Assembly: GCA_963774265.1 (NCBI GenBank)
Contig: CAVZDU010000001.1
Coordinates: 960,001 to 1,024,000, forward strand
Direction of reading: 5' to 3'
DNA: 64,000 nt
Source of the DNA: an uncultured Chloroflexia bacterium
GTDB taxonomy: Bacteria; Chloroflexota; Anaerolineae; CG2-30-64-16
Each line of letters opens with the position of its first letter. The stretch's first letter is position 1. Below are positions 1 to 64,000 of the stretch, one piece after another. The position numbers were made by a program, and so were the translations under genes. The notes under the pieces were generated by a model. It saw nothing but the letters and a program-made list of their open reading frames with translations, was not told where the DNA came from and made no database searches.

Positions 1-220
1 TTACACCACGGTGAATATGACCATCGGGAAAATCCGTGACTTTATAGACCGTGGGGAGGCCGAGTTATTGAGCGAGCCGCTCAAGGAGGAGATCACTGAA
101 AAGTTGACCGCATTGCAGGCCGCCATGGACGCGGCGCCCAAGCCCCTCGCCTGGAAAATGCGAGCGAAGCTGGGCACCCGCGTTCCCTGGTATGAAGAAG
201 TTGAAGAAGTGCATCGCTGA
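1..220 (+). CDS. 5'-truncated conserved protein (C-terminus ...KPLAWKMRAKLGTRVPWYEEVEE; possibly nucleotidyltransferase-like)
   Basis: Open frame at the window edge ending in TGA at 218-220. The W-K-x-R-A-K-x-G-T-R-x-x-W-Y-E-E-V-E tail looks conserved. Family assignment is tentative. Confidence 0.5.
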   Translation, partial: YTTVNMTIGKIRDFIDRGEAELLSEPLKEEITEKLTALQAAMDAAPKPLAWKMRAKLGTRVPWYEEVEEVHR

Positions 221-221
221 C

Positions 222-273
222 GCAGAGACGTAGAGACGTAGAGACGTAGCATGCTACGTCTCTACGTCTCTAC
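222..273. repeat. REP family A palindrome (TAG allele) with extra 8-bp GTAGAGAC/GTCTCTAC units
   Basis: GCAGAGAC-GTAGAGAC-GTAGAGAC-GTAGCATGCTAC-GTCTCTAC-GTCTCTAC. Positions 230-273 form a perfect 44-bp palindrome. Confidence 0.95.
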
Positions 274-331
274 AATTCGAAATCGGTTCGAACCTCGCGC
301 CCCACAAGGACGCGCACGCGGAGTATCATCT

Positions 332-2155
332 ATGCCCACCAGTTATCTCAATCATTACCTCCACATCGATCTCAGCACCGGCAAGTGGACACCGTTTAGC
401 CTGCCGCAGGAGGTGCTCACACAATACGTCGGTGGCAAGGGTGTCGGCGCTTATCTCCTGGCGCAGCATCAGGACCCCCTGGCGGAACCGTTCGATCCGT
501 CGAATCCGTTGATCTTCATCATGGGACCGCTCACGGGCACCCAGGCGCCGTCGATGCGCTCTGGTGTCGTCTTTCAGTCGCCCGTCACCCGGTTGTTCAC
601 TGATTCGTACTACGGCGGCTTTTTTGGACAGGAGTTACGCTCGGCCGGATATGACGGCCTGCTGATCACGGGGCGTGCGCCTGAGCTGAGCCTTCTGGAG
701 ATCGACAACGATCGCCTGACCCTCAAGCCGGCTGCAGACCTGCAGGGGCTTGACACTTACGAGGTATACGATCGGCTGCGCCCCGCTTACCCTCAGAAGG
801 ATTGGCGCATCGCCTGTATCGGGCCCGCCGGGGAAAACCTGGTTAAGTTCGCGGTGATCGACTGCGACCCGCACCGGCAGGCCGGTCGCGGCGGCGGGGG
901 TGCAGTGATGGGGGCCAAGAACCTCAAAGCAATCGTCGTGCGGGGCACCCATCGCATTCCGCTCGCTGATCCCGACGCATTCAAAGTGACCTTGCGCGCA
1001 ACCCTGGCCACTATGAAGGATAACGCCTCGCTGCAAGGCTTCCGCTCCGGCGGCACCGCTGCCTCGATTCCCTGGGCTGATGTCGAGGGGCTTCTGCCGA
1101 CCCGGAACTTCCAGCGCGGCAGCTTTGCTGGCGCCGCAGCCCTGGGCGATGAGGCCCAGCGCGCCAAGTTCTGGGACAAAGACACGGCCTGCGCCGTGTG
1201 CCCGATCGCCTGCAGCAAGGATGGCAGCATCAAGGAGGGCGAGCACGCAGGACTGAAGGGTGATACGCTGGAATATGAGAGCGCAGCCATGCTGGGCAGC
1301 AACATCGAGGTGGGTGACACAATCGATGCCGTCTGTCTCGGCTTGCTGTGCGACAAGCTCGGGTTGGACACCATCTCGGCCGGCGCAGTGCTCAGCTTTG
1401 CGTGCGAGGCCGTCGAGAAGGGCTTGCTCGACGCGGATGTGCGGTTCGGCGATGCAAAGAGCCTTTCCAGCATGCTGCTTGACATTACACATCGCTACGA
1501 GGCGGGGGATCTGCTGGCCGAGGGCGTGGCCGCGGCCGCATCCAAACTGGGCGGCGATGCCCCGAACTTCGCTATCCACGTTAAGGGCCTGGAACTGCCG
1601 GCGTGGGGACCGCGCGGTGCACCCGGCATGGGGCTGGCCTACATGACCGGCGACCGGGGCGGCTGTCACCAACGCGCATTCCCCATCCTTTATGAGGTCG
1701 GCGGCGAGACCTGGAAAGGGCAGACGTACGAACGCCTGGCGCTTGACGGGAAGGCGCAGTTGCTGGCCGAGCTGCAAAACAAGCTGGCCGGGCTGGATAC
1801 CATGACCACGTGCGATTTTGCGCGCTACGGCGTCACTGAGGAACAATATCTCGACCTGTTTGCTGCCGCCACAGGCCGGCGCATCGGGCAAGACGAACTC
1901 TATCAGCTCGGCGAGCGCATCTGGAACCTGACGCGGCTCTTCAATTTGAAGGCTGGCATGACCGCGGCACAGGAGGACTTGCCGGGTCGCTTTAAGAGCG
2001 AACCCCTGGCAGACGGCCCCGCGGCCGGACACTACTTCGCCCAGGCCGATATCGAGTCGCTGCGCTCTGACTACTATGTCGTGCGCGGCTGGGATCAGAA
2101 CGGCGCGCCCACGCCAGAAAAACTCGCCGCCCTTGGGGTGGTGTATCCGCAATAA
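332..2155 (+). CDS. aor: Aldehyde:ferredoxin oxidoreductase family (tungstopterin)
   Basis: YVGGKG, IGPAGENLV, AGRGGGGAVMGAKNLKAI, CxxCPIAC, EYES, CDKLGLDTIS, DRGGCH, YYxxRGWD motifs. GGAG RBS before ATG 332. Confidence 0.92.
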   Translation: MPTSYLNHYLHIDLSTGKWTPFSLPQEVLTQYVGGKGVGAYLLAQHQDPLAEPFDPSNPLIFIMGPLTGTQAPSMRSGVVFQSPVTRLFTDSYYGGFFGQELRSAGYDGLLITGRAPELSLLEIDNDRLTLKPAADLQGLDTYEVYDRLRPAYPQKDWRIACIGPAGENLVKFAVIDCDPHRQAGRGGGGAVMGAKNLKAIVVRGTHRIPLADPDAFKVTLRATLATMKDNASLQGFRSGGTAASIPWADVEGLLPTRNFQRGSFAGAAALGDEAQRAKFWDKDTACAVCPIACSKDGSIKEGEHAGLKGDTLEYESAAMLGSNIEVGDTIDAVCLGLLCDKLGLDTISAGAVLSFACEAVEKGLLDADVRFGDAKSLSSMLLDITHRYEAGDLLAEGVAAAASKLGGDAPNFAIHVKGLELPAWGPRGAPGMGLAYMTGDRGGCHQRAFPILYEVGGETWKGQTYERLALDGKAQLLAELQNKLAGLDTMTTCDFARYGVTEEQYLDLFAAATGRRIGQDELYQLGERIWNLTRLFNLKAGMTAAQEDLPGRFKSEPLADGPAAGHYFAQADIESLRSDYYVVRGWDQNGAPTPEKLAALGVVYPQ

Positions 2156-2198
2156 TAGCAGCGCCTATTGCAATTCAATTTGGTCAAAGGAGACACCT

Positions 2199-3365
2199 AT
2201 GGTTAATCTGCGGTCCTTCGAAGTCCCTACTGTCGTCAAGCATGCTCCCGGTGCAGTCGAGTGCCTGGCGGATCAAGTCAAGGCCTTGGGCATTGTTCGC
2301 CCAATGATCGTCACGGACCAGGGCCTGGTCAAAGCCGGCATCGTGGATCGAGTGACGGAAGTTTTGCGCGGGGGCAACGTCGACTATCTTCTGTTCGACC
2401 GTGTGGTGGCAAACCCGCCGATCAAGCTGGTGGATGACGCCGCGGTGCTCTATAAGACAGAGAAATGCGACGGTCTGATTGGCGTTGGCGGCGGCAGCCC
2501 GATGGACACGGCCAAGGCAATTGGCGTGGTGGCCGAAAATGGCGGCTCGATCCTGCAATACGAGTGGGCAGATCCACAGCCCATCGTGCGGCCCATCCCC
2601 CCGCTGATCACCGTCCCGACCACGGCCGGCACCGGCAGTGAGGTGACCCTCTGGTCCGTAATCACTGACCCGAATCGGCACATTAAGTACAACGTGGGTG
2701 GAACCCCGTTTATCGCGGCCAAGATGGCGTTGATCGACCCGCTACTGATGCTGGACATGCCCGCGCACATCACCGCCAGCACGGGCCTGGATGCACTGAC
2801 GCATGCCATCGAGTGCTACACATGCGCATACGCTCAGCCGTGGCCGGATGCTGTGGCTCTCTGGGCGATGGAGACGCTGGCGCAATGGCTGCCTATTGCG
2901 TTCGCCCAGGGCCATAACGTCGAGGCCCGGTACAAGGTCGCTATGGCCGCCATGCTCGCCGGCATGTCCTACGGCACGGAAAGCGCCGGCGCCGTGCATG
3001 CCATGAGCCAGACGGCTGGTGGTTACTACGATCTGCCCCACGGCGTCCTGACCGCGGCCATGCTGCCCCCTGTCATGGCCTACAATTACCTGGGTGAGCC
3101 GCAGAAGTATGCGCGCATCGCGCAGGCGATGGGCGTCAACACCTGGGGTATGACCCAGCTCGAGGCGGCCGAGTCTGCGGTCGACGCGGTGCGGGACTTC
3201 GTCAAGCTCCTCGAAATCCCGACGGTGACCGAGTTGGGGGTGAAGAAGGAAGACATGCAGATGTTGGTCGACATGGCGTACAACGATCCACAAACGATCG
3301 GGAACCCCCGCGACCTGATCCGGAAGAGCTATGAGCAGATCTACGGAATGTGCCTTGCGGCTTGA
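2199..3365 (+). CDS. Iron-containing alcohol dehydrogenase, GbsB (choline dehydrogenase)-like
   Basis: GGGSPMDTAKAIG, PTTAGTGSEVT, DALTHAIECYT. Subfamily-type segments FEVPTVVKH, YGTESAGAVHAMSQT and DPQTIGNPRDL recall Bacillus GbsB. AAGGAG RBS. Confidence 0.85.
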   Translation: MVNLRSFEVPTVVKHAPGAVECLADQVKALGIVRPMIVTDQGLVKAGIVDRVTEVLRGGNVDYLLFDRVVANPPIKLVDDAAVLYKTEKCDGLIGVGGGSPMDTAKAIGVVAENGGSILQYEWADPQPIVRPIPPLITVPTTAGTGSEVTLWSVITDPNRHIKYNVGGTPFIAAKMALIDPLLMLDMPAHITASTGLDALTHAIECYTCAYAQPWPDAVALWAMETLAQWLPIAFAQGHNVEARYKVAMAAMLAGMSYGTESAGAVHAMSQTAGGYYDLPHGVLTAAMLPPVMAYNYLGEPQKYARIAQAMGVNTWGMTQLEAAESAVDAVRDFVKLLEIPTVTELGVKKEDMQMLVDMAYNDPQTIGNPRDLIRKSYEQIYGMCLAA

Positions 3366-3394
3366 TTAGTGCGGTGAAGTGCGCGAGGAGGTTC

Positions 3395-3423
3395 TTGACA
3401 GCAGGGTGATCCTGTGATATACT
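3395..3423 (+). promoter_or_regulatory. Sigma70-type promoter
   Basis: TTGACA-N17-TATACT directly upstream of the riboswitch. Confidence 0.85.
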
Positions 3424-3435
3424 AGAAATATATCA
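3415..3435. promoter_or_regulatory. Candidate GntR-family operator
   Basis: Inverted repeat TGATATA-N7-TATATCA overlapping the -10 box and start site. Two GntR/FCD genes lie downstream. Confidence 0.5.
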
Positions 3436-3580
3436 GGGTGAAGTCCGGTGACTCGTGCAATGACGACAGGCCGGCGCTGTCCCGCAACTGTGAGGCGTGG
3501 CTTAGTTGTCTGCGCCAAGCCAGACCGCCCCTTGCCGACCATGCACATCGTGCGGTCGTGAGCGCGAAGGATTCCCGCGG
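3432..3580 (+). ncRNA. Cobalamin (B12) riboswitch
   Basis: GAAGTCCGGTG...CCGGCGCTGTCCCGCAACTGTGA...AAGCCAGACCGCCC matches the conserved cobalamin aptamer core and B12 box. It lies between a promoter and a terminator. Confidence 0.88.
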
Positions 3581-3615
3581 AGGGGTCTCGCTGTCAAACA
3601 GCGAGACCCCTTTTC
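3581..3615 (+). terminator. Intrinsic terminator (riboswitch expression platform)
   Basis: AGGGGTCTCGCTGT-CAA-ACAGCGAGACCCCT followed by TTTCTATT. Confidence 0.85.
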
Positions 3616-3757
3616 TATTCCTTCCCATTGTCCATCGGTTGGGAGGTGACCGACAGCCCCTACAAAGCATAACGCACCGCCATAAGGGGCAGATTCCAAG
3701 ATCGATTCAACTCTGTTAGTACACAAACACCCCAGATGTCTTTCAAGGAGGACGTAA

Positions 3758-5152
3758 ATGTCTAGTCGAAACCGTGGCTCTCGGACCGGGAGCCTTTTGG
3801 CCCTCTTAATGGTTCTTACGATAGCCCTGTCGCTCGCCGGCTGTGCACAACCAGCCGCACCGACTGCTGCCCCCCAGGCAGCCGCACCGACTGCTGCCCC
3901 CCAGGCAGCCGCACCGACTGCTGCCCCCCAGGCAGCTGCACCGACTGCTGCCCCTCAGGCGGCCGCACCGAGCAAAGTCTTCAAATTGGGCGTGGACGGC
4001 CCCTTCAGCGGGCCGGGCGCGAAGACCGGCGAAGAGTTCAGGCGCTCGTTCCAGATGGCCATGGAGGCGATCAATTACACAATTGGTGATTACAAGATCG
4101 AGCCTGTCTGGATCGACGACCAGTCCGACCCGGCCAAGGGCGCCGCGGCCTACGAGCAGGCCGTCGTGCAGGATAAGATCCAGGCGGGGATTCTGCAACT
4201 GGAACAGCTCGGTGGCGGTTGCGCTCATGGAATTCACCGCCAAGTACAAGATCCCTCACTTCTTCGGTTTCGGCGCCACCGAGGTGGTCAATGAGACCTT
4301 TGCGTCTGATCCCGAGAAATACGGCTACTGGATGAATCAAGGGTTGGGCGTCGCCGAGCAAGCTAACGATATCTTACGTCGATGCGTTGGAAGATGCGAT
4401 TGCCAAGGGCACCTATCAAGCCGGAAGCCAAGACGGTCGCTCTCGCCGGCGAGGACACCGACTGGGGACGCAGCTTCCTGCGGAGCCATCAAGGGCCAGT
4501 TCGAAGCGAAGGGTTGGAAGATCGTCTGCTGAAGAGTACTTCCCGATCGATCAGAGCGAGTTCACGCCCCTGATGACCAAGCTGAAGGAGAGCGATCCGG
4601 CCGTGTTGGTGGTGTCCAGCGTTGTGACCCCGGTGTCGTCGGCTGCAATCAAGCAGGCGGAACAGGTGGGACTGAAGAGTCTGATCATTGCCGACGGCCT
4701 GGGGTGGGCTGGCAACTGGTACGAGCTGACGGGCAAGTCCTCCGAATTATGTGCTGGACCAGATCCCACAGCTGGCGACGGATAAGGCGAAGGCGTTCGC
4801 CAAGGCGTACGAGACCAAGTACGGCGACAAGCCGAGCCCGTCGGCAGCCGGGTTGGCGTATGATGGCACGAACTACTTTATCGCCATGGCCAACGAGGTC
4901 ATCAAGGTGAACAACGGTGAGTTGACCGGCGAGGCCATCTACAAATTCGTGAAGGAAAAAATCTGGACGGGCGAGTGGATCTATAAGGACGGGATCATCA
5001 TGCCGGCGTACAAGTATATGCCGGACACGATTCCGGATCCAGTGGTCGGCGCCGGCTATTACATGTTCCCGGTGCTGCAATACTTTGATGGCGAAAGCAA
5101 GATCGTGTTCCCCAACGACGTTGCTACGCAGCCTCTACAAGCCAAGCCGTAG
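3758..5152 (+). CDS. LivK-like ABC substrate-binding lipoprotein (several apparent frameshifts)
   Basis: Lipobox LAGC, Ala/Pro linker, KLGVDGPFSG, DDQSDP, NWNSSVAVA, GEDTDWGRS, GLAYDG spread across frames. Confidence 0.85.
3854..3970 (+). repeat. 27-bp tandem repeat (4 copies plus a partial) encoding an AAPTAAPQA linker
   Basis: GCCGCACCGACTGCTGCCCCCCAGGCA repeated. Confidence 0.95.
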
Positions 5153-5161
5153 CACCAGGCG

Positions 5162-5194
5162 CCCGGGACCCGGCCACGCAGGCAGGGTCCCGGG
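5162..5194 (+). terminator. Stem-loop after the binding-protein gene (partial terminator or mRNA stabiliser)
   Basis: CCCGGGACCC...GGGTCCCGGG followed by TTTGGT. Confidence 0.5.
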
Positions 5195-5261
5195 TTTGGT
5201 CTCCTCGGGGCAGGGCGGCCCTGTTCTACCGCTGCTTTCGGCACGTCTCAGGCGGTGACAG

Positions 5262-5995
5262 ATGATCCTTGAGGCCAGCAATGTCGTGAAGAATTTTGGC
5301 GGCTTGACTGCCGTCAATCGCGTGTCGCTCCAGGTGGACGAGGGAGAAATCATCGGGCTGATAGGGCCCAACGGTGCTGGTAAGACGACTTTCCTCAACT
5401 GTTTGGCCGGCACCTTCAGGCCCAGCTGCAGGCACGGTGCACTTCCGGGGGGAGAACACAACTGGAGCTTCGGCAGACGTCATGTGCCACCGGGGTATGT
5501 CGCGTACTTTCCAGATTCCGCTTCCCTTTCCTAAGATGACGGTTCTGGAGAACGTCATGGTGGGAGCGCAATTTGGTGGTGGGAGCCGCCATCATGCGGC
5601 GCCTGCCAGGCAGCGGGCGGAGGAAGCGCTGGCTTTCGTGCAGTTTTCCTTGCCGCTCGATACACCGGCTCAGCTGGTGCAACGCGGTGCAGCTCAAACG
5701 CCTCGACCTGGCCCGTGCCTGGGCATGCAGCCCGAAGCTGCTGTTGCTTGACGAGCTGGCATCTGGGCTGACGCCTACCGAGTTGGACGAGATGATCACG
5801 TTGATCAGAAGCATCCGCGATCGCGGCGTGGCCATCATCGCCGTCGAGCACATTATGCGGGTGATCATGGGCATCTGCGATCGCATCCTGGTGATTCAGT
5901 ACGGCACGCCGATCGCCGAAGGCCTGCCCAACGATGTTTTGCGCGATCCGAAAGTGATTGAGGCCTATCTTGGTGACGAGAAGGTCGCACACTAG
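5262..5995 (+). CDS. livG: LivG-type ABC ATPase (frameshifted)
   Basis: [39 protein letters not shown]. Confidence 0.85.
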
Positions 5996-6046
5996 CGCCG
6001 GCGCCACGGTACGAGGCGCTTACACTTGTGCGCCCGGGAGGCACCC

Positions 6047-6756
6047 TTGCTCGAAATAAGAAACATCGACACCAGCTATGATTTCCTCCAGGTACTCTGG
6101 GATGTATCCTTGTCGGTCCAGAAGGGCGAGTTCGTGGCCTTGATCGGCCCGAACGGAGCGGGCAAGACCACGACGCTTGCGCACCATTGCTGGGTTGCTG
6201 CGACCCAGGGCGGGTCAAGTCATCTTTGACGGCAGATCCATCAGCGGTCTGACGGCCGCACGAGATCAGCCGCATGGGCCTGGCCTACGTTTCGGAGAGT
6301 CTCAACCTCTTCACTAACATGTCGGTGCACGAGAATCTGCTGCTGGGCGCATACTCCATACAGGACAAAGCAACAGCGCGAAGAGACGTTGCAGTTCGTA
6401 TTCGAATTGTTTCCCCGGTTGGAAGAACGCGCCAGACAGTTGGCCGGCACGATGAGCGGCGGCGAGCGCAAGATGCTGGCCATCGGCCGGGGCATCATGT
6501 CCAGCCCGCGGGCTATGCTGATCGACGAGCCGTCTCTCGGTCTGGCGCCTCACCTGGCTCACGAGGTCTTTCAGGGATTGCGTTACGCTTAACCAGCGTG
6601 GGGTCACGATTCTTCTGGTCGAGCAGAACGTGCACATGACTCTGGAAATCATCCAGCCGGGCCTACGTGATGGAGCATGGCCGCGTGGTCATGGAGGGCC
6701 CGAGCCGGGAGCTGAAACAGAACGAGCACGTCCGCAAGGCCTATCTCGGGATTTGA
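6047..6756 (+). CDS. livF: LivF-type ABC ATPase (frameshifted)
   Basis: [41 protein letters not shown]. Confidence 0.85.
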
Positions 6757-6767
6757 TGAGGAGAGCC

Positions 6768-7821
6768 ATGAGTACCAGCAAAGATCCTCCTGCCGCGAGT
6801 ACGGCAAGACTTCAACCCGTCGCCGCGCAGGAATATACCCGCCCTGGCGGTTGGCGTGCTGTCGTTGGTGATCGCGGTATTGATTGGGGTCAACGGCGGG
6901 CCGGCGCAGCTGTTCACCACCCTGGTCACAGGCGGCATGTGGGCACTGATGTCGGTTGGGCTGGCGCTTATCTTCGGTGTGATGAACATCCCGCATTTCG
7001 CCCACGGCGAATCGTTCATGATCGGGGCCTACGTCGCCTGGTTCGTGTTCACCCCCTTCAAATCGCACGCTGCAGCAGCACCCCAATGCATTTCCTGCGC
7101 GCGGTGGCGCCTTTCGTCGGCATGCTTGCGGCCGCCGTCGTCGGCGCAGTTATGGGTGTAGTGATCGAGCGTCTGATCTTTGCACCCTGCGTCACCGGAC
7201 TAAGGAAGGCTGGGTTATGAACGCCTTTCTGTTGACGGTGGGCCTGTCCTTCGTTCTGACCAACGGCACTACCTTGGCGCTTGGCCCCGACTATCGAGGC
7301 GTGCCGCAATACTGGGACGTGCCGTCACTGCAGTTCCTGGGCATGCGCGTCACCGTGGACCGGTTGGTGGCTTTCGCCGTTGCGTTGCTCGTGATCGGCG
7401 CCCTGTGGCTTTTTCTGCAGCGCACCAGTACCGGCCGGGCGATCCGTGCCGTCTCGCAGGATGAGACGGGCGCGCAGATGGTGGGCATCAATCTCGATGG
7501 CATCCAGACGCTGACCTTTTCCCTGGCCACCGCGACTGCCGCGCTGGCGGGCGCCTCCCTGCTTTTCATGTTCCCGGCCTATCCCCTCGTGGGCCTCAAC
7601 CCGCTCTACTTTTCCTGGTACGTGGTGATGCTCGTCGGACTTGGCAATGTCCCCGGCGCTATCATCGGCGGCTTTATCGTGGCTCTGTTGCAGACGGCAA
7701 CACAACAGTTTTTCGGCATCTCCTGGGAAACGTTATCCCGACAGCAATCATGGTCATCGTGCTGCTGGTGGCGCCTTCGGGCATCTTCGGCAGCGAGGTC
7801 AAGGGCGTTCAAGAACAGTGA
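6768..7821 (+). CDS. livH: LivH-type ABC permease (frameshifted)
   Basis: GLALIFGVMNIPHFAHGE, GRAIRAVSQD, GLGNVPGAIIGG. Confidence 0.85.
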
Positions 7822-7837
7822 GGCGTGAGTGATAGCG

Positions 7838-8902
7838 ATGAAGAGTAACCTCGAGGACAAACAGCAACATGCCGCGGTGAGAGGTGGCCTGTGGCAGACC
7901 CTGGTGGGCGGCTGGATCGCATCGGCATTCACGCCGCTCGGATTGGCCCTGTTGGTGATCATCGCCATCTTGCCGAACGTGCCGCCCTTCAACCAGGAGC
8001 ATATGCTGCGCTGGCTGATCGCCGGCGCGTTCCTCGGACGCCCAGGCAGTGGCCTTCGATTTCACGGCCGGGTTCATCAATGTGGTTAATTTCGGCTTTG
8101 CCGCCATGGTCGGATTGGGAGCCTACACCTCAGCCCTCTTGGCCAACACCGCTCCGTACCTGGTGCTCAGGCCGGGGATATCGCCCTGGATCGGCATTTG
8201 GGTTGGCGCACTGGTGGCAGGCCTGCTGGGCTTGGTGCTCGGCATGCTTACTTTGCGTCTGCGTGGCATCTATGCAGCGGTGATGGCCTGGTTTGTGGGC
8301 ATTGCCCTGCTGGGTTTGGCCAACAATCTGACCAGGCTGACGCGCGGTTCGATGGGTTTGCATCCGCGGGCTCTGTTCACCACGACTGATAATCTGCCGT
8401 ACTTCTACGTCATCCTGGGCATGCTGCTGCTCATCTACGTCACCTTGCACCTGGTCACCAAGTCGTCGTACGGCCTGGCCTTCAAGGCCATCGGGCAGAA
8501 CATCGATGCCGCGCGGGCTTCAGGGATCGATCCGACGAAGTACCGGGTGTTCAACTTCGCGCTGTCGTGCTTCTTCGCGGGCCTGCTCGGTGGATTCTAT
8601 GCACACTACTACGGCTCGCTGACCCCTAAGAACGTGATGCACACCTCAAAGACAGTGGAAGTGCTCGCCAGTTGCCTATATCGGCGGTCGCGGCAGCCTG
8701 TGGGGCGGCATCGCGTTCGCGTTCCCCTTCATCTTCTTCATCGAGTACTTGCGCTCCAGTCTGACCGATCTTGCCCGGGCTGCACCTGGTGATTTACGGC
8801 ATCGTGATGATGCTGGTGATGATCTACTATCCCGCCGGGTTCGCCGGGGCCTACTACTGGCTGACCTCGAAACTGCGCCGGGGCAGCCGCCCAAAGAGGT
8901 AG
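7838..8902 (+). CDS. livM: LivM-type ABC permease (frameshifted)
   Basis: NFGFAAMVGLGAY, LRLRGIY, GLAFKAIGQN, GGRGSLWG. Confidence 0.85.
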
Positions 8903-8922
8903 ATCAAAGGGGAAGATAAGGC

Positions 8923-9210
8923 GTGACCCGATCTGATCATTATCCCGCCGAGTTTGAGCAATTCACCATCCAGGTGGACGGTGAATCGCTGCCGGCCCGG
9001 CGCGGGCAGACGGTGGCGGCGGTATTGACCGGCGCAGGCCGGCTGGTCCTGCGCCGGACCGCCAGCGGCGCGCCGCGCGGTGTCTTCTGTGGCATGGGCG
9101 TCTGCTATGACTGTGTCGTGACGATCGATGGCGTTCCCGATCAGCGCGCGTGCATGACGCCCGCGCGCCCGGGCATGTGGGTGCAAACGCACTCCCGCCA
9201 GGAACCTTGA
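8923..9210 (+). CDS. [2Fe-2S] subunit (HcnA/LhpF-like) of a heterotrimeric amino-acid dehydrogenase
   Basis: RGVFCGMGVCYDCVVTIDG...RACMT. Confidence 0.88.
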   Translation: MTRSDHYPAEFEQFTIQVDGESLPARRGQTVAAVLTGAGRLVLRRTASGAPRGVFCGMGVCYDCVVTIDGVPDQRACMTPARPGMWVQTHSRQEP

Positions 9211-10751
9211 TGGGGCAACTCCTGGTGTCGACGCATTCTGATCCCTGTATCCTCGTCATCGGCGCCGGTCCTGCAGGTCTGGCAGCGGCCGTCACGGCTG
9301 CTGAACTCGGCCTACGCGTGGTGTTGATGGATGAGGCGGCCACTCCAGGTGGGCAGTATCTCTCTGGGGGTGACTCAGCCAGCGACGATCGTGCAGCCGC
9401 AGGGCACGGCTCTCAGGCAAAAGCGGAACGCGACGGAGCAGCGTTGATGGCCCGTGCAAACGTACTCAGCCGCGCGGCGGGATCCCGCCTCGGGCTTCGG
9501 TGTGGCGCGACCGTGTGGAGCCTCACTCCCAGTCCCGACGGGACGGCTCCCGGCCTCATCGCCATGGTCCATCACGGTGGCAGATACGGCACCCGGGCCG
9601 GCTCCGAGCGCGTCGAGGCGGATGCCGTCATCCTGGCCACGGGCGCGCGGGAGACGGTCGCTCCGTTTCCCGGCTGGACCTTGCCGGGGGTGATGACGGT
9701 GGGGGCGGCCCAATTGCTGGTCAAGCGCCACGGGGTCAGTCCCGCTGGGCCGGGGCAGCGAGTCTTGCTCGCGGGATCAGGACTGCTCTTGCTGCCGGCG
9801 GCGGCACGGTTAGTCGAGGCCGGCGCATACGTCGTGGGAGTTCTGGAAGCCGCGCACCTGGATGCATCCACCATTCGCCAAGCCGCCTTGTCCGGGATTT
9901 CGGAATGGGCGCCGGCATTGTGGGATCGGTCAGGCGAAGGCTGGCACTATCTGTCCGCTTTGCGCAAGGGCCGCGTCCCATATCGGTTTGGCCGGGCGGT
10001 GGTCCGGGCAAGGGGAGTCGAGCGTGTGGAAGCGGTGGATATCGCACGACTGGACCGCACAGGCGCACCGCTCCCGGGGCTTACGGAGACGTGGCCGGTC
10101 GATCTCTTGTGTGTCGGCTACGGTTTAGTCCCGAATATCGAATTGGCCCAACTGGCAGGGGCCAGGGTCCGCTACAGTGCGGAATTGGGTGGATGGGCCG
10201 TTGAAGTGGATGAACTATCGGGGGTGCAGACGACCGTGCCGGGTCTGTTTGTGGCAGGAGAGACCTCCGGCATCAGAGGTGCGGGCAGCGCATTGTTGAG
10301 CGGGCGGCTTGCGACAATGAGCGCCGCGGCATGGCTGGGTCGGCTGCCCCAGGCCGCACTGCAGGCCGAATTGGCCGGCGCCGCGCGGCGCCGGCGGCAG
10401 GATGCGCGTTTCGGCGCCCTGATCAATCTGCTGTTTGGCGCTCCGGACGGGCTAACGCGGGCCATCCCCGACGACACACCCATGTGCCGGTGCGAGGAAG
10501 TGACCGCCGGACAGGTGCGGGCAGCCATTGCAGCGGGTTCACGGTCGTTGGATGCGTTGAAACCGGCCTTGCGTGTCGGGCAGGGCCTTTGTCAGGGGCG
10601 CACATGTGGTCCGGCGTTGGCGGGCATGATCGCCATCGAAACAGGTAGATCTGTTGAGGCATCCGGACTGTTTCAAACGCGCCCGCCGGTCAAGCCTGTG
10701 CCGCTCGCCGCAATCGCCGGACCGGCTGCAGTGGGGGATGGTTCACTGTGA
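9210..10751 (+). CDS. FAD/NAD(P) oxidoreductase with BFD-like [2Fe-2S] domain (HcnB/LhpE/OoxA-like)
   Basis: IGAGPAGLAAA, LATGARE, PFPGWTLPGV, CRCEEVT, GxGLCQGRTC, RPPVKP. Confidence 0.88.
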   Translation: MGQLLVSTHSDPCILVIGAGPAGLAAAVTAAELGLRVVLMDEAATPGGQYLSGGDSASDDRAAAGHGSQAKAERDGAALMARANVLSRAAGSRLGLRCGATVWSLTPSPDGTAPGLIAMVHHGGRYGTRAGSERVEADAVILATGARETVAPFPGWTLPGVMTVGAAQLLVKRHGVSPAGPGQRVLLAGSGLLLLPAAARLVEAGAYVVGVLEAAHLDASTIRQAALSGISEWAPALWDRSGEGWHYLSALRKGRVPYRFGRAVVRARGVERVEAVDIARLDRTGAPLPGLTETWPVDLLCVGYGLVPNIELAQLAGARVRYSAELGGWAVEVDELSGVQTTVPGLFVAGETSGIRGAGSALLSGRLATMSAAAWLGRLPQAALQAELAGAARRRRQDARFGALINLLFGAPDGLTRAIPDDTPMCRCEEVTAGQVRAAIAAGSRSLDALKPALRVGQGLCQGRTCGPALAGMIAIETGRSVEASGLFQTRPPVKPVPLAAIAGPAAVGDGSL

Positions 10752-11959
10752 AGGCCCACGCGGATGTGATCGTTGTCGGTGGCGGCATTGTGGGCGCAGC
10801 GTGCGCTTACTACCTGGCGCAGTCCGGCATCGGCGTCCAGGTCCTGGAGCGCCAGTTCTTTGCCAGCGGCACATCTCGTGCATGTGACGGATTGATCCTT
10901 TCCTGGGATAAGCAGTCGCCGGCCGAGCTTGAACTGGGACAGGCCAGCGCCGCACTATGGGCCAGTTTGGCTGATGAGCTGCCTTTCGATTTCGAGTACC
11001 GGCGCCAGGGCTCGATTGTCCTTGCCGAAACAGGGGATACCCTGGCTGACCTGCACAAGAAAGCGGTCGACCTGGGGGAGGCCGGCATCCGCGCAGAGAT
11101 GTTGGATGCAGCGGGGCTACTGGTGCTCGAACCCAACCTGGCGCCGGATCTGGCCGGGGGCGTCTTCTACCCTGACGATGCACAGCTCGACGCCCGCCTG
11201 GCGACGCTGGCATTGCTTGAAGAGGCTGCCCGCCTCGGTGCTGACCTGAGGCAAGGTGTCGAAGTACGCGGCTTACAGCGGCAGCACGATGGCCGCGTGA
11301 CGGGCGTCCTCACCGCTGATGGCGCGATCGAAGCGGATGACGTGGTGATCGCCGGTGGGGTGTGGAGCAGCGAGATGCTGCGCGAAGCCGGGCTGGACCT
11401 GCCGATCCGACCGCGCAAGGGGCACATCGTCGTCGCGTCGGTGCGCCACATGCCCGACCTGATTGCCCATCCGCTGGCGGAGGGAAGCTATGCGGCCTCC
11501 GTGAAATCGTCAGCCGAAGATGTGCAGGTGGCGCTCATCGCAGAAAAGACGGCCAGCGACACGCTGCTTCTGGGCAGCAGTCGTGAGTTCTGCGGCTTCG
11601 ATCGGTCGGTTCGAGTGGAGGTCATCCAGGCGATTGCGGCGCGCGCGATCCGATTCCTGCCTGCACTGGCTACGGCAAGTGCAATGCGGAGTTATGCAGG
11701 CCTCCGGCCGTGGAGCCCGGATCATCTCCCATTGATCGGACCGGTGGACACCCATCCGGGGTTGTTTTTGGCTGCAGGGCATGAAGGAGCCGGCATCGGC
11801 CTCGCGCCGATCACGGGCCGCATGATCGCTGACTGGATCAGGTGCTACCCTGACGGGCCTACCGTCGACGCAGAACCGCGGCGCGCTGGCGTCGCACCAG
11901 ATCCCCACGGGGGACTTCCCATGGGGTGGACCGCAACTCGGCCGGGACGTTTTCTCTAG
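10748..11959 (+). CDS. DAO-family FAD oxidoreductase (HcnC/LhpB-like catalytic subunit)
   Basis: VGGGIVGAACAY, PRKGH, YAGLRPWSPDHLPLIG, GHEGAGI. Confidence 0.88.
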   Translation: MKAHADVIVVGGGIVGAACAYYLAQSGIGVQVLERQFFASGTSRACDGLILSWDKQSPAELELGQASAALWASLADELPFDFEYRRQGSIVLAETGDTLADLHKKAVDLGEAGIRAEMLDAAGLLVLEPNLAPDLAGGVFYPDDAQLDARLATLALLEEAARLGADLRQGVEVRGLQRQHDGRVTGVLTADGAIEADDVVIAGGVWSSEMLREAGLDLPIRPRKGHIVVASVRHMPDLIAHPLAEGSYAASVKSSAEDVQVALIAEKTASDTLLLGSSREFCGFDRSVRVEVIQAIAARAIRFLPALATASAMRSYAGLRPWSPDHLPLIGPVDTHPGLFLAAGHEGAGIGLAPITGRMIADWIRCYPDGPTVDAEPRRAGVAPDPHGGLPMGWTATRPGRFL

Positions 11960-12006
11960 GTGTCTGGAAACGATCCGGTCCAAATAACTGATGTGAGGTG
12001 GAGAAT

Positions 12007-12876
12007 ATGGCACAAGCTCTAACAACGGTCGTCTCTTCGTCCAAGAAAAGGGTTGAGATCAATCGGGAGAAGCCCACAGTGATCGTCGGAGAGCGCATCA
12101 ATCCGACTGGGCGAAAGCAGGTGCTTGCGGCGTTCGCTGCCGGCGATTTCGGCATTGCCCGCAGTGATGCAATTGCACAGGTCGAGGCGGGTGCGCACAT
12201 GTTGGATGTGAATGCAGGCGTGCCCGGCGCGGATGAACCGGAGTTGCTGGTCCAGGTGTTGAAGAGCGTCATGGAAGTCACTGACGTTCCTTTGTGCATC
12301 GACACGGCTGATCCCCTGGCGCTCGCCGCCGCACTAAAGCTGTATCAAGGCAAGGCGCTGATCAACTCCTGTAACGGTGAGGAGCGCTCCCTCGATGCGG
12401 TGCTGCCGATTGTCAAGGAGCACGGCGCTGCCGTGATCGCCCTTTGCATGGATGATGATGGCATCCCTGATACCGCCCAGGGCCGGTTGAAGGTGGCGGG
12501 AAAGATCATCGAGCGCGCAGGCAAGATGGGCATCCCCATCGAAGACATTGTAGTCGATCCGCTCGCCCTGACAATGGGGGCGGACAGTACCGCTGGTCGC
12601 GTGGCACTGGATGCTATTGAGTTGATCGTGGCCGAATTCGGTGTCAACATCACCATGGGCGCCAGCAATATCTCGTTTGGCATGCCCGACCGTCCGTACA
12701 TCAACTCGGCATTCATCGCGATGGCGATCCACGCGGGCCTGACCTGCCCGATCACCAATCCGTTGGTCACTCCCGTGATCACAGCCATTCTTGCCGCGGA
12801 TCTGGCCATGGGCCACGATTCGTACGGCTCGCGGTGGATCAAGGCCTATCGCAAGCGCCAGAGCACCGGCGCCTGA
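12007..12876 (+). CDS. Methylcorrinoid:tetrahydrofolate methyltransferase (pterin-binding, AcsE/MetH-like)
   Basis: IVGERINPTG, LDVNAG, PLCIDT, LINS, DPL, GASNISFG. Confidence 0.9.
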   Translation: MAQALTTVVSSSKKRVEINREKPTVIVGERINPTGRKQVLAAFAAGDFGIARSDAIAQVEAGAHMLDVNAGVPGADEPELLVQVLKSVMEVTDVPLCIDTADPLALAAALKLYQGKALINSCNGEERSLDAVLPIVKEHGAAVIALCMDDDGIPDTAQGRLKVAGKIIERAGKMGIPIEDIVVDPLALTMGADSTAGRVALDAIELIVAEFGVNITMGASNISFGMPDRPYINSAFIAMAIHAGLTCPITNPLVTPVITAILAADLAMGHDSYGSRWIKAYRKRQSTGA

Positions 12877-12917
12877 CAGTTACGCAGGCGATCGCCTGCA
12901 CCCAGGGTGAGGCGCAT

Positions 12918-13565
12918 ATGGTTGGGGAGACATTCACGCTGACCGATGCCCAACGGGCATACCAGCAGATCAAGGATCGGATTATCACAACGGCGATGCA
13001 GCCGGGCGCGGTCATCCAGGAAGCTGACTTGATGAGCGAGCTGGGGTTGGGCCGCACTCCTGTGCGTGAAGCGCTGAAGCTCCTGGAGGCGGAAAACCTT
13101 GTCGTGGTCTCCCCCCGGCGCGGCATTTTTGTCACCGATGTCACCTTGACGGATCTGCTGCACGTGCAGGAAATCCGTCTTGAACTGGATTCGCTGTCCG
13201 CGCGGCTGGCTGTGCAACGCGCGATGCCTGTAGAGGTTGCTGAGTTGCGCAGACTGATCGCCGAAGCCAGGAAGTGCGAGGGCCACGGTGACCCGCAGGC
13301 GCTGCTAGCCATTGACCGTGAGCTCCATGCCGTACTGCGGGAAGCGTCCCACAATCGACTGTTGGCGAACGAATGCGAAATGCTGTTCAACCTGTCCCTG
13401 CGCATCTGGTACCTGTTCGTTCGCCGTCTCGAACCTCAGCATCTCGCGGAGGATGCCTTCGATGAGATCCTGGAGGCCATCAATACCGGGAATATCGCCC
13501 AGGCGGATCGTGCCATGCGGCGCCACATCATGTCTTTCGGCGATTCGATCAAACTGATTCTCTGA
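12918..13565 (+). CDS. GntR-family regulator (FCD domain)
   Basis: LGLGRTPVREALKLL...PRRG wHTH. FCD-like C-terminus (DRELH...N...MRRH). Confidence 0.9.
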   Translation: MVGETFTLTDAQRAYQQIKDRIITTAMQPGAVIQEADLMSELGLGRTPVREALKLLEAENLVVVSPRRGIFVTDVTLTDLLHVQEIRLELDSLSARLAVQRAMPVEVAELRRLIAEARKCEGHGDPQALLAIDRELHAVLREASHNRLLANECEMLFNLSLRIWYLFVRRLEPQHLAEDAFDEILEAINTGNIAQADRAMRRHIMSFGDSIKLIL

Positions 13566-13592
13566 TCCAATCATAGCAAGGGAGGCTAAGCT

Positions 13593-14232
13593 GTGAGTGA
13601 AGTTCTGATGAAAATATCTGAAGCGATCATCGAAGGCAACGTCGATGACATTGTCGATCTGACGGAGGAGGCCCTGGACGAGGGCTCCACTGCCGAGGAA
13701 GTCTTGAACCTGGGGCTAATGGCGGGCATGGACTACGTCGGCGTCGAGTTCAAGGCCGGCAATATGTTCGTCCCGGAGGTGCTGCGCTCGGCTAAGGCGA
13801 TGCAGTCCGCTATGGAGCTGCTGCGGCCACTGCTGGCGAAGGCGGGCATCAAGCACACCGGCAAGTTGCTGCTCGGCACCGTCAAGGGCGACTTGCATGA
13901 CATCGGCAAAAATCTGGTCGGCATGATGTGTGAGGGCGCCGGGTTCGAGGTCACGGACCTCGGCAAGGATATCGACGCCCGAACAGTTCGTGGCTGCGAT
14001 CAAAGAGCGGCAGCCCGATGTGTTGGGCATGTCCGCGCTTTTGACCACGACCATGCGCGCGATGGGACATACCATCAAGGCCCTGGAAGAAGCGGGTCTG
14101 CGCGATCAGGTTAAGGTGATGGTCGGCGGCGCACCTGTGACGCAGGCATTTGCGGATCAAATCAACGCCGACGGTTATGCGCCGAACGCGGCAGCCGCAG
14201 CGGAGCTGGCTCGCAAGCTGGTTGCTGCATAG
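13593..14232 (+). CDS. Corrinoid (B12-binding) protein 1 (one frameshift near 13975)
   Basis: FVPEVL, GTVKGDLHDIGKNLV (DxHxxG), GMSALLTTTM, MVGGAPV. Confidence 0.92.
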
Positions 14233-14278
14233 ACTTCAGCGCATCCCGCGAGGGGATGGTTCCCAAAGGAGAACCTAC

Positions 14279-15743
14279 ATGAGGACAAACTACGTAGCCA
14301 ATGCTGGCGTGCGCTTCAATGTGTTCTCGCAGGACCAGTTGGAGGAGCTGTTCAACGGCGTGTTGCACCTCTTGCAGTACACGGGTCTGGACGTAAAACA
14401 CGAGGAAGCACGTGACATTCTGGCGAAAGCCGGTGCATGGGTTGACGGCGAGCGTGTGCGGCTGCCCTCACACATGGTGAAGGATGCGTTGCGCAAGGCG
14501 CCGCGCAGCTTCACCCTCTGGGCTCGCGACGGCAATCCGAAGCATAACATCCACATCGGCCCTGGCCGCGCGCACTTCGGCCCCGGCCCCACGTGCACGC
14601 ACTTCATCGACGCGGAGACGTTGGAGCGCCGGCCGTACACAAAGGCAGACGTGCCGTTGGTGGCGCGGCTGGTGGATGCCCTGCCCAACATCGACTTCTG
14701 CGAGTCATTGGGCACGGTGGATGATGTGCACTTCGACTTGGGCGCGCTGTACGAGTTTGCGGGCATGTTCCCCAACACCAGCAAGCCCATTGTCGCCTGG
14801 TCATACGACAAGTTCGACTCGGCCGGCATTCACGAGATCGCCGTGGCCGAGGCCGGCGGGCAGCGGGCGTTCGAGCAGCGGCCCACCTACGTCCACTACT
14901 GCGAGCCGCTGTCGCCGCTGGTCAGCACGTTCGAGGCGCTCGACAAGCTGATCTTCGCCGCCACGCACCGCGTGCCCGCTGGTCTTCACGCCCTGCCCCA
15001 TTGCAGGCGGCACCGCGCCGATCACCGGCGCGGGCATCATCACCATGGGCGCGGCCGAGTCGTGGATGGGCCTGACGCTGGCACAAATCCTCCAGCCGGG
15101 CCTGCCCTTCTTCATGGGCGGCGTGTTCTCGGCGATGGACATGAACACGATGATCCTGGCCTACGGCGCGCCGGAACTGCCGCTGTACATGGCCGGCCTG
15201 ACCGAGCTGGCGCACTATGCCGGACTGCCGCTGTGGCAGACGGGCGGCTGCACCGACTCAAAGAGCTTCGACGGCCAGGCCATGATCGAAGGCTCGATGT
15301 CGGTGTTCTTCTCGGCGCTCACCAGCGGCGACCTGTGTCACGATGTGGGCTACACCGAAAGCGCCATGACCGGCTCGCTCTTCCAGCTTTGCGCCATGGA
15401 CGAGGCCATCGGCTACTCGCGGCGCATCACGCGCGGCATCGAGGTCAACGATGACACGCTGGCCGTGGAGGTCATCAACAAGGTCGGTCCCAACAACCAC
15501 TACCTGCGCCAGCCGCATACCCGCAAGTATTACAAGAGCGAGTACTTCTATCCCAAGCTGCTCGACCGGCAGGACTTCGAGAACTGGGAGTCCAGCGGCA
15601 GCATGACGATGAAGGATCGCACCATCGCCCGCGTGCGCGACATCCTGGCGACGCACAAGGCCTCGCCGGTCAAGCCGGAGACCCAGAAGGTCATCGAGAA
15701 GGTTCTGGCGGAGGCGGAGGATCGGGTCAAGGACAAGGTTTAG
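14279..15743 (+). CDS. Trimethylamine methyltransferase (MttB) family protein 1, non-pyrrolysine (frameshift near 14980)
   Basis: EPLSPL, AGGTAPITGAG, MDMNT, YGAPE, GCTDSK..DGQA, HDVGY, VGPNNHYL. Confidence 0.9.
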
Positions 15744-15763
15744 TTCACGCAAGAGAGGACACC

Positions 15764-16406
15764 ATGAGCAGACTACTCGAAAAAATGTCCACCGCCATCC
15801 TGGAAGGGGATGCGGAAAAGATCCCCAAGCTGGTGAAGAAGGCGCTGGGCGAGGGCGTATCGGCCAAAGACATCCTGGACAACGGCCTGTTGGTCGGCAT
15901 GAACGAGGTCGGTGTACGTTTCAAGGCCGGCGATATGTTCGTGCCCGAGGTGCTGATGTCGGCCGAGGCGATGCAGTCGGCCATGGTTGTGCTGCGGCCG
16001 CAACTGGCCAAGAGCGGCGCACAAGCAGATCGGCAAGGTGATGCTGGGCACGGTCAAGGGCGACCTGCACGACATCGGCAAGAACCTGGTGGGCATGATG
16101 TGCGAGGGCGCGGGCTTCGAGGTCATCGACATCGGCTTCAATGTCGATCCGGAGAAGTTCGTCGAGCAGATCAAGAAGCATCAGCCGCAGGTCGTCGGCA
16201 TGTCGGCCATGTTGACGACCACGATGCGCGCGATGGGCCACACGATCAAGGCGATCGAGGAAGCCGGCCTGCGCGACACCGTGAAGATCATGGTCGGCGG
16301 CGCGCCGGTGGACGCCGAGTTCGCCAAGCGCATCGGCGCGGACGGCTACGGCTCGAATGCGCCTGCCGGCGCCGATCTGGCCAAGAAATTCGTCGGCGCG
16401 GCCTGA
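15764..16406 (+). CDS. Corrinoid protein 2 (frameshift near 16020)
   Basis: GTVKGDLHDIGKNLVGMMCEGAGFEV, MSAMLTTTM. Close paralogue of corrinoid protein 1. Confidence 0.92.
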
Positions 16407-16409
16407 GCC

Positions 16410-17141
16410 ATGGGGCACGTTGAGCGCAACGCAGTGAAACCGCCCGTCGTCATCCTGACGTGCCGAGTGCTGATGAGCGCGTTGGAGCGCTTGGTGCCAC
16501 CCGATCTGGCCTCCGAGGTTCGGTTCCTGGACTACGGCCTGCATCGCGTGCCGGTTAAGCTCACTGCGGCGGTGCAGGAAAGCCTGGAGTCGATCGAGCA
16601 AGCCAGCCTGGTCGTGCTCGGTTACGGCCTGTGCGGGAATGGGTTGCGCGGGATTCAGTCAGGACAGCACACCTTGCTGATCCCACGCACTGATGACTGC
16701 ATCGCCATCTTGCTGGGTTCGTACAAGGCATACATGCAGCAGTTCCAGGCAGTGCCAGGCACTTACTACCTGACCAAGGGATGGCTCGAATCGGGCAGCG
16801 ATCCGCTGAGGGAATACGAGGAGTATTCGGCTAAGTGGGGCGAAGAAACCGCCATGTGGCTGATGGATCAGCAATACCAGAACTACAAGCGCCTGGTGCT
16901 GGTGGCCCCCAATGCCGAAGAGATGACCCAATATCGCCCGCAGGCGCTCGAAGTCGCCAACTTCTGCAAGCGCTGGGGAATGGTCTACGAGGAGATGTTC
17001 GGGTCCGACGACTATGTGCGCCGGCTGATCGAAACGGCTATTCGAGTGAGGGATTCTGGAACGGATACCGGCCCTATCGGCCCCGACTTTCTTGTGATTC
17101 GGCCCGGCGGGGAGATCGAACAGGCGATGTTCATGCGCTAA
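16410..17141 (+). CDS. DUF1638 domain protein
   Basis: GLHxxP, LGYGLCGNG, DDCIAILLGS, YYLTKGW. Typical neighbour of corrinoid methyltransferase systems. Confidence 0.85.
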   Translation: MGHVERNAVKPPVVILTCRVLMSALERLVPPDLASEVRFLDYGLHRVPVKLTAAVQESLESIEQASLVVLGYGLCGNGLRGIQSGQHTLLIPRTDDCIAILLGSYKAYMQQFQAVPGTYYLTKGWLESGSDPLREYEEYSAKWGEETAMWLMDQQYQNYKRLVLVAPNAEEMTQYRPQALEVANFCKRWGMVYEEMFGSDDYVRRLIETAIRVRDSGTDTGPIGPDFLVIRPGGEIEQAMFMR

Positions 17142-17196
17142 CGTGCTTACTACGCACTCGAAAGCGTGCAGACGCACGAAGAGGAGATCAACGACC

Positions 17197-18711
17197 ATGC
17201 AGAGAATAAGAATAACTACACGGTCAACGCCACGCCCACGATTCAGGTGCTGACCGAGCAGCAGATCGAAGCGATCTACTACGCCGCGCTCGGCGTCCTC
17301 TCAGAGACCGGCGTGCACGTTTACGACAAGGAAGGTTGGGATCTGGCCTACCAGGGCGGCGCCGTCGTCGAAGACGTGCAGGCCGACAACGCGCTGGTCA
17401 AGATGCCTTCCTGGATGGTGGACAAGGCCCGCGCCACGCTGCCGCAACGCATCCGCGTCATCGGCCCCGCTGGCGCCGACGGCGTGCGCAAGTACAAGAT
17501 GGATCTGTACAAGAACACGATGTACTTCGGCACCGGCTCGGATACGCCGTTCACCCTCGATCCTTACACCCAGGCGCCGCCGCGCGGTGTACAAGGATGT
17601 GAAGAACCTGGCCAAGCTGGCGGAGGCGCTGCCGAACGTCGACTTCTTCATGTCGCTCGGCATCACGCAGGACACGGCCGTCGGCACGTACGACCGCTGG
17701 CAGTACCTGGCAATGCTCGAAGCCACGACCAAGCCGATCAACATCACCGCGGTGGACATCGAGGGCCTCAAGGATCAGCTCGAGATGGCCTACATCCGGC
17801 TGGGCGGCAAGGAAGAGTGGAAGAAGGCGCCCTGTTTCTCGCTTTACAACGAGCCGGTGTCGCCGCTGAGCCACTCCGAGGAAGTGATCCAGAAGCTGCT
17901 CTTCTGCGCGGACCACGATATCCCGATCGTCTACACGCCGTGCCCGTTGGCGGGCGCGACTTCGCCCGCCACGTTGGCCGGCACGATGGTGCAGGCGCTC
18001 ACCGAGAGCCTCTTCGGCATCGTCCTCAGCCAGTTGCGCAAGCCGGGCACGGAGGTCATCATCGGCGGCCTGATGTCTGCCATGGACATGCAGACGGCGG
18101 TCTACCCGTACGGCTCGCCCGAAATGGCGCTGCTGAGCGCGGGCTACACCGAGATCACCAAGTGGCTGCGGGTGCCCGAGTACGAAACCGCCGGCTGCTC
18201 CGACGCCAAATGCTTCGACGAGCAGGCGTGCATGGAGGCCGCGATCAACATCAGCACCGCGGCCCTGGTCGGCGGCAACATGATCCACGACATCGGCTAC
18301 ATCGAGCAGGGCCTGTGCAGCAGCCCGCACATGTTGGTCGCGTCGGATGAGATCATCAGCCGCGCCAAGCGCATCCTGCGCGGCATCCCGGTCGATGCGG
18401 ACACGCAGGCGCTCGACGTCCTGGATGAGATCGGTCCGGGCGGCCACTTCCTGGGGCACGATCACACCTTCAGCCGCTTCAAGACGGAGAACTGGCGATC
18501 CGCGCTGGCTGACCGGCAGGTCTACGCTGACTGGGAAACTTCCGGCAGCAAGAACTACCAGCAGCGTGTGCACGAGCGGATGATCGAGATTCTCGAAGCC
18601 GAGACCGAACCGCTGCTCGATCCGAAGATGTACCAGGAACTGCACCGCATCTGCGAGCTGGCGGACGCGCGGCACAAGGACGAAGAGCTCGACGTCCAGA
18701 TGTTTGTGTAA
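17197..18711 (+). CDS. MttB family methyltransferase 2, non-pyrrolysine (frameshifts near 17210 and 17575)
   Basis: FGTGSD, LPNVDF, EPVSPL, GATSPATLAGT, YGSPE, GCSDAK..DEQA, HDIGY, GPGGHFL. Confidence 0.9.
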
Positions 18712-18716
18712 CTTTC

Positions 18717-18755
18717 GGTGCCCGGCACTGACGCCAGGTCTAAGTGCCGGGCACC
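18717..18755. repeat. Palindrome family B
   Basis: GGTGCCCGGCACT-N13-AGTGCCGGGCACC. Confidence 0.85.
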
Positions 18756-18781
18756 TAACGTCCCCAAAGGTCAGGTGACCC

Positions 18782-20807
18782 TTGACTACAGCTAGCGATA
18801 GTCTTGTTCTTGGCATCGACACCGGCGGCACCTATACCGACGCAGTCCTGCTGGAATACCATTCGCGGCGGGTGCTGGCCACACACAAGAGCCTGACCAC
18901 CAAGCGCGACTTTTCGATCGGGATCGAGCAGGTCATCGACGGCATCCACATCGATGATCCCTCGTCCGATCAAGATGGTCTCTATCTCCACAACCCTGGC
19001 GACAAACGCAATCGCCGAGGGCAAAGGGAAACGGGTCGCGCTTGCTTCTCATCGGCTACGATCCGGAACTGATCGCGAATTTTCAGCATGGAGCGGCCGG
19101 TTTGCCACGCCGCATTTCTTCTATTTTCGCGGGGGCCATGACCTCTACGGCCGCGAGAAGGCCGAGTTGGACTTGACCGGCATCCTGGCCCAGGTGAACA
19201 AGATCAAGGACCGTGTCGACGCGATCGCGGTCTCCAGCTATTTCAGCCCGCTCAATCCCGAGCACGAAAACCGCGTCTACAACGCCATCTCCAGCATTTG
19301 TGACCTGCCGATCGTCCTGGGCCATCAGCTTTCGACCAGGCTTGGTTCGGTCGAACGCGCCACGACCGCTGCGCTGAATGCATCGCTGCTGGCGGTCTTG
19401 CAGGACTTCATCATCGCCGTGCGCCGGGCGATGGAGCGACGGCATATCGACGCGCCGCTGATGGTCGTGCGCGGGGACGGCACGCTGATGAGCGACGAGT
19501 TTGCTGCTCGCACGCCGGTCGAGACGATTCACTCGGGCCCGGCTGCCAGCGCCATCGGCGGCCGGTTCCTGACTAACCTGGATGAAGCGTTGGTCGTCGA
19601 TGTGGGCGGCACGACAACGGACCTGGCCCTGATCGAGGGCGGACAGGTGCGCGTCAGCACCGAGGGCGCCACTGTCGGCGAGTACAAGACGTCAGTGCAG
19701 GCGGCCCACCTTCTTTCGATCGCCCTGGGCGGCGACAGCCACATTCGTACGGCGCGCGATGGCCAGATTACCGTCGGCCCGGAGCGTGTGCTGCCGCTGG
19801 CGCACCTGGCCCACCTGCACCCGGACGTGGCCAGGCGGCTCAGGGCGCTGTCACGGCGGCAGTGGTCCCAGGCAACGCCCGACTGGCTGGAATACTGGTG
19901 CCTGTTGCGCGAGCCGCCGCCAGGCCTGCTCGAGAGCAGCCAGGAAGAGGCGCTGGTCGCCTTGCTGCGCGACGGTCCCCAGCCCGTGCCGGAAATTCTC
20001 AAGCACTTGAACGCACTCCACGTGGGTCAAATCCATGTGGCTGAGTTGATGCGCCAGGAGATCATCGGCAAGGCTGGCCTGACGCCCACCGATCTGATGC
20101 ATGTGGAGGGCAGCTACGCGCTATGGGATGTCGAATCCGCGAACCTGGCGCTGCAGGTGTTCAGCCATCATGTGCACGCCGCTGACCCTGCGCAGCGAGA
20201 GCCCGCACAAGTCCGCCGTCGCATCTGGGAGCGTATCACGGAGATGGCGGTGCATGCGATCGTTGCTTTCCTGACGGGAAAGCAGCTTCCGCCACCCGGA
20301 GCCGTCGATCCTGAGCGCGAAGAGGGCATCGGGCCCTGGTTCCTGCATAACAGCTTGTATCGCGTTCACCCCCACCTCGCCACCGAGTTTCATCTCAATA
20401 TCCCGATCATCGGCATCGGCGCGGCGGCCAGGCTGTTCCTGAAGCCGGTTGCCGAGGCGTTCCACACTGAGCTTGTGCTGCCAACGCACCATGAGGTGGC
20501 CAATGCGGTGGGCGCGATCGCCGGCAGCGTGATGGTCAGCGAGGAGGTGCTGGTCTATCCGCGGTTCGACGGGGCGGGGCTCGAGGTGCTGGGCTATTAT
20601 GTGCAGACCGGCGATCAGCGCACCGAAATCGATGATGTCACTGAAGCGCTGGCGCAGGCCCGAGCGCTGGCCCATGAGCGGGCGCTCGGCGGCGCGCTCC
20701 GCTCCGGCGCGGACAATCCCCAGGTGATGGTCGAACAACTCACCGACGGGCTTGACACCTACCGCGTTCGCGCCAAGGCCGTGGGCAACCCCCGCCTGGC
20801 GCGGTGA
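18782..20807 (+). CDS. Hydantoinase/oxoprolinase A family protein (frameshifted near the 5' end)
   Basis: LGIDTGGTYTDAV, STTLATNA, RATTAALNA, TIHSGPAAS, DVGGTTTD, GGDS, GLTPTDLMH, VANAVGA. Confidence 0.88.
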
Positions 20808-20839
20808 CGATTGAAGATCCAAGATTGAAGGCTGAAGAT
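20805..20839 (+). repeat. Heptamer array (TGAAGAT-like, 5 units)
   Basis: TGACGAT TGAAGAT CCAAGAT TGAAGGC TGAAGAT, starting at the upstream gene's TGA. Confidence 0.8.
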
Positions 20840-20857
20840 CCTGCAGGGGAGGATGGC

Positions 20858-31122: not shown

Positions 31123-33015
31123 ATGTTGAGCCGGCTTTTTCTCCCTAACCTTCGTTCGCGGCTTGTGGCAGTCGTTTTTCTGGCGCTAATGCCTGCGTTC
31201 GTGCTGCTGATTGCGCTCTCGGCGCTCGAGCGCGATCGGGCGGAAGAGAGCGCGCGCCTCGAAAGCATGGCGCTGGCGCAGCTACTTAAGACCCAGTACG
31301 AGGGGATCATCACCGATACGCACCAGTCGTTGCGCTGGCTCTCGGACTATCCCGAGCTCACCGGCGGCGACCGCGCGGCCTGCAACGCGCGGCTGCAGCG
31401 TTTTCAGGAGGTCACGAACGATCTCCTGGTCTTGAGCGTGTCTGACCCCAGCGGCGCGGTCTTCTGCGATAGTTCCGATCGTGCGGCCCCCGGTGGCCGC
31501 ACCGTGGCAGATCAGCTCTTCTTCCGGCGGGCCGCGGAGACCAGGGCGTTTTCCATCGGCAATCTGCAGATCGATGAGGCGTCCGGCAGGCATCACCTGA
31601 CCGTCGGCTATCCCATCCTCGACCAGGCCGGTGACGTGCAGGCCGTCATCGGTGCAGGGCTGGACGTCGCGCAACTGGGCCTGCGCCTGACCAACACCCA
31701 GTTCTATCAGTACGCGTCGCTCCTGCTCATCGACCGCACCGGCGACGTCATCCTGCGCTATCCCGATCCGGAGCGATTCATCGGACAGAATGTGGCGGAC
31801 AGGGAGCTTTTCAAGCAGGTGCAGGCTCGCCGCGAAGGCTGGACGAAAGCACCCGGGCTAACCGCCGTGCGCCGGATTTTCGGATTCACCGCCATTGGCC
31901 CTGCCGATGCACCGGATCTGTATGCGCTCGCGGGGCTCAGCGAGGAGTACGTCTTCTCCGGCGCCCAGCGGATGCTGCGGCTCAGCCTGACCGGCCTGGC
32001 CGTCATCGGCCTGGTCGCGCTGATCGCGGCTTGGGTGAGCGCTGAGCTGATGATCGTGCGCCGGACACAACGCGTGGTGGACGCGGCCCGTAGGATGGCC
32101 GCGGGAGACCTTTCCACGCGCGCGGGGCTTCCCGGGGATGCCAGCGAGGTGGGCCAGCTCGCGCAGGCCTTCGATTCGATGGCCGGAACCTTGCAGGAAC
32201 GCGATGCCGAGAACGCGCGGCTTATCGCCCAGATGCAGCAATTGAACGCGGGGCTGGAGGCTCGGATCGTCAAGCGCACCGAGCAGTTGGTCGTCAGCAA
32301 CACCAGGCTGGTGACCTCGCAAGCCGAGCTGCGCCGCCTCTCCGAGGAGCTCATGCGCATCACCGAGCTGGAACGCACGCGCATCTCGCGCGAGATCCAC
32401 GACCAGCTCGGCCAGCTGCTCACTGCCATCAAGATGGAATTGCGCGCGATCGAGCGGGCTCTGGGGCGTGATCCCCGGCGCGCGGGCGAGCACATCACCG
32501 AGACGGTCGGCCTGGTCGACGAGACCATCAAGACCGTGCGCCGCATCGCGGCCGACCTGCGCCCCGGCATCCTGGACGACTTCGGCCTGGCCGCGGCGAT
32601 CGAGTGGCAGATCCAGCAGTTCCGCGCCCGGACGGGCGTGGAGGCGGAGCTCGATGCGGAGCTCGATGAGGAGAGCCTGTCCAAAGAAATGGCGACTGCG
32701 GCTTTCCGCATTCTACAGGAGACCCTGACCAACGTGATCCGGCATGCGGAGGCCACGCGGGTCCAGGTGGTCGTTCGGACCACCGACGCGGATCTCATCC
32801 TGACCGTGCGGGATAACGGCAAGGGCCTGCACCCGGACCCAAGCCACAAGTCCTTCGGGGTGGTTGGCATGAAGGAACGCGCGCGGCAGTTCGGCGGGTC
32901 GGTGACGATCTCGGACAACCCAGGCGGGGGCGCCGTGGTCCAGCTCAGAATGCCTCTGCACCTCTACGACGTGGCGCCCGCACCGCAGACCACCGTCTTG
33001 TCAGACAAAACCTGA
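31123..33015 (+). CDS. Membrane sensor histidine kinase (Cache, HAMP, HisKA_3)
   Basis: Two TM segments, EVGQLAQAFDSM, ERTRISREIHDQLGQ, QETLTNVIRHA, DNGKG, GMKERA. Confidence 0.92.
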   Translation: MLSRLFLPNLRSRLVAVVFLALMPAFVLLIALSALERDRAEESARLESMALAQLLKTQYEGIITDTHQSLRWLSDYPELTGGDRAACNARLQRFQEVTNDLLVLSVSDPSGAVFCDSSDRAAPGGRTVADQLFFRRAAETRAFSIGNLQIDEASGRHHLTVGYPILDQAGDVQAVIGAGLDVAQLGLRLTNTQFYQYASLLLIDRTGDVILRYPDPERFIGQNVADRELFKQVQARREGWTKAPGLTAVRRIFGFTAIGPADAPDLYALAGLSEEYVFSGAQRMLRLSLTGLAVIGLVALIAAWVSAELMIVRRTQRVVDAARRMAAGDLSTRAGLPGDASEVGQLAQAFDSMAGTLQERDAENARLIAQMQQLNAGLEARIVKRTEQLVVSNTRLVTSQAELRRLSEELMRITELERTRISREIHDQLGQLLTAIKMELRAIERALGRDPRRAGEHITETVGLVDETIKTVRRIAADLRPGILDDFGLAAAIEWQIQQFRARTGVEAELDAELDEESLSKEMATAAFRILQETLTNVIRHAEATRVQVVVRTTDADLILTVRDNGKGLHPDPSHKSFGVVGMKERARQFGGSVTISDNPGGGAVVQLRMPLHLYDVAPAPQTTVLSDKT

Positions 33016-33132
33016 CATGCGCATGGGGCGGGGGCCGATTGTGGAGCCAGTGTTCATCTGCTAGTCTATAGGTCGCAGTTATTGCGTCAGCAGTTATTGC
33101 GACATAGGTACAAGATAGACTATAGGATCGAG

Positions 33133-33519
33133 ATGGACAAAGGATTTACGGTGCTCGTGATGGACGATGCAGCCGTGGTGCGCAGCCTGCTGGTGGCGAT
33201 GTTAGCGGAGATCGACTCCGTGGAGCGTGTCATCCAGGCTGGGGACGCGGCGTCTGCTTTGCATCTGGTCGCTGAACACAAGCCGGATATCGCTATTCTG
33301 GATATCAAGGTTCCCGGCGCTGGCGCGGTCCAGAACGGCATCGACGTGCTGCGCCAGGTGAAGCGGACGCACCCCGCCACCAAGGTGATCATGCTGACCA
33401 ACCACGCCACCGAGCGGTATCGGATGGAATGCCAGAGGGCGGGTGCGGATTACTTCTTCGATAAGTCCAGTGAGTTCGAGCAGTTATTGGACAGAGTGGC
33501 CGCGTATGGGGATCAGTAA
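33133..33519 (+). CDS. Stand-alone response regulator receiver (NarL-type REC)
   Basis: VLVMDD, AILDI, NGIDVL, VIMLT, GADYFFDK. No output domain. Confidence 0.88.
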   Translation: MDKGFTVLVMDDAAVVRSLLVAMLAEIDSVERVIQAGDAASALHLVAEHKPDIAILDIKVPGAGAVQNGIDVLRQVKRTHPATKVIMLTNHATERYRMECQRAGADYFFDKSSEFEQLLDRVAAYGDQ

Positions 33520-33662
33520 GCATGTCAGATATTTCTTACAGGCTCGTAGGCGGAATCCTGAGGCGATCTTGCGGCATCGGCTGATACACAAGGTCAAAAG
33601 CACGGCGTATACTGGGGCCATAAGTTTGATTGAGTCGAGCGAAAACAGAAGGAGAGTTGAGA

Positions 33663-33935
33663 ATGTTGAACTTCATCGTCTGGATCGTCGTCGGTGGTTT
33701 GTTGGGCTGGATTGCCAGCATGATCATGCGGACCGATGCGCAGCAGGGTCCCCTGCTCAACATCATCGTCGGTATCGTCGGTTCTTTCGTGGCCGGACTG
33801 GTCCTGACCCCGCTCTTGGGCGGCGGCACAATCAACCAGGGCGACTTCAGCCTTACGGGCCTGTTGATCTCCCTGCTGGGTGCAGTTGTTTTGCTGGCGA
33901 TCGTCAACCTGTTCCGCCGGGGTTCGGTGCGGTAA
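33663..33935 (+). CDS. GlsB/YeaQ/YmgE (transglycosylase-associated) membrane protein
   Basis: WIVVGGLLGWIA...NIIVGIVGS...SLLGAVVLL. GGAG RBS. Confidence 0.9.
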   Translation: MLNFIVWIVVGGLLGWIASMIMRTDAQQGPLLNIIVGIVGSFVAGLVLTPLLGGGTINQGDFSLTGLLISLLGAVVLLAIVNLFRRGSVR

Positions 33936-33951
33936 GCAGCACTTTGTGCCT

Positions 33952-33992
33952 GGGTCGCTCCCCACACCATCATCTTGTATGGGGAGCGACCC
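33952..33992. terminator. Stem-loop downstream of the glsB-like gene
   Basis: GGGTCGCTCCCCA...TGGGGAGCGACCC. Confidence 0.55.
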
Positions 33993-34183
33993 GTAAGAAG
34001 TTATTATTCAAGCGTTTATCCTTTGTAATGGGTTTTGTAACGGGCGTGTGATTAAGTGGGTTGTGAGTGGATTGACAGTATTGATGTGGGCGTTGGCGGG
34101 TTGAGTCGGGTGAGTGGGGTGAAACAGGTTGAGTGTGAATCGCTAGACTGAAGCGGTGGGAATTTGGGAATGAGATAGGGCGG

Positions 34184-34229
34184 GTCAGGGCCGGTGGCGA
34201 CGCTGGGGGGCGTTGTTGCCGGCCCTGAC
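34184..34229. other. GC-rich hairpin about 50 bp downstream of the FGE-domain gene
   Basis: GTCAGGGCCGG...CCGGCCCTGAC with a wobble-paired inner stem. Confidence 0.6.
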
Positions 34230-34276
34230 TCATTTAAAAGGGTTCCTTTTTTGCATTGAGGCTGCCGTCTCGGCGC

Positions 34277-35185
34277 TCATGGCGCCGGTGCATTTGAGGC
34301 CGCACAGCGGAACCCGATATAGTGGCCCTGGGTGGACGGAGGGGCGAGGTAACGGGTCGCCGTGCGCAAGCCGGTGCTGCCGACGTACCAGGCGCCGCCG
34401 CGCAGCACTTTATTGGTCCCCGCCGCCGGACCGGGCGGGTTGCTGCCCTGTGACGTGACATAGTAGTCCTCATCATACCAGTCGTTGACCCAATCCCACA
34501 CGTTGCCAGCCATGTCCACCGCGCCGTACGGACTGGTTCCTGCCGCATAGCTGCCCACCGCGCTGGTGTCGCCGACACAGAAGCCGTCCACAAAACCATT
34601 TGCCAGCGCACAGGTCGGAGCAGCGTCTCCCCATGGGTAGGCGCGCGTGTTGTTGGCGCCACGGGCCGCCATCTCCCATTCCGCCTCCGTGGGCAGCCGC
34701 TTGCCAAGCCACCGGCAGTAGGCGTCGGCCTGGTGCCAGCTCACGTAGATGACCGGGAAACTGGCGTAGGCCGCATTGCCGTAATAGGACGCACGAGTGT
34801 AGGATGAGCCTGAAGACGGCGGCGTGCACCCTTCGGCCGCCACGCAAAGGGCATACTGCGCGTTCGTCACTTCCGTCCGGTCGATTGTGTAAGCATCCAG
34901 GGAGACCGGATGTAGCGGGAGCTCATCCTCGAAGCATTGAGAATCGCCGTTGTGCGCCGGATCGCAGCCCATCCGGACGGTTCCGGCTGGCACCAGGATC
35001 ATGACGCTTGGGAGAACGCTCGACATAGTCTTTCCGATCAGCGGCAGATAGACCCGGGAACCATCGCCGTTGGCATCGCCCTGCGCCGGCCTTATCGGAC
35101 CGTGACTTGCCGCCAGGCTGCCCGCGGGCAGTAGCAGCACGATCAGCACGGTCATGGTGATCGTTCGATAGACGCTACGCTTCAT
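34277..35185 (-). CDS. Secreted FGE-sulfatase (SUMF1/CLec-fold) domain protein
   Basis: Signal peptide, VYLPLI motif, EVTNAQY, PVxxVSW, RLPTEAEWE, DMAGNVWDW, RGGAW, GFRC. Confidence 0.92.
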   Translation of the reverse strand: MKRSVYRTITMTVLIVLLLPAGSLAASHGPIRPAQGDANGDGSRVYLPLIGKTMSSVLPSVMILVPAGTVRMGCDPAHNGDSQCFEDELPLHPVSLDAYTIDRTEVTNAQYALCVAAEGCTPPSSGSSYTRASYYGNAAYASFPVIYVSWHQADAYCRWLGKRLPTEAEWEMAARGANNTRAYPWGDAAPTCALANGFVDGFCVGDTSAVGSYAAGTSPYGAVDMAGNVWDWVNDWYDEDYYVTSQGSNPPGPAAGTNKVLRGGAWYVGSTGLRTATRYLAPPSTQGHYIGFRCAASNAPAP

Positions 35186-35322
35186 GGAAGCACCTCTCAA
35201 TGCACGGAATTCTTACGGGATGAAGCGGCAATGACCCATGCGAACTCGACGCCATTCCACGGGCATTATCTATCAGCAGGAAGAATGGTGCAAGGAAGCT
35301 TACCACTGATTCCCCGAGGCCC

Positions 35323-37047
35323 CTACGAGGCGCTTCTGTAACCTGCCGGGCCTTCTGCTTGGATGTGGGGAACGAACAGCAGGAAATCCGCATCGCCCGG
35401 CGCCACCTCTATGAAGATCGCGCTGAACGCGCCCACGCGCCGGTGACGTCCTGGCCGCGCACGAAGAGGATATGCTTGCCCGCGGCCAGCCCCGCCGTGC
35501 TGACGGTGGCAGTGACTTTTTCCGCGGCGCCGTCGAAGCTGCCGTCGACCGCCGTCATGGCATGGGCAGCCGCGCCGGCCTCCCAGGGCGGGACGTCGAT
35601 GGTGAACTCGGCTGCCGCGATCGCCTGCGACGGTTCCACGCCGTTGGTGTTGCGGTAGCGAGTGTCGTCGATCGTGGCCGTCAGCGTGGTCGGGTCACCG
35701 ATCTCGACGCGGGCGGGCGCCAGGGCCAGGCCGAGCGCATCCGGGCCCGCGGGCGTGAGGTAGGGCGTGCGCGCCACCTTGGCCGCGTAGATCAGGCCGG
35801 GCAGGTTCCCTGGCAGGTCGACGCCGGTGAAAGCCGCGCATGGCTGGAAGAACTGCCCGCTCAGCTCGAAAAGGAAGCTGGCCACGCCCAGCTCGCCGTA
35901 CGCGAAGTCAGCGGTCGAGCCATCGGTGGGGTACAGCCCGATGGACTGTTCGGGCGTGTAGCCATTGAAATACGCCATCTTGCGGCCCAGCGTCTGCAAT
36001 GCCGCGCCGTTGGGTGCAACGGTGTCGTTGAAGCCCCACGGCCAGAGCACCAGGGACCCGGCGCTGTGGATGTCGAGGTACACGCCCTCCGCGTCCACGG
36101 GCGCGGCCGAGGTGAGGCTGTCCCCGCGCTGGTCGGGGAAGATCGCGGCCATATAGTCCTGGATCGCCTGCGTCTCGGGCTCGGACGCCGGGCTCGGGCC
36201 GCGATAGGTTTCGGCGCACTGGGCGCCACTGGAGCCGCTCCACTGGCCCCACTGGAAAGCGAAGTTGCGGTTCAGGTCGGCCCCGCGGGAGTCGCTGGCC
36301 ACGCCGCAGTAGTTCTCGTTCGTGTTTTTGCGCCACAGCGCACCGGCCTCGGCCTCCTTGCGGCCATCGGGGTTGGCCTGTAGCATCAGGTGGATCTCGT
36401 GGTGGTCCAGCAGCCAGTGGGCATCAGCATCGGTTGCGTAGTTGTCCACCAGGTATTCGCCGAAGCGGGTGACCAGCTCGGCCGGCGCGTACTCGCGGCC
36501 GTGGATGGAGGCGGTGATGAAGAGCTTCGGCTTCGGGCCGGGGATGGCCTGGTTGGTCAGCACCAGCACCATCAGGTCGTAGCCGTCCGCCTGGCCCGCG
36601 CGCTTCTCCCACGAGTCGCCCACGTCGATCCACGCCGCCAGGTCAGGGTGCGCCGCGGCCAGGGCTGCGGCGGCCGGCGTAGATCTCCTCGACCGTGCGA
36701 TAGCAGGCGAAGCCGGGGATCGCGTCCGCCTGGTCGGGATCGACCGCCCGCGGCTCCGTGAGGCTGGCCGTCTGGGCCGAGTCCACCGCCACATGAAAGC
36801 CCAGGGCCGCCAGGCTGACCAGGTCCGCGGCATCCAGGATGGCCAGGACATACTTATTTTCATGGTTGTTATACTCGAGAAGGTCGTAGGAGGACAGAAG
36901 CCGGAGATCCTCGGCCGTGGCGTAATACACCCGGGCGATGAAGACGCCTTCGAGATCCTGCCCGGACGGCTGGGACGCGGCCATGGGTGACAGGGCCAGG
37001 CTCAGGAGGACCAGCGCGAGAACCAGGGACGACAGACGATGATTCAT
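35323..37047 (-). CDS. Secreted M14 zinc carboxypeptidase (CpT-like) with C-terminal Ig-like domain (frameshifts near 36670 and 35435)
   Basis: IHGREY (HxxE), NPDG, WRKN, GADLNRNF, SEPET, DIHS, FEL. Corrected tail ends ...LLFVPHIQ... Confidence 0.88.
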
Positions 37048-37307
37048 GATGCCAACTTGCCGCGGCCAAGAAACGCAAGTGCTATCCGTTCTGAAGTATA
37101 GCGGATCGTTCTCACGGTCACAAGTCGTCATGCATGGGTGCAGGCGCCACAGTGCAGCACACGTACGGACCAGGCGCTGATCAGGCGTTTGGCCCGTCTT
37201 GAGGAGGATAGATGAAACGTGTTGGAACGTTTCACGTGAATTCACGCAGCATATGTCAAAAAGATTCGCATGTTGAGATGCAAGTATGAAAAGACGTACA
37301 CAAAACT

Positions 37308-37333
37308 TCTGGGCCACCGATCGGTGGCCCAGA
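37308..37333. terminator. Perfect 26-bp palindrome; probable terminator for the minus-strand gene
   Basis: TCTGGGCCACCGATCGGTGGCCCAGA, followed on the minus strand by AGTTTTGT. Confidence 0.6.
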
Positions 37334-37380
37334 CTCATTGGCGACAAATCCGGCGGACGGGCAGCCTCCCGCCGTGCGTT

Positions 37381-40300
37381 CTACTGCACGATGCTGAGCG
37401 AGTCGGTGTCCTCGCCCGCAAAGCCCTGGACCGAGCCGTCCCAGTACATGGCCCAGGAGCAGGTCGTCGTGCTGCCCAGCGAGCCGGGAGTGCAGGTGAA
37501 GATATCCGAGCCGTCACCGCTGGCGCCGGTCACGCTGAAGGCGCCCAGCGTGGTCAGGTAGATCTTGCCCGCCGCATCGACCCAGACGCCGTTCACATTC
37601 TCGTTCGATGTGCTGGACAGCCCAACGTCCGAGCCGTCGAAATACATCGCCCAGGTTCCGGTGGTTGTCGCGCCCAGCGCTGTTGGGGTGAAGACCAGCA
37701 GGTCCTCATCCGCACCGGATGCGCCGGTGACCGAAACGTTGCCGAGCGTGCTGATCAGAAGCCTGCCATCGGGCAGGATCGCGAAGGCATCGATGTCCTC
37801 GTCGCTGGTCGAAAGACCCACGTCCGAGCCGTCGAAATACCAGGACCAGGTTCCTGCGGTGGTCGCGCCCGTGGAGTCGGGCCTGAAGCGTAGGATGTCT
37901 GAGTCATCCACCGCGGCGAATCCGCTCAGGGAGAACGCGGTGTCGAAGCTCATCAGAAGCGAGCCATCCGCCTGCAGCTCGAACGCGTCGACGTCCGTGT
38001 TGGTCAGGCCGATGTCCGAGCCGTCGATATACAGCGACCACGCGCCTGTGCTCATGTCCTTGATCAGGATGTCCTCATCTTCAAACGCCACGCCGCCCGC
38101 TGTGCCGGAGGTGCTGGAACCCAGGTACAGCTTTGGTCCGGTGACCGCCGGAGTGATCGTGATGCTGACCGTAGCAGGTGCTGAGTCCACCACGCCATCG
38201 TTCACCTTGAAGGTAAAGCTGTCCGCTCCGCTGTAGCCAGAGGCCGGCGTATAGGTCAGGCTGGGGGCGGTCCCGCTCAAAGTTCCGTGGCTCGGCCCGC
38301 CGGTCACGCTGAAGATCAGCGGGTTGCCGTCCCCATCGACTCCGGTCAGCACGATCGGGAGGGCCGTGTCCTCGGCAGTGGAAACCGACTGCGGATCGGC
38401 TGTCGGAGTCTGGTTAGGGCTGCCGCCGGTGGCGATGATCAGCACATCGTCGACCGCAGCCTCCACCAGGCTGGCCGTCGATGCGTCGGCCGCTTCGATC
38501 AACAGGTAGATCGTCTGGCCGGCAAACGCGTTCAGGCTGCCGCTGAAGGTGTCCCAGGCTGCGTCATCATCGTCGGCGGCTCCCAGCTCTTCGAAGACGG
38601 TCTGGGTGGTGGCGCCCACGACCTTGACGCGCAGGTAGTCGGCCGTCGAAGAATTGGTGTAGTTCGCCAGGTAATAGCTGAAGGACAGCGCCAGTTCGCT
38701 GCCCGCCGGCAGCGCGATGTCGGCCGAGCGGATGGAGGTCACGCCGCCGTCGAGGTCGTAGCTGCCCGCGCCGGCGCCGGCCAGTGGGCCGGTGACCAGG
38801 TCATAGCTGCCGCTCACGGTCGTCCCCAGCTGCTTGTAGCCGTAGTAGTCGACCGCTTCCGGGTCCACGCGTTCCCACACGCCCAGGGTGGCGGCATCCG
38901 TGCCGTTCGGGTTGCGGGACCAGCCGAGGTCGGACTCAAAGTCGTCGAAGAAGACGGTCACTGGCCCGGCGGGGTTGACAGTGATGCTGACCGTGGCCGG
39001 GTCCGACGTGGCCATCCCATCGCTCACAGCGAATATGAAGCCATCCAGGCCGGTGTAGCCGGCTGCAGGAGTGTACGTCAGGTCCGGCGCAACACCGGTC
39101 AGCGTGCCATTGGCGGGGCCTGTGACCACGTTGTAGGTGACGATGTCGCCGTCGACGTCGGAAGCGCCCAGCATAACGGCCACGGCGGCGCCCTGCTCGG
39201 TCGTGACGGCCTGCGCGATAGCGACCGGTGCGTCGTTGACGGCCGAGACATCGATGCTGACGGTCGCCGGCGCAGAGTTGACCGTGCCGTCGCTGGCCGT
39301 GAAGGTGAAGCTGTCCGGGCCGTTATAGTTGGCGGCCGGCGTGTAGGTGAGGACGGGTGCGGTTCCGCTGAGCGAGCCGTGGCTCGGCTGGGTTTGGGCT
39401 GCGAAGGAAAGCGCGTTGCCGTCGACGTCAGAACCGGTCAGGGTGATAACAAACGCGGTGTCCTCCGCTGCCGTCACTGCCAGCGCATCTGCCATCGGCG
39501 CATCGTTGACCGGCGTGACCGTGATGCTCACCACCGCCTCTGCCGGGGCGGCCTGCCCATCGTCCACGCTGAAAGTGAAGCCGTCCGAACCGCTGTAGTT
39601 CGCGGCCGGCGTGTAGGTCAGGGCCGGCGCGGTCCCACCGAGCGTCCCGTGGCTCGGGCCGTTGACGACGGCGTAGGTCAGCGCGTCGCCGTCCACGTCA
39701 GAGCCGCTGAGGGCGATTGCCACCGCGGCGTCCTCGGCAGTCGTCACCGCCTGCGCATCTGCCAGGGGCGCGTCATTCACCGCCGTGACGGAGATGCTGA
39801 CGGTTGCGGGGGTGGAATCGACCTGCCCGTCATTCGTGACAAAGGCAAAGCTGTCGATGCCGTTGTAGTCAGCCGCCGGCGTGTAGGTCAGGCCAGGCGC
39901 GGTCCCGCTGAGCGTCCCGTGCTGGGGTGCGGCGGTAACCGCGAAAGCGATCGGGTCGGCGTCAGGGTCCGAGCCGGTCAGGAGGATGGCAAGCGCCGTG
40001 TCCTCATCGGTCGTCACAGACTGCGCGTCCGCTGTTGGCTGGTCGTTGGTTTCCGTCACGGTGATATCCACCGTGGCCAGAGCCGAGTCGACGATCCCAT
40101 CGTTGGCGACGAAGGTAAAGCTGTCTCCGCCGGTGTAGCCCGCACCCGGCGTATAGGTCAGGTCAGGTGCGTCGCCGCTCAGCACACCCTGGACGGGCCA
40201 GGTGACGACGCGGTAGGTCAGCGCACCGCCGTCCACGTCAGCGCCGAGCAGAGTGATGTCGACCGGCGTTTCCTGCTGCGTCACAACAGACTGGGGCGTC

Positions 40301-42018
40301 GCAACGGGCACATCGTTCACCGCGGTCACGTCGATGTTGACGGTCGACAGCGCTGAGTTGACGCTTCCATCATTGACCGCGAAGGTGAAGCTGTCCGACC
40401 CGTGGTAGTTGGCCGCCGGCGTGTAGACGATATTCGGAGCGACGCCGCCCAGGGCGCCGTGGCTTGGCTGGGTCAGGAGAATGTAGGTCAGCGCATCGCC
40501 GTCCACGTCGGAGCCGATCAGGGCGATGGTCTTGGCGGTATCCTCAGCCGTTGTCACAGACTGTGCGTTAGCGACCGGCGCATCGTTCACCGCCGCGACC
40601 GTGATGCTCACCGTCGCCGGCGCAGAGTTGGCCGTCCCATCGTTGACGACGAACGTGAAGCTGTCCGGCCCGTGGTAGTTGGCCGCCGGCGCATACGTCA
40701 GGTTCGGCGCGGTCCCGCTCAGCGTCCCGTGGCTGGGCCCGGTCTGCACGCTGTAGGTCAGCGGACTGTTCTCCGCGTCTGAACCGCTCAGGGTCATCCC
40801 CGCCGCAACGTCTTCATCGGTGGTCACCGCCTGCGCGTTCGCCACCGGCGCCGTGTTCGACGGCGGCGGCGTCGGCGTCGGCGTCGGCCCGCCCGTCACC
40901 GTCCAGGTGAACGACCTCGACGTGCTGTTGCCCGCATAGTCGTACACCGTCACATTCACCGTGTGCGCCCCGTTCGTCACCGGGAACACCCGCTGCCCCC
41001 CCGTCGTGAACCCCAGGTCGACGTAGAACTCGCGGCAGCTGTAGTTGCCGCAGGTCGGCGGCGCAACATAGTAGTCGTTCACATACGCCGTGTCCGATGC
41101 GCCCCCGGGCAGGTTGGCAAACTCCCACACCGTCGTCACCGGCCCTCCATCCACCGTGAAGTCCACCTGGTGCGGCGGCAGATAGTAGACGTCGTCCAGC
41201 ACCAGGTCCTTCGCCCGCACGTACAGCCCGTAGACGCCCGTGATCGTGGTCACCGTCTGCACCGTGTTGTTCTTCAGCAGCCCGATCGTCTGCAGCAGCG
41301 GCGCAGCCGTGTCGTTAAGCGGCGTGTGGAACTCGAAGCCGTTTACATAGGCCCCGCCCGCGGCCAGGATGTTCAGGTGGATGTGGTTGAAGCGCTTGCC
41401 GAACGACGTCACCGTCCAGTACACGATGTCGCCGATATACGTGTTCGGCGCAATGTAGCCGCCGCTGGTCGGGTTCGCCTGGTACTCCGCGAACTTGTCC
41501 TTGATCGCCTGCGGAATCGTGTTCTTGTCGATGTGGTGGTACTGCCAGATGTAGCCCTCCGGATCTTTCACCGCTACTTCCCAGTACAGGTCGTTCCCCG
41601 GCTGGTAGTTCTCCACATTGACCACCTGGCCGCCCGAACGGTTGAAGACGTCCGTCCCGTTGGGCGCCATGATGTCGATCCCGTGGTGGAAGTACGCCGC
41701 GCTCGTCCCGCTGCTGTAGTTCTGGTACGACTGGATCGCATGCCCCAGCGTGAATGACACATTGAACGGCCAGGCATACGTTGCGTGCGCCGCCTGCGCG
41801 TCGCCCGTGGCCAGGTGCAGATAGTCGGCCTGGTACGCGGCCTCGACGTCCTCCAACACTCGCGCTTCCTCCGGACTGGCATCAGGCGGGAAAGGCGCAG
41901 CGCGGGCATTGTCGGTGACACGGGGGAGGCCCGCCGCGCCCGCCAGGCCGGGTGACAAGATGAGGCTCAGCAAGATCAGCGCCTGCACCAGGAGCGATAA
42001 ACGACGTTTCACGAGCAC
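37381..42018 (-). CDS. Large secreted protein: M23-like peptidase domain, 8 Big_9/cadherin-like repeats, jelly-roll-like domain, C-terminal FDGSDVGL-repeat domain
   Basis: Signal peptide, FHHGIDI and HIHL (HxxxD/HxH), PT linker, repeated NDAPVA...EDT...GSDVDGD.LTY...P.HGTL.G.AP.LTYTP...G.DSFTF units. Confidence 0.88.
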   Translation of the reverse strand: MLVKRRLSLLVQALILLSLILSPGLAGAAGLPRVTDNARAAPFPPDASPEEARVLEDVEAAYQADYLHLATGDAQAAHATYAWPFNVSFTLGHAIQSYQNYSSGTSAAYFHHGIDIMAPNGTDVFNRSGGQVVNVENYQPGNDLYWEVAVKDPEGYIWQYHHIDKNTIPQAIKDKFAEYQANPTSGGYIAPNTYIGDIVYWTVTSFGKRFNHIHLNILAAGGAYVNGFEFHTPLNDTAAPLLQTIGLLKNNTVQTVTTITGVYGLYVRAKDLVLDDVYYLPPHQVDFTVDGGPVTTVWEFANLPGGASDTAYVNDYYVAPPTCGNYSCREFYVDLGFTTGGQRVFPVTNGAHTVNVTVYDYAGNSTSRSFTWTVTGGPTPTPTPPPSNTAPVANAQAVTTDEDVAAGMTLSGSDAENSPLTYSVQTGPSHGTLSGTAPNLTYAPAANYHGPDSFTFVVNDGTANSAPATVSITVAAVNDAPVANAQSVTTAEDTAKTIALIGSDVDGDALTYILLTQPSHGALGGVAPNIVYTPAANYHGSDSFTFAVNDGSVNSALSTVNIDVTAVNDVPVATPQSVVTQQETPVDITLLGADVDGGALTYRVVTWPVQGVLSGDAPDLTYTPGAGYTGGDSFTFVANDGIVDSALATVDITVTETNDQPTADAQSVTTDEDTALAILLTGSDPDADPIAFAVTAAPQHGTLSGTAPGLTYTPAADYNGIDSFAFVTNDGQVDSTPATVSISVTAVNDAPLADAQAVTTAEDAAVAIALSGSDVDGDALTYAVVNGPSHGTLGGTAPALTYTPAANYSGSDGFTFSVDDGQAAPAEAVVSITVTPVNDAPMADALAVTAAEDTAFVITLTGSDVDGNALSFAAQTQPSHGSLSGTAPVLTYTPAANYNGPDSFTFTASDGTVNSAPATVSIDVSAVNDAPVAIAQAVTTEQGAAVAVMLGASDVDGDIVTYNVVTGPANGTLTGVAPDLTYTPAAGYTGLDGFIFAVSDGMATSDPATVSITVNPAGPVTVFFDDFESDLGWSRNPNGTDAATLGVWERVDPEAVDYYGYKQLGTTVSGSYDLVTGPLAGAGAGSYDLDGGVTSIRSADIALPAGSELALSFSYYLANYTNSSTADYLRVKVVGATTQTVFEELGAADDDDAAWDTFSGSLNAFAGQTIYLLIEAADASTASLVEAAVDDVLIIATGGSPNQTPTADPQSVSTAEDTALPIVLTGVDGDGNPLIFSVTGGPSHGTLSGTAPSLTYTPASGYSGADSFTFKVNDGVVDSAPATVSITITPAVTGPKLYLGSSTSGTAGGVAFEDEDILIKDMSTGAWSLYIDGSDIGLTNTDVDAFELQADGSLLMSFDTAFSLSGFAAVDDSDILRFRPDSTGATTAGTWSWYFDGSDVGLSTSDEDIDAFAILPDGRLLISTLGNVSVTGASGADEDLLVFTPTALGATTTGTWAMYFDGSDVGLSSTSNENVNGVWVDAAGKIYLTTLGAFSVTGASGDGSDIFTCTPGSLGSTTTCSWAMYWDGSVQGFAGEDTDSLSIVQ

Positions 42019-42410
42019 ACTCTCCTTCTATACTAACCAGACGATCTCGATTGAGTAGTTCAATCAGAAACCGGCTCATGAATGGCCTGCAGGCTGAACG
42101 CATCGAACTGCATGACGATCATCGCCGATTGGAAATAATAGCACTATTTATTTGACGTCACAAGAAGGAATCTCGCGAGCACTGACCGCGTGATTTCCTT
42201 AAGATAGACGGATTGGGGGGGCGCATCGTTGACGGCAGGGACGGTCGTACCGCCCTCCGTGAGGGGAAACAACAGGGCGAATGCGAACGCCAATAATGGC
42301 AGTCTCAGGATGGGGTGCAAGTCGCGCAACCTGACAATAGATGCATGAACCTGGTCTGTTGCTGAGCTGGAAACCGGCTAAATCTGGTTACCCAGCACGA
42401 AGCTTAATTC

Positions 42411-42439
42411 ATAGTACCATCGGTCACAAAAGAGTGCAA
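42411..42439 (-). promoter_or_regulatory. Sigma70-type promoter
   Basis: Minus-strand TTGCAC-N17-TACTAT, about 390 nt upstream of the 42018 start. Confidence 0.55.
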
Positions 42440-42709
42440 ACAAGACTGAGGCGTGCGTAGAACTGACGACTTTGCTAAGAATAGACCCCATCGCTCACTT
42501 ACGTATTTCTACCGATACCCAGCCACACTCCACCAACAAGACCCAATGCGTCTTCGCGCATCACGCGCACGGACTGATCCCCTTGCCGCGCCGTGGCTCT
42601 CGGCTGCGAACGTCAAGGGCGAACCGATCGCTGCGACGCGTACTGCGACGGCGTCCGTCAGGCGGAACGCCTCATCATGCGAAGATGGTCGCCCGCCACA
42701 CCTACTCTA

Positions 42710-44332
42710 TCACCGGACGAGGGCATAGTCGAACTCGCCCACCCGGTTTGAGTTTGCAGAGACATCATCATCGTAGCGGCCGCGCACGACCCAGAAGTAG
42801 TTGATGGCGGTGTCGCCGAAGATCTTCACGGTGGGCAGTTGTAGGTCACCCGGATCGGTGTAGTGGCGATCCACACCGTCGTCCGTGTAGGGCACTTCGC
42901 CCGATCCGTAGGGCTCGCCCCAGACATCGGCAACCTGGTTGCCCTCGCCCGCGGCAGGGTCGAAATACGGGTCGGACGCGCGCCACACTTCGTAGTAGGG
43001 GTTCTCCTGCCTGCCCGGCCAGGTCAGCGTGACATATGCGGCGTCGGGCGCGGGCTCGACGGCAACATCAGGCGCCACGGGTGTGAATACCGGTGCGCCC
43101 GTCACCGTCCAGGTGAACGACCCCGACGTGCTGTTGCCCGCATAGTCGTACACCGTGACATTGACGGCATGAGATCCGTTCGCCGCAGGGAAGGCCCGCT
43201 GCCCCGCCGTCGTGAAGCCGAGATCGATGTAGAACTCCCGGCAGCTGTAGTTGCCGCAGGTCGGCGGCGCAACATAGTAGTCGTTCACATACGCCGTGTC
43301 CGACGCACCCCCGGGCAGGTTGGCAAACTCCCACGCGGTGGTCACCGGGCCGCCGAAGATCGAAAAGTCCACCTGGTACGGCGGCAGGTAGTACACGTCG
43401 TCCAGCACCAGGTCCTTCGCCCGCACGTACAGCCCGTATACGCCCGTGATCGTGGTCACCGTCTGCACCGTGTTGTTCTTCAGCAGCCCGATCGTCTGCA
43501 GCAGCGGCGCAGCGGTGTCGTTCAGCGGCGTGTGGAACTCGAAGGGATTGACGTACGCGCTGCCCGCGGCCAGGATGTTCAGGTGGATGTGGTTGAAGCG
43601 CTTACCGAACGACGTCACCGTCCAGTACACGATGTCGCCGATGTACGTGTTGGGTGAGATAAAACCACCGTTCACCGGGTCAGCCTGGTACTCCGCGAAC
43701 TTGTCCTTGATCGCCTGCGGAATCGTGTTCTTGTCGATGTGGTGGTACTGCCAGATGTAGCCCTCCGGATCCAGCACTGCCACCTCCCAGTACAGGTCGT
43801 TCCCCGGCTGGTAGTTCTCCACGTTGACCACCTGGCCGCCCGAACGGTTGAAGACGTCGGTGCCGTTGGGCGCCATGATGTCGATCCCGTGATGGAAGTA
43901 CGCCGCGCTCGTCCCGCTGCTGTAGTTCTGGTACGACTGGATCGCATGCCCCAGCGTGAAGGAGACGTTGAACGGCCAGGCATACGCCGCATGCGTCGCC
44001 TGCACACCTTCCAGGGCCTGCAGCGTTTCCTGGGCCTTCCAGTCCGGCACGGCCAGCGGATTGCCCGTGGCCAGGTGAGCGTAGCTCGCCACGTACCGAT
44101 GCTCGACGTCCTCCAACACTCGCGCTTCCTCCGGACTGGCATCAGGCGGTAGTGGTGGGATGCCCGGTTCAGTCGGGGCAGGAGAGGCCATCGCGCCGGC
44201 TGTTGCCAGCGTGAGCAGGATGATGCATACGAGCGAGAGCCACGGCATGGTACGGCGTGACAGCCCCCGGGCATTGATTTTTATGAAGCGAGAATTGCGG
44301 TCCATCTGCTCCCTCCTGTCAGGATCTTTCAT
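42710..44332 (-). CDS. Secreted M23-like peptidase paralogue with C-terminal SNRVGEFDY domain
   Basis: About 300 aa nearly identical to the N-terminal domain of 37381-42018. True start may be 44308 or 44248. Confidence 0.85.
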   Translation of the reverse strand: MKDPDRREQMDRNSRFIKINARGLSRRTMPWLSLVCIILLTLATAGAMASPAPTEPGIPPLPPDASPEEARVLEDVEHRYVASYAHLATGNPLAVPDWKAQETLQALEGVQATHAAYAWPFNVSFTLGHAIQSYQNYSSGTSAAYFHHGIDIMAPNGTDVFNRSGGQVVNVENYQPGNDLYWEVAVLDPEGYIWQYHHIDKNTIPQAIKDKFAEYQADPVNGGFISPNTYIGDIVYWTVTSFGKRFNHIHLNILAAGSAYVNPFEFHTPLNDTAAPLLQTIGLLKNNTVQTVTTITGVYGLYVRAKDLVLDDVYYLPPYQVDFSIFGGPVTTAWEFANLPGGASDTAYVNDYYVAPPTCGNYSCREFYIDLGFTTAGQRAFPAANGSHAVNVTVYDYAGNSTSGSFTWTVTGAPVFTPVAPDVAVEPAPDAAYVTLTWPGRQENPYYEVWRASDPYFDPAAGEGNQVADVWGEPYGSGEVPYTDDGVDRHYTDPGDLQLPTVKIFGDTAINYFWVVRGRYDDDVSANSNRVGEFDYALVR

Positions 44333-44408
44333 GCAAGAAACGCATACCGGCCCAAGCGCCTACGGGGATGACAATCGCGAGCAGTACTCGGCGACATCCT
44401 GGGCGCGG

Positions 44409-44441
44409 CCGTGCCGGGCGCCCACCAAGTGCCGGGCACGG
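44409..44441. repeat. Degenerate palindrome family B
   Basis: CCGTGCCGGGCGC-CCACC-AAGTGCCGGGCACGG. Confidence 0.55.
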
Positions 44442-44515
44442 TGAATTGATCAGTGCGAGTCCCTTTCAAGCCAGGGTAGTCCGCACGCGGCGGGTGACCG
44501 TGAGCCTGCGGCAGT

Positions 44516-47500
44516 TTAGCCCTCATCCCCCGGGACCAGCGCGAAGTCGAAATCCCCGGTCCGATTCGACGGCGCGGTTTGCACCGCACCGCACGCGGAG
44601 GCCGGCAACACGAGGTAGCTGTTGTTGACCGCCGTATTGCCCAGTCCGCCCGCGTGTGCAAAAGTCGTGTCTGATTTCCAGGTGCAGCCGTTGGCCTCCG
44701 TGCATGCGGCGCCGGGTGCAAAGTAGGGATCGTCTGCATTTCGCCATACCTGGTAGTTGAACGCGCCTGGAACCGCGCTCCAATCCAGCTGCACCTGCGG
44801 GCCGTAAACCAGGGCGATCCACACATGGCTGACCGCCGGCGGGGTGGCACACTCGGTGGGCATCCGCGTCGCCGGGTCGCCGAAGAGGAGGAAGGTGTCC
44901 AGCAGATCGAGGCTCGACCCGGTCGCAAAAAGGTCGAGCTTGCCGGCGGCGGTGCCTGCACCCACCGTACCCAGGTTGTCCTTGAAAATCGCGTCGAAAA
45001 AGCCGCGGTCCAGGTAATCGTGGCCCGAGGCAACCCCCAGGCCGGTCGGCGACCAGCTCGCCACTGCGCCGCGGCCGCTCGGCCCGGGTGATCACCTCGG
45101 CCAGGGCCTCTTGCCCATCGGCGATGGGATCCGGATAGTGGTAGTAGCCCTCCCTGCAGTCCATCCCCAGCACCACGGGCAGCCTGCCGTCGTTCTGGAG
45201 CAGCGGCACGTCGGTGGTCGCTGAGCAGTCCTTCCGAGGCCCAGCCGAGGCGTAGCCGTGGCCGATGTAGTTGACGATCAGTGCGCCGGCGTTGATGCCG
45301 GCCTGGATGGCCGTCCTGGCCTCGGCCGTGGTCGTGTGGGTGACGCCGTAGTACACCTTTTGGGCCTGGTACGGCGCGGGCAGGTGGCTCGCCAGCAGGT
45401 CATCCGACATCAGGGCAAAGTCGCCTCCGCTGTCGACGTTGTCGGCCACCGCCAGCACCTGCTGCTGCCAGTCGGCGGTCGGGCTGGCCTCGTAGGCGAT
45501 GATCTTGTCCACGAAGGCGCCGGCTTCGGCGGCGCTGTTGACCGCCAGGCGGCCGAGCATCAGGTCGGGGAGGGTGTCTGCGCCGGCCACCGTCACGTAG
45601 CGGTTGTCGGCGGCGGTCTCGCCCATCCAGGGATCGACCGGGCGCCAGGTAGGGCGGGATGTAGCTGGTGCGGCCGTAGCCGAGGTAGTTCTTGGGATCG
45701 TAGTGGCCGTCCCCCAGCAACACGACGTAGGAGGGCGCGGGCGCCTGCCAACTGGCGTAGGCGTAGGCCAGGAAGTCGCGGATCGCGATAGGACTCACGA
45801 GTCCGTACCCAAACTCATCGTAGACGTCCTGCACATCGACCGCCATCGCGCGCAGGCCTTGCGCCGCCCGGTGGTCGCGCAGCGCCGCAGCCTGGGTCAG
45901 GAAGTCCTCGTGGGTGATGATGATATGATCCGCTGCGTTGGCTGTTGCCCGCAGGTTTGACGCCGTATCTGCTTCGATGTCGGTCTCCGCCTCCACCGTG
46001 TGATAGGCTGTATCTGTGCCGGTGTCTTGGAGAACCCAGTAGTCGATTGACTTGCCTTGCGCGACCGCGTCCTGGAACTGTGCTGCGTATCCCGATCCGG
46101 ACGTGACTACGGCGACGCCTGTGATCCGCTTGACCGCGGCCGGGTCGGTCACGTCGTAGACGGCATAGTCGCTCGCCTTGCTGCCGGTGAACCCCGCCAC
46201 CTGATACTTCCACGTGCCGGCAGTGACGTAACTGAACGCCAGCTCGCCGCCTTCCGCGGTGAAGGTGTTGGCAAATTCGAGCTGCGCCCAGTCGATGTAG
46301 AGGATGTCGTACGCGTACCCGGTGTCCGCGACCGCTGTGACCACGAGGGTGTTGGTCCCCGCGACCAACACGCCCGCGGGGACCGCCATCTCCAGGACCT
46401 GCCACGCGACCCCGTCCCACGTCACGTCGCCCACCTGCGTGCCGTTCAGGGTGATCCTGGCGTGATGGTCGGGGTTGACCGCGTTTTGCAGATAGCCCAG
46501 CATGGCCAGGGTCAGCGTCGCCGGCCCTGCGTCCGGCGCAGCCAGCGTGAAGGTGTGGGTCCAGCTGGGCCGGCTCGGCCGGTAGATGTAGTCCCACAGC
46601 CAGCGCTCCAGGTCTTCGTCGCCGGGCGCGAAGGAGAGGTAGTACGCGTTGACCTCCATATGGCGCTCCGCGGTGTGGGTGCCAGGCATCTCTGCTGCGC
46701 CGGGCGCCCCGTCGCGCGCCGCCATGCGCAGGCCGGCCGCTGCCGCCGAGGGGTCGTAGGTCAGCCAGTAGACGTTGCCGGCCGTGTACTTGCTGTCGAC
46801 CGCCTGCCCGTAGAAGACCAGGGCTTCGCCTGATTCGAAGTAGCTGTCGCCATCCCCTTCCTCGTGGATCGCGACCTCGCTGCCCAGGTTGTAGAGCTTG
46901 AACGTGCTGGGGACCAGGGTGTCCACCGGCAGGCCGGCCTTCTGCAATTCGGTGTAGGTGAGCTTGTAGAAGCCGTCCGCCTGCACCTTCACCCGCCAGC
47001 CGGGCGCGGGCGGCGTCCAGGGGGTGGCGTCGATCCCGGCTGCCACAGCCTCGACAGAGGGTGGCGCAGAGGCCCGCCAGCTGCGGCCGGCTTCGTAGTT
47101 CAGCAGCTTCCCGCGCAGGAATTCCTCATACGCGGCGGAGTCTCGTGCCGGCGCTTGGCGAAGGGTCTCTGCGGAGGTCGCGCCTTCGAACCCAATCTCG
47201 ACCCGCAGCGATTCATAGATTGTGAGTGCCTGGGCCGCCGGATCGTACTGCACCGGGTAGGCCGCGATGCCCAGCCACGCGCTGCTGGCGCATCACCCCG
47301 TCGCTTGCCAACTCGGCCAGACGCGTCGGGATAGGCTGCCTGCGCCCGCGTAGATCGCCGGATCCTCTTCGATCACCATGGTTGGCTCAGGCAGGGCCGG
47401 CGCGGCGTTCCCTGCCGGCGGCTCCCATTCGACCACTTGGGTTGGCGCGGGGAGGGGTGGGGCAGGCAGGCGTCACTGTGTGGGCCTTGCCCGGCGTCAC

Positions 47501-47857
47501 GCGCACGGTGACGTCGACGCCGGGGGGCGCGGCGATCGTCTCGGTCCAGAAGGGCAGGCGGGTGCGCCGGCCTGGCGAGGAGTGTCCAGCCGGGCAGCGA
47601 GACCTGCACGTACGGTCTGGCCGCCGGCGGTGGTCGGCTCCAGCGGCGAGCTCGCTCCCAGGGCACGGCCACCTCGAAAGCGACCCCTGAGGCGTGGAGG
47701 ACAGCACACGTACGGGTTGGAGCTTGGAGGTTGAAGGTTCAAGGTTGGTGGTCGGTGGGATCAGAGAACAGGGCTGTGTTCGCACCGGCCCCGGTGCAAG
47801 CATCCCGCTCAGCAGGACCAGCAGCAAAGCAATGGTCAGATTCTTGCCTCGTAACAT
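44516..47857 (-). CDS. C25 (gingipain/PorU-like) cysteine protease with propeptide and SNRTGDFDF C-terminal domain (several frameshifts)
   Basis: Signal peptide MLRGKN..., YPVQY, VYDEFGYG, IRDFL.YAY..W, VLLGDGHYDPKNY, LGRL, NYIGHG (His), GMDC (Cys), LFGDP. Confidence 0.88.
47717..47758. repeat. Six-heptamer array (42 bp) inside the C25 gene N-terminal linker
   Basis: TTGGAGC TTGGAGG TTGAAGG TTCAAGG TTGGTGG TCGGTGG; reads PPTTNLEPSTSKLQ on the minus strand. Confidence 0.7.
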
Positions 47858-47915
47858 CTCAATTCTCCACAGGTCGATAACATCTCCCGATCGCACGCAC
47901 CGCTCATAAGCACAC

Positions 47916-47961
47916 GTGCCGGGCACTCGGCGATCCTTCGGATCGTCGGAGTGCCCGGCAC
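47916..47961. repeat. Palindrome family B
   Basis: GTGCCGGGCACTC-GGCGATCCTTCGGATCGTCG-GAGTGCCCGGCAC. Same inner GCGATCC/GGATCG stem as the 26075 copy. Confidence 0.85.
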
Positions 47962-47982
47962 TTGCAGATATTCCAGGTCTCT

Positions 47983-48914
47983 TCACGCCTCCCGGATCAG
48001 CGCCATCGGGTCGTCTCCCAGCCGGTAGCTGAGCGTGTAGAACGGCACGCGCTCGGCCAGGAGCGCCAGGCGGTCCAGGATGGCGGACACCGCGGCCGGC
48101 CGGTAGTAGGGGATGAACGCGGTCTGCAGCAGGCGGGTGACCCCGTCGAAGGGCGCTACCGCCGCAAGGGGCTGTGCGGCGTCTCTATCCAGGAAGAACA
48201 ACTTTTCCAGCGGCACGCCCAGCGGCGCGCACAGGTCCGGATTAACATGCCAGGGCGTGCCGAAGATCCAGAAGCGTCCATCGAGGTAGCGCAGGATGAC
48301 CTGGTCCTCCCCCAAGACCGTGGCCGAGGGATTCGACGCGAGGGACGCGGTCAGCGTCGACTTGCCGGCCCCTGAGGAGCCCGTGAAGCAGTATCCCTTG
48401 CCATCGACCGCCACGCCTGCGGCATGGAGGATGGCGTCGCCGCAGCCCGCCAGCCAGTTGGCAAAGAGCCTGATGCCTAGGCCCTGGAGAGGATAGGCGC
48501 CCTCCCCATTGCTCGTGGAGAATTCGCCGCACACCTCTCCGTCAACAAAGCCGGGGTCGACGATGGCCAGCCGGGGCGGCGATTGACGCGGGGCGACGAA
48601 GACGTAGCGTCCGGCCTCGTCCAGCCACAGCTCCCATGTCTCCGTCACACAGAGGGGGATGCGTGTTGCCGCAGCCTCGGGCAGCGGCCCGTCCCGGACG
48701 CGGAGGAACCAGGTCACCGGAGATCTCCGGCGACTCGTGCCAACCACAGTTTGGCTTGTCCTCGGAGGTCTCTGGTTGAAGGAACCTGGCGTGGCTCGCG
48801 GGCGCCACCAGGTGCAAACCGGACCCTTGCGCATCCAGCCAGAGTCGAAGGTTAGCCACGCGCACGCCCATCCGAGTCCGCGCGGCACGCTCCCAACCAC
48901 TTCCCCACACTCAT
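47983..48914 (-). CDS. HprK-related P-loop kinase (ScmC-like; frameshifted 5' part)
   Basis: ILHAAGV, FTGSSGAGKSTL, LGEDQVIL, FGTPWH. ATG overlaps the precursor TGA. Confidence 0.8.
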
Positions 48915-49071
48915 CACACGGGGGGCGCATAGCAGCCCTGCTCCAAACTGCACCCAAGAACCCCCTCGGGGTCCAGATTGGGGCTGCTGTGGCACACCGC
49001 CAGGACCGAGTTCCTGGATCTACCAGGCGTACCTTTTTCAACTTGGGCGCTTCGTATCGTTTCTTGTTCAT
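48914..49071 (-). CDS. Putative RiPP precursor peptide (~51 aa, split by an indel)
   Basis: GAGGAG RBS; MNKKRYEAPKLKKVRL-[indel]-RNSVLAVCHSSPNLDPEGVLGCSLEQGCYAPPV*. Lies between the radical SAM and kinase genes. Confidence 0.75.
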
Positions 49072-49079
49072 GAAGCTCC

Positions 49080-50182
49080 TCATCTCCATATGCCTGCAAG
49101 AACGGGGCGCTGGAACTCAGCAGCTCGCAGTCGCCCCAGCTCGCATACATAAGTCCACCGGCGTCTCGTCGTCGCCGTGGACGGCCTGCGACCAGCCGGG
49201 ACACTGGGTGCAAAGACCCCCGGCCGTGCAGGTGCGGCACGCGGTGTCCAGGCGCCGCTGCTGCTGCCGCAGAGTGCCCAGCGCCTCCCACGCTTCCTCG
49301 AAGCGCATCTGCCGCAGGTCGTAGCTGGGACGGCGGGACATGGTGCAGATGCTCATCCTGCCCGCGCTGTCGACATGAAAGGTTTGGAGCCCGGCGCCGC
49401 AGCTGTAGACATATTCTGCGCGCACCAGCTGGCCGCCGAACAACGCGGCCGTCTCCTCCCACTGCCGCCGCCGCTCCGGGTCCTCGCGGTCGAGCGCAAG
49501 CATCTCCTCCAGCGAGAGCCGGTGGTCGTAGGGCTGCTCCCCCCCGTCCAGGCGGGGCCACAGCGTGCCGTCGTAGCGAAACTTGACGCCGACCTCCTCG
49601 GCCAACGTCTGCATTTCCGCCAGCTCGTGGCGGTTGGTCGTCAGCAGGACGGATTTCAGGGTCAGCGGGAGGCCCCGCTCCAGGAGGAGCTCGATGCCCC
49701 GCCGGCAGCGGGCGTACGATCCCGGGACCTGCGTCACCGCTTCGTAGGTCTGCTGCGTGGCGCCGTACAGCGTGATTTCGATCGACTGCGGCCTCGAGTA
49801 GGCCAGCAGGTCCGCGATGGCCGGGGTCAGCAGCGTCGCGTTGGTGAAGAGCGAGACGAGCATCCCCCGCCCCCTGGCATGGCGGTAGATCTCCGCGAAA
49901 TCGGGCCGGAGCAGCACCTCGCCCCCGGTCAGGAGCAGGAACAGGCAGCCCGCGTCCGCCATCTGGTCCAGGAGCCCTCTCGCCTGCGCGGTCGTCAGTT
50001 CCTGGGAGCGCAGCCGCCCGGCTGCCCGCGGGCTGGTTGATGTAGCAGTGGACGCACGCCAGGTTGCAGCGCTCGGTGAGCTCGAGCGTGCCGCCGAGAG
50101 GATAGCGCCGCCCTTCCAGCGGCGCCAGCAGCTCATCGCCCCACTCGCCGAGGTCCAGCTCCGGGCATGAAGTAGAATCCAC
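49080..50182 (-). CDS. Radical SAM/SPASM protein (frameshifts near 50015 and 49150)
   Basis: ELTERCNLACVHCY (CxxxCxxC), TGGE, FTNAT, SCGAG...IC, CRTC-x5-CTQCPG. Confidence 0.92.
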
Positions 50183-50185
50183 GTC

Positions 50186-50478
50186 CTAGACCCTTCGCAC
50201 CGCGCCGACTGCCGTCATCTCGACCAGAAAGCTGTCCAGGTCGGCAGCGAGCGACCTCCGGGTCCGCGTCGTACTCCTCCAGCAGGCCGGACCGGAGCTC
50301 GGCCAGCGTCGCCGGCCGGTCGAGCTTGCTCCCAGATCGAGGCGCCCACGCTGTTCAGCGTGTAGATGCAGTCCATGTCGGCCACATCCTGGTGGATCGG
50401 CACCAGCACCATCTCGTCCACGATCTTGCGGAAGATGAAGTCGGGATTCCGCTCGTACCGCGCCTCTTGTTGCGTCAA
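50186..50478 (-). CDS. PqqD family RiPP recognition element (frameshifted)
   Basis: RNPDFIFRKIVDEMVLVPI...IYTLNSVGASIWE...EEYDAD...DLDSFL. Confidence 0.88.
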
Positions 50479-50488
50479 ACCAGGTCTC

Positions 50489-51002
50489 CTACGCCAGGTG
50501 TCTTGAGAATGCCGGCAGCCTTCTCGTTAATCCCGCAGCCAGCCGGTAGGGGCGGCTGCCGCCGTGACCGCGGCGGAGATGCCCGAGCGCGACCGCAGCG
50601 CCGCGGCCCAGCCCAACACGCGCAGGCCGGCCCGACTCATGTCGATGGGTGCGCCCGCACGCTCGATCGCGGTCACCCGGCCGTAGACCTGCGCTGCAGG
50701 GAGCACGCCATCGGGCAGGGAGACCTGGTCCCCCTGCACCGTGAAGCGGATCCCATCCCGGCCGATCATCCTGCGGATGACCCGGTGGACCAGCGGGCGG
50801 CCGTGCTCGCGGTCACGAGCACGAGGTCGCCCAGCCGGATCGAGCCCGGATCGGCCGGGTGCACCGTCAGGACATCGCCATCGCGCACCAGCGGCGCCAT
50901 GCTGGCGCCGTGTGCCTCGAACGCGCACGGCTGCGCCGGCCTTCAGGACCTCGGCGCTGAGCCGTGCAAAAGGCGAGGTCGACGGGACGAAATGCTGTCC
51001 AC
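50489..51002 (-). CDS. S24/S26 family peptidase (frameshifted)
   Basis: Corrected reading F.AHGASMAPLVRDGD...GDLVL...LVHRV...QGD...DG...GRV. Confidence 0.8.
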
Positions 51003-51048
51003 CGTCACTGCGGGTCCATCCTGTGCGCCCGCCAAGCGAGCGCCCTTC

Positions 51049-53145
51049 TTACTCGGTCGACCCCTGGGCTCCGCGGCCTGAAGCTTTCCGGTCAGGCTTG
51101 CCTCAACCGGTCCCGACAGGGATACCCCACCGTTGATGTCCACGCTCTCCAGCCAGTAGTAGTAGGCCGGCCTCTTATCCCTTCCCACGATGGTATCTGT
51201 GTAGGTGTAGGCCGCGCCACCCAGGACTGCCAATAGCCTGCGCCGGGATCAGCTCGATGTTGATCAAGGTCTCGCTCGCCGTCGGGCGCTGTGGCGCGGT
51301 ACAGGTTGAAGCCCAGGTTGTCGACCTCGCTGGCCGTCTCCCAGGACAGTACTGTGGCCCCGGCTCGCCTGTCTGCATCGGCCGTGAACGAGAGCAGGTC
51401 GACCGCCGTTGGCTGCAGGTGTCCTTGCCGTGTTGTTGGCCGTGTTCGGGTCGGTCGTCGTCGTGGTCACGGTGACGGTGTTGCTGTATCTGCCCCGGAC
51501 CCAACGTCACGTTGATGCGTACGTCCACTTGGCTGTGGCGTAACAGTGACGGGGGCAATGGCGTCAGGAGCTGGCAGCTGAGCATCTGGGTAGCGCTTGC
51601 TGTAGGTGCAGCTGCCCCTGGTTGTCGTGCCGCTGCTGGGACCAGTTGCGAGGTGTAGCTGGTGTAGTGACACGTGGCGGGCAAGGTGTCACGAACGTGA
51701 GCTGTGCCGGAACCCGGTCCCCGTTGACGGTGACGATCCGGTAGTAAGGGGTCCGCGTGACAAAGCCGCGGCACGTCTTGCTCGCCCGTATGTCAGCCGT
51801 CGGCGCAGTGATCTCTGCCCACAGGCAGGCCACGTTGTCCGTGTCTTCCTGGGTGATGAATTCCGTGGCGATCGCGCCAGTATAAGCACTTGAGCAGTCC
51901 GGATCAGCAGTCGTCTGTGGCTGGAAGCCCAGGATGTTGATGGTGTAGTCCCATCGGGGCAGGTGAAGGTCGCCGTGGCGCTGCCCTGGTTGACCGTGAC
52001 CTTGTCGGGGCAGGACGCTGGTGCCCGGATAGACACATGTCCCCGCCTCGTTGGGGTTTCATCCAGAATGAAATTCGGGGTGAAGCTAAGGCTAGCTGGA
52101 GTCGGGGTCGACCCGTCGTTGCAGGTGAGGGGCACGGTTATCGTCAGGTCCACGTTGGTGAAGGCGTTCGCGCTGCCCCCGCCGTCAGCAGTCGCGTAGA
52201 TCTGGTTGTTGTAGTGGGTGAACTTGCCCAGGTAGAAGGGGGTATTCGACGCCGGGGTAACCGGGCCGTCGTTGCCGTCGAAGCCAAAGCCGCTCTGTTC
52301 CGCGAAGTTGGTGAGGTCGCAGCTCAGGCTTTGCCAATTAGACGGGTAGTACGCATCTCGTCCATAGCGCACCTGGTTCTCGTCGTTGGTCGGGCCGGTC
52401 TGCACCCGCTTCGTCTCCCGCCGCTCATGGCGGTGGGCGTATTCCCGTTCCCCGTCGCCCAGCGATTGCACCGGGCGCCCGCCGTCTCGTTCTCGTGGTT
52501 CGGTGCGATGCCACGGTACCGCCGGCCGTGGCTGCTGTCGGCCAAGATTTGATTCTCCGTGAGCCGTTGCACCGCACCTGTAGTGTTGACACAGGACGCA
52601 TACATACGCCGTTGTTGGCCAGGGACGACGGTGGTCAGAGCGACTTCCGTGTAGTTGCTCCAGACCACCGCTCGAACAGAATCGCCATGCGCTGTAGTCG
52701 GACAGGGCCACTGCCGCCCGGTTTTGTTGTAGATCTCGAATGACAGAGGGGTTATTAGTGGACTGTTCGTGACCTGGTCATAGACGGTACTCCGAGATGA
52801 TCAGGCCGGTCGTCGAGGTAGCAGCGTGCCGTGTAGGAGCCCAGACCGGTCCAGACAGGCGAACCAGTAGTCCTGTCCATCGGTGAAGGTGGTGGACCCA
52901 TCGGCATCGCCCCGGCATGCTGCCGCGAAGCGGACCATTGTACGATCGCACGCGGCGGGTAGAGCGCGGCGCTGCGTGACCTGGCGGTGGCCCGCCGATC
53001 ACGCCGAGAGTGCTCGGGCCGGCGGCGACGCTGAAACCGCCCCAACCCCGTCCACATTGCCCATGGTAAACGCGACCACGACGCCGGCCAGCACCAGCAG
53101 CACGACGACCGCCACCACTGTCGACAAATATTTGCGCTTCTTCAT
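51049..53145 (-). CDS. Secreted protein with THxN/choice-of-anchor-K-like domain, DUF11-like domain and PTAV...GFNLYR...YYWLE C-terminal domain (many frameshifts; 3' end approximate)
   Basis: MKKRKYLST signal peptide, QSGFGFDG, FYLGKFTHYNNQI, DETP, DPNTANN, PTAVDLLSFTA, WETASEVDNLGFNLYR, YYYWLESVD. Confidence 0.75.
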
Positions 53146-53397
53146 CGGTTCTTCCTCCCTTTGCTAACCGTAACGGCGGCGTGCGATCGCCGCGGCCATG
53201 ATTCCACGTGTTGCGATCATCGTCTCGGAGCGGATCGATTCATAGGCAGCCCTCCCTGGTGGGACACCATCCTCATCCGGACGCGGGGCGCTTCGACGGT
53301 GGTGGACACGCAGCCCGCGCGCCGGCCGATAGGCCAAGGGTATCATAACGCATGCGGGTTGCAACGAACATTACCACATGAGCCCCAGCTTTGCAAA
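53120..53397 (-). promoter_or_regulatory. Duplicated promoter/5' leader, copy 1
   Basis: Long identical blocks shared with 55095-55352. TTGCAA-N17-TAATGT with extended -10 TG. Confidence 0.8.
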
Positions 53398-53648
53398 TGG
53401 AAAGTTGCGGTCACGGGCTTTCACGCGGCGCCCGGAACATCTTCCCGCCAGCCGTCAGGGGGAAGGCAGCATATACATTATGGGGAGAGAAGATCAACGC
53501 AAGTATCAAAAGATGGAGAGGCGCTTAACAGTTTTTTCATAATTGGCCCCGGCTGGCAGCTCCCCAGGGGCTGGCCCCCTCTTCTGCCTGGCAGAGGAAG
53601 GAGCCAGCCCCTCGAAGGGGGCCGTCGCGGCGCGCTACTTTACTTCCG

Positions 53649-55120
53649 TCATGCTTGGGGGCTCCTTGAGATCGAGTCCCCGGGCGGCCCTTGCCTCGAT
53701 GGGACCGTACAGGTCACTCAGACCATTGATGTTGACGGCCTCCAGCCAGTAGTAGAAGGTCCAGTTTCGGGGGAAGCTGGTGTCCTGGTATTCATAGGTC
53801 GGCGCCCGGAGGAACTGCCGGGTAGACTTGCTAAGGATCAGATCCGGTCGTTGATCCTGGTCCGCTCACCGTCGACTTTCTTGGCGCGATACAGGTTGAA
53901 GCCCAGGTTGCTGATCTCGCTGGTCGTCTCCCAGGCCAGCACGATGGCTTTCCGCTCGGCCGTCGCCGTGAATGACCCCAACTCGACCGCCGTCGGTACG
54001 GCAGTCGAACAGGAGTTGTTCCCTGAGATCGGGTCGACCTCGAATCCTGCTACGCTCGCCATGTTCGCCAGGTTGTCCGGCGTGGCCGCTGCGTTGTACC
54101 GCGGATCGTCCGAGCCGACTGCAGGTGTGCCTTTCCAGATCACCACATTCAGGGTGATGGCTGAGGCCGTAGCCGGGCAGGCCAGGTTGGCGCCGATGTT
54201 GCACGTCACGATATCCCCGTATCCCTGGCAGCCGCCAATGTCGTCGGAGCACTTTTCTGTGGGGTCCCGGCGCGGACGTGCAGCCGGTGGCCAGCGTCCC
54301 ATTGACCTTGAGCCAGACGGGCAGGTCGTCCGTGATTTTGTACCCGGAGGACTGGAAGCAGGGGGTTGTGTACTGCACATTGGACACGGCGATCTGGTAG
54401 TTGAACTCGCCGCTCGCCGGGATTGTGGTCACGGAGGACGACTTCGTGCACGTCAGGTCTACCTGGTTGAGAGTGACCTCAAACGGGACCGACTGACACT
54501 TACATTTGGATCCAACATCCGGGCAGCCATTATTTCCTGGGCAGTTATTGCCTACATTATTGTCGTACGCCGAGCAGGTGTTAATTACGCCGGTCGTATT
54601 GGTCGCAGTGCACTGGATCGTGACCGGACCAACTTCCTTCGTGACCGGGGAAGCTGAACTCATGTCACCACACATGTCTCCGTTCTTTTCGTTATCCCAG
54701 TAGGGTGGAAAAGGTGGAGTGTTGGTCGGTTGCAGGGTGCCGTCCAGATAGGTCGAGTAGCAAGCCCCGGTGCGGAGCATCGCCGCCGTCGGTCGCGATC
54801 CAGGCTGTGGGGTCGTAACGGGTTGTTGCAGTAGACTGGAACTCAGCCAGGAATATGTACGTTCCTGTGTCGCCTACAAACATGCAGGGTTCAATTACCT
54901 TGAGGGTGCTAACGGATGAAACCGCCGTGTCCCCTGCCGAGCATGGGGTCGTCTTTGAACATGTATCCGCAAAGCATGAGCCCTGCCCCCAGTCTATCTG
55001 CTGAGGAAATTGCGACTCCGCCGCTGCCGGCTGCCCTCCATTGACAAGGCCGGCGACCAGGGCCAGCGCCAACAACAGGACGGCGGCTGTCGCTGTCGAC
55101 AAATATCTGCGCTTTTTCAT
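53649..55120 (-). CDS. Secreted Cys-rich protein with DUF11-like and PTAV...GFNLYR...YYWLE C-terminal domains (frameshifts)
   Basis: MKKRRYLST signal peptide, ITDDLP, DPISGNN, PTAVELGSFTA, WETTSEISNLGFNLYR, FYYWLEAVNING...YGP. Confidence 0.8.
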
Positions 55121-55352
55121 TTGTTCTTCCTCCCTAAGTTAACCGCAACGGCGGCGTGCGATCGCCGCGGCCATGATTCCATATGTTGCGATCATCGTCT
55201 CGGAGTCGATCGATCCATAGGCGCTTCCCCTTCCACGACATCATGCCGAATCCGGACGCGGAGCGCTTCGACGGTGGTGGACACGCAGCAGCACGCCTGC
55301 CGGTAAGCCAAAAGTGTCATAGTGCTTGTAGATTGAAGCCAATATTACCACA
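55095..55352 (-). promoter_or_regulatory. Duplicated promoter/5' leader, copy 2
   Basis: Shares GGCGGCGTGCGATCGCCGCGGCCATGATTCCA, TGTTGCGATCATCGTCTCGGAG and GCGCTTCGACGGTGGTGGACACGCAGC with copy 1. Confidence 0.8.
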
Positions 55353-55631
55353 CAATCGTTTGCTACGCGAACATAGAGATGCAATCATAGAATCAAGCGA
55401 TATTGTGATCGCACGATCGTGCGATCGCCGCCCTCGGAACGCCATCCCTCCCCGGCCGCCAGGAGGGCGCCAGCCTGCAGCATGCGCGCGCACGGCATAC
55501 ACCTAGCGTAGCCATTATGGAGGAGGAAGATTAACAGTGCTATGAAGGAATCGTCCGCGACGTGACACATTTTTCATCTTCGGTGTTCCGCAAACGGCCT
55601 GTCCGCGATCGTCCGCTGCACCGCCGCGCGC

Positions 55632-55660
55632 TTGCCGCCCACACGGCCGGCAGCTATAAT
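55632..55660 (+). promoter_or_regulatory. Sigma70-type promoter, probably for a leaderless mRNA
   Basis: TTGCCG-N17-TATAAT, 7 nt before GTG 55668. No RBS. Confidence 0.6.
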
Positions 55661-55667
55661 GCTTCCC

Positions 55668-56840
55668 GTGACTGAACCGCTGGAGACGCCCGAAGCCGCC
55701 TACCGCCTGCTCGCCGCGACCTGGGACCCCGCCCGGCGCCCCGCCTCGGATGCGATCCCGTGGGCCGAGGTGCTGAGCCTGGTTGAAGGCAGCAACGTTG
55801 CGCCCGCGGTCTACGCGGCCGCGCGGGATATGGCAATGCCCGCCGGGGTGCACGACGCGCTGGAGCAGGCCTTCTACCGCTCTGCCGCGGCGAACACGCG
55901 CTGCCTGCACCAGCTGGCCGGGGTGGCGGACGCGCTGGCTCGCACCGGCGCGCCGCTCCTGCTGCTCAAGGGCGCGGCCCTGGCCGAGACGCTGTACGGC
56001 GATCCCGGCCTGCGCACGATCGGCGACATCGACCTCCTGATCCCCCGCGAGGCCGTAGGGCCGTGCCGGGACGCGCTGCTCGGCCTCGGGTACCGGCCTA
56101 CGCAGCTCGAGGAGCAGCCAGGCAGCCTGCTTGCCACGAGCAACCAGGAGGCCTTCGAGCCGCCGCCGCCCCACCGGACCCTGGTCGAGCTGCACTGGCA
56201 CATCCTGGACGTCCCCTACTACCTGCACCACATCCCGGTGGCGTGGTTCTGGGAGAACTCCGAGGCGGCCGAGATCGCGGGCCGGACCTTCCGCGTGCTC
56301 ACCCCCGAGGCCAATCTCATCTACCTGCCCGCCCACCTGGCGTTCCACCACCGGTTCCAGCGGCTGCACTCGCTGTTCGACCTGGCCCTGCTGATCGCAA
56401 GGAACCGGGAGAGGATCGACTGGGCCAGGGTCGCCGCGGCCGCACACTCCTTCGAGCTCCTCACCGCGCTGGCGGAGACCCTCGACCGGTTGGCCCGGTG
56501 CTGGCCCACGCTGCCGCTCGACGAAGCCCGCCGGCAGGTCGCCGCGGGCGCGCCGTTGGCCATGGACGCCCGGATCTACCGGCACCTCATCGCGGCGCCG
56601 CGCAGCACCCCCCTGCGCTTTTACACGACCCTCGTCACTCTGCCCGATCTCGCGGCCCGCGTGCGGTATGCCCGGCTCGTCGTCTTCCCCCAGCCCGGCT
56701 ACATGCGGAGCCGGTACCGCGTGGGGGCGGATTGGCAGCTGCCGTACTGGTATCTCCACCGCCTGGCGAGCGGGCTGGCCCGGTTCGCGGCCGCGCTGCC
56801 GCCGCGCGACGGATCGACCGGATTGAAGATTGAAGATTGA
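55668..56840 (+). CDS. Nucleotidyltransferase family protein (NTP_transf_5)
   Basis: LLKGAALAETLY..PGLR..GDIDLLI, VELHWHI, LIYL..HL..HH, DLALL...IDW. Confidence 0.88.
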   Translation: MTEPLETPEAAYRLLAATWDPARRPASDAIPWAEVLSLVEGSNVAPAVYAAARDMAMPAGVHDALEQAFYRSAAANTRCLHQLAGVADALARTGAPLLLLKGAALAETLYGDPGLRTIGDIDLLIPREAVGPCRDALLGLGYRPTQLEEQPGSLLATSNQEAFEPPPPHRTLVELHWHILDVPYYLHHIPVAWFWENSEAAEIAGRTFRVLTPEANLIYLPAHLAFHHRFQRLHSLFDLALLIARNRERIDWARVAAAAHSFELLTALAETLDRLARCWPTLPLDEARRQVAAGAPLAMDARIYRHLIAAPRSTPLRFYTTLVTLPDLAARVRYARLVVFPQPGYMRSRYRVGADWQLPYWYLHRLASGLARFAAALPPRDGSTGLKIED

Positions 56841-56844
56841 AGAT
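56824..56844 (+). repeat. TGAAGAT x3 heptamer array
   Basis: Overlaps the nucleotidyltransferase end (LKIED*) and supplies its TGA. Confidence 0.85.
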
Positions 56845-56855
56845 AGGAGTCCTGC

Positions 56856-59385
56856 ATGACCTCACCTGTTGAGCTGACTGCTGCGCAGCTGCGCCGGCGG
56901 TTTGATCCCGCCCGCTTTGACTTTGCCTCGACCGCGGACGCGCCGGACCTGGAAGGCATTATCGGCCAGGACCGCGCGGCGGCCGCGATCGAGTTCGGGC
57001 TGGAGATCCCCTACCCCGGGTTCAATGTCTTCGCCACCGGGCCCACCGGCGCAGGCAAGACGAGCATCATCACCCGCTACCTGGAGGATAAGGCCGCGGC
57101 TAGGCCGGTGCCCCCCGACTGGGGTTACGCGCACAACTTCGCTGAGCCGGACCGGCCGATCGCGCTCCGCCTGCCGCCCGGCGGCGGCAACCTGCTGCGG
57201 GATCAGGTCAACACGCTCCTGACGCAGGTCGCGGAGACGCTGGACAAGGTCTTCGTCAGCGATCAGTACGTGCAGAACCGCAACACGCTGGGCCGCCAAT
57301 TGGACCAGGTGCGCGCGGAGCGGTTCCGGGCATTGGATGTGACGGTGAAGGAGCGCGGCTTCACCCTCACGCGCGGCGAGGCCGGGTTCATGTTGACCCC
57401 GGTCAAGGACGGCCAGGCGCTGACGCCCGAACAGTATGAGGCGCTGCCCGAGGCCGAGCGCGATGCCATCAACGAGCAGGGCCAGGGCGTGCAGGAGCTG
57501 CTGGAGCGGACGGTCCACCAGGTGCAAGAGCTGGAAGAAGGCGCGCGCGAGCGGTTGGCAACCATGGACCGCGAGGTCGCGGGTGCGGCGATCCAGCCGT
57601 TGTTCGAGCGGCTGTTAGAAGAGTACGCGGACTGGGAGACGGTGACGGCCTACCTCCTGGGGGTTCACAGCCATATCGCCGCGAACAATACGGATTTTCG
57701 CGGCCAGGCGCAGCCGGCGCCGGCTGAGGCAAGCGATGAAACCCCGCCCTGGCTGCGCACGCGGCCGGGCTCGCCCCTCGATCGCTACCGGCTGAACGTG
57801 ATCGTCGACAACAGCGGCCTGCACGGCGCGCCGGTGATCGTGGAGACCAACCCGACCTACGCCAACCTGGTCGGCCGGGTGGAGATGCGCGCACAGTTCG
57901 GCACCCTGGTGACCGACTACCGTTACATCAAGCCGGGCGCGCTGCACCGCGCCAACGGCGGCTATCTGCTGCTGGATGCGCGCACGCTGCTGCGCCAGCC
58001 CATGGCCTGGGAGGCGCTCAAGCAGGCGCTGCGCAACCGCCGCATCCGCATGGAGGACATGCTGCAACCGGTCAGCGTGCTGGCCACCACCACCCTCACC
58101 CCGGAGCCGATTCCGCTGGACGTCAAGGTCGTGCTGATCGGCGACCTGCAGACCTACTATGCCCTCTACGCGCTGGACGAGCAGTTCGAGAAGCTGTTCA
58201 AGGTGCGCGCCGACTTCGCCGTCGAGATGGCCTGGACGACCGAAAACGAGCAGAAGATCGTCCAGTTCATCCGCAACCGCTGCGACGAGTAGGGCCTGCC
58301 CCACTTCGACATGAGCGCGGTGGCCAAGGTCGTCGAGTACAGCGCGCGGCTGGTGGAGGACCAGGACAAGCTCAGCACACGCTTTGCGCTGATCACCGAC
58401 CTCATCCAGGAGGCGGCTTTCTGGTCCAGCCGGGCGGGCCATGCGTTGGTCACCGGCGAGGATGTGCGCAAGGCCATGGACGCGCAGAAGAACCGCTCCA
58501 ACCAGTACGAGGAGCGGATGCGCGAGATGATCACGGACGGCACGATCATGGTGGACACGACGGGCGCGGTGGTGGGCCAGGTCAACGGCCTGGCCGTGCT
58601 CGAGCTGGGCGACTACACGTTCGGCCGGCCCAACCGGATCACCGCGGTCACCTACCAGGGCCGCGCCGGGGTGATCAACATCGAGCGCGAGGCGCGGATG
58701 AGCGGCCGCACCCACGACAAGGGCATGTTGATCCTCGCCGGTTTCCTCGGCGGCCGCTACGCGCAGGACAAGCCGCTCAGCCTGTCGGCCAGCATCGCCT
58801 TCGAGCAATCCTACGACGGGATCGACGGCGACAGCGCCTCCTCGACCGAGCTGTACGCGCTCCTGTCCAGCCTGGCCGAGCTGCCGATCAAGCAGGGGAT
58901 TGCGGTCACCGGCTCGGTGAATCAGCGCGGCGAGATCCAGGCGATCGGCGGGGTGATCTATAAGATCGAGGGCTTCTTCGATGTGTGCAAGCCGCGGCCG
59001 CGGGCCTGACCGGCGAGCAGGGCGTGATCATGCCCGCGTCGAACGTGGCCAACCTGATGCTGCGCGACGATGTGGTGGACGCGGTGGCCCAGGGCAAGTT
59101 CCACATCTGGCCGGTGCGACCGTGGACGAGGGGATCGCGCTGCTGACCGGCGTGCCGGCGGGCGAGCGCGATGCGGACGGCCGCTATCCCCCCGACAGCG
59201 TCAACGGCCGCGTGGACCACAAGCTGTTCGACCTGGCGGATCGCCTGAGCAAGTTCGGCCAGCGCGACAAAGACAACGGCCGCAACAAGGAGCACAAGGA
59301 CGAAGAGGGCGAGCCTGGGGAGGAGCCGGACGAGCCGCCGGCGCCCCCTGAGCCGGGTCTGCCGGGGGAAGCGCAATCCGTGTAG
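56856..59385 (+). CDS. Lon-like (S16, AAA_32/LonC-type) ATP-dependent protease; in-frame TAG at 58290 and 3' frameshifts
   Basis: [77 protein letters not shown]. Confidence 0.88.
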
Positions 59386-59410
59386 AGACGTTGCATGCAA
59401 CGTCTCTACA
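59381..59410. repeat. REP family A (TTG allele) upstream of the RAYT; supplies the Lon TAG stop
   Basis: TGTAGAGACGTTGCATGCAACGTCTCTACA. Confidence 0.95.
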
Positions 59411-59440
59411 ACATCATCCCATGAGAAGCGCTGCACATCG

Positions 59441-59998
59441 ATGACGCAGTTCCGGAGTCAGCACCGCATCGAAACCACACGGCTGCCCGGTTGGGACTAC
59501 CGGAATGGCGGCTGGTACTTCATCACGATTTGCACCAAGGACGGGTGGACCTTTTTCGGTGATGTCGTGGATGATTTTGTGCGATTATCTGCCCTGGGTG
59601 GGGCAGCACAGCAATTCTGGCTGGAGATCCCGGAGCACATTCCCACAGTGGCGATCGACGTTTTCGTCGTCATGCCAAATCATATCCACGGAATCTTGGC
59701 GATTGAGCCGCGTTCCGCACCCGTTGTAGAGACGTTGCATGCAACGTCTCTACAAGCTCAGGCAATGTCCGCCATGGCGCCAAAGGCTGGCTCATTGGGG
59801 GCAATAGTCCGATCCTATAAGTCGGCCGTGACAAACTGGGCGAAGCAGAACGGGTTCGTCGATTTTGCCTGGCAACCACGCTACTGGGATCACGTTATCC
59901 GCGACGAACGCTCTTTGCACGCTATCCGGCAGTACATCAGTGATAACCCACTACGATGGGCGTTGGATCGCGAGAATCCGACCGGCCCGAAGATGTAG
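59441..59998 (+). mobile_element. REP-associated tyrosine transposase (RAYT / Y1 HUH transposase)
   Basis: RLPGWDY...YFITICT, VVMPNHIHGIL (HUH), SLGAIVRSYKSAVT, WQPRYWDHVIR...RQYISDNP..W. Flanked by GTAG palindromes. Confidence 0.92.
59725..59754. repeat. REP family A (TTG allele) in frame inside the RAYT gene
   Basis: Translated as [10 protein letters not shown]. Confidence 0.95.
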
Positions 59999-60113
59999 AG
60001 ACGCAACCAGTTGCAGAGACGTAGCCTTTTGTAGAGACGTAGCCTTTTGCAGAGACGTAGCCTTTTGCAGAGACGTAGCCTTTTGTAGAGACGTAGCATG
60101 CTACGTCTCTACA
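59995..60113. repeat. Five tandem 18-bp half-REP units followed by a full REP (TAG allele)
   Basis: GTAGAGACGCAACCAGTT, then G(C/T)AGAGACGTAGCCTTTT x4, then GTAGAGACGTAGCATGCTACGTCTCTAC. The first unit supplies the RAYT stop. Confidence 0.95.
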
Positions 60114-60125
60114 AAAACATAACAT

Positions 60126-64000: not shown

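What the first reader, a model, noticed from the sequence alone, without database searches (positions are those of the whole stretch)
332..3365. Candidate anaerobic choline-to-glycine betaine route: GbsB-like dehydrogenase paired with a tungsten AOR instead of GbsA
Seen: an AOR gene directly followed by an Fe-ADH with GbsB-type segments (FEVPTVVKH, YGTESAGAVHAMSQT, DPQTIGNPRDL), next to an MttB-family demethylation operon. Known: Bacillus GbsB oxidises choline to betaine aldehyde and NAD-dependent GbsA makes betaine; non-Pyl MttB homologues (MtgB, MtpB, MtcB) demethylate quaternary amines. Inference: choline is oxidised to betaine with capture of reduced ferredoxin, then demethylated to methyl-THF. 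This would be a TMA-free choline pathway distinct from CutC cleavage. The GbsB similarity is recalled from memory, not computed.
Basis: partly seen in the sequence, partly recalled or inferred. Interest (0 to 1): 0.7.

Follow-up and report, generated by a model that had tools for sequence, protein, structure and literature searches.

The report
Tungsten aldehyde oxidoreductase paired with choline dehydrogenase
In a group of uncultured Anaerolineae bacteria, a choline-dehydrogenase-type gene sits beside a tungsten-type aldehyde oxidoreductase where relatives carry an ordinary aldehyde dehydrogenase, which suggests an untested, ferredoxin-linked way of turning choline into glycine betaine without oxygen.

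Summary
Window 332-2155 encodes an intact single-subunit AOR-family enzyme. Window 2199-3365 encodes an intact Fe-ADH that scores 562.5 bits on the NCBIfam GbsB choline dehydrogenase equivalog (cut-off 550); the next family scores 339.

The pairing is conserved. Orthologues of this AOR (at least 72% identity, "AOR-A") occur in 5 of 401 genomes of the class. In 4 of the 5 the GbsB-like ADH lies just downstream; in the fifth the two genes sit at two contig ends.

A second, unrelated AOR orthogroup ("AOR-B", 33-37% identical to AOR-A) lies directly downstream of GbsB-like ADHs in six other genomes. More distant Chloroflexota have the same ADH, often in the same cassette, with an ordinary ALDH instead. 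The ten AOR-linked genomes lack an orthologue of that ALDH.

This fits non-orthologous displacement of the betaine-aldehyde step by AOR. No enzyme activity was tested. The MttB genes in the window are about 9 kb away, frameshifted and of unknown substrate. Anaerobic choline-to-betaine-to-demethylation has already been proposed for another bacterium.

Verdict: new variant of a known kind, moderately high interest.

The parts
2..217 (+). 3' end of gene Y. This is a ~252-aa nucleotidyltransferase-fold protein with a weak NTP_transf_5 match. It is the last gene of the conserved upstream cassette: X metallophosphoesterase, then APC permease, then Y.
   Evidence: tblastn of L026/L104 Y proteins hits window 2-217 and the upstream stretch L102 13462-14217. 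Pfam NTP_transf_5 33.8 bits for the L026 copy. Atlas clusters are named 'nucleotidyltransferase family'.
332..2155 (+). AOR-A: single-subunit aldehyde:ferredoxin oxidoreductase family protein, 607 aa, intact.
   Evidence: Pfam AFOR_N and AFOR_C. 1AOR 400 bits. In the printed alignment the CxxCxxxC motif, the fourth Cys, and the Glu and His aligned to Pf Glu313 and His448 are kept. Orthologues (71-92% identity) lie next to GbsB-like ADHs.
2199..3365 (+). GbsB-type iron-containing alcohol dehydrogenase (candidate choline dehydrogenase), 388 aa, intact.
   Evidence: NF053866 562.5 bits against cut-off 550. Relatives are named 'choline dehydrogenase' by JGI. GGGS, Asp198, His202, His267 and His281 are invariant in alignment A1.
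3758..5152 (+). Peripla_BP_6 substrate-binding protein, split by frameshifts.
   Evidence: Pfam. Intact orthologues follow the ADH in L024, L025 and L029.
5262..8792 (+). Liv-type ABC transporter ATPases and permeases, split by frameshifts.
   Evidence: Pfam ABC_tran, BCA_ABC_TP_C and BPD_transp_2. The intact version is in L029.
8923..11959 (+). Three-subunit flavoprotein: Fer2_4; Pyr_redox_2 + Fer2_BFD + SO_alpha_A3; DAO. It is sarcosine-oxidase/opine-oxidase-like and is a candidate dehydrogenase for a demethylated amine.
   Evidence: Pfam and NCBIfam.
11998..12876 (+). Methyl-corrinoid:tetrahydrofolate methyltransferase (pterin-binding).
   Evidence: NF005719 301.6 bits against cut-off 259.
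12834..13565 (+). GntR/FCD regulator.
   Evidence: Pfam.
13593..18711 (+). Two corrinoid-protein genes, two MttB-family methyltransferase genes and a DUF1638 gene. All four methyltransferase and corrinoid genes are frameshift-split.
   Evidence: Pfam B12-binding_2, B12-binding, MTTB and DUF1638. The split frames are visible.
18954..23319 (+). Hydantoinase-like protein, a second GntR/FCD regulator, and a RACo-type corrinoid activase.
   Evidence: Pfam.

Best explanation
The two genes form an alcohol-to-acid oxidation module inside a conserved choline-catabolic cassette of Anaerolineae.

Proposed steps:
1. The GbsB-type Fe-ADH oxidises choline to betaine aldehyde with NAD(P)+. This is inferred from family membership.
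2. The neighbouring single-subunit AOR oxidises betaine aldehyde to glycine betaine and passes the electrons to ferredoxin. This is inferred from position, from the family's known chemistry, and from the fact that an ALDH occupies this role in relatives.
3. Making the carboxylate turns choline into the kind of acidic quaternary amine that MttB-family methyltransferases accept. The methyl groups can then go to tetrahydrofolate through corrinoid proteins encoded nearby or elsewhere in the genome.

What is shown: gene integrity, family membership, conserved linkage, and alternation of AOR with ALDH. What is inferred: both substrates, the electron acceptor, the metal, and the fate of betaine.
For: 1. 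ADH identity. It scores 562.5 bits against a cut-off of 550 on the GbsB equivalog; the next family, lactaldehyde reductase, scores 339. Only B. subtilis among 14 controls passes. Eight of eight further relatives tested also pass, at 558-594 bits, while the genome's own paralogue scores 340.

2. Linkage from the AOR side. AOR-A orthologues (E <= 1e-150, 72-92% identity) occur in 5 of 401 class genomes, whereas a GbsB-model hit over the cut-off occurs in 28 of 401. The ADH lies just downstream of AOR-A in 4 of the 5 (an HAD gene lies between them in one). In the fifth, the AOR ends 97 bp before a contig end and the ADH starts about 100 bp from another contig end.

3. Linkage from the ADH side. 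AOR-A lies upstream in 5 of 16 genome-contig loci and in 9 of 80 metagenome loci.

4. Absence elsewhere. Four genomes whose ADH belongs to the same clade but has no adjacent AOR have no AOR-A orthologue anywhere; their best matches are 36-42% identical.

5. A second AOR lineage. AOR-B members are 57-74% identical to each other and 33-37% identical to AOR-A. AOR-B lies directly downstream of over-cut-off ADHs in six genomes. It also occurs in 3 of 80 metagenome loci, in one of them about 2.4 kb away.

6. ALDH in the same place. Among 19 more distant Chloroflexota loci, 11 have an ALDH directly downstream and 0 have an AOR. Twelve of 80 metagenome loci have ADH-MttB-ALDH-Y operons.

7. Complementarity. 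The 10 AOR-A or AOR-B genomes have no orthologue of that ALDH. The best identity is 32-42%, and two genomes have no match at E <= 1e-40. Cassette ALDHs are 65-75% identical to each other.

8. ADH trees. All AOR-A-linked ADHs fall in one clade, supported 99/99 among 38 rows and 100 among 62 rows. The AOR-B label needs at least 3 changes on the tree.

9. Context fits choline and betaine. Neighbours include OpuAC transporters, GntR/FCD regulators, MttB, corrinoid proteins, DMGDH-like and GCV_T genes, HAD phosphatases and phosphodiesterases.

10. Own genome. There is no BADH equivalog (best 448.6 against 668.6) and no CutC over its cut-off (493 against 1050).

11. Precedent. An adjacent ADH+AOR pair is implicated by proteomics in methanol oxidation in Desulfotomaculum kuznetsovii (passage in PMC11505543).

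12. Rationale. The known MttB-family substrates before MthB all carried a carboxylate (PMC12155760, section 11).
Against: - No activity, expression or cofactor data exist.
- The ADH clears the equivalog cut-off by only 12 bits. No direct comparison with B. subtilis GbsB could be made.
- 56 of 80 metagenome loci, and many genome loci, show no aldehyde-oxidising gene in the fetched flanks. An unlinked enzyme can therefore evidently serve.
- The displaced ALDH does not itself reach the BADH equivalog (357-403 bits against 668.6). 'GbsA' is a positional label only.
- One AOR-B-like gene (L103) sits between class-III aminotransferases, not by an ADH.
- The window's genome has a second, non-GbsB Fe-ADH followed by yet another AOR paralogue. 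It has about seven AOR loci in all. ADH-AOR pairing may be a general habit of these organisms.
- No residue shared specifically by AOR-A and AOR-B marked a common pocket, apart from one Leu.
- No paper found reports an AOR acting on betaine aldehyde.
- The genome still has ALDH paralogues.
- Loci reached by different tools partly repeat the same genomes (identical rows), and kin are not independent.
Confidence: 0.55

Rival explanations
1. The architecture is the same but the substrate differs. The ADH oxidises a related amino alcohol, and the AOR or ALDH makes the matching amino acid: dimethylglycine, sarcosine or glycine. One such alcohol is N,N-dimethylaminoethanol, released after MttB-type demethylation of phosphocholine and dephosphorylation. 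Others are N-methylethanolamine and ethanolamine.
For: HAD phosphatase, metallophosphoesterase and phosphodiesterase genes lie in the cassettes. MttB genes lie directly beside the ADH in many loci. Phosphocholine demethylation to dimethylaminoethanol phosphate is an established MttB-family reaction (PMC12155760, abstract). DMGDH-like genes lie nearby. The equivalog margin is small.
Against: The equivalog model was built for choline dehydrogenase and the ADH passes it. No MthK-type kinase was recognised in the cassettes by Pfam or NCBIfam. The ADH-MttB-ALDH gene order fits choline to aldehyde to betaine to demethylation equally well.
Confidence: 0.2
2. This is a generic alcohol/aldehyde module. 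The pair oxidises, or in reverse produces, ordinary alcohols such as ethanol, methanol or propanediol. The choline-like annotation overreaches.
For: ADH+AOR pairs for simple alcohols are known (passage in PMC11505543). The same genome has another Fe-ADH+AOR pair. The best solved ADH relatives are methanol and 1,3-propanediol dehydrogenases, at 275-278 bits.
Against: Scores on the lactaldehyde, EutG, methanol and AdhE models are all far below their cut-offs, whereas the GbsB model is passed. Conserved neighbours are quaternary-amine genes (OpuAC, MttB, DMGDH-like, GCV_T), not ethanol or diol genes. AOR-A is found only beside this ADH clade in the genomes searched.
Confidence: 0.1
3. Adjacency without pathway coupling. 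The AOR serves general aldehyde detoxification or another pathway. Betaine aldehyde is oxidised by one of the genome's unlinked ALDHs.
For: The genome keeps ALDH paralogues, including one intact at G000:C1:674104-675501 that scores 441-449 bits on the BADH model. Most ADH loci lack any linked aldehyde oxidiser.
Against: The intergenic gap is 44 bp on the same strand. Adjacency is kept down to about 72% AOR identity across three families of the class. A second AOR lineage has been recruited independently. The AOR and the cassette ALDH are distributed in a complementary way.
Confidence: 0.1

Closest known systems
Bacillus subtilis gbsAB (GbsB type-III choline dehydrogenase plus GbsA betaine-aldehyde dehydrogenase; recalled, the paper was not read here)
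   Same: The first enzyme is of the same equivalog family. A two-step alcohol-to-aldehyde-to-acid logic is encoded by adjacent genes.
   Different: The second enzyme is an AOR-family protein, not an NAD-dependent ALDH. The likely acceptor is ferredoxin. The context is catabolic (MttB, DMGDH-like, transporters, GntR/FCD regulators) rather than osmoprotectant synthesis. The organisms are Anaerolineae.
Pyrococcus furiosus AOR (PDB 1AOR) and other single-subunit tungsten AORs
   Same: Full-length match of 400 bits, with cluster cysteines and catalytic Glu and His kept in the alignment. No AorA- or AorC-like partner genes are adjacent.
   Different: About 72-92% conserved only within a narrow clade that is tied to a GbsB-like ADH. 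Many clade-specific residues near conserved motifs are of unknown meaning, for example D177, W248, D250, W425 and D441. The proposed substrate is a cationic aldehyde, which has not been reported for any AOR in the papers searched.
'Candidatus Formimonas warabiya' DCMF: anaerobic choline to glycine betaine to stepwise demethylation (PMC8163858, passages)
   Same: The overall route is TMA-free: oxidation to betaine followed by MttB-family demethylation into tetrahydrofolate-bound C1 units.
   Different: The authors name a choline dehydrogenase and a betaine aldehyde dehydrogenase in the DCMF genome, not an AOR.
Eubacterium limosum MthB/MthK phosphocholine demethylation (PMC12155760, abstract and sections 10-11)
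   Same: Both are anaerobic, TMA-free uses of choline that make it acidic before MttB-type demethylation.
   Different: There the acid group is added by phosphorylation and the product is dimethylaminoethanol. Here it would be added by oxidation to the carboxylate.
Desulfotomaculum kuznetsovii adjacent ADH + AOR for methanol oxidation (as cited in PMC11505543, passage)
   Same: Adjacent alcohol dehydrogenase and AOR genes are read as one alcohol-to-acid module.
   Different: The substrate is methanol and formaldehyde, and the ADH is not of the GbsB family.

Membership tests
GbsB-type choline dehydrogenase (NCBIfam NF053866, equivalog) | Whole-protein score at or above the curated cut-off of 550 bits. 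| tested here: met
   562.5 bits; the next family scores 339. In-genome scan gives 563.2.
GbsB-type choline dehydrogenase (NCBIfam NF053866, equivalog) | Fe-ADH fold with the NAD-binding GGGS motif and Asp/His/His/His metal ligands. The assignment of ligands is recalled. | tested here: met
   Pfam Fe-ADH plus ADH_Fe_C. G97-S100, D198, H202, H267 and H281 are invariant in 14 sequences.
GbsB-type choline dehydrogenase (NCBIfam NF053866, equivalog) | Oxidises choline to betaine aldehyde. | not testable with these tools
   This needs an enzyme assay.
gbsAB-type operon | An adjacent NAD-dependent betaine-aldehyde dehydrogenase (ALDH family). | tested here: not met
   There is no Aldedh gene in the window or next to the ADH in 13 close loci. 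An ALDH is present downstream in 11 of 19 distant Chloroflexota loci.
AOR family (tungstopterin aldehyde:ferredoxin oxidoreductases) | AFOR_N plus AFOR_C domains over the full length. | tested here: met
   232 and 381 bits.
AOR family (tungstopterin aldehyde:ferredoxin oxidoreductases) | Four cysteines for the [4Fe-4S] cluster and the catalytic Glu and His. Residue roles in P. furiosus AOR are recalled. | tested here: met
   In the printed alignment to 1AOR, CxxCxxxC, the fourth Cys, and the Glu and His aligned to Pf Glu313 and His448 are kept.
AOR family (tungstopterin aldehyde:ferredoxin oxidoreductases) | Tungsten cofactor and ferredoxin as acceptor. | not testable with these tools
   Sequence cannot tell W from Mo. 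No partner-subunit genes are adjacent.
E. coli YdhV-type AOR (NCBIfam NF007354) | Score at or above 868 bits. | tested here: not met
   159.9 bits, N-terminal part only.
MttB superfamily methyltransferase system (window 11998-23319) | MTTB catalytic subunit, corrinoid protein, corrinoid:THF methyltransferase and RACo-type activase. | tested here: met
   Pfam and NCBIfam hits for all four. The MttB and corrinoid genes are frameshift-split.
Glycine-betaine-specific MtgB/MtgC | Specific family score, or orthology to the ADH-linked MttB types. | tested here: inconclusive
   The corrinoid fragment scores 119.6 against 370 on the MtgC model. The best own-genome match to the ADH-linked MttBs is 41-42% identical.

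The most novel reading that the evidence does not exclude
Anaerolineae have rebuilt the choline-to-glycine-betaine pathway around tungsten AORs at least twice, using two unrelated AOR lineages slotted into one conserved cassette in place of the ALDH. This would give the first AORs dedicated to a quaternary-ammonium aldehyde. It would also give a ferredoxin-yielding, oxygen-independent, TMA-free sink for choline in soils and sediments that feeds MttB-type demethylation.
Probability: 0.4. Interest if true: 0.75.

Novelty: new variant of a known kind. Interest (0 to 1): 0.62.

Why it matters
Choline is a major source of trimethylamine, and so of methane and TMAO. Routes that consume it anaerobically without releasing TMA alter that budget.

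An AOR in place of betaine-aldehyde dehydrogenase would conserve the low-potential electrons of the aldehyde-to-acid step as reduced ferredoxin, which is useful to fermenters and syntrophs. It would make choline use depend on tungsten. It would also extend AOR substrates to a charged osmolyte precursor.

The alternation of ALDH, AOR-A and AOR-B in one cassette is a clean natural experiment in non-orthologous displacement, and a few enzyme assays can test it.

Tried and rejected
- A direct comparison or tree with B. subtilis GbsB or other characterised Fe-ADHs was not possible. No tool gave those sequences, so membership rests on the NCBIfam model and its control genomes.
- A search for residues shared by AOR-A and AOR-B but absent from 11 paralogues gave only L488 and a Tyr that P. 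furiosus AOR also has. There is therefore no convergent pocket signature.
- Atlas searches for cassette proteins X and Y returned only generic names, 'metallophosphoesterase' and 'nucleotidyltransferase family'.
- Sequencing runs: 8 runs hold at most 0.15 of the sampled words. Laying four of them gave only short contigs. These included one 253-base contig from a metatranscriptome library inside the AOR gene, with one mismatch. None bridged AOR and ADH, so there is no evidence on expression or co-transcription.
- Orthologues of the two ADH-linked MttB types were sought in the window's genome and not found; the best matches were 41-42% identical.
- Paper searches for an AOR acting on betaine aldehyde or choline found nothing relevant: 2 papers; 11 papers; 0 papers. 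One search was rejected for a syntax reason.
- Supplementary tables S4 and S5 of PMC12155760, which list genomes with mthK-mthB, were not opened. They might show whether Chloroflexota carry that rival pathway.
Full report
**What is there**

The window is G000:C1:960001-1024000 of a 5.5-Mb, 10-contig Chloroflexota assembly that is 84% complete. Close relatives are titled Anaerolineae or Anaerolineales MAGs.

ORF 251-2155 (+) encodes an AOR-family protein whose homology starts at 332. It has Pfam AFOR_N (232 bits) and AFOR_C (381 bits). Its best solved relative is P. furiosus AOR (1AOR, 400 bits, residues 8-604), followed by other single-subunit AORs and FOR. In the printed alignment the CxxCxxxC motif, the fourth cluster cysteine, and the Glu and His aligned to Pf Glu313 and His448 are kept. 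The roles of these residues are recalled, not computed here.

Forty-four bases after the AOR stop, behind AAGGAG, ORF 2199-3365 (+) encodes a 388-aa Fe-ADH. Both genes are intact. At least ten other genes in the window are split into neighbouring frames. That pattern looks like assembly indels spread over the whole window rather than decay of this locus.

**Is the ADH GbsB-like?**

- The protein scores 562.5 bits on NCBIfam NF053866, the equivalog 'choline dehydrogenase' CholDhdGbsBBac, whose cut-off is 550.
- The next models score far below their own cut-offs: lactaldehyde reductase 339, ErcA 326, and likewise EutG, AdhE and methanol dehydrogenase.
- In the tool's 14 control genomes only B. 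subtilis passes.
- JGI names many close relatives 'choline dehydrogenase'.
FEVPTVVKH is exact or near-exact only in the closer relatives.

The margin over the cut-off is small, and I could not align against GbsB itself.

**Is the AOR-ADH linkage conserved?**

*From the AOR side.* Orthologues of this AOR ('AOR-A', E <= 1e-150, 72-92% identity) occur in 5 of 401 sampled genomes of the class, in three families. In 4 of the 5, including the window's genome, the GbsB-like ADH is just downstream; in one of these an HAD gene lies between. In the fifth, the AOR ends 97 bp before a contig end and the ADH starts about 100 bp from another contig end. For comparison, 28 of 401 genomes of the class have an over-cut-off ADH.

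*From the ADH side.* AOR-A lies upstream in 5 of 16 genome-contig loci (L024, L025, L027, L028, L029). It also lies upstream in 9 of 80 metagenome loci.

*Absence elsewhere.* Four genomes whose ADH lies in the same clade but lacks an adjacent AOR have no AOR-A orthologue at all (best 36-42% identity), although they hold many AOR paralogues.

In the genomes searched, then, AOR-A exists only beside this ADH.

**A second AOR lineage and an ALDH alternate in the same place**

A different orthogroup, 'AOR-B', has members 57-74% identical to each other, 33-37% identical to AOR-A and at most 46% identical to other paralogues. It lies directly downstream of over-cut-off ADHs in six genomes: L031; L078/L104; L080; L085/L105; L087; L088/L106. 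It also appears in 3 of 80 metagenome loci, in one of them about 2.4 kb away.

In more distant Chloroflexota, where the ADH is 50-59% identical, 11 of 19 loci have an ALDH directly downstream and none has an AOR within 1.5 kb. Twelve of 80 metagenome loci carry ADH-MttB-ALDH-Y operons.

The ten AOR-A or AOR-B genomes have no orthologue of that ALDH. The best identity is 32-42%, and two have no match at E <= 1e-40. Cassette ALDHs are 65-75% identical to each other.

On ADH trees, all AOR-A-linked rows fall in one clade, supported 99/99 among 38 rows and 100 among 62 rows. AOR-B-linked rows occur in at least three places on the tree.

Some rows are the same genomes reached by two tools (identical rows), and kin are not independent. 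I therefore treat these counts as descriptive.

**The cassette**

The ADH, with or without an AOR, is preceded in many loci by three genes:
- X, a ~318-aa metallophosphoesterase-family protein.
- A ~555-aa APC-family permease.
- Y, a ~252-aa nucleotidyltransferase-fold protein.

An HAD phosphatase is often present as well.

The window's genome has the same order just upstream. X is at C1:956516-957547. The permease is frameshift-split at about 957708-959338. Y runs into window 2-217.

Other recurrent neighbours are OpuAC-type transporters, GntR/FCD regulators, MttB and corrinoid proteins placed directly beside the ADH, DMGDH-like, GCV_T and DAO genes, and type-I phosphodiesterases. This is the gene content expected for releasing, importing and degrading choline and betaine.

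**Mechanism proposed**

1. Choline is oxidised by the GbsB-type ADH to betaine aldehyde.
2. The aldehyde is oxidised by the AOR to glycine betaine, with reduction of ferredoxin.
3. Betaine, now an acidic quaternary amine, can be demethylated by MttB-family enzymes.

The last point has a published rationale: before MthB, all known MttB-family substrates bore a carboxylate, and E. limosum solves the same problem by phosphorylating choline (PMC12155760, section 11).

The window's genome has no BADH equivalog (448.6 against 668.6) and no CutC over its cut-off (493 against 1050). It has about 13 MttB loci.

All substrate assignments, the acceptor and the metal are inferences.

**What speaks against it, and the rivals**

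- Most ADH loci have no linked aldehyde oxidiser: 56 of 80 metagenome loci.
- The displaced ALDH is not itself a BADH equivalog (357-403 bits against 668.6).
- An AOR-B-like gene also occurs with aminotransferases (L103).
- The genome has another, non-GbsB Fe-ADH followed by a third AOR type.
- I found no residue signature shared by AOR-A and AOR-B.

The main rival keeps the architecture but changes the substrate. In it the ADH and AOR act on dimethylaminoethanol or other amino alcohols, after MttB-type demethylation of phosphocholine followed by dephosphorylation. The phosphatase genes in the cassettes hint at this. Generic alcohol oxidation, and mere adjacency without coupling, are less likely given the specific context and the complementary distribution of AOR and ALDH.

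The window's methyltransferase genes are complete as a system: two MttB, two corrinoid proteins, a corrinoid:THF methyltransferase that passes its NCBIfam cut-off, and a RACo-type activase. However:
- They start 8.6 kb downstream.
- They are frameshift-split.
- They sit with a three-subunit flavoprotein and an ornithine-cyclodeaminase-family gene.
- They are only 33-42% identical to the MttB types that flank the ADH in relatives.

Their substrate is open.

**Novelty**

A TMA-free anaerobic route from choline via betaine has been proposed for 'Ca. Formimonas warabiya' with conventional dehydrogenases (PMC8163858, passages). The MthB route has been demonstrated (PMC12155760, abstract and sections 10-11). 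Adjacent ADH+AOR modules are known for methanol (passage in PMC11505543).

Searches for an AOR tied to betaine aldehyde or choline found nothing relevant. Subscription journals are not covered by these searches.

The finding is therefore a new variant of a known kind: the betaine-aldehyde step taken over by AORs, apparently more than once.

Noticed in passing
G000:C1:956516-960217 (upstream of the window; locus L102 10516-14217) and window 2-217: A conserved trio precedes the ADH in many Chloroflexota loci, with or without an AOR: metallophosphoesterase X, APC-family permease, and nucleotidyltransferase-fold protein Y. The roles of X and Y are unknown. One possibility is release of choline from phosphodiesters. 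In this genome the permease is frameshift-split.
   Followed up: partly
window 2199-3365 (ADH residues 267-271) and alignment A1: All nine GbsB-model ADHs aligned read HAMSQ where the two other Fe-ADH paralogues of this genome read HAMAH or HGFAG. The second His of the usual HxxxH stretch is a Gln in this clade.
   Followed up: no
window 332-2155 (AOR residues 177-183, 244-250, 425-426, 441): Many residues are invariant in seven AOR-A sequences and absent from 11 paralogues. Examples are D177, C178, H181, W248, D250, W425, G426 and D441, several of them next to conserved motifs. Whether they line the substrate channel is unknown.
   Followed up: partly
window 8923-11959 and 24359-25336: A three-subunit flavoprotein (Fer2_4; Pyr_redox_2/Fer2_BFD/SO_alpha_A3; DAO) and an ornithine cyclodeaminase/mu-crystallin gene lie among the MttB genes. 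The same DAO+OCD+MttB mix follows the ADH in L026. This may point to proline-betaine-type or other N-methyl amino acid substrates.
   Followed up: no
G000:C6:156809-160262 (L002/L048): A second Fe-ADH (340 bits on the GbsB model, below the cut-off) is followed by a third type of AOR paralogue, 37% identical to AOR-A. The genome holds about seven AOR loci, several of them frameshift-split.
   Followed up: partly
L103 (G776:C32:76000-92000), 6857-8911: An AOR-B-like gene, 74% identical to the L031 AOR over the part compared, sits between two class-III aminotransferase genes, beside a saccharopine-dehydrogenase-like gene, an amino-acid permease and an AsnC regulator. This suggests oxidation of amino-acid-derived aldehydes.
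   Followed up: no
whole window: At least ten genes are split into adjacent reading frames. They include the substrate-binding protein at 3758-5152, the Liv ABC genes, both MttB genes, both corrinoid genes, an ABC/permease at 26942-28397, an SBP at 29949-30766, a C25 peptidase at 44526-47253 and a Lon-like protease at 56856-59006. This is consistent with indel errors of the assembly rather than local gene decay.
   Followed up: partly
window 37384-42018 (-) and 25407-26008 (-): There is a 1545-aa protein with many Big_9 and cadherin-like repeats, and a MazF/PemK toxin gene with a small upstream partner ORF.
   Followed up: no
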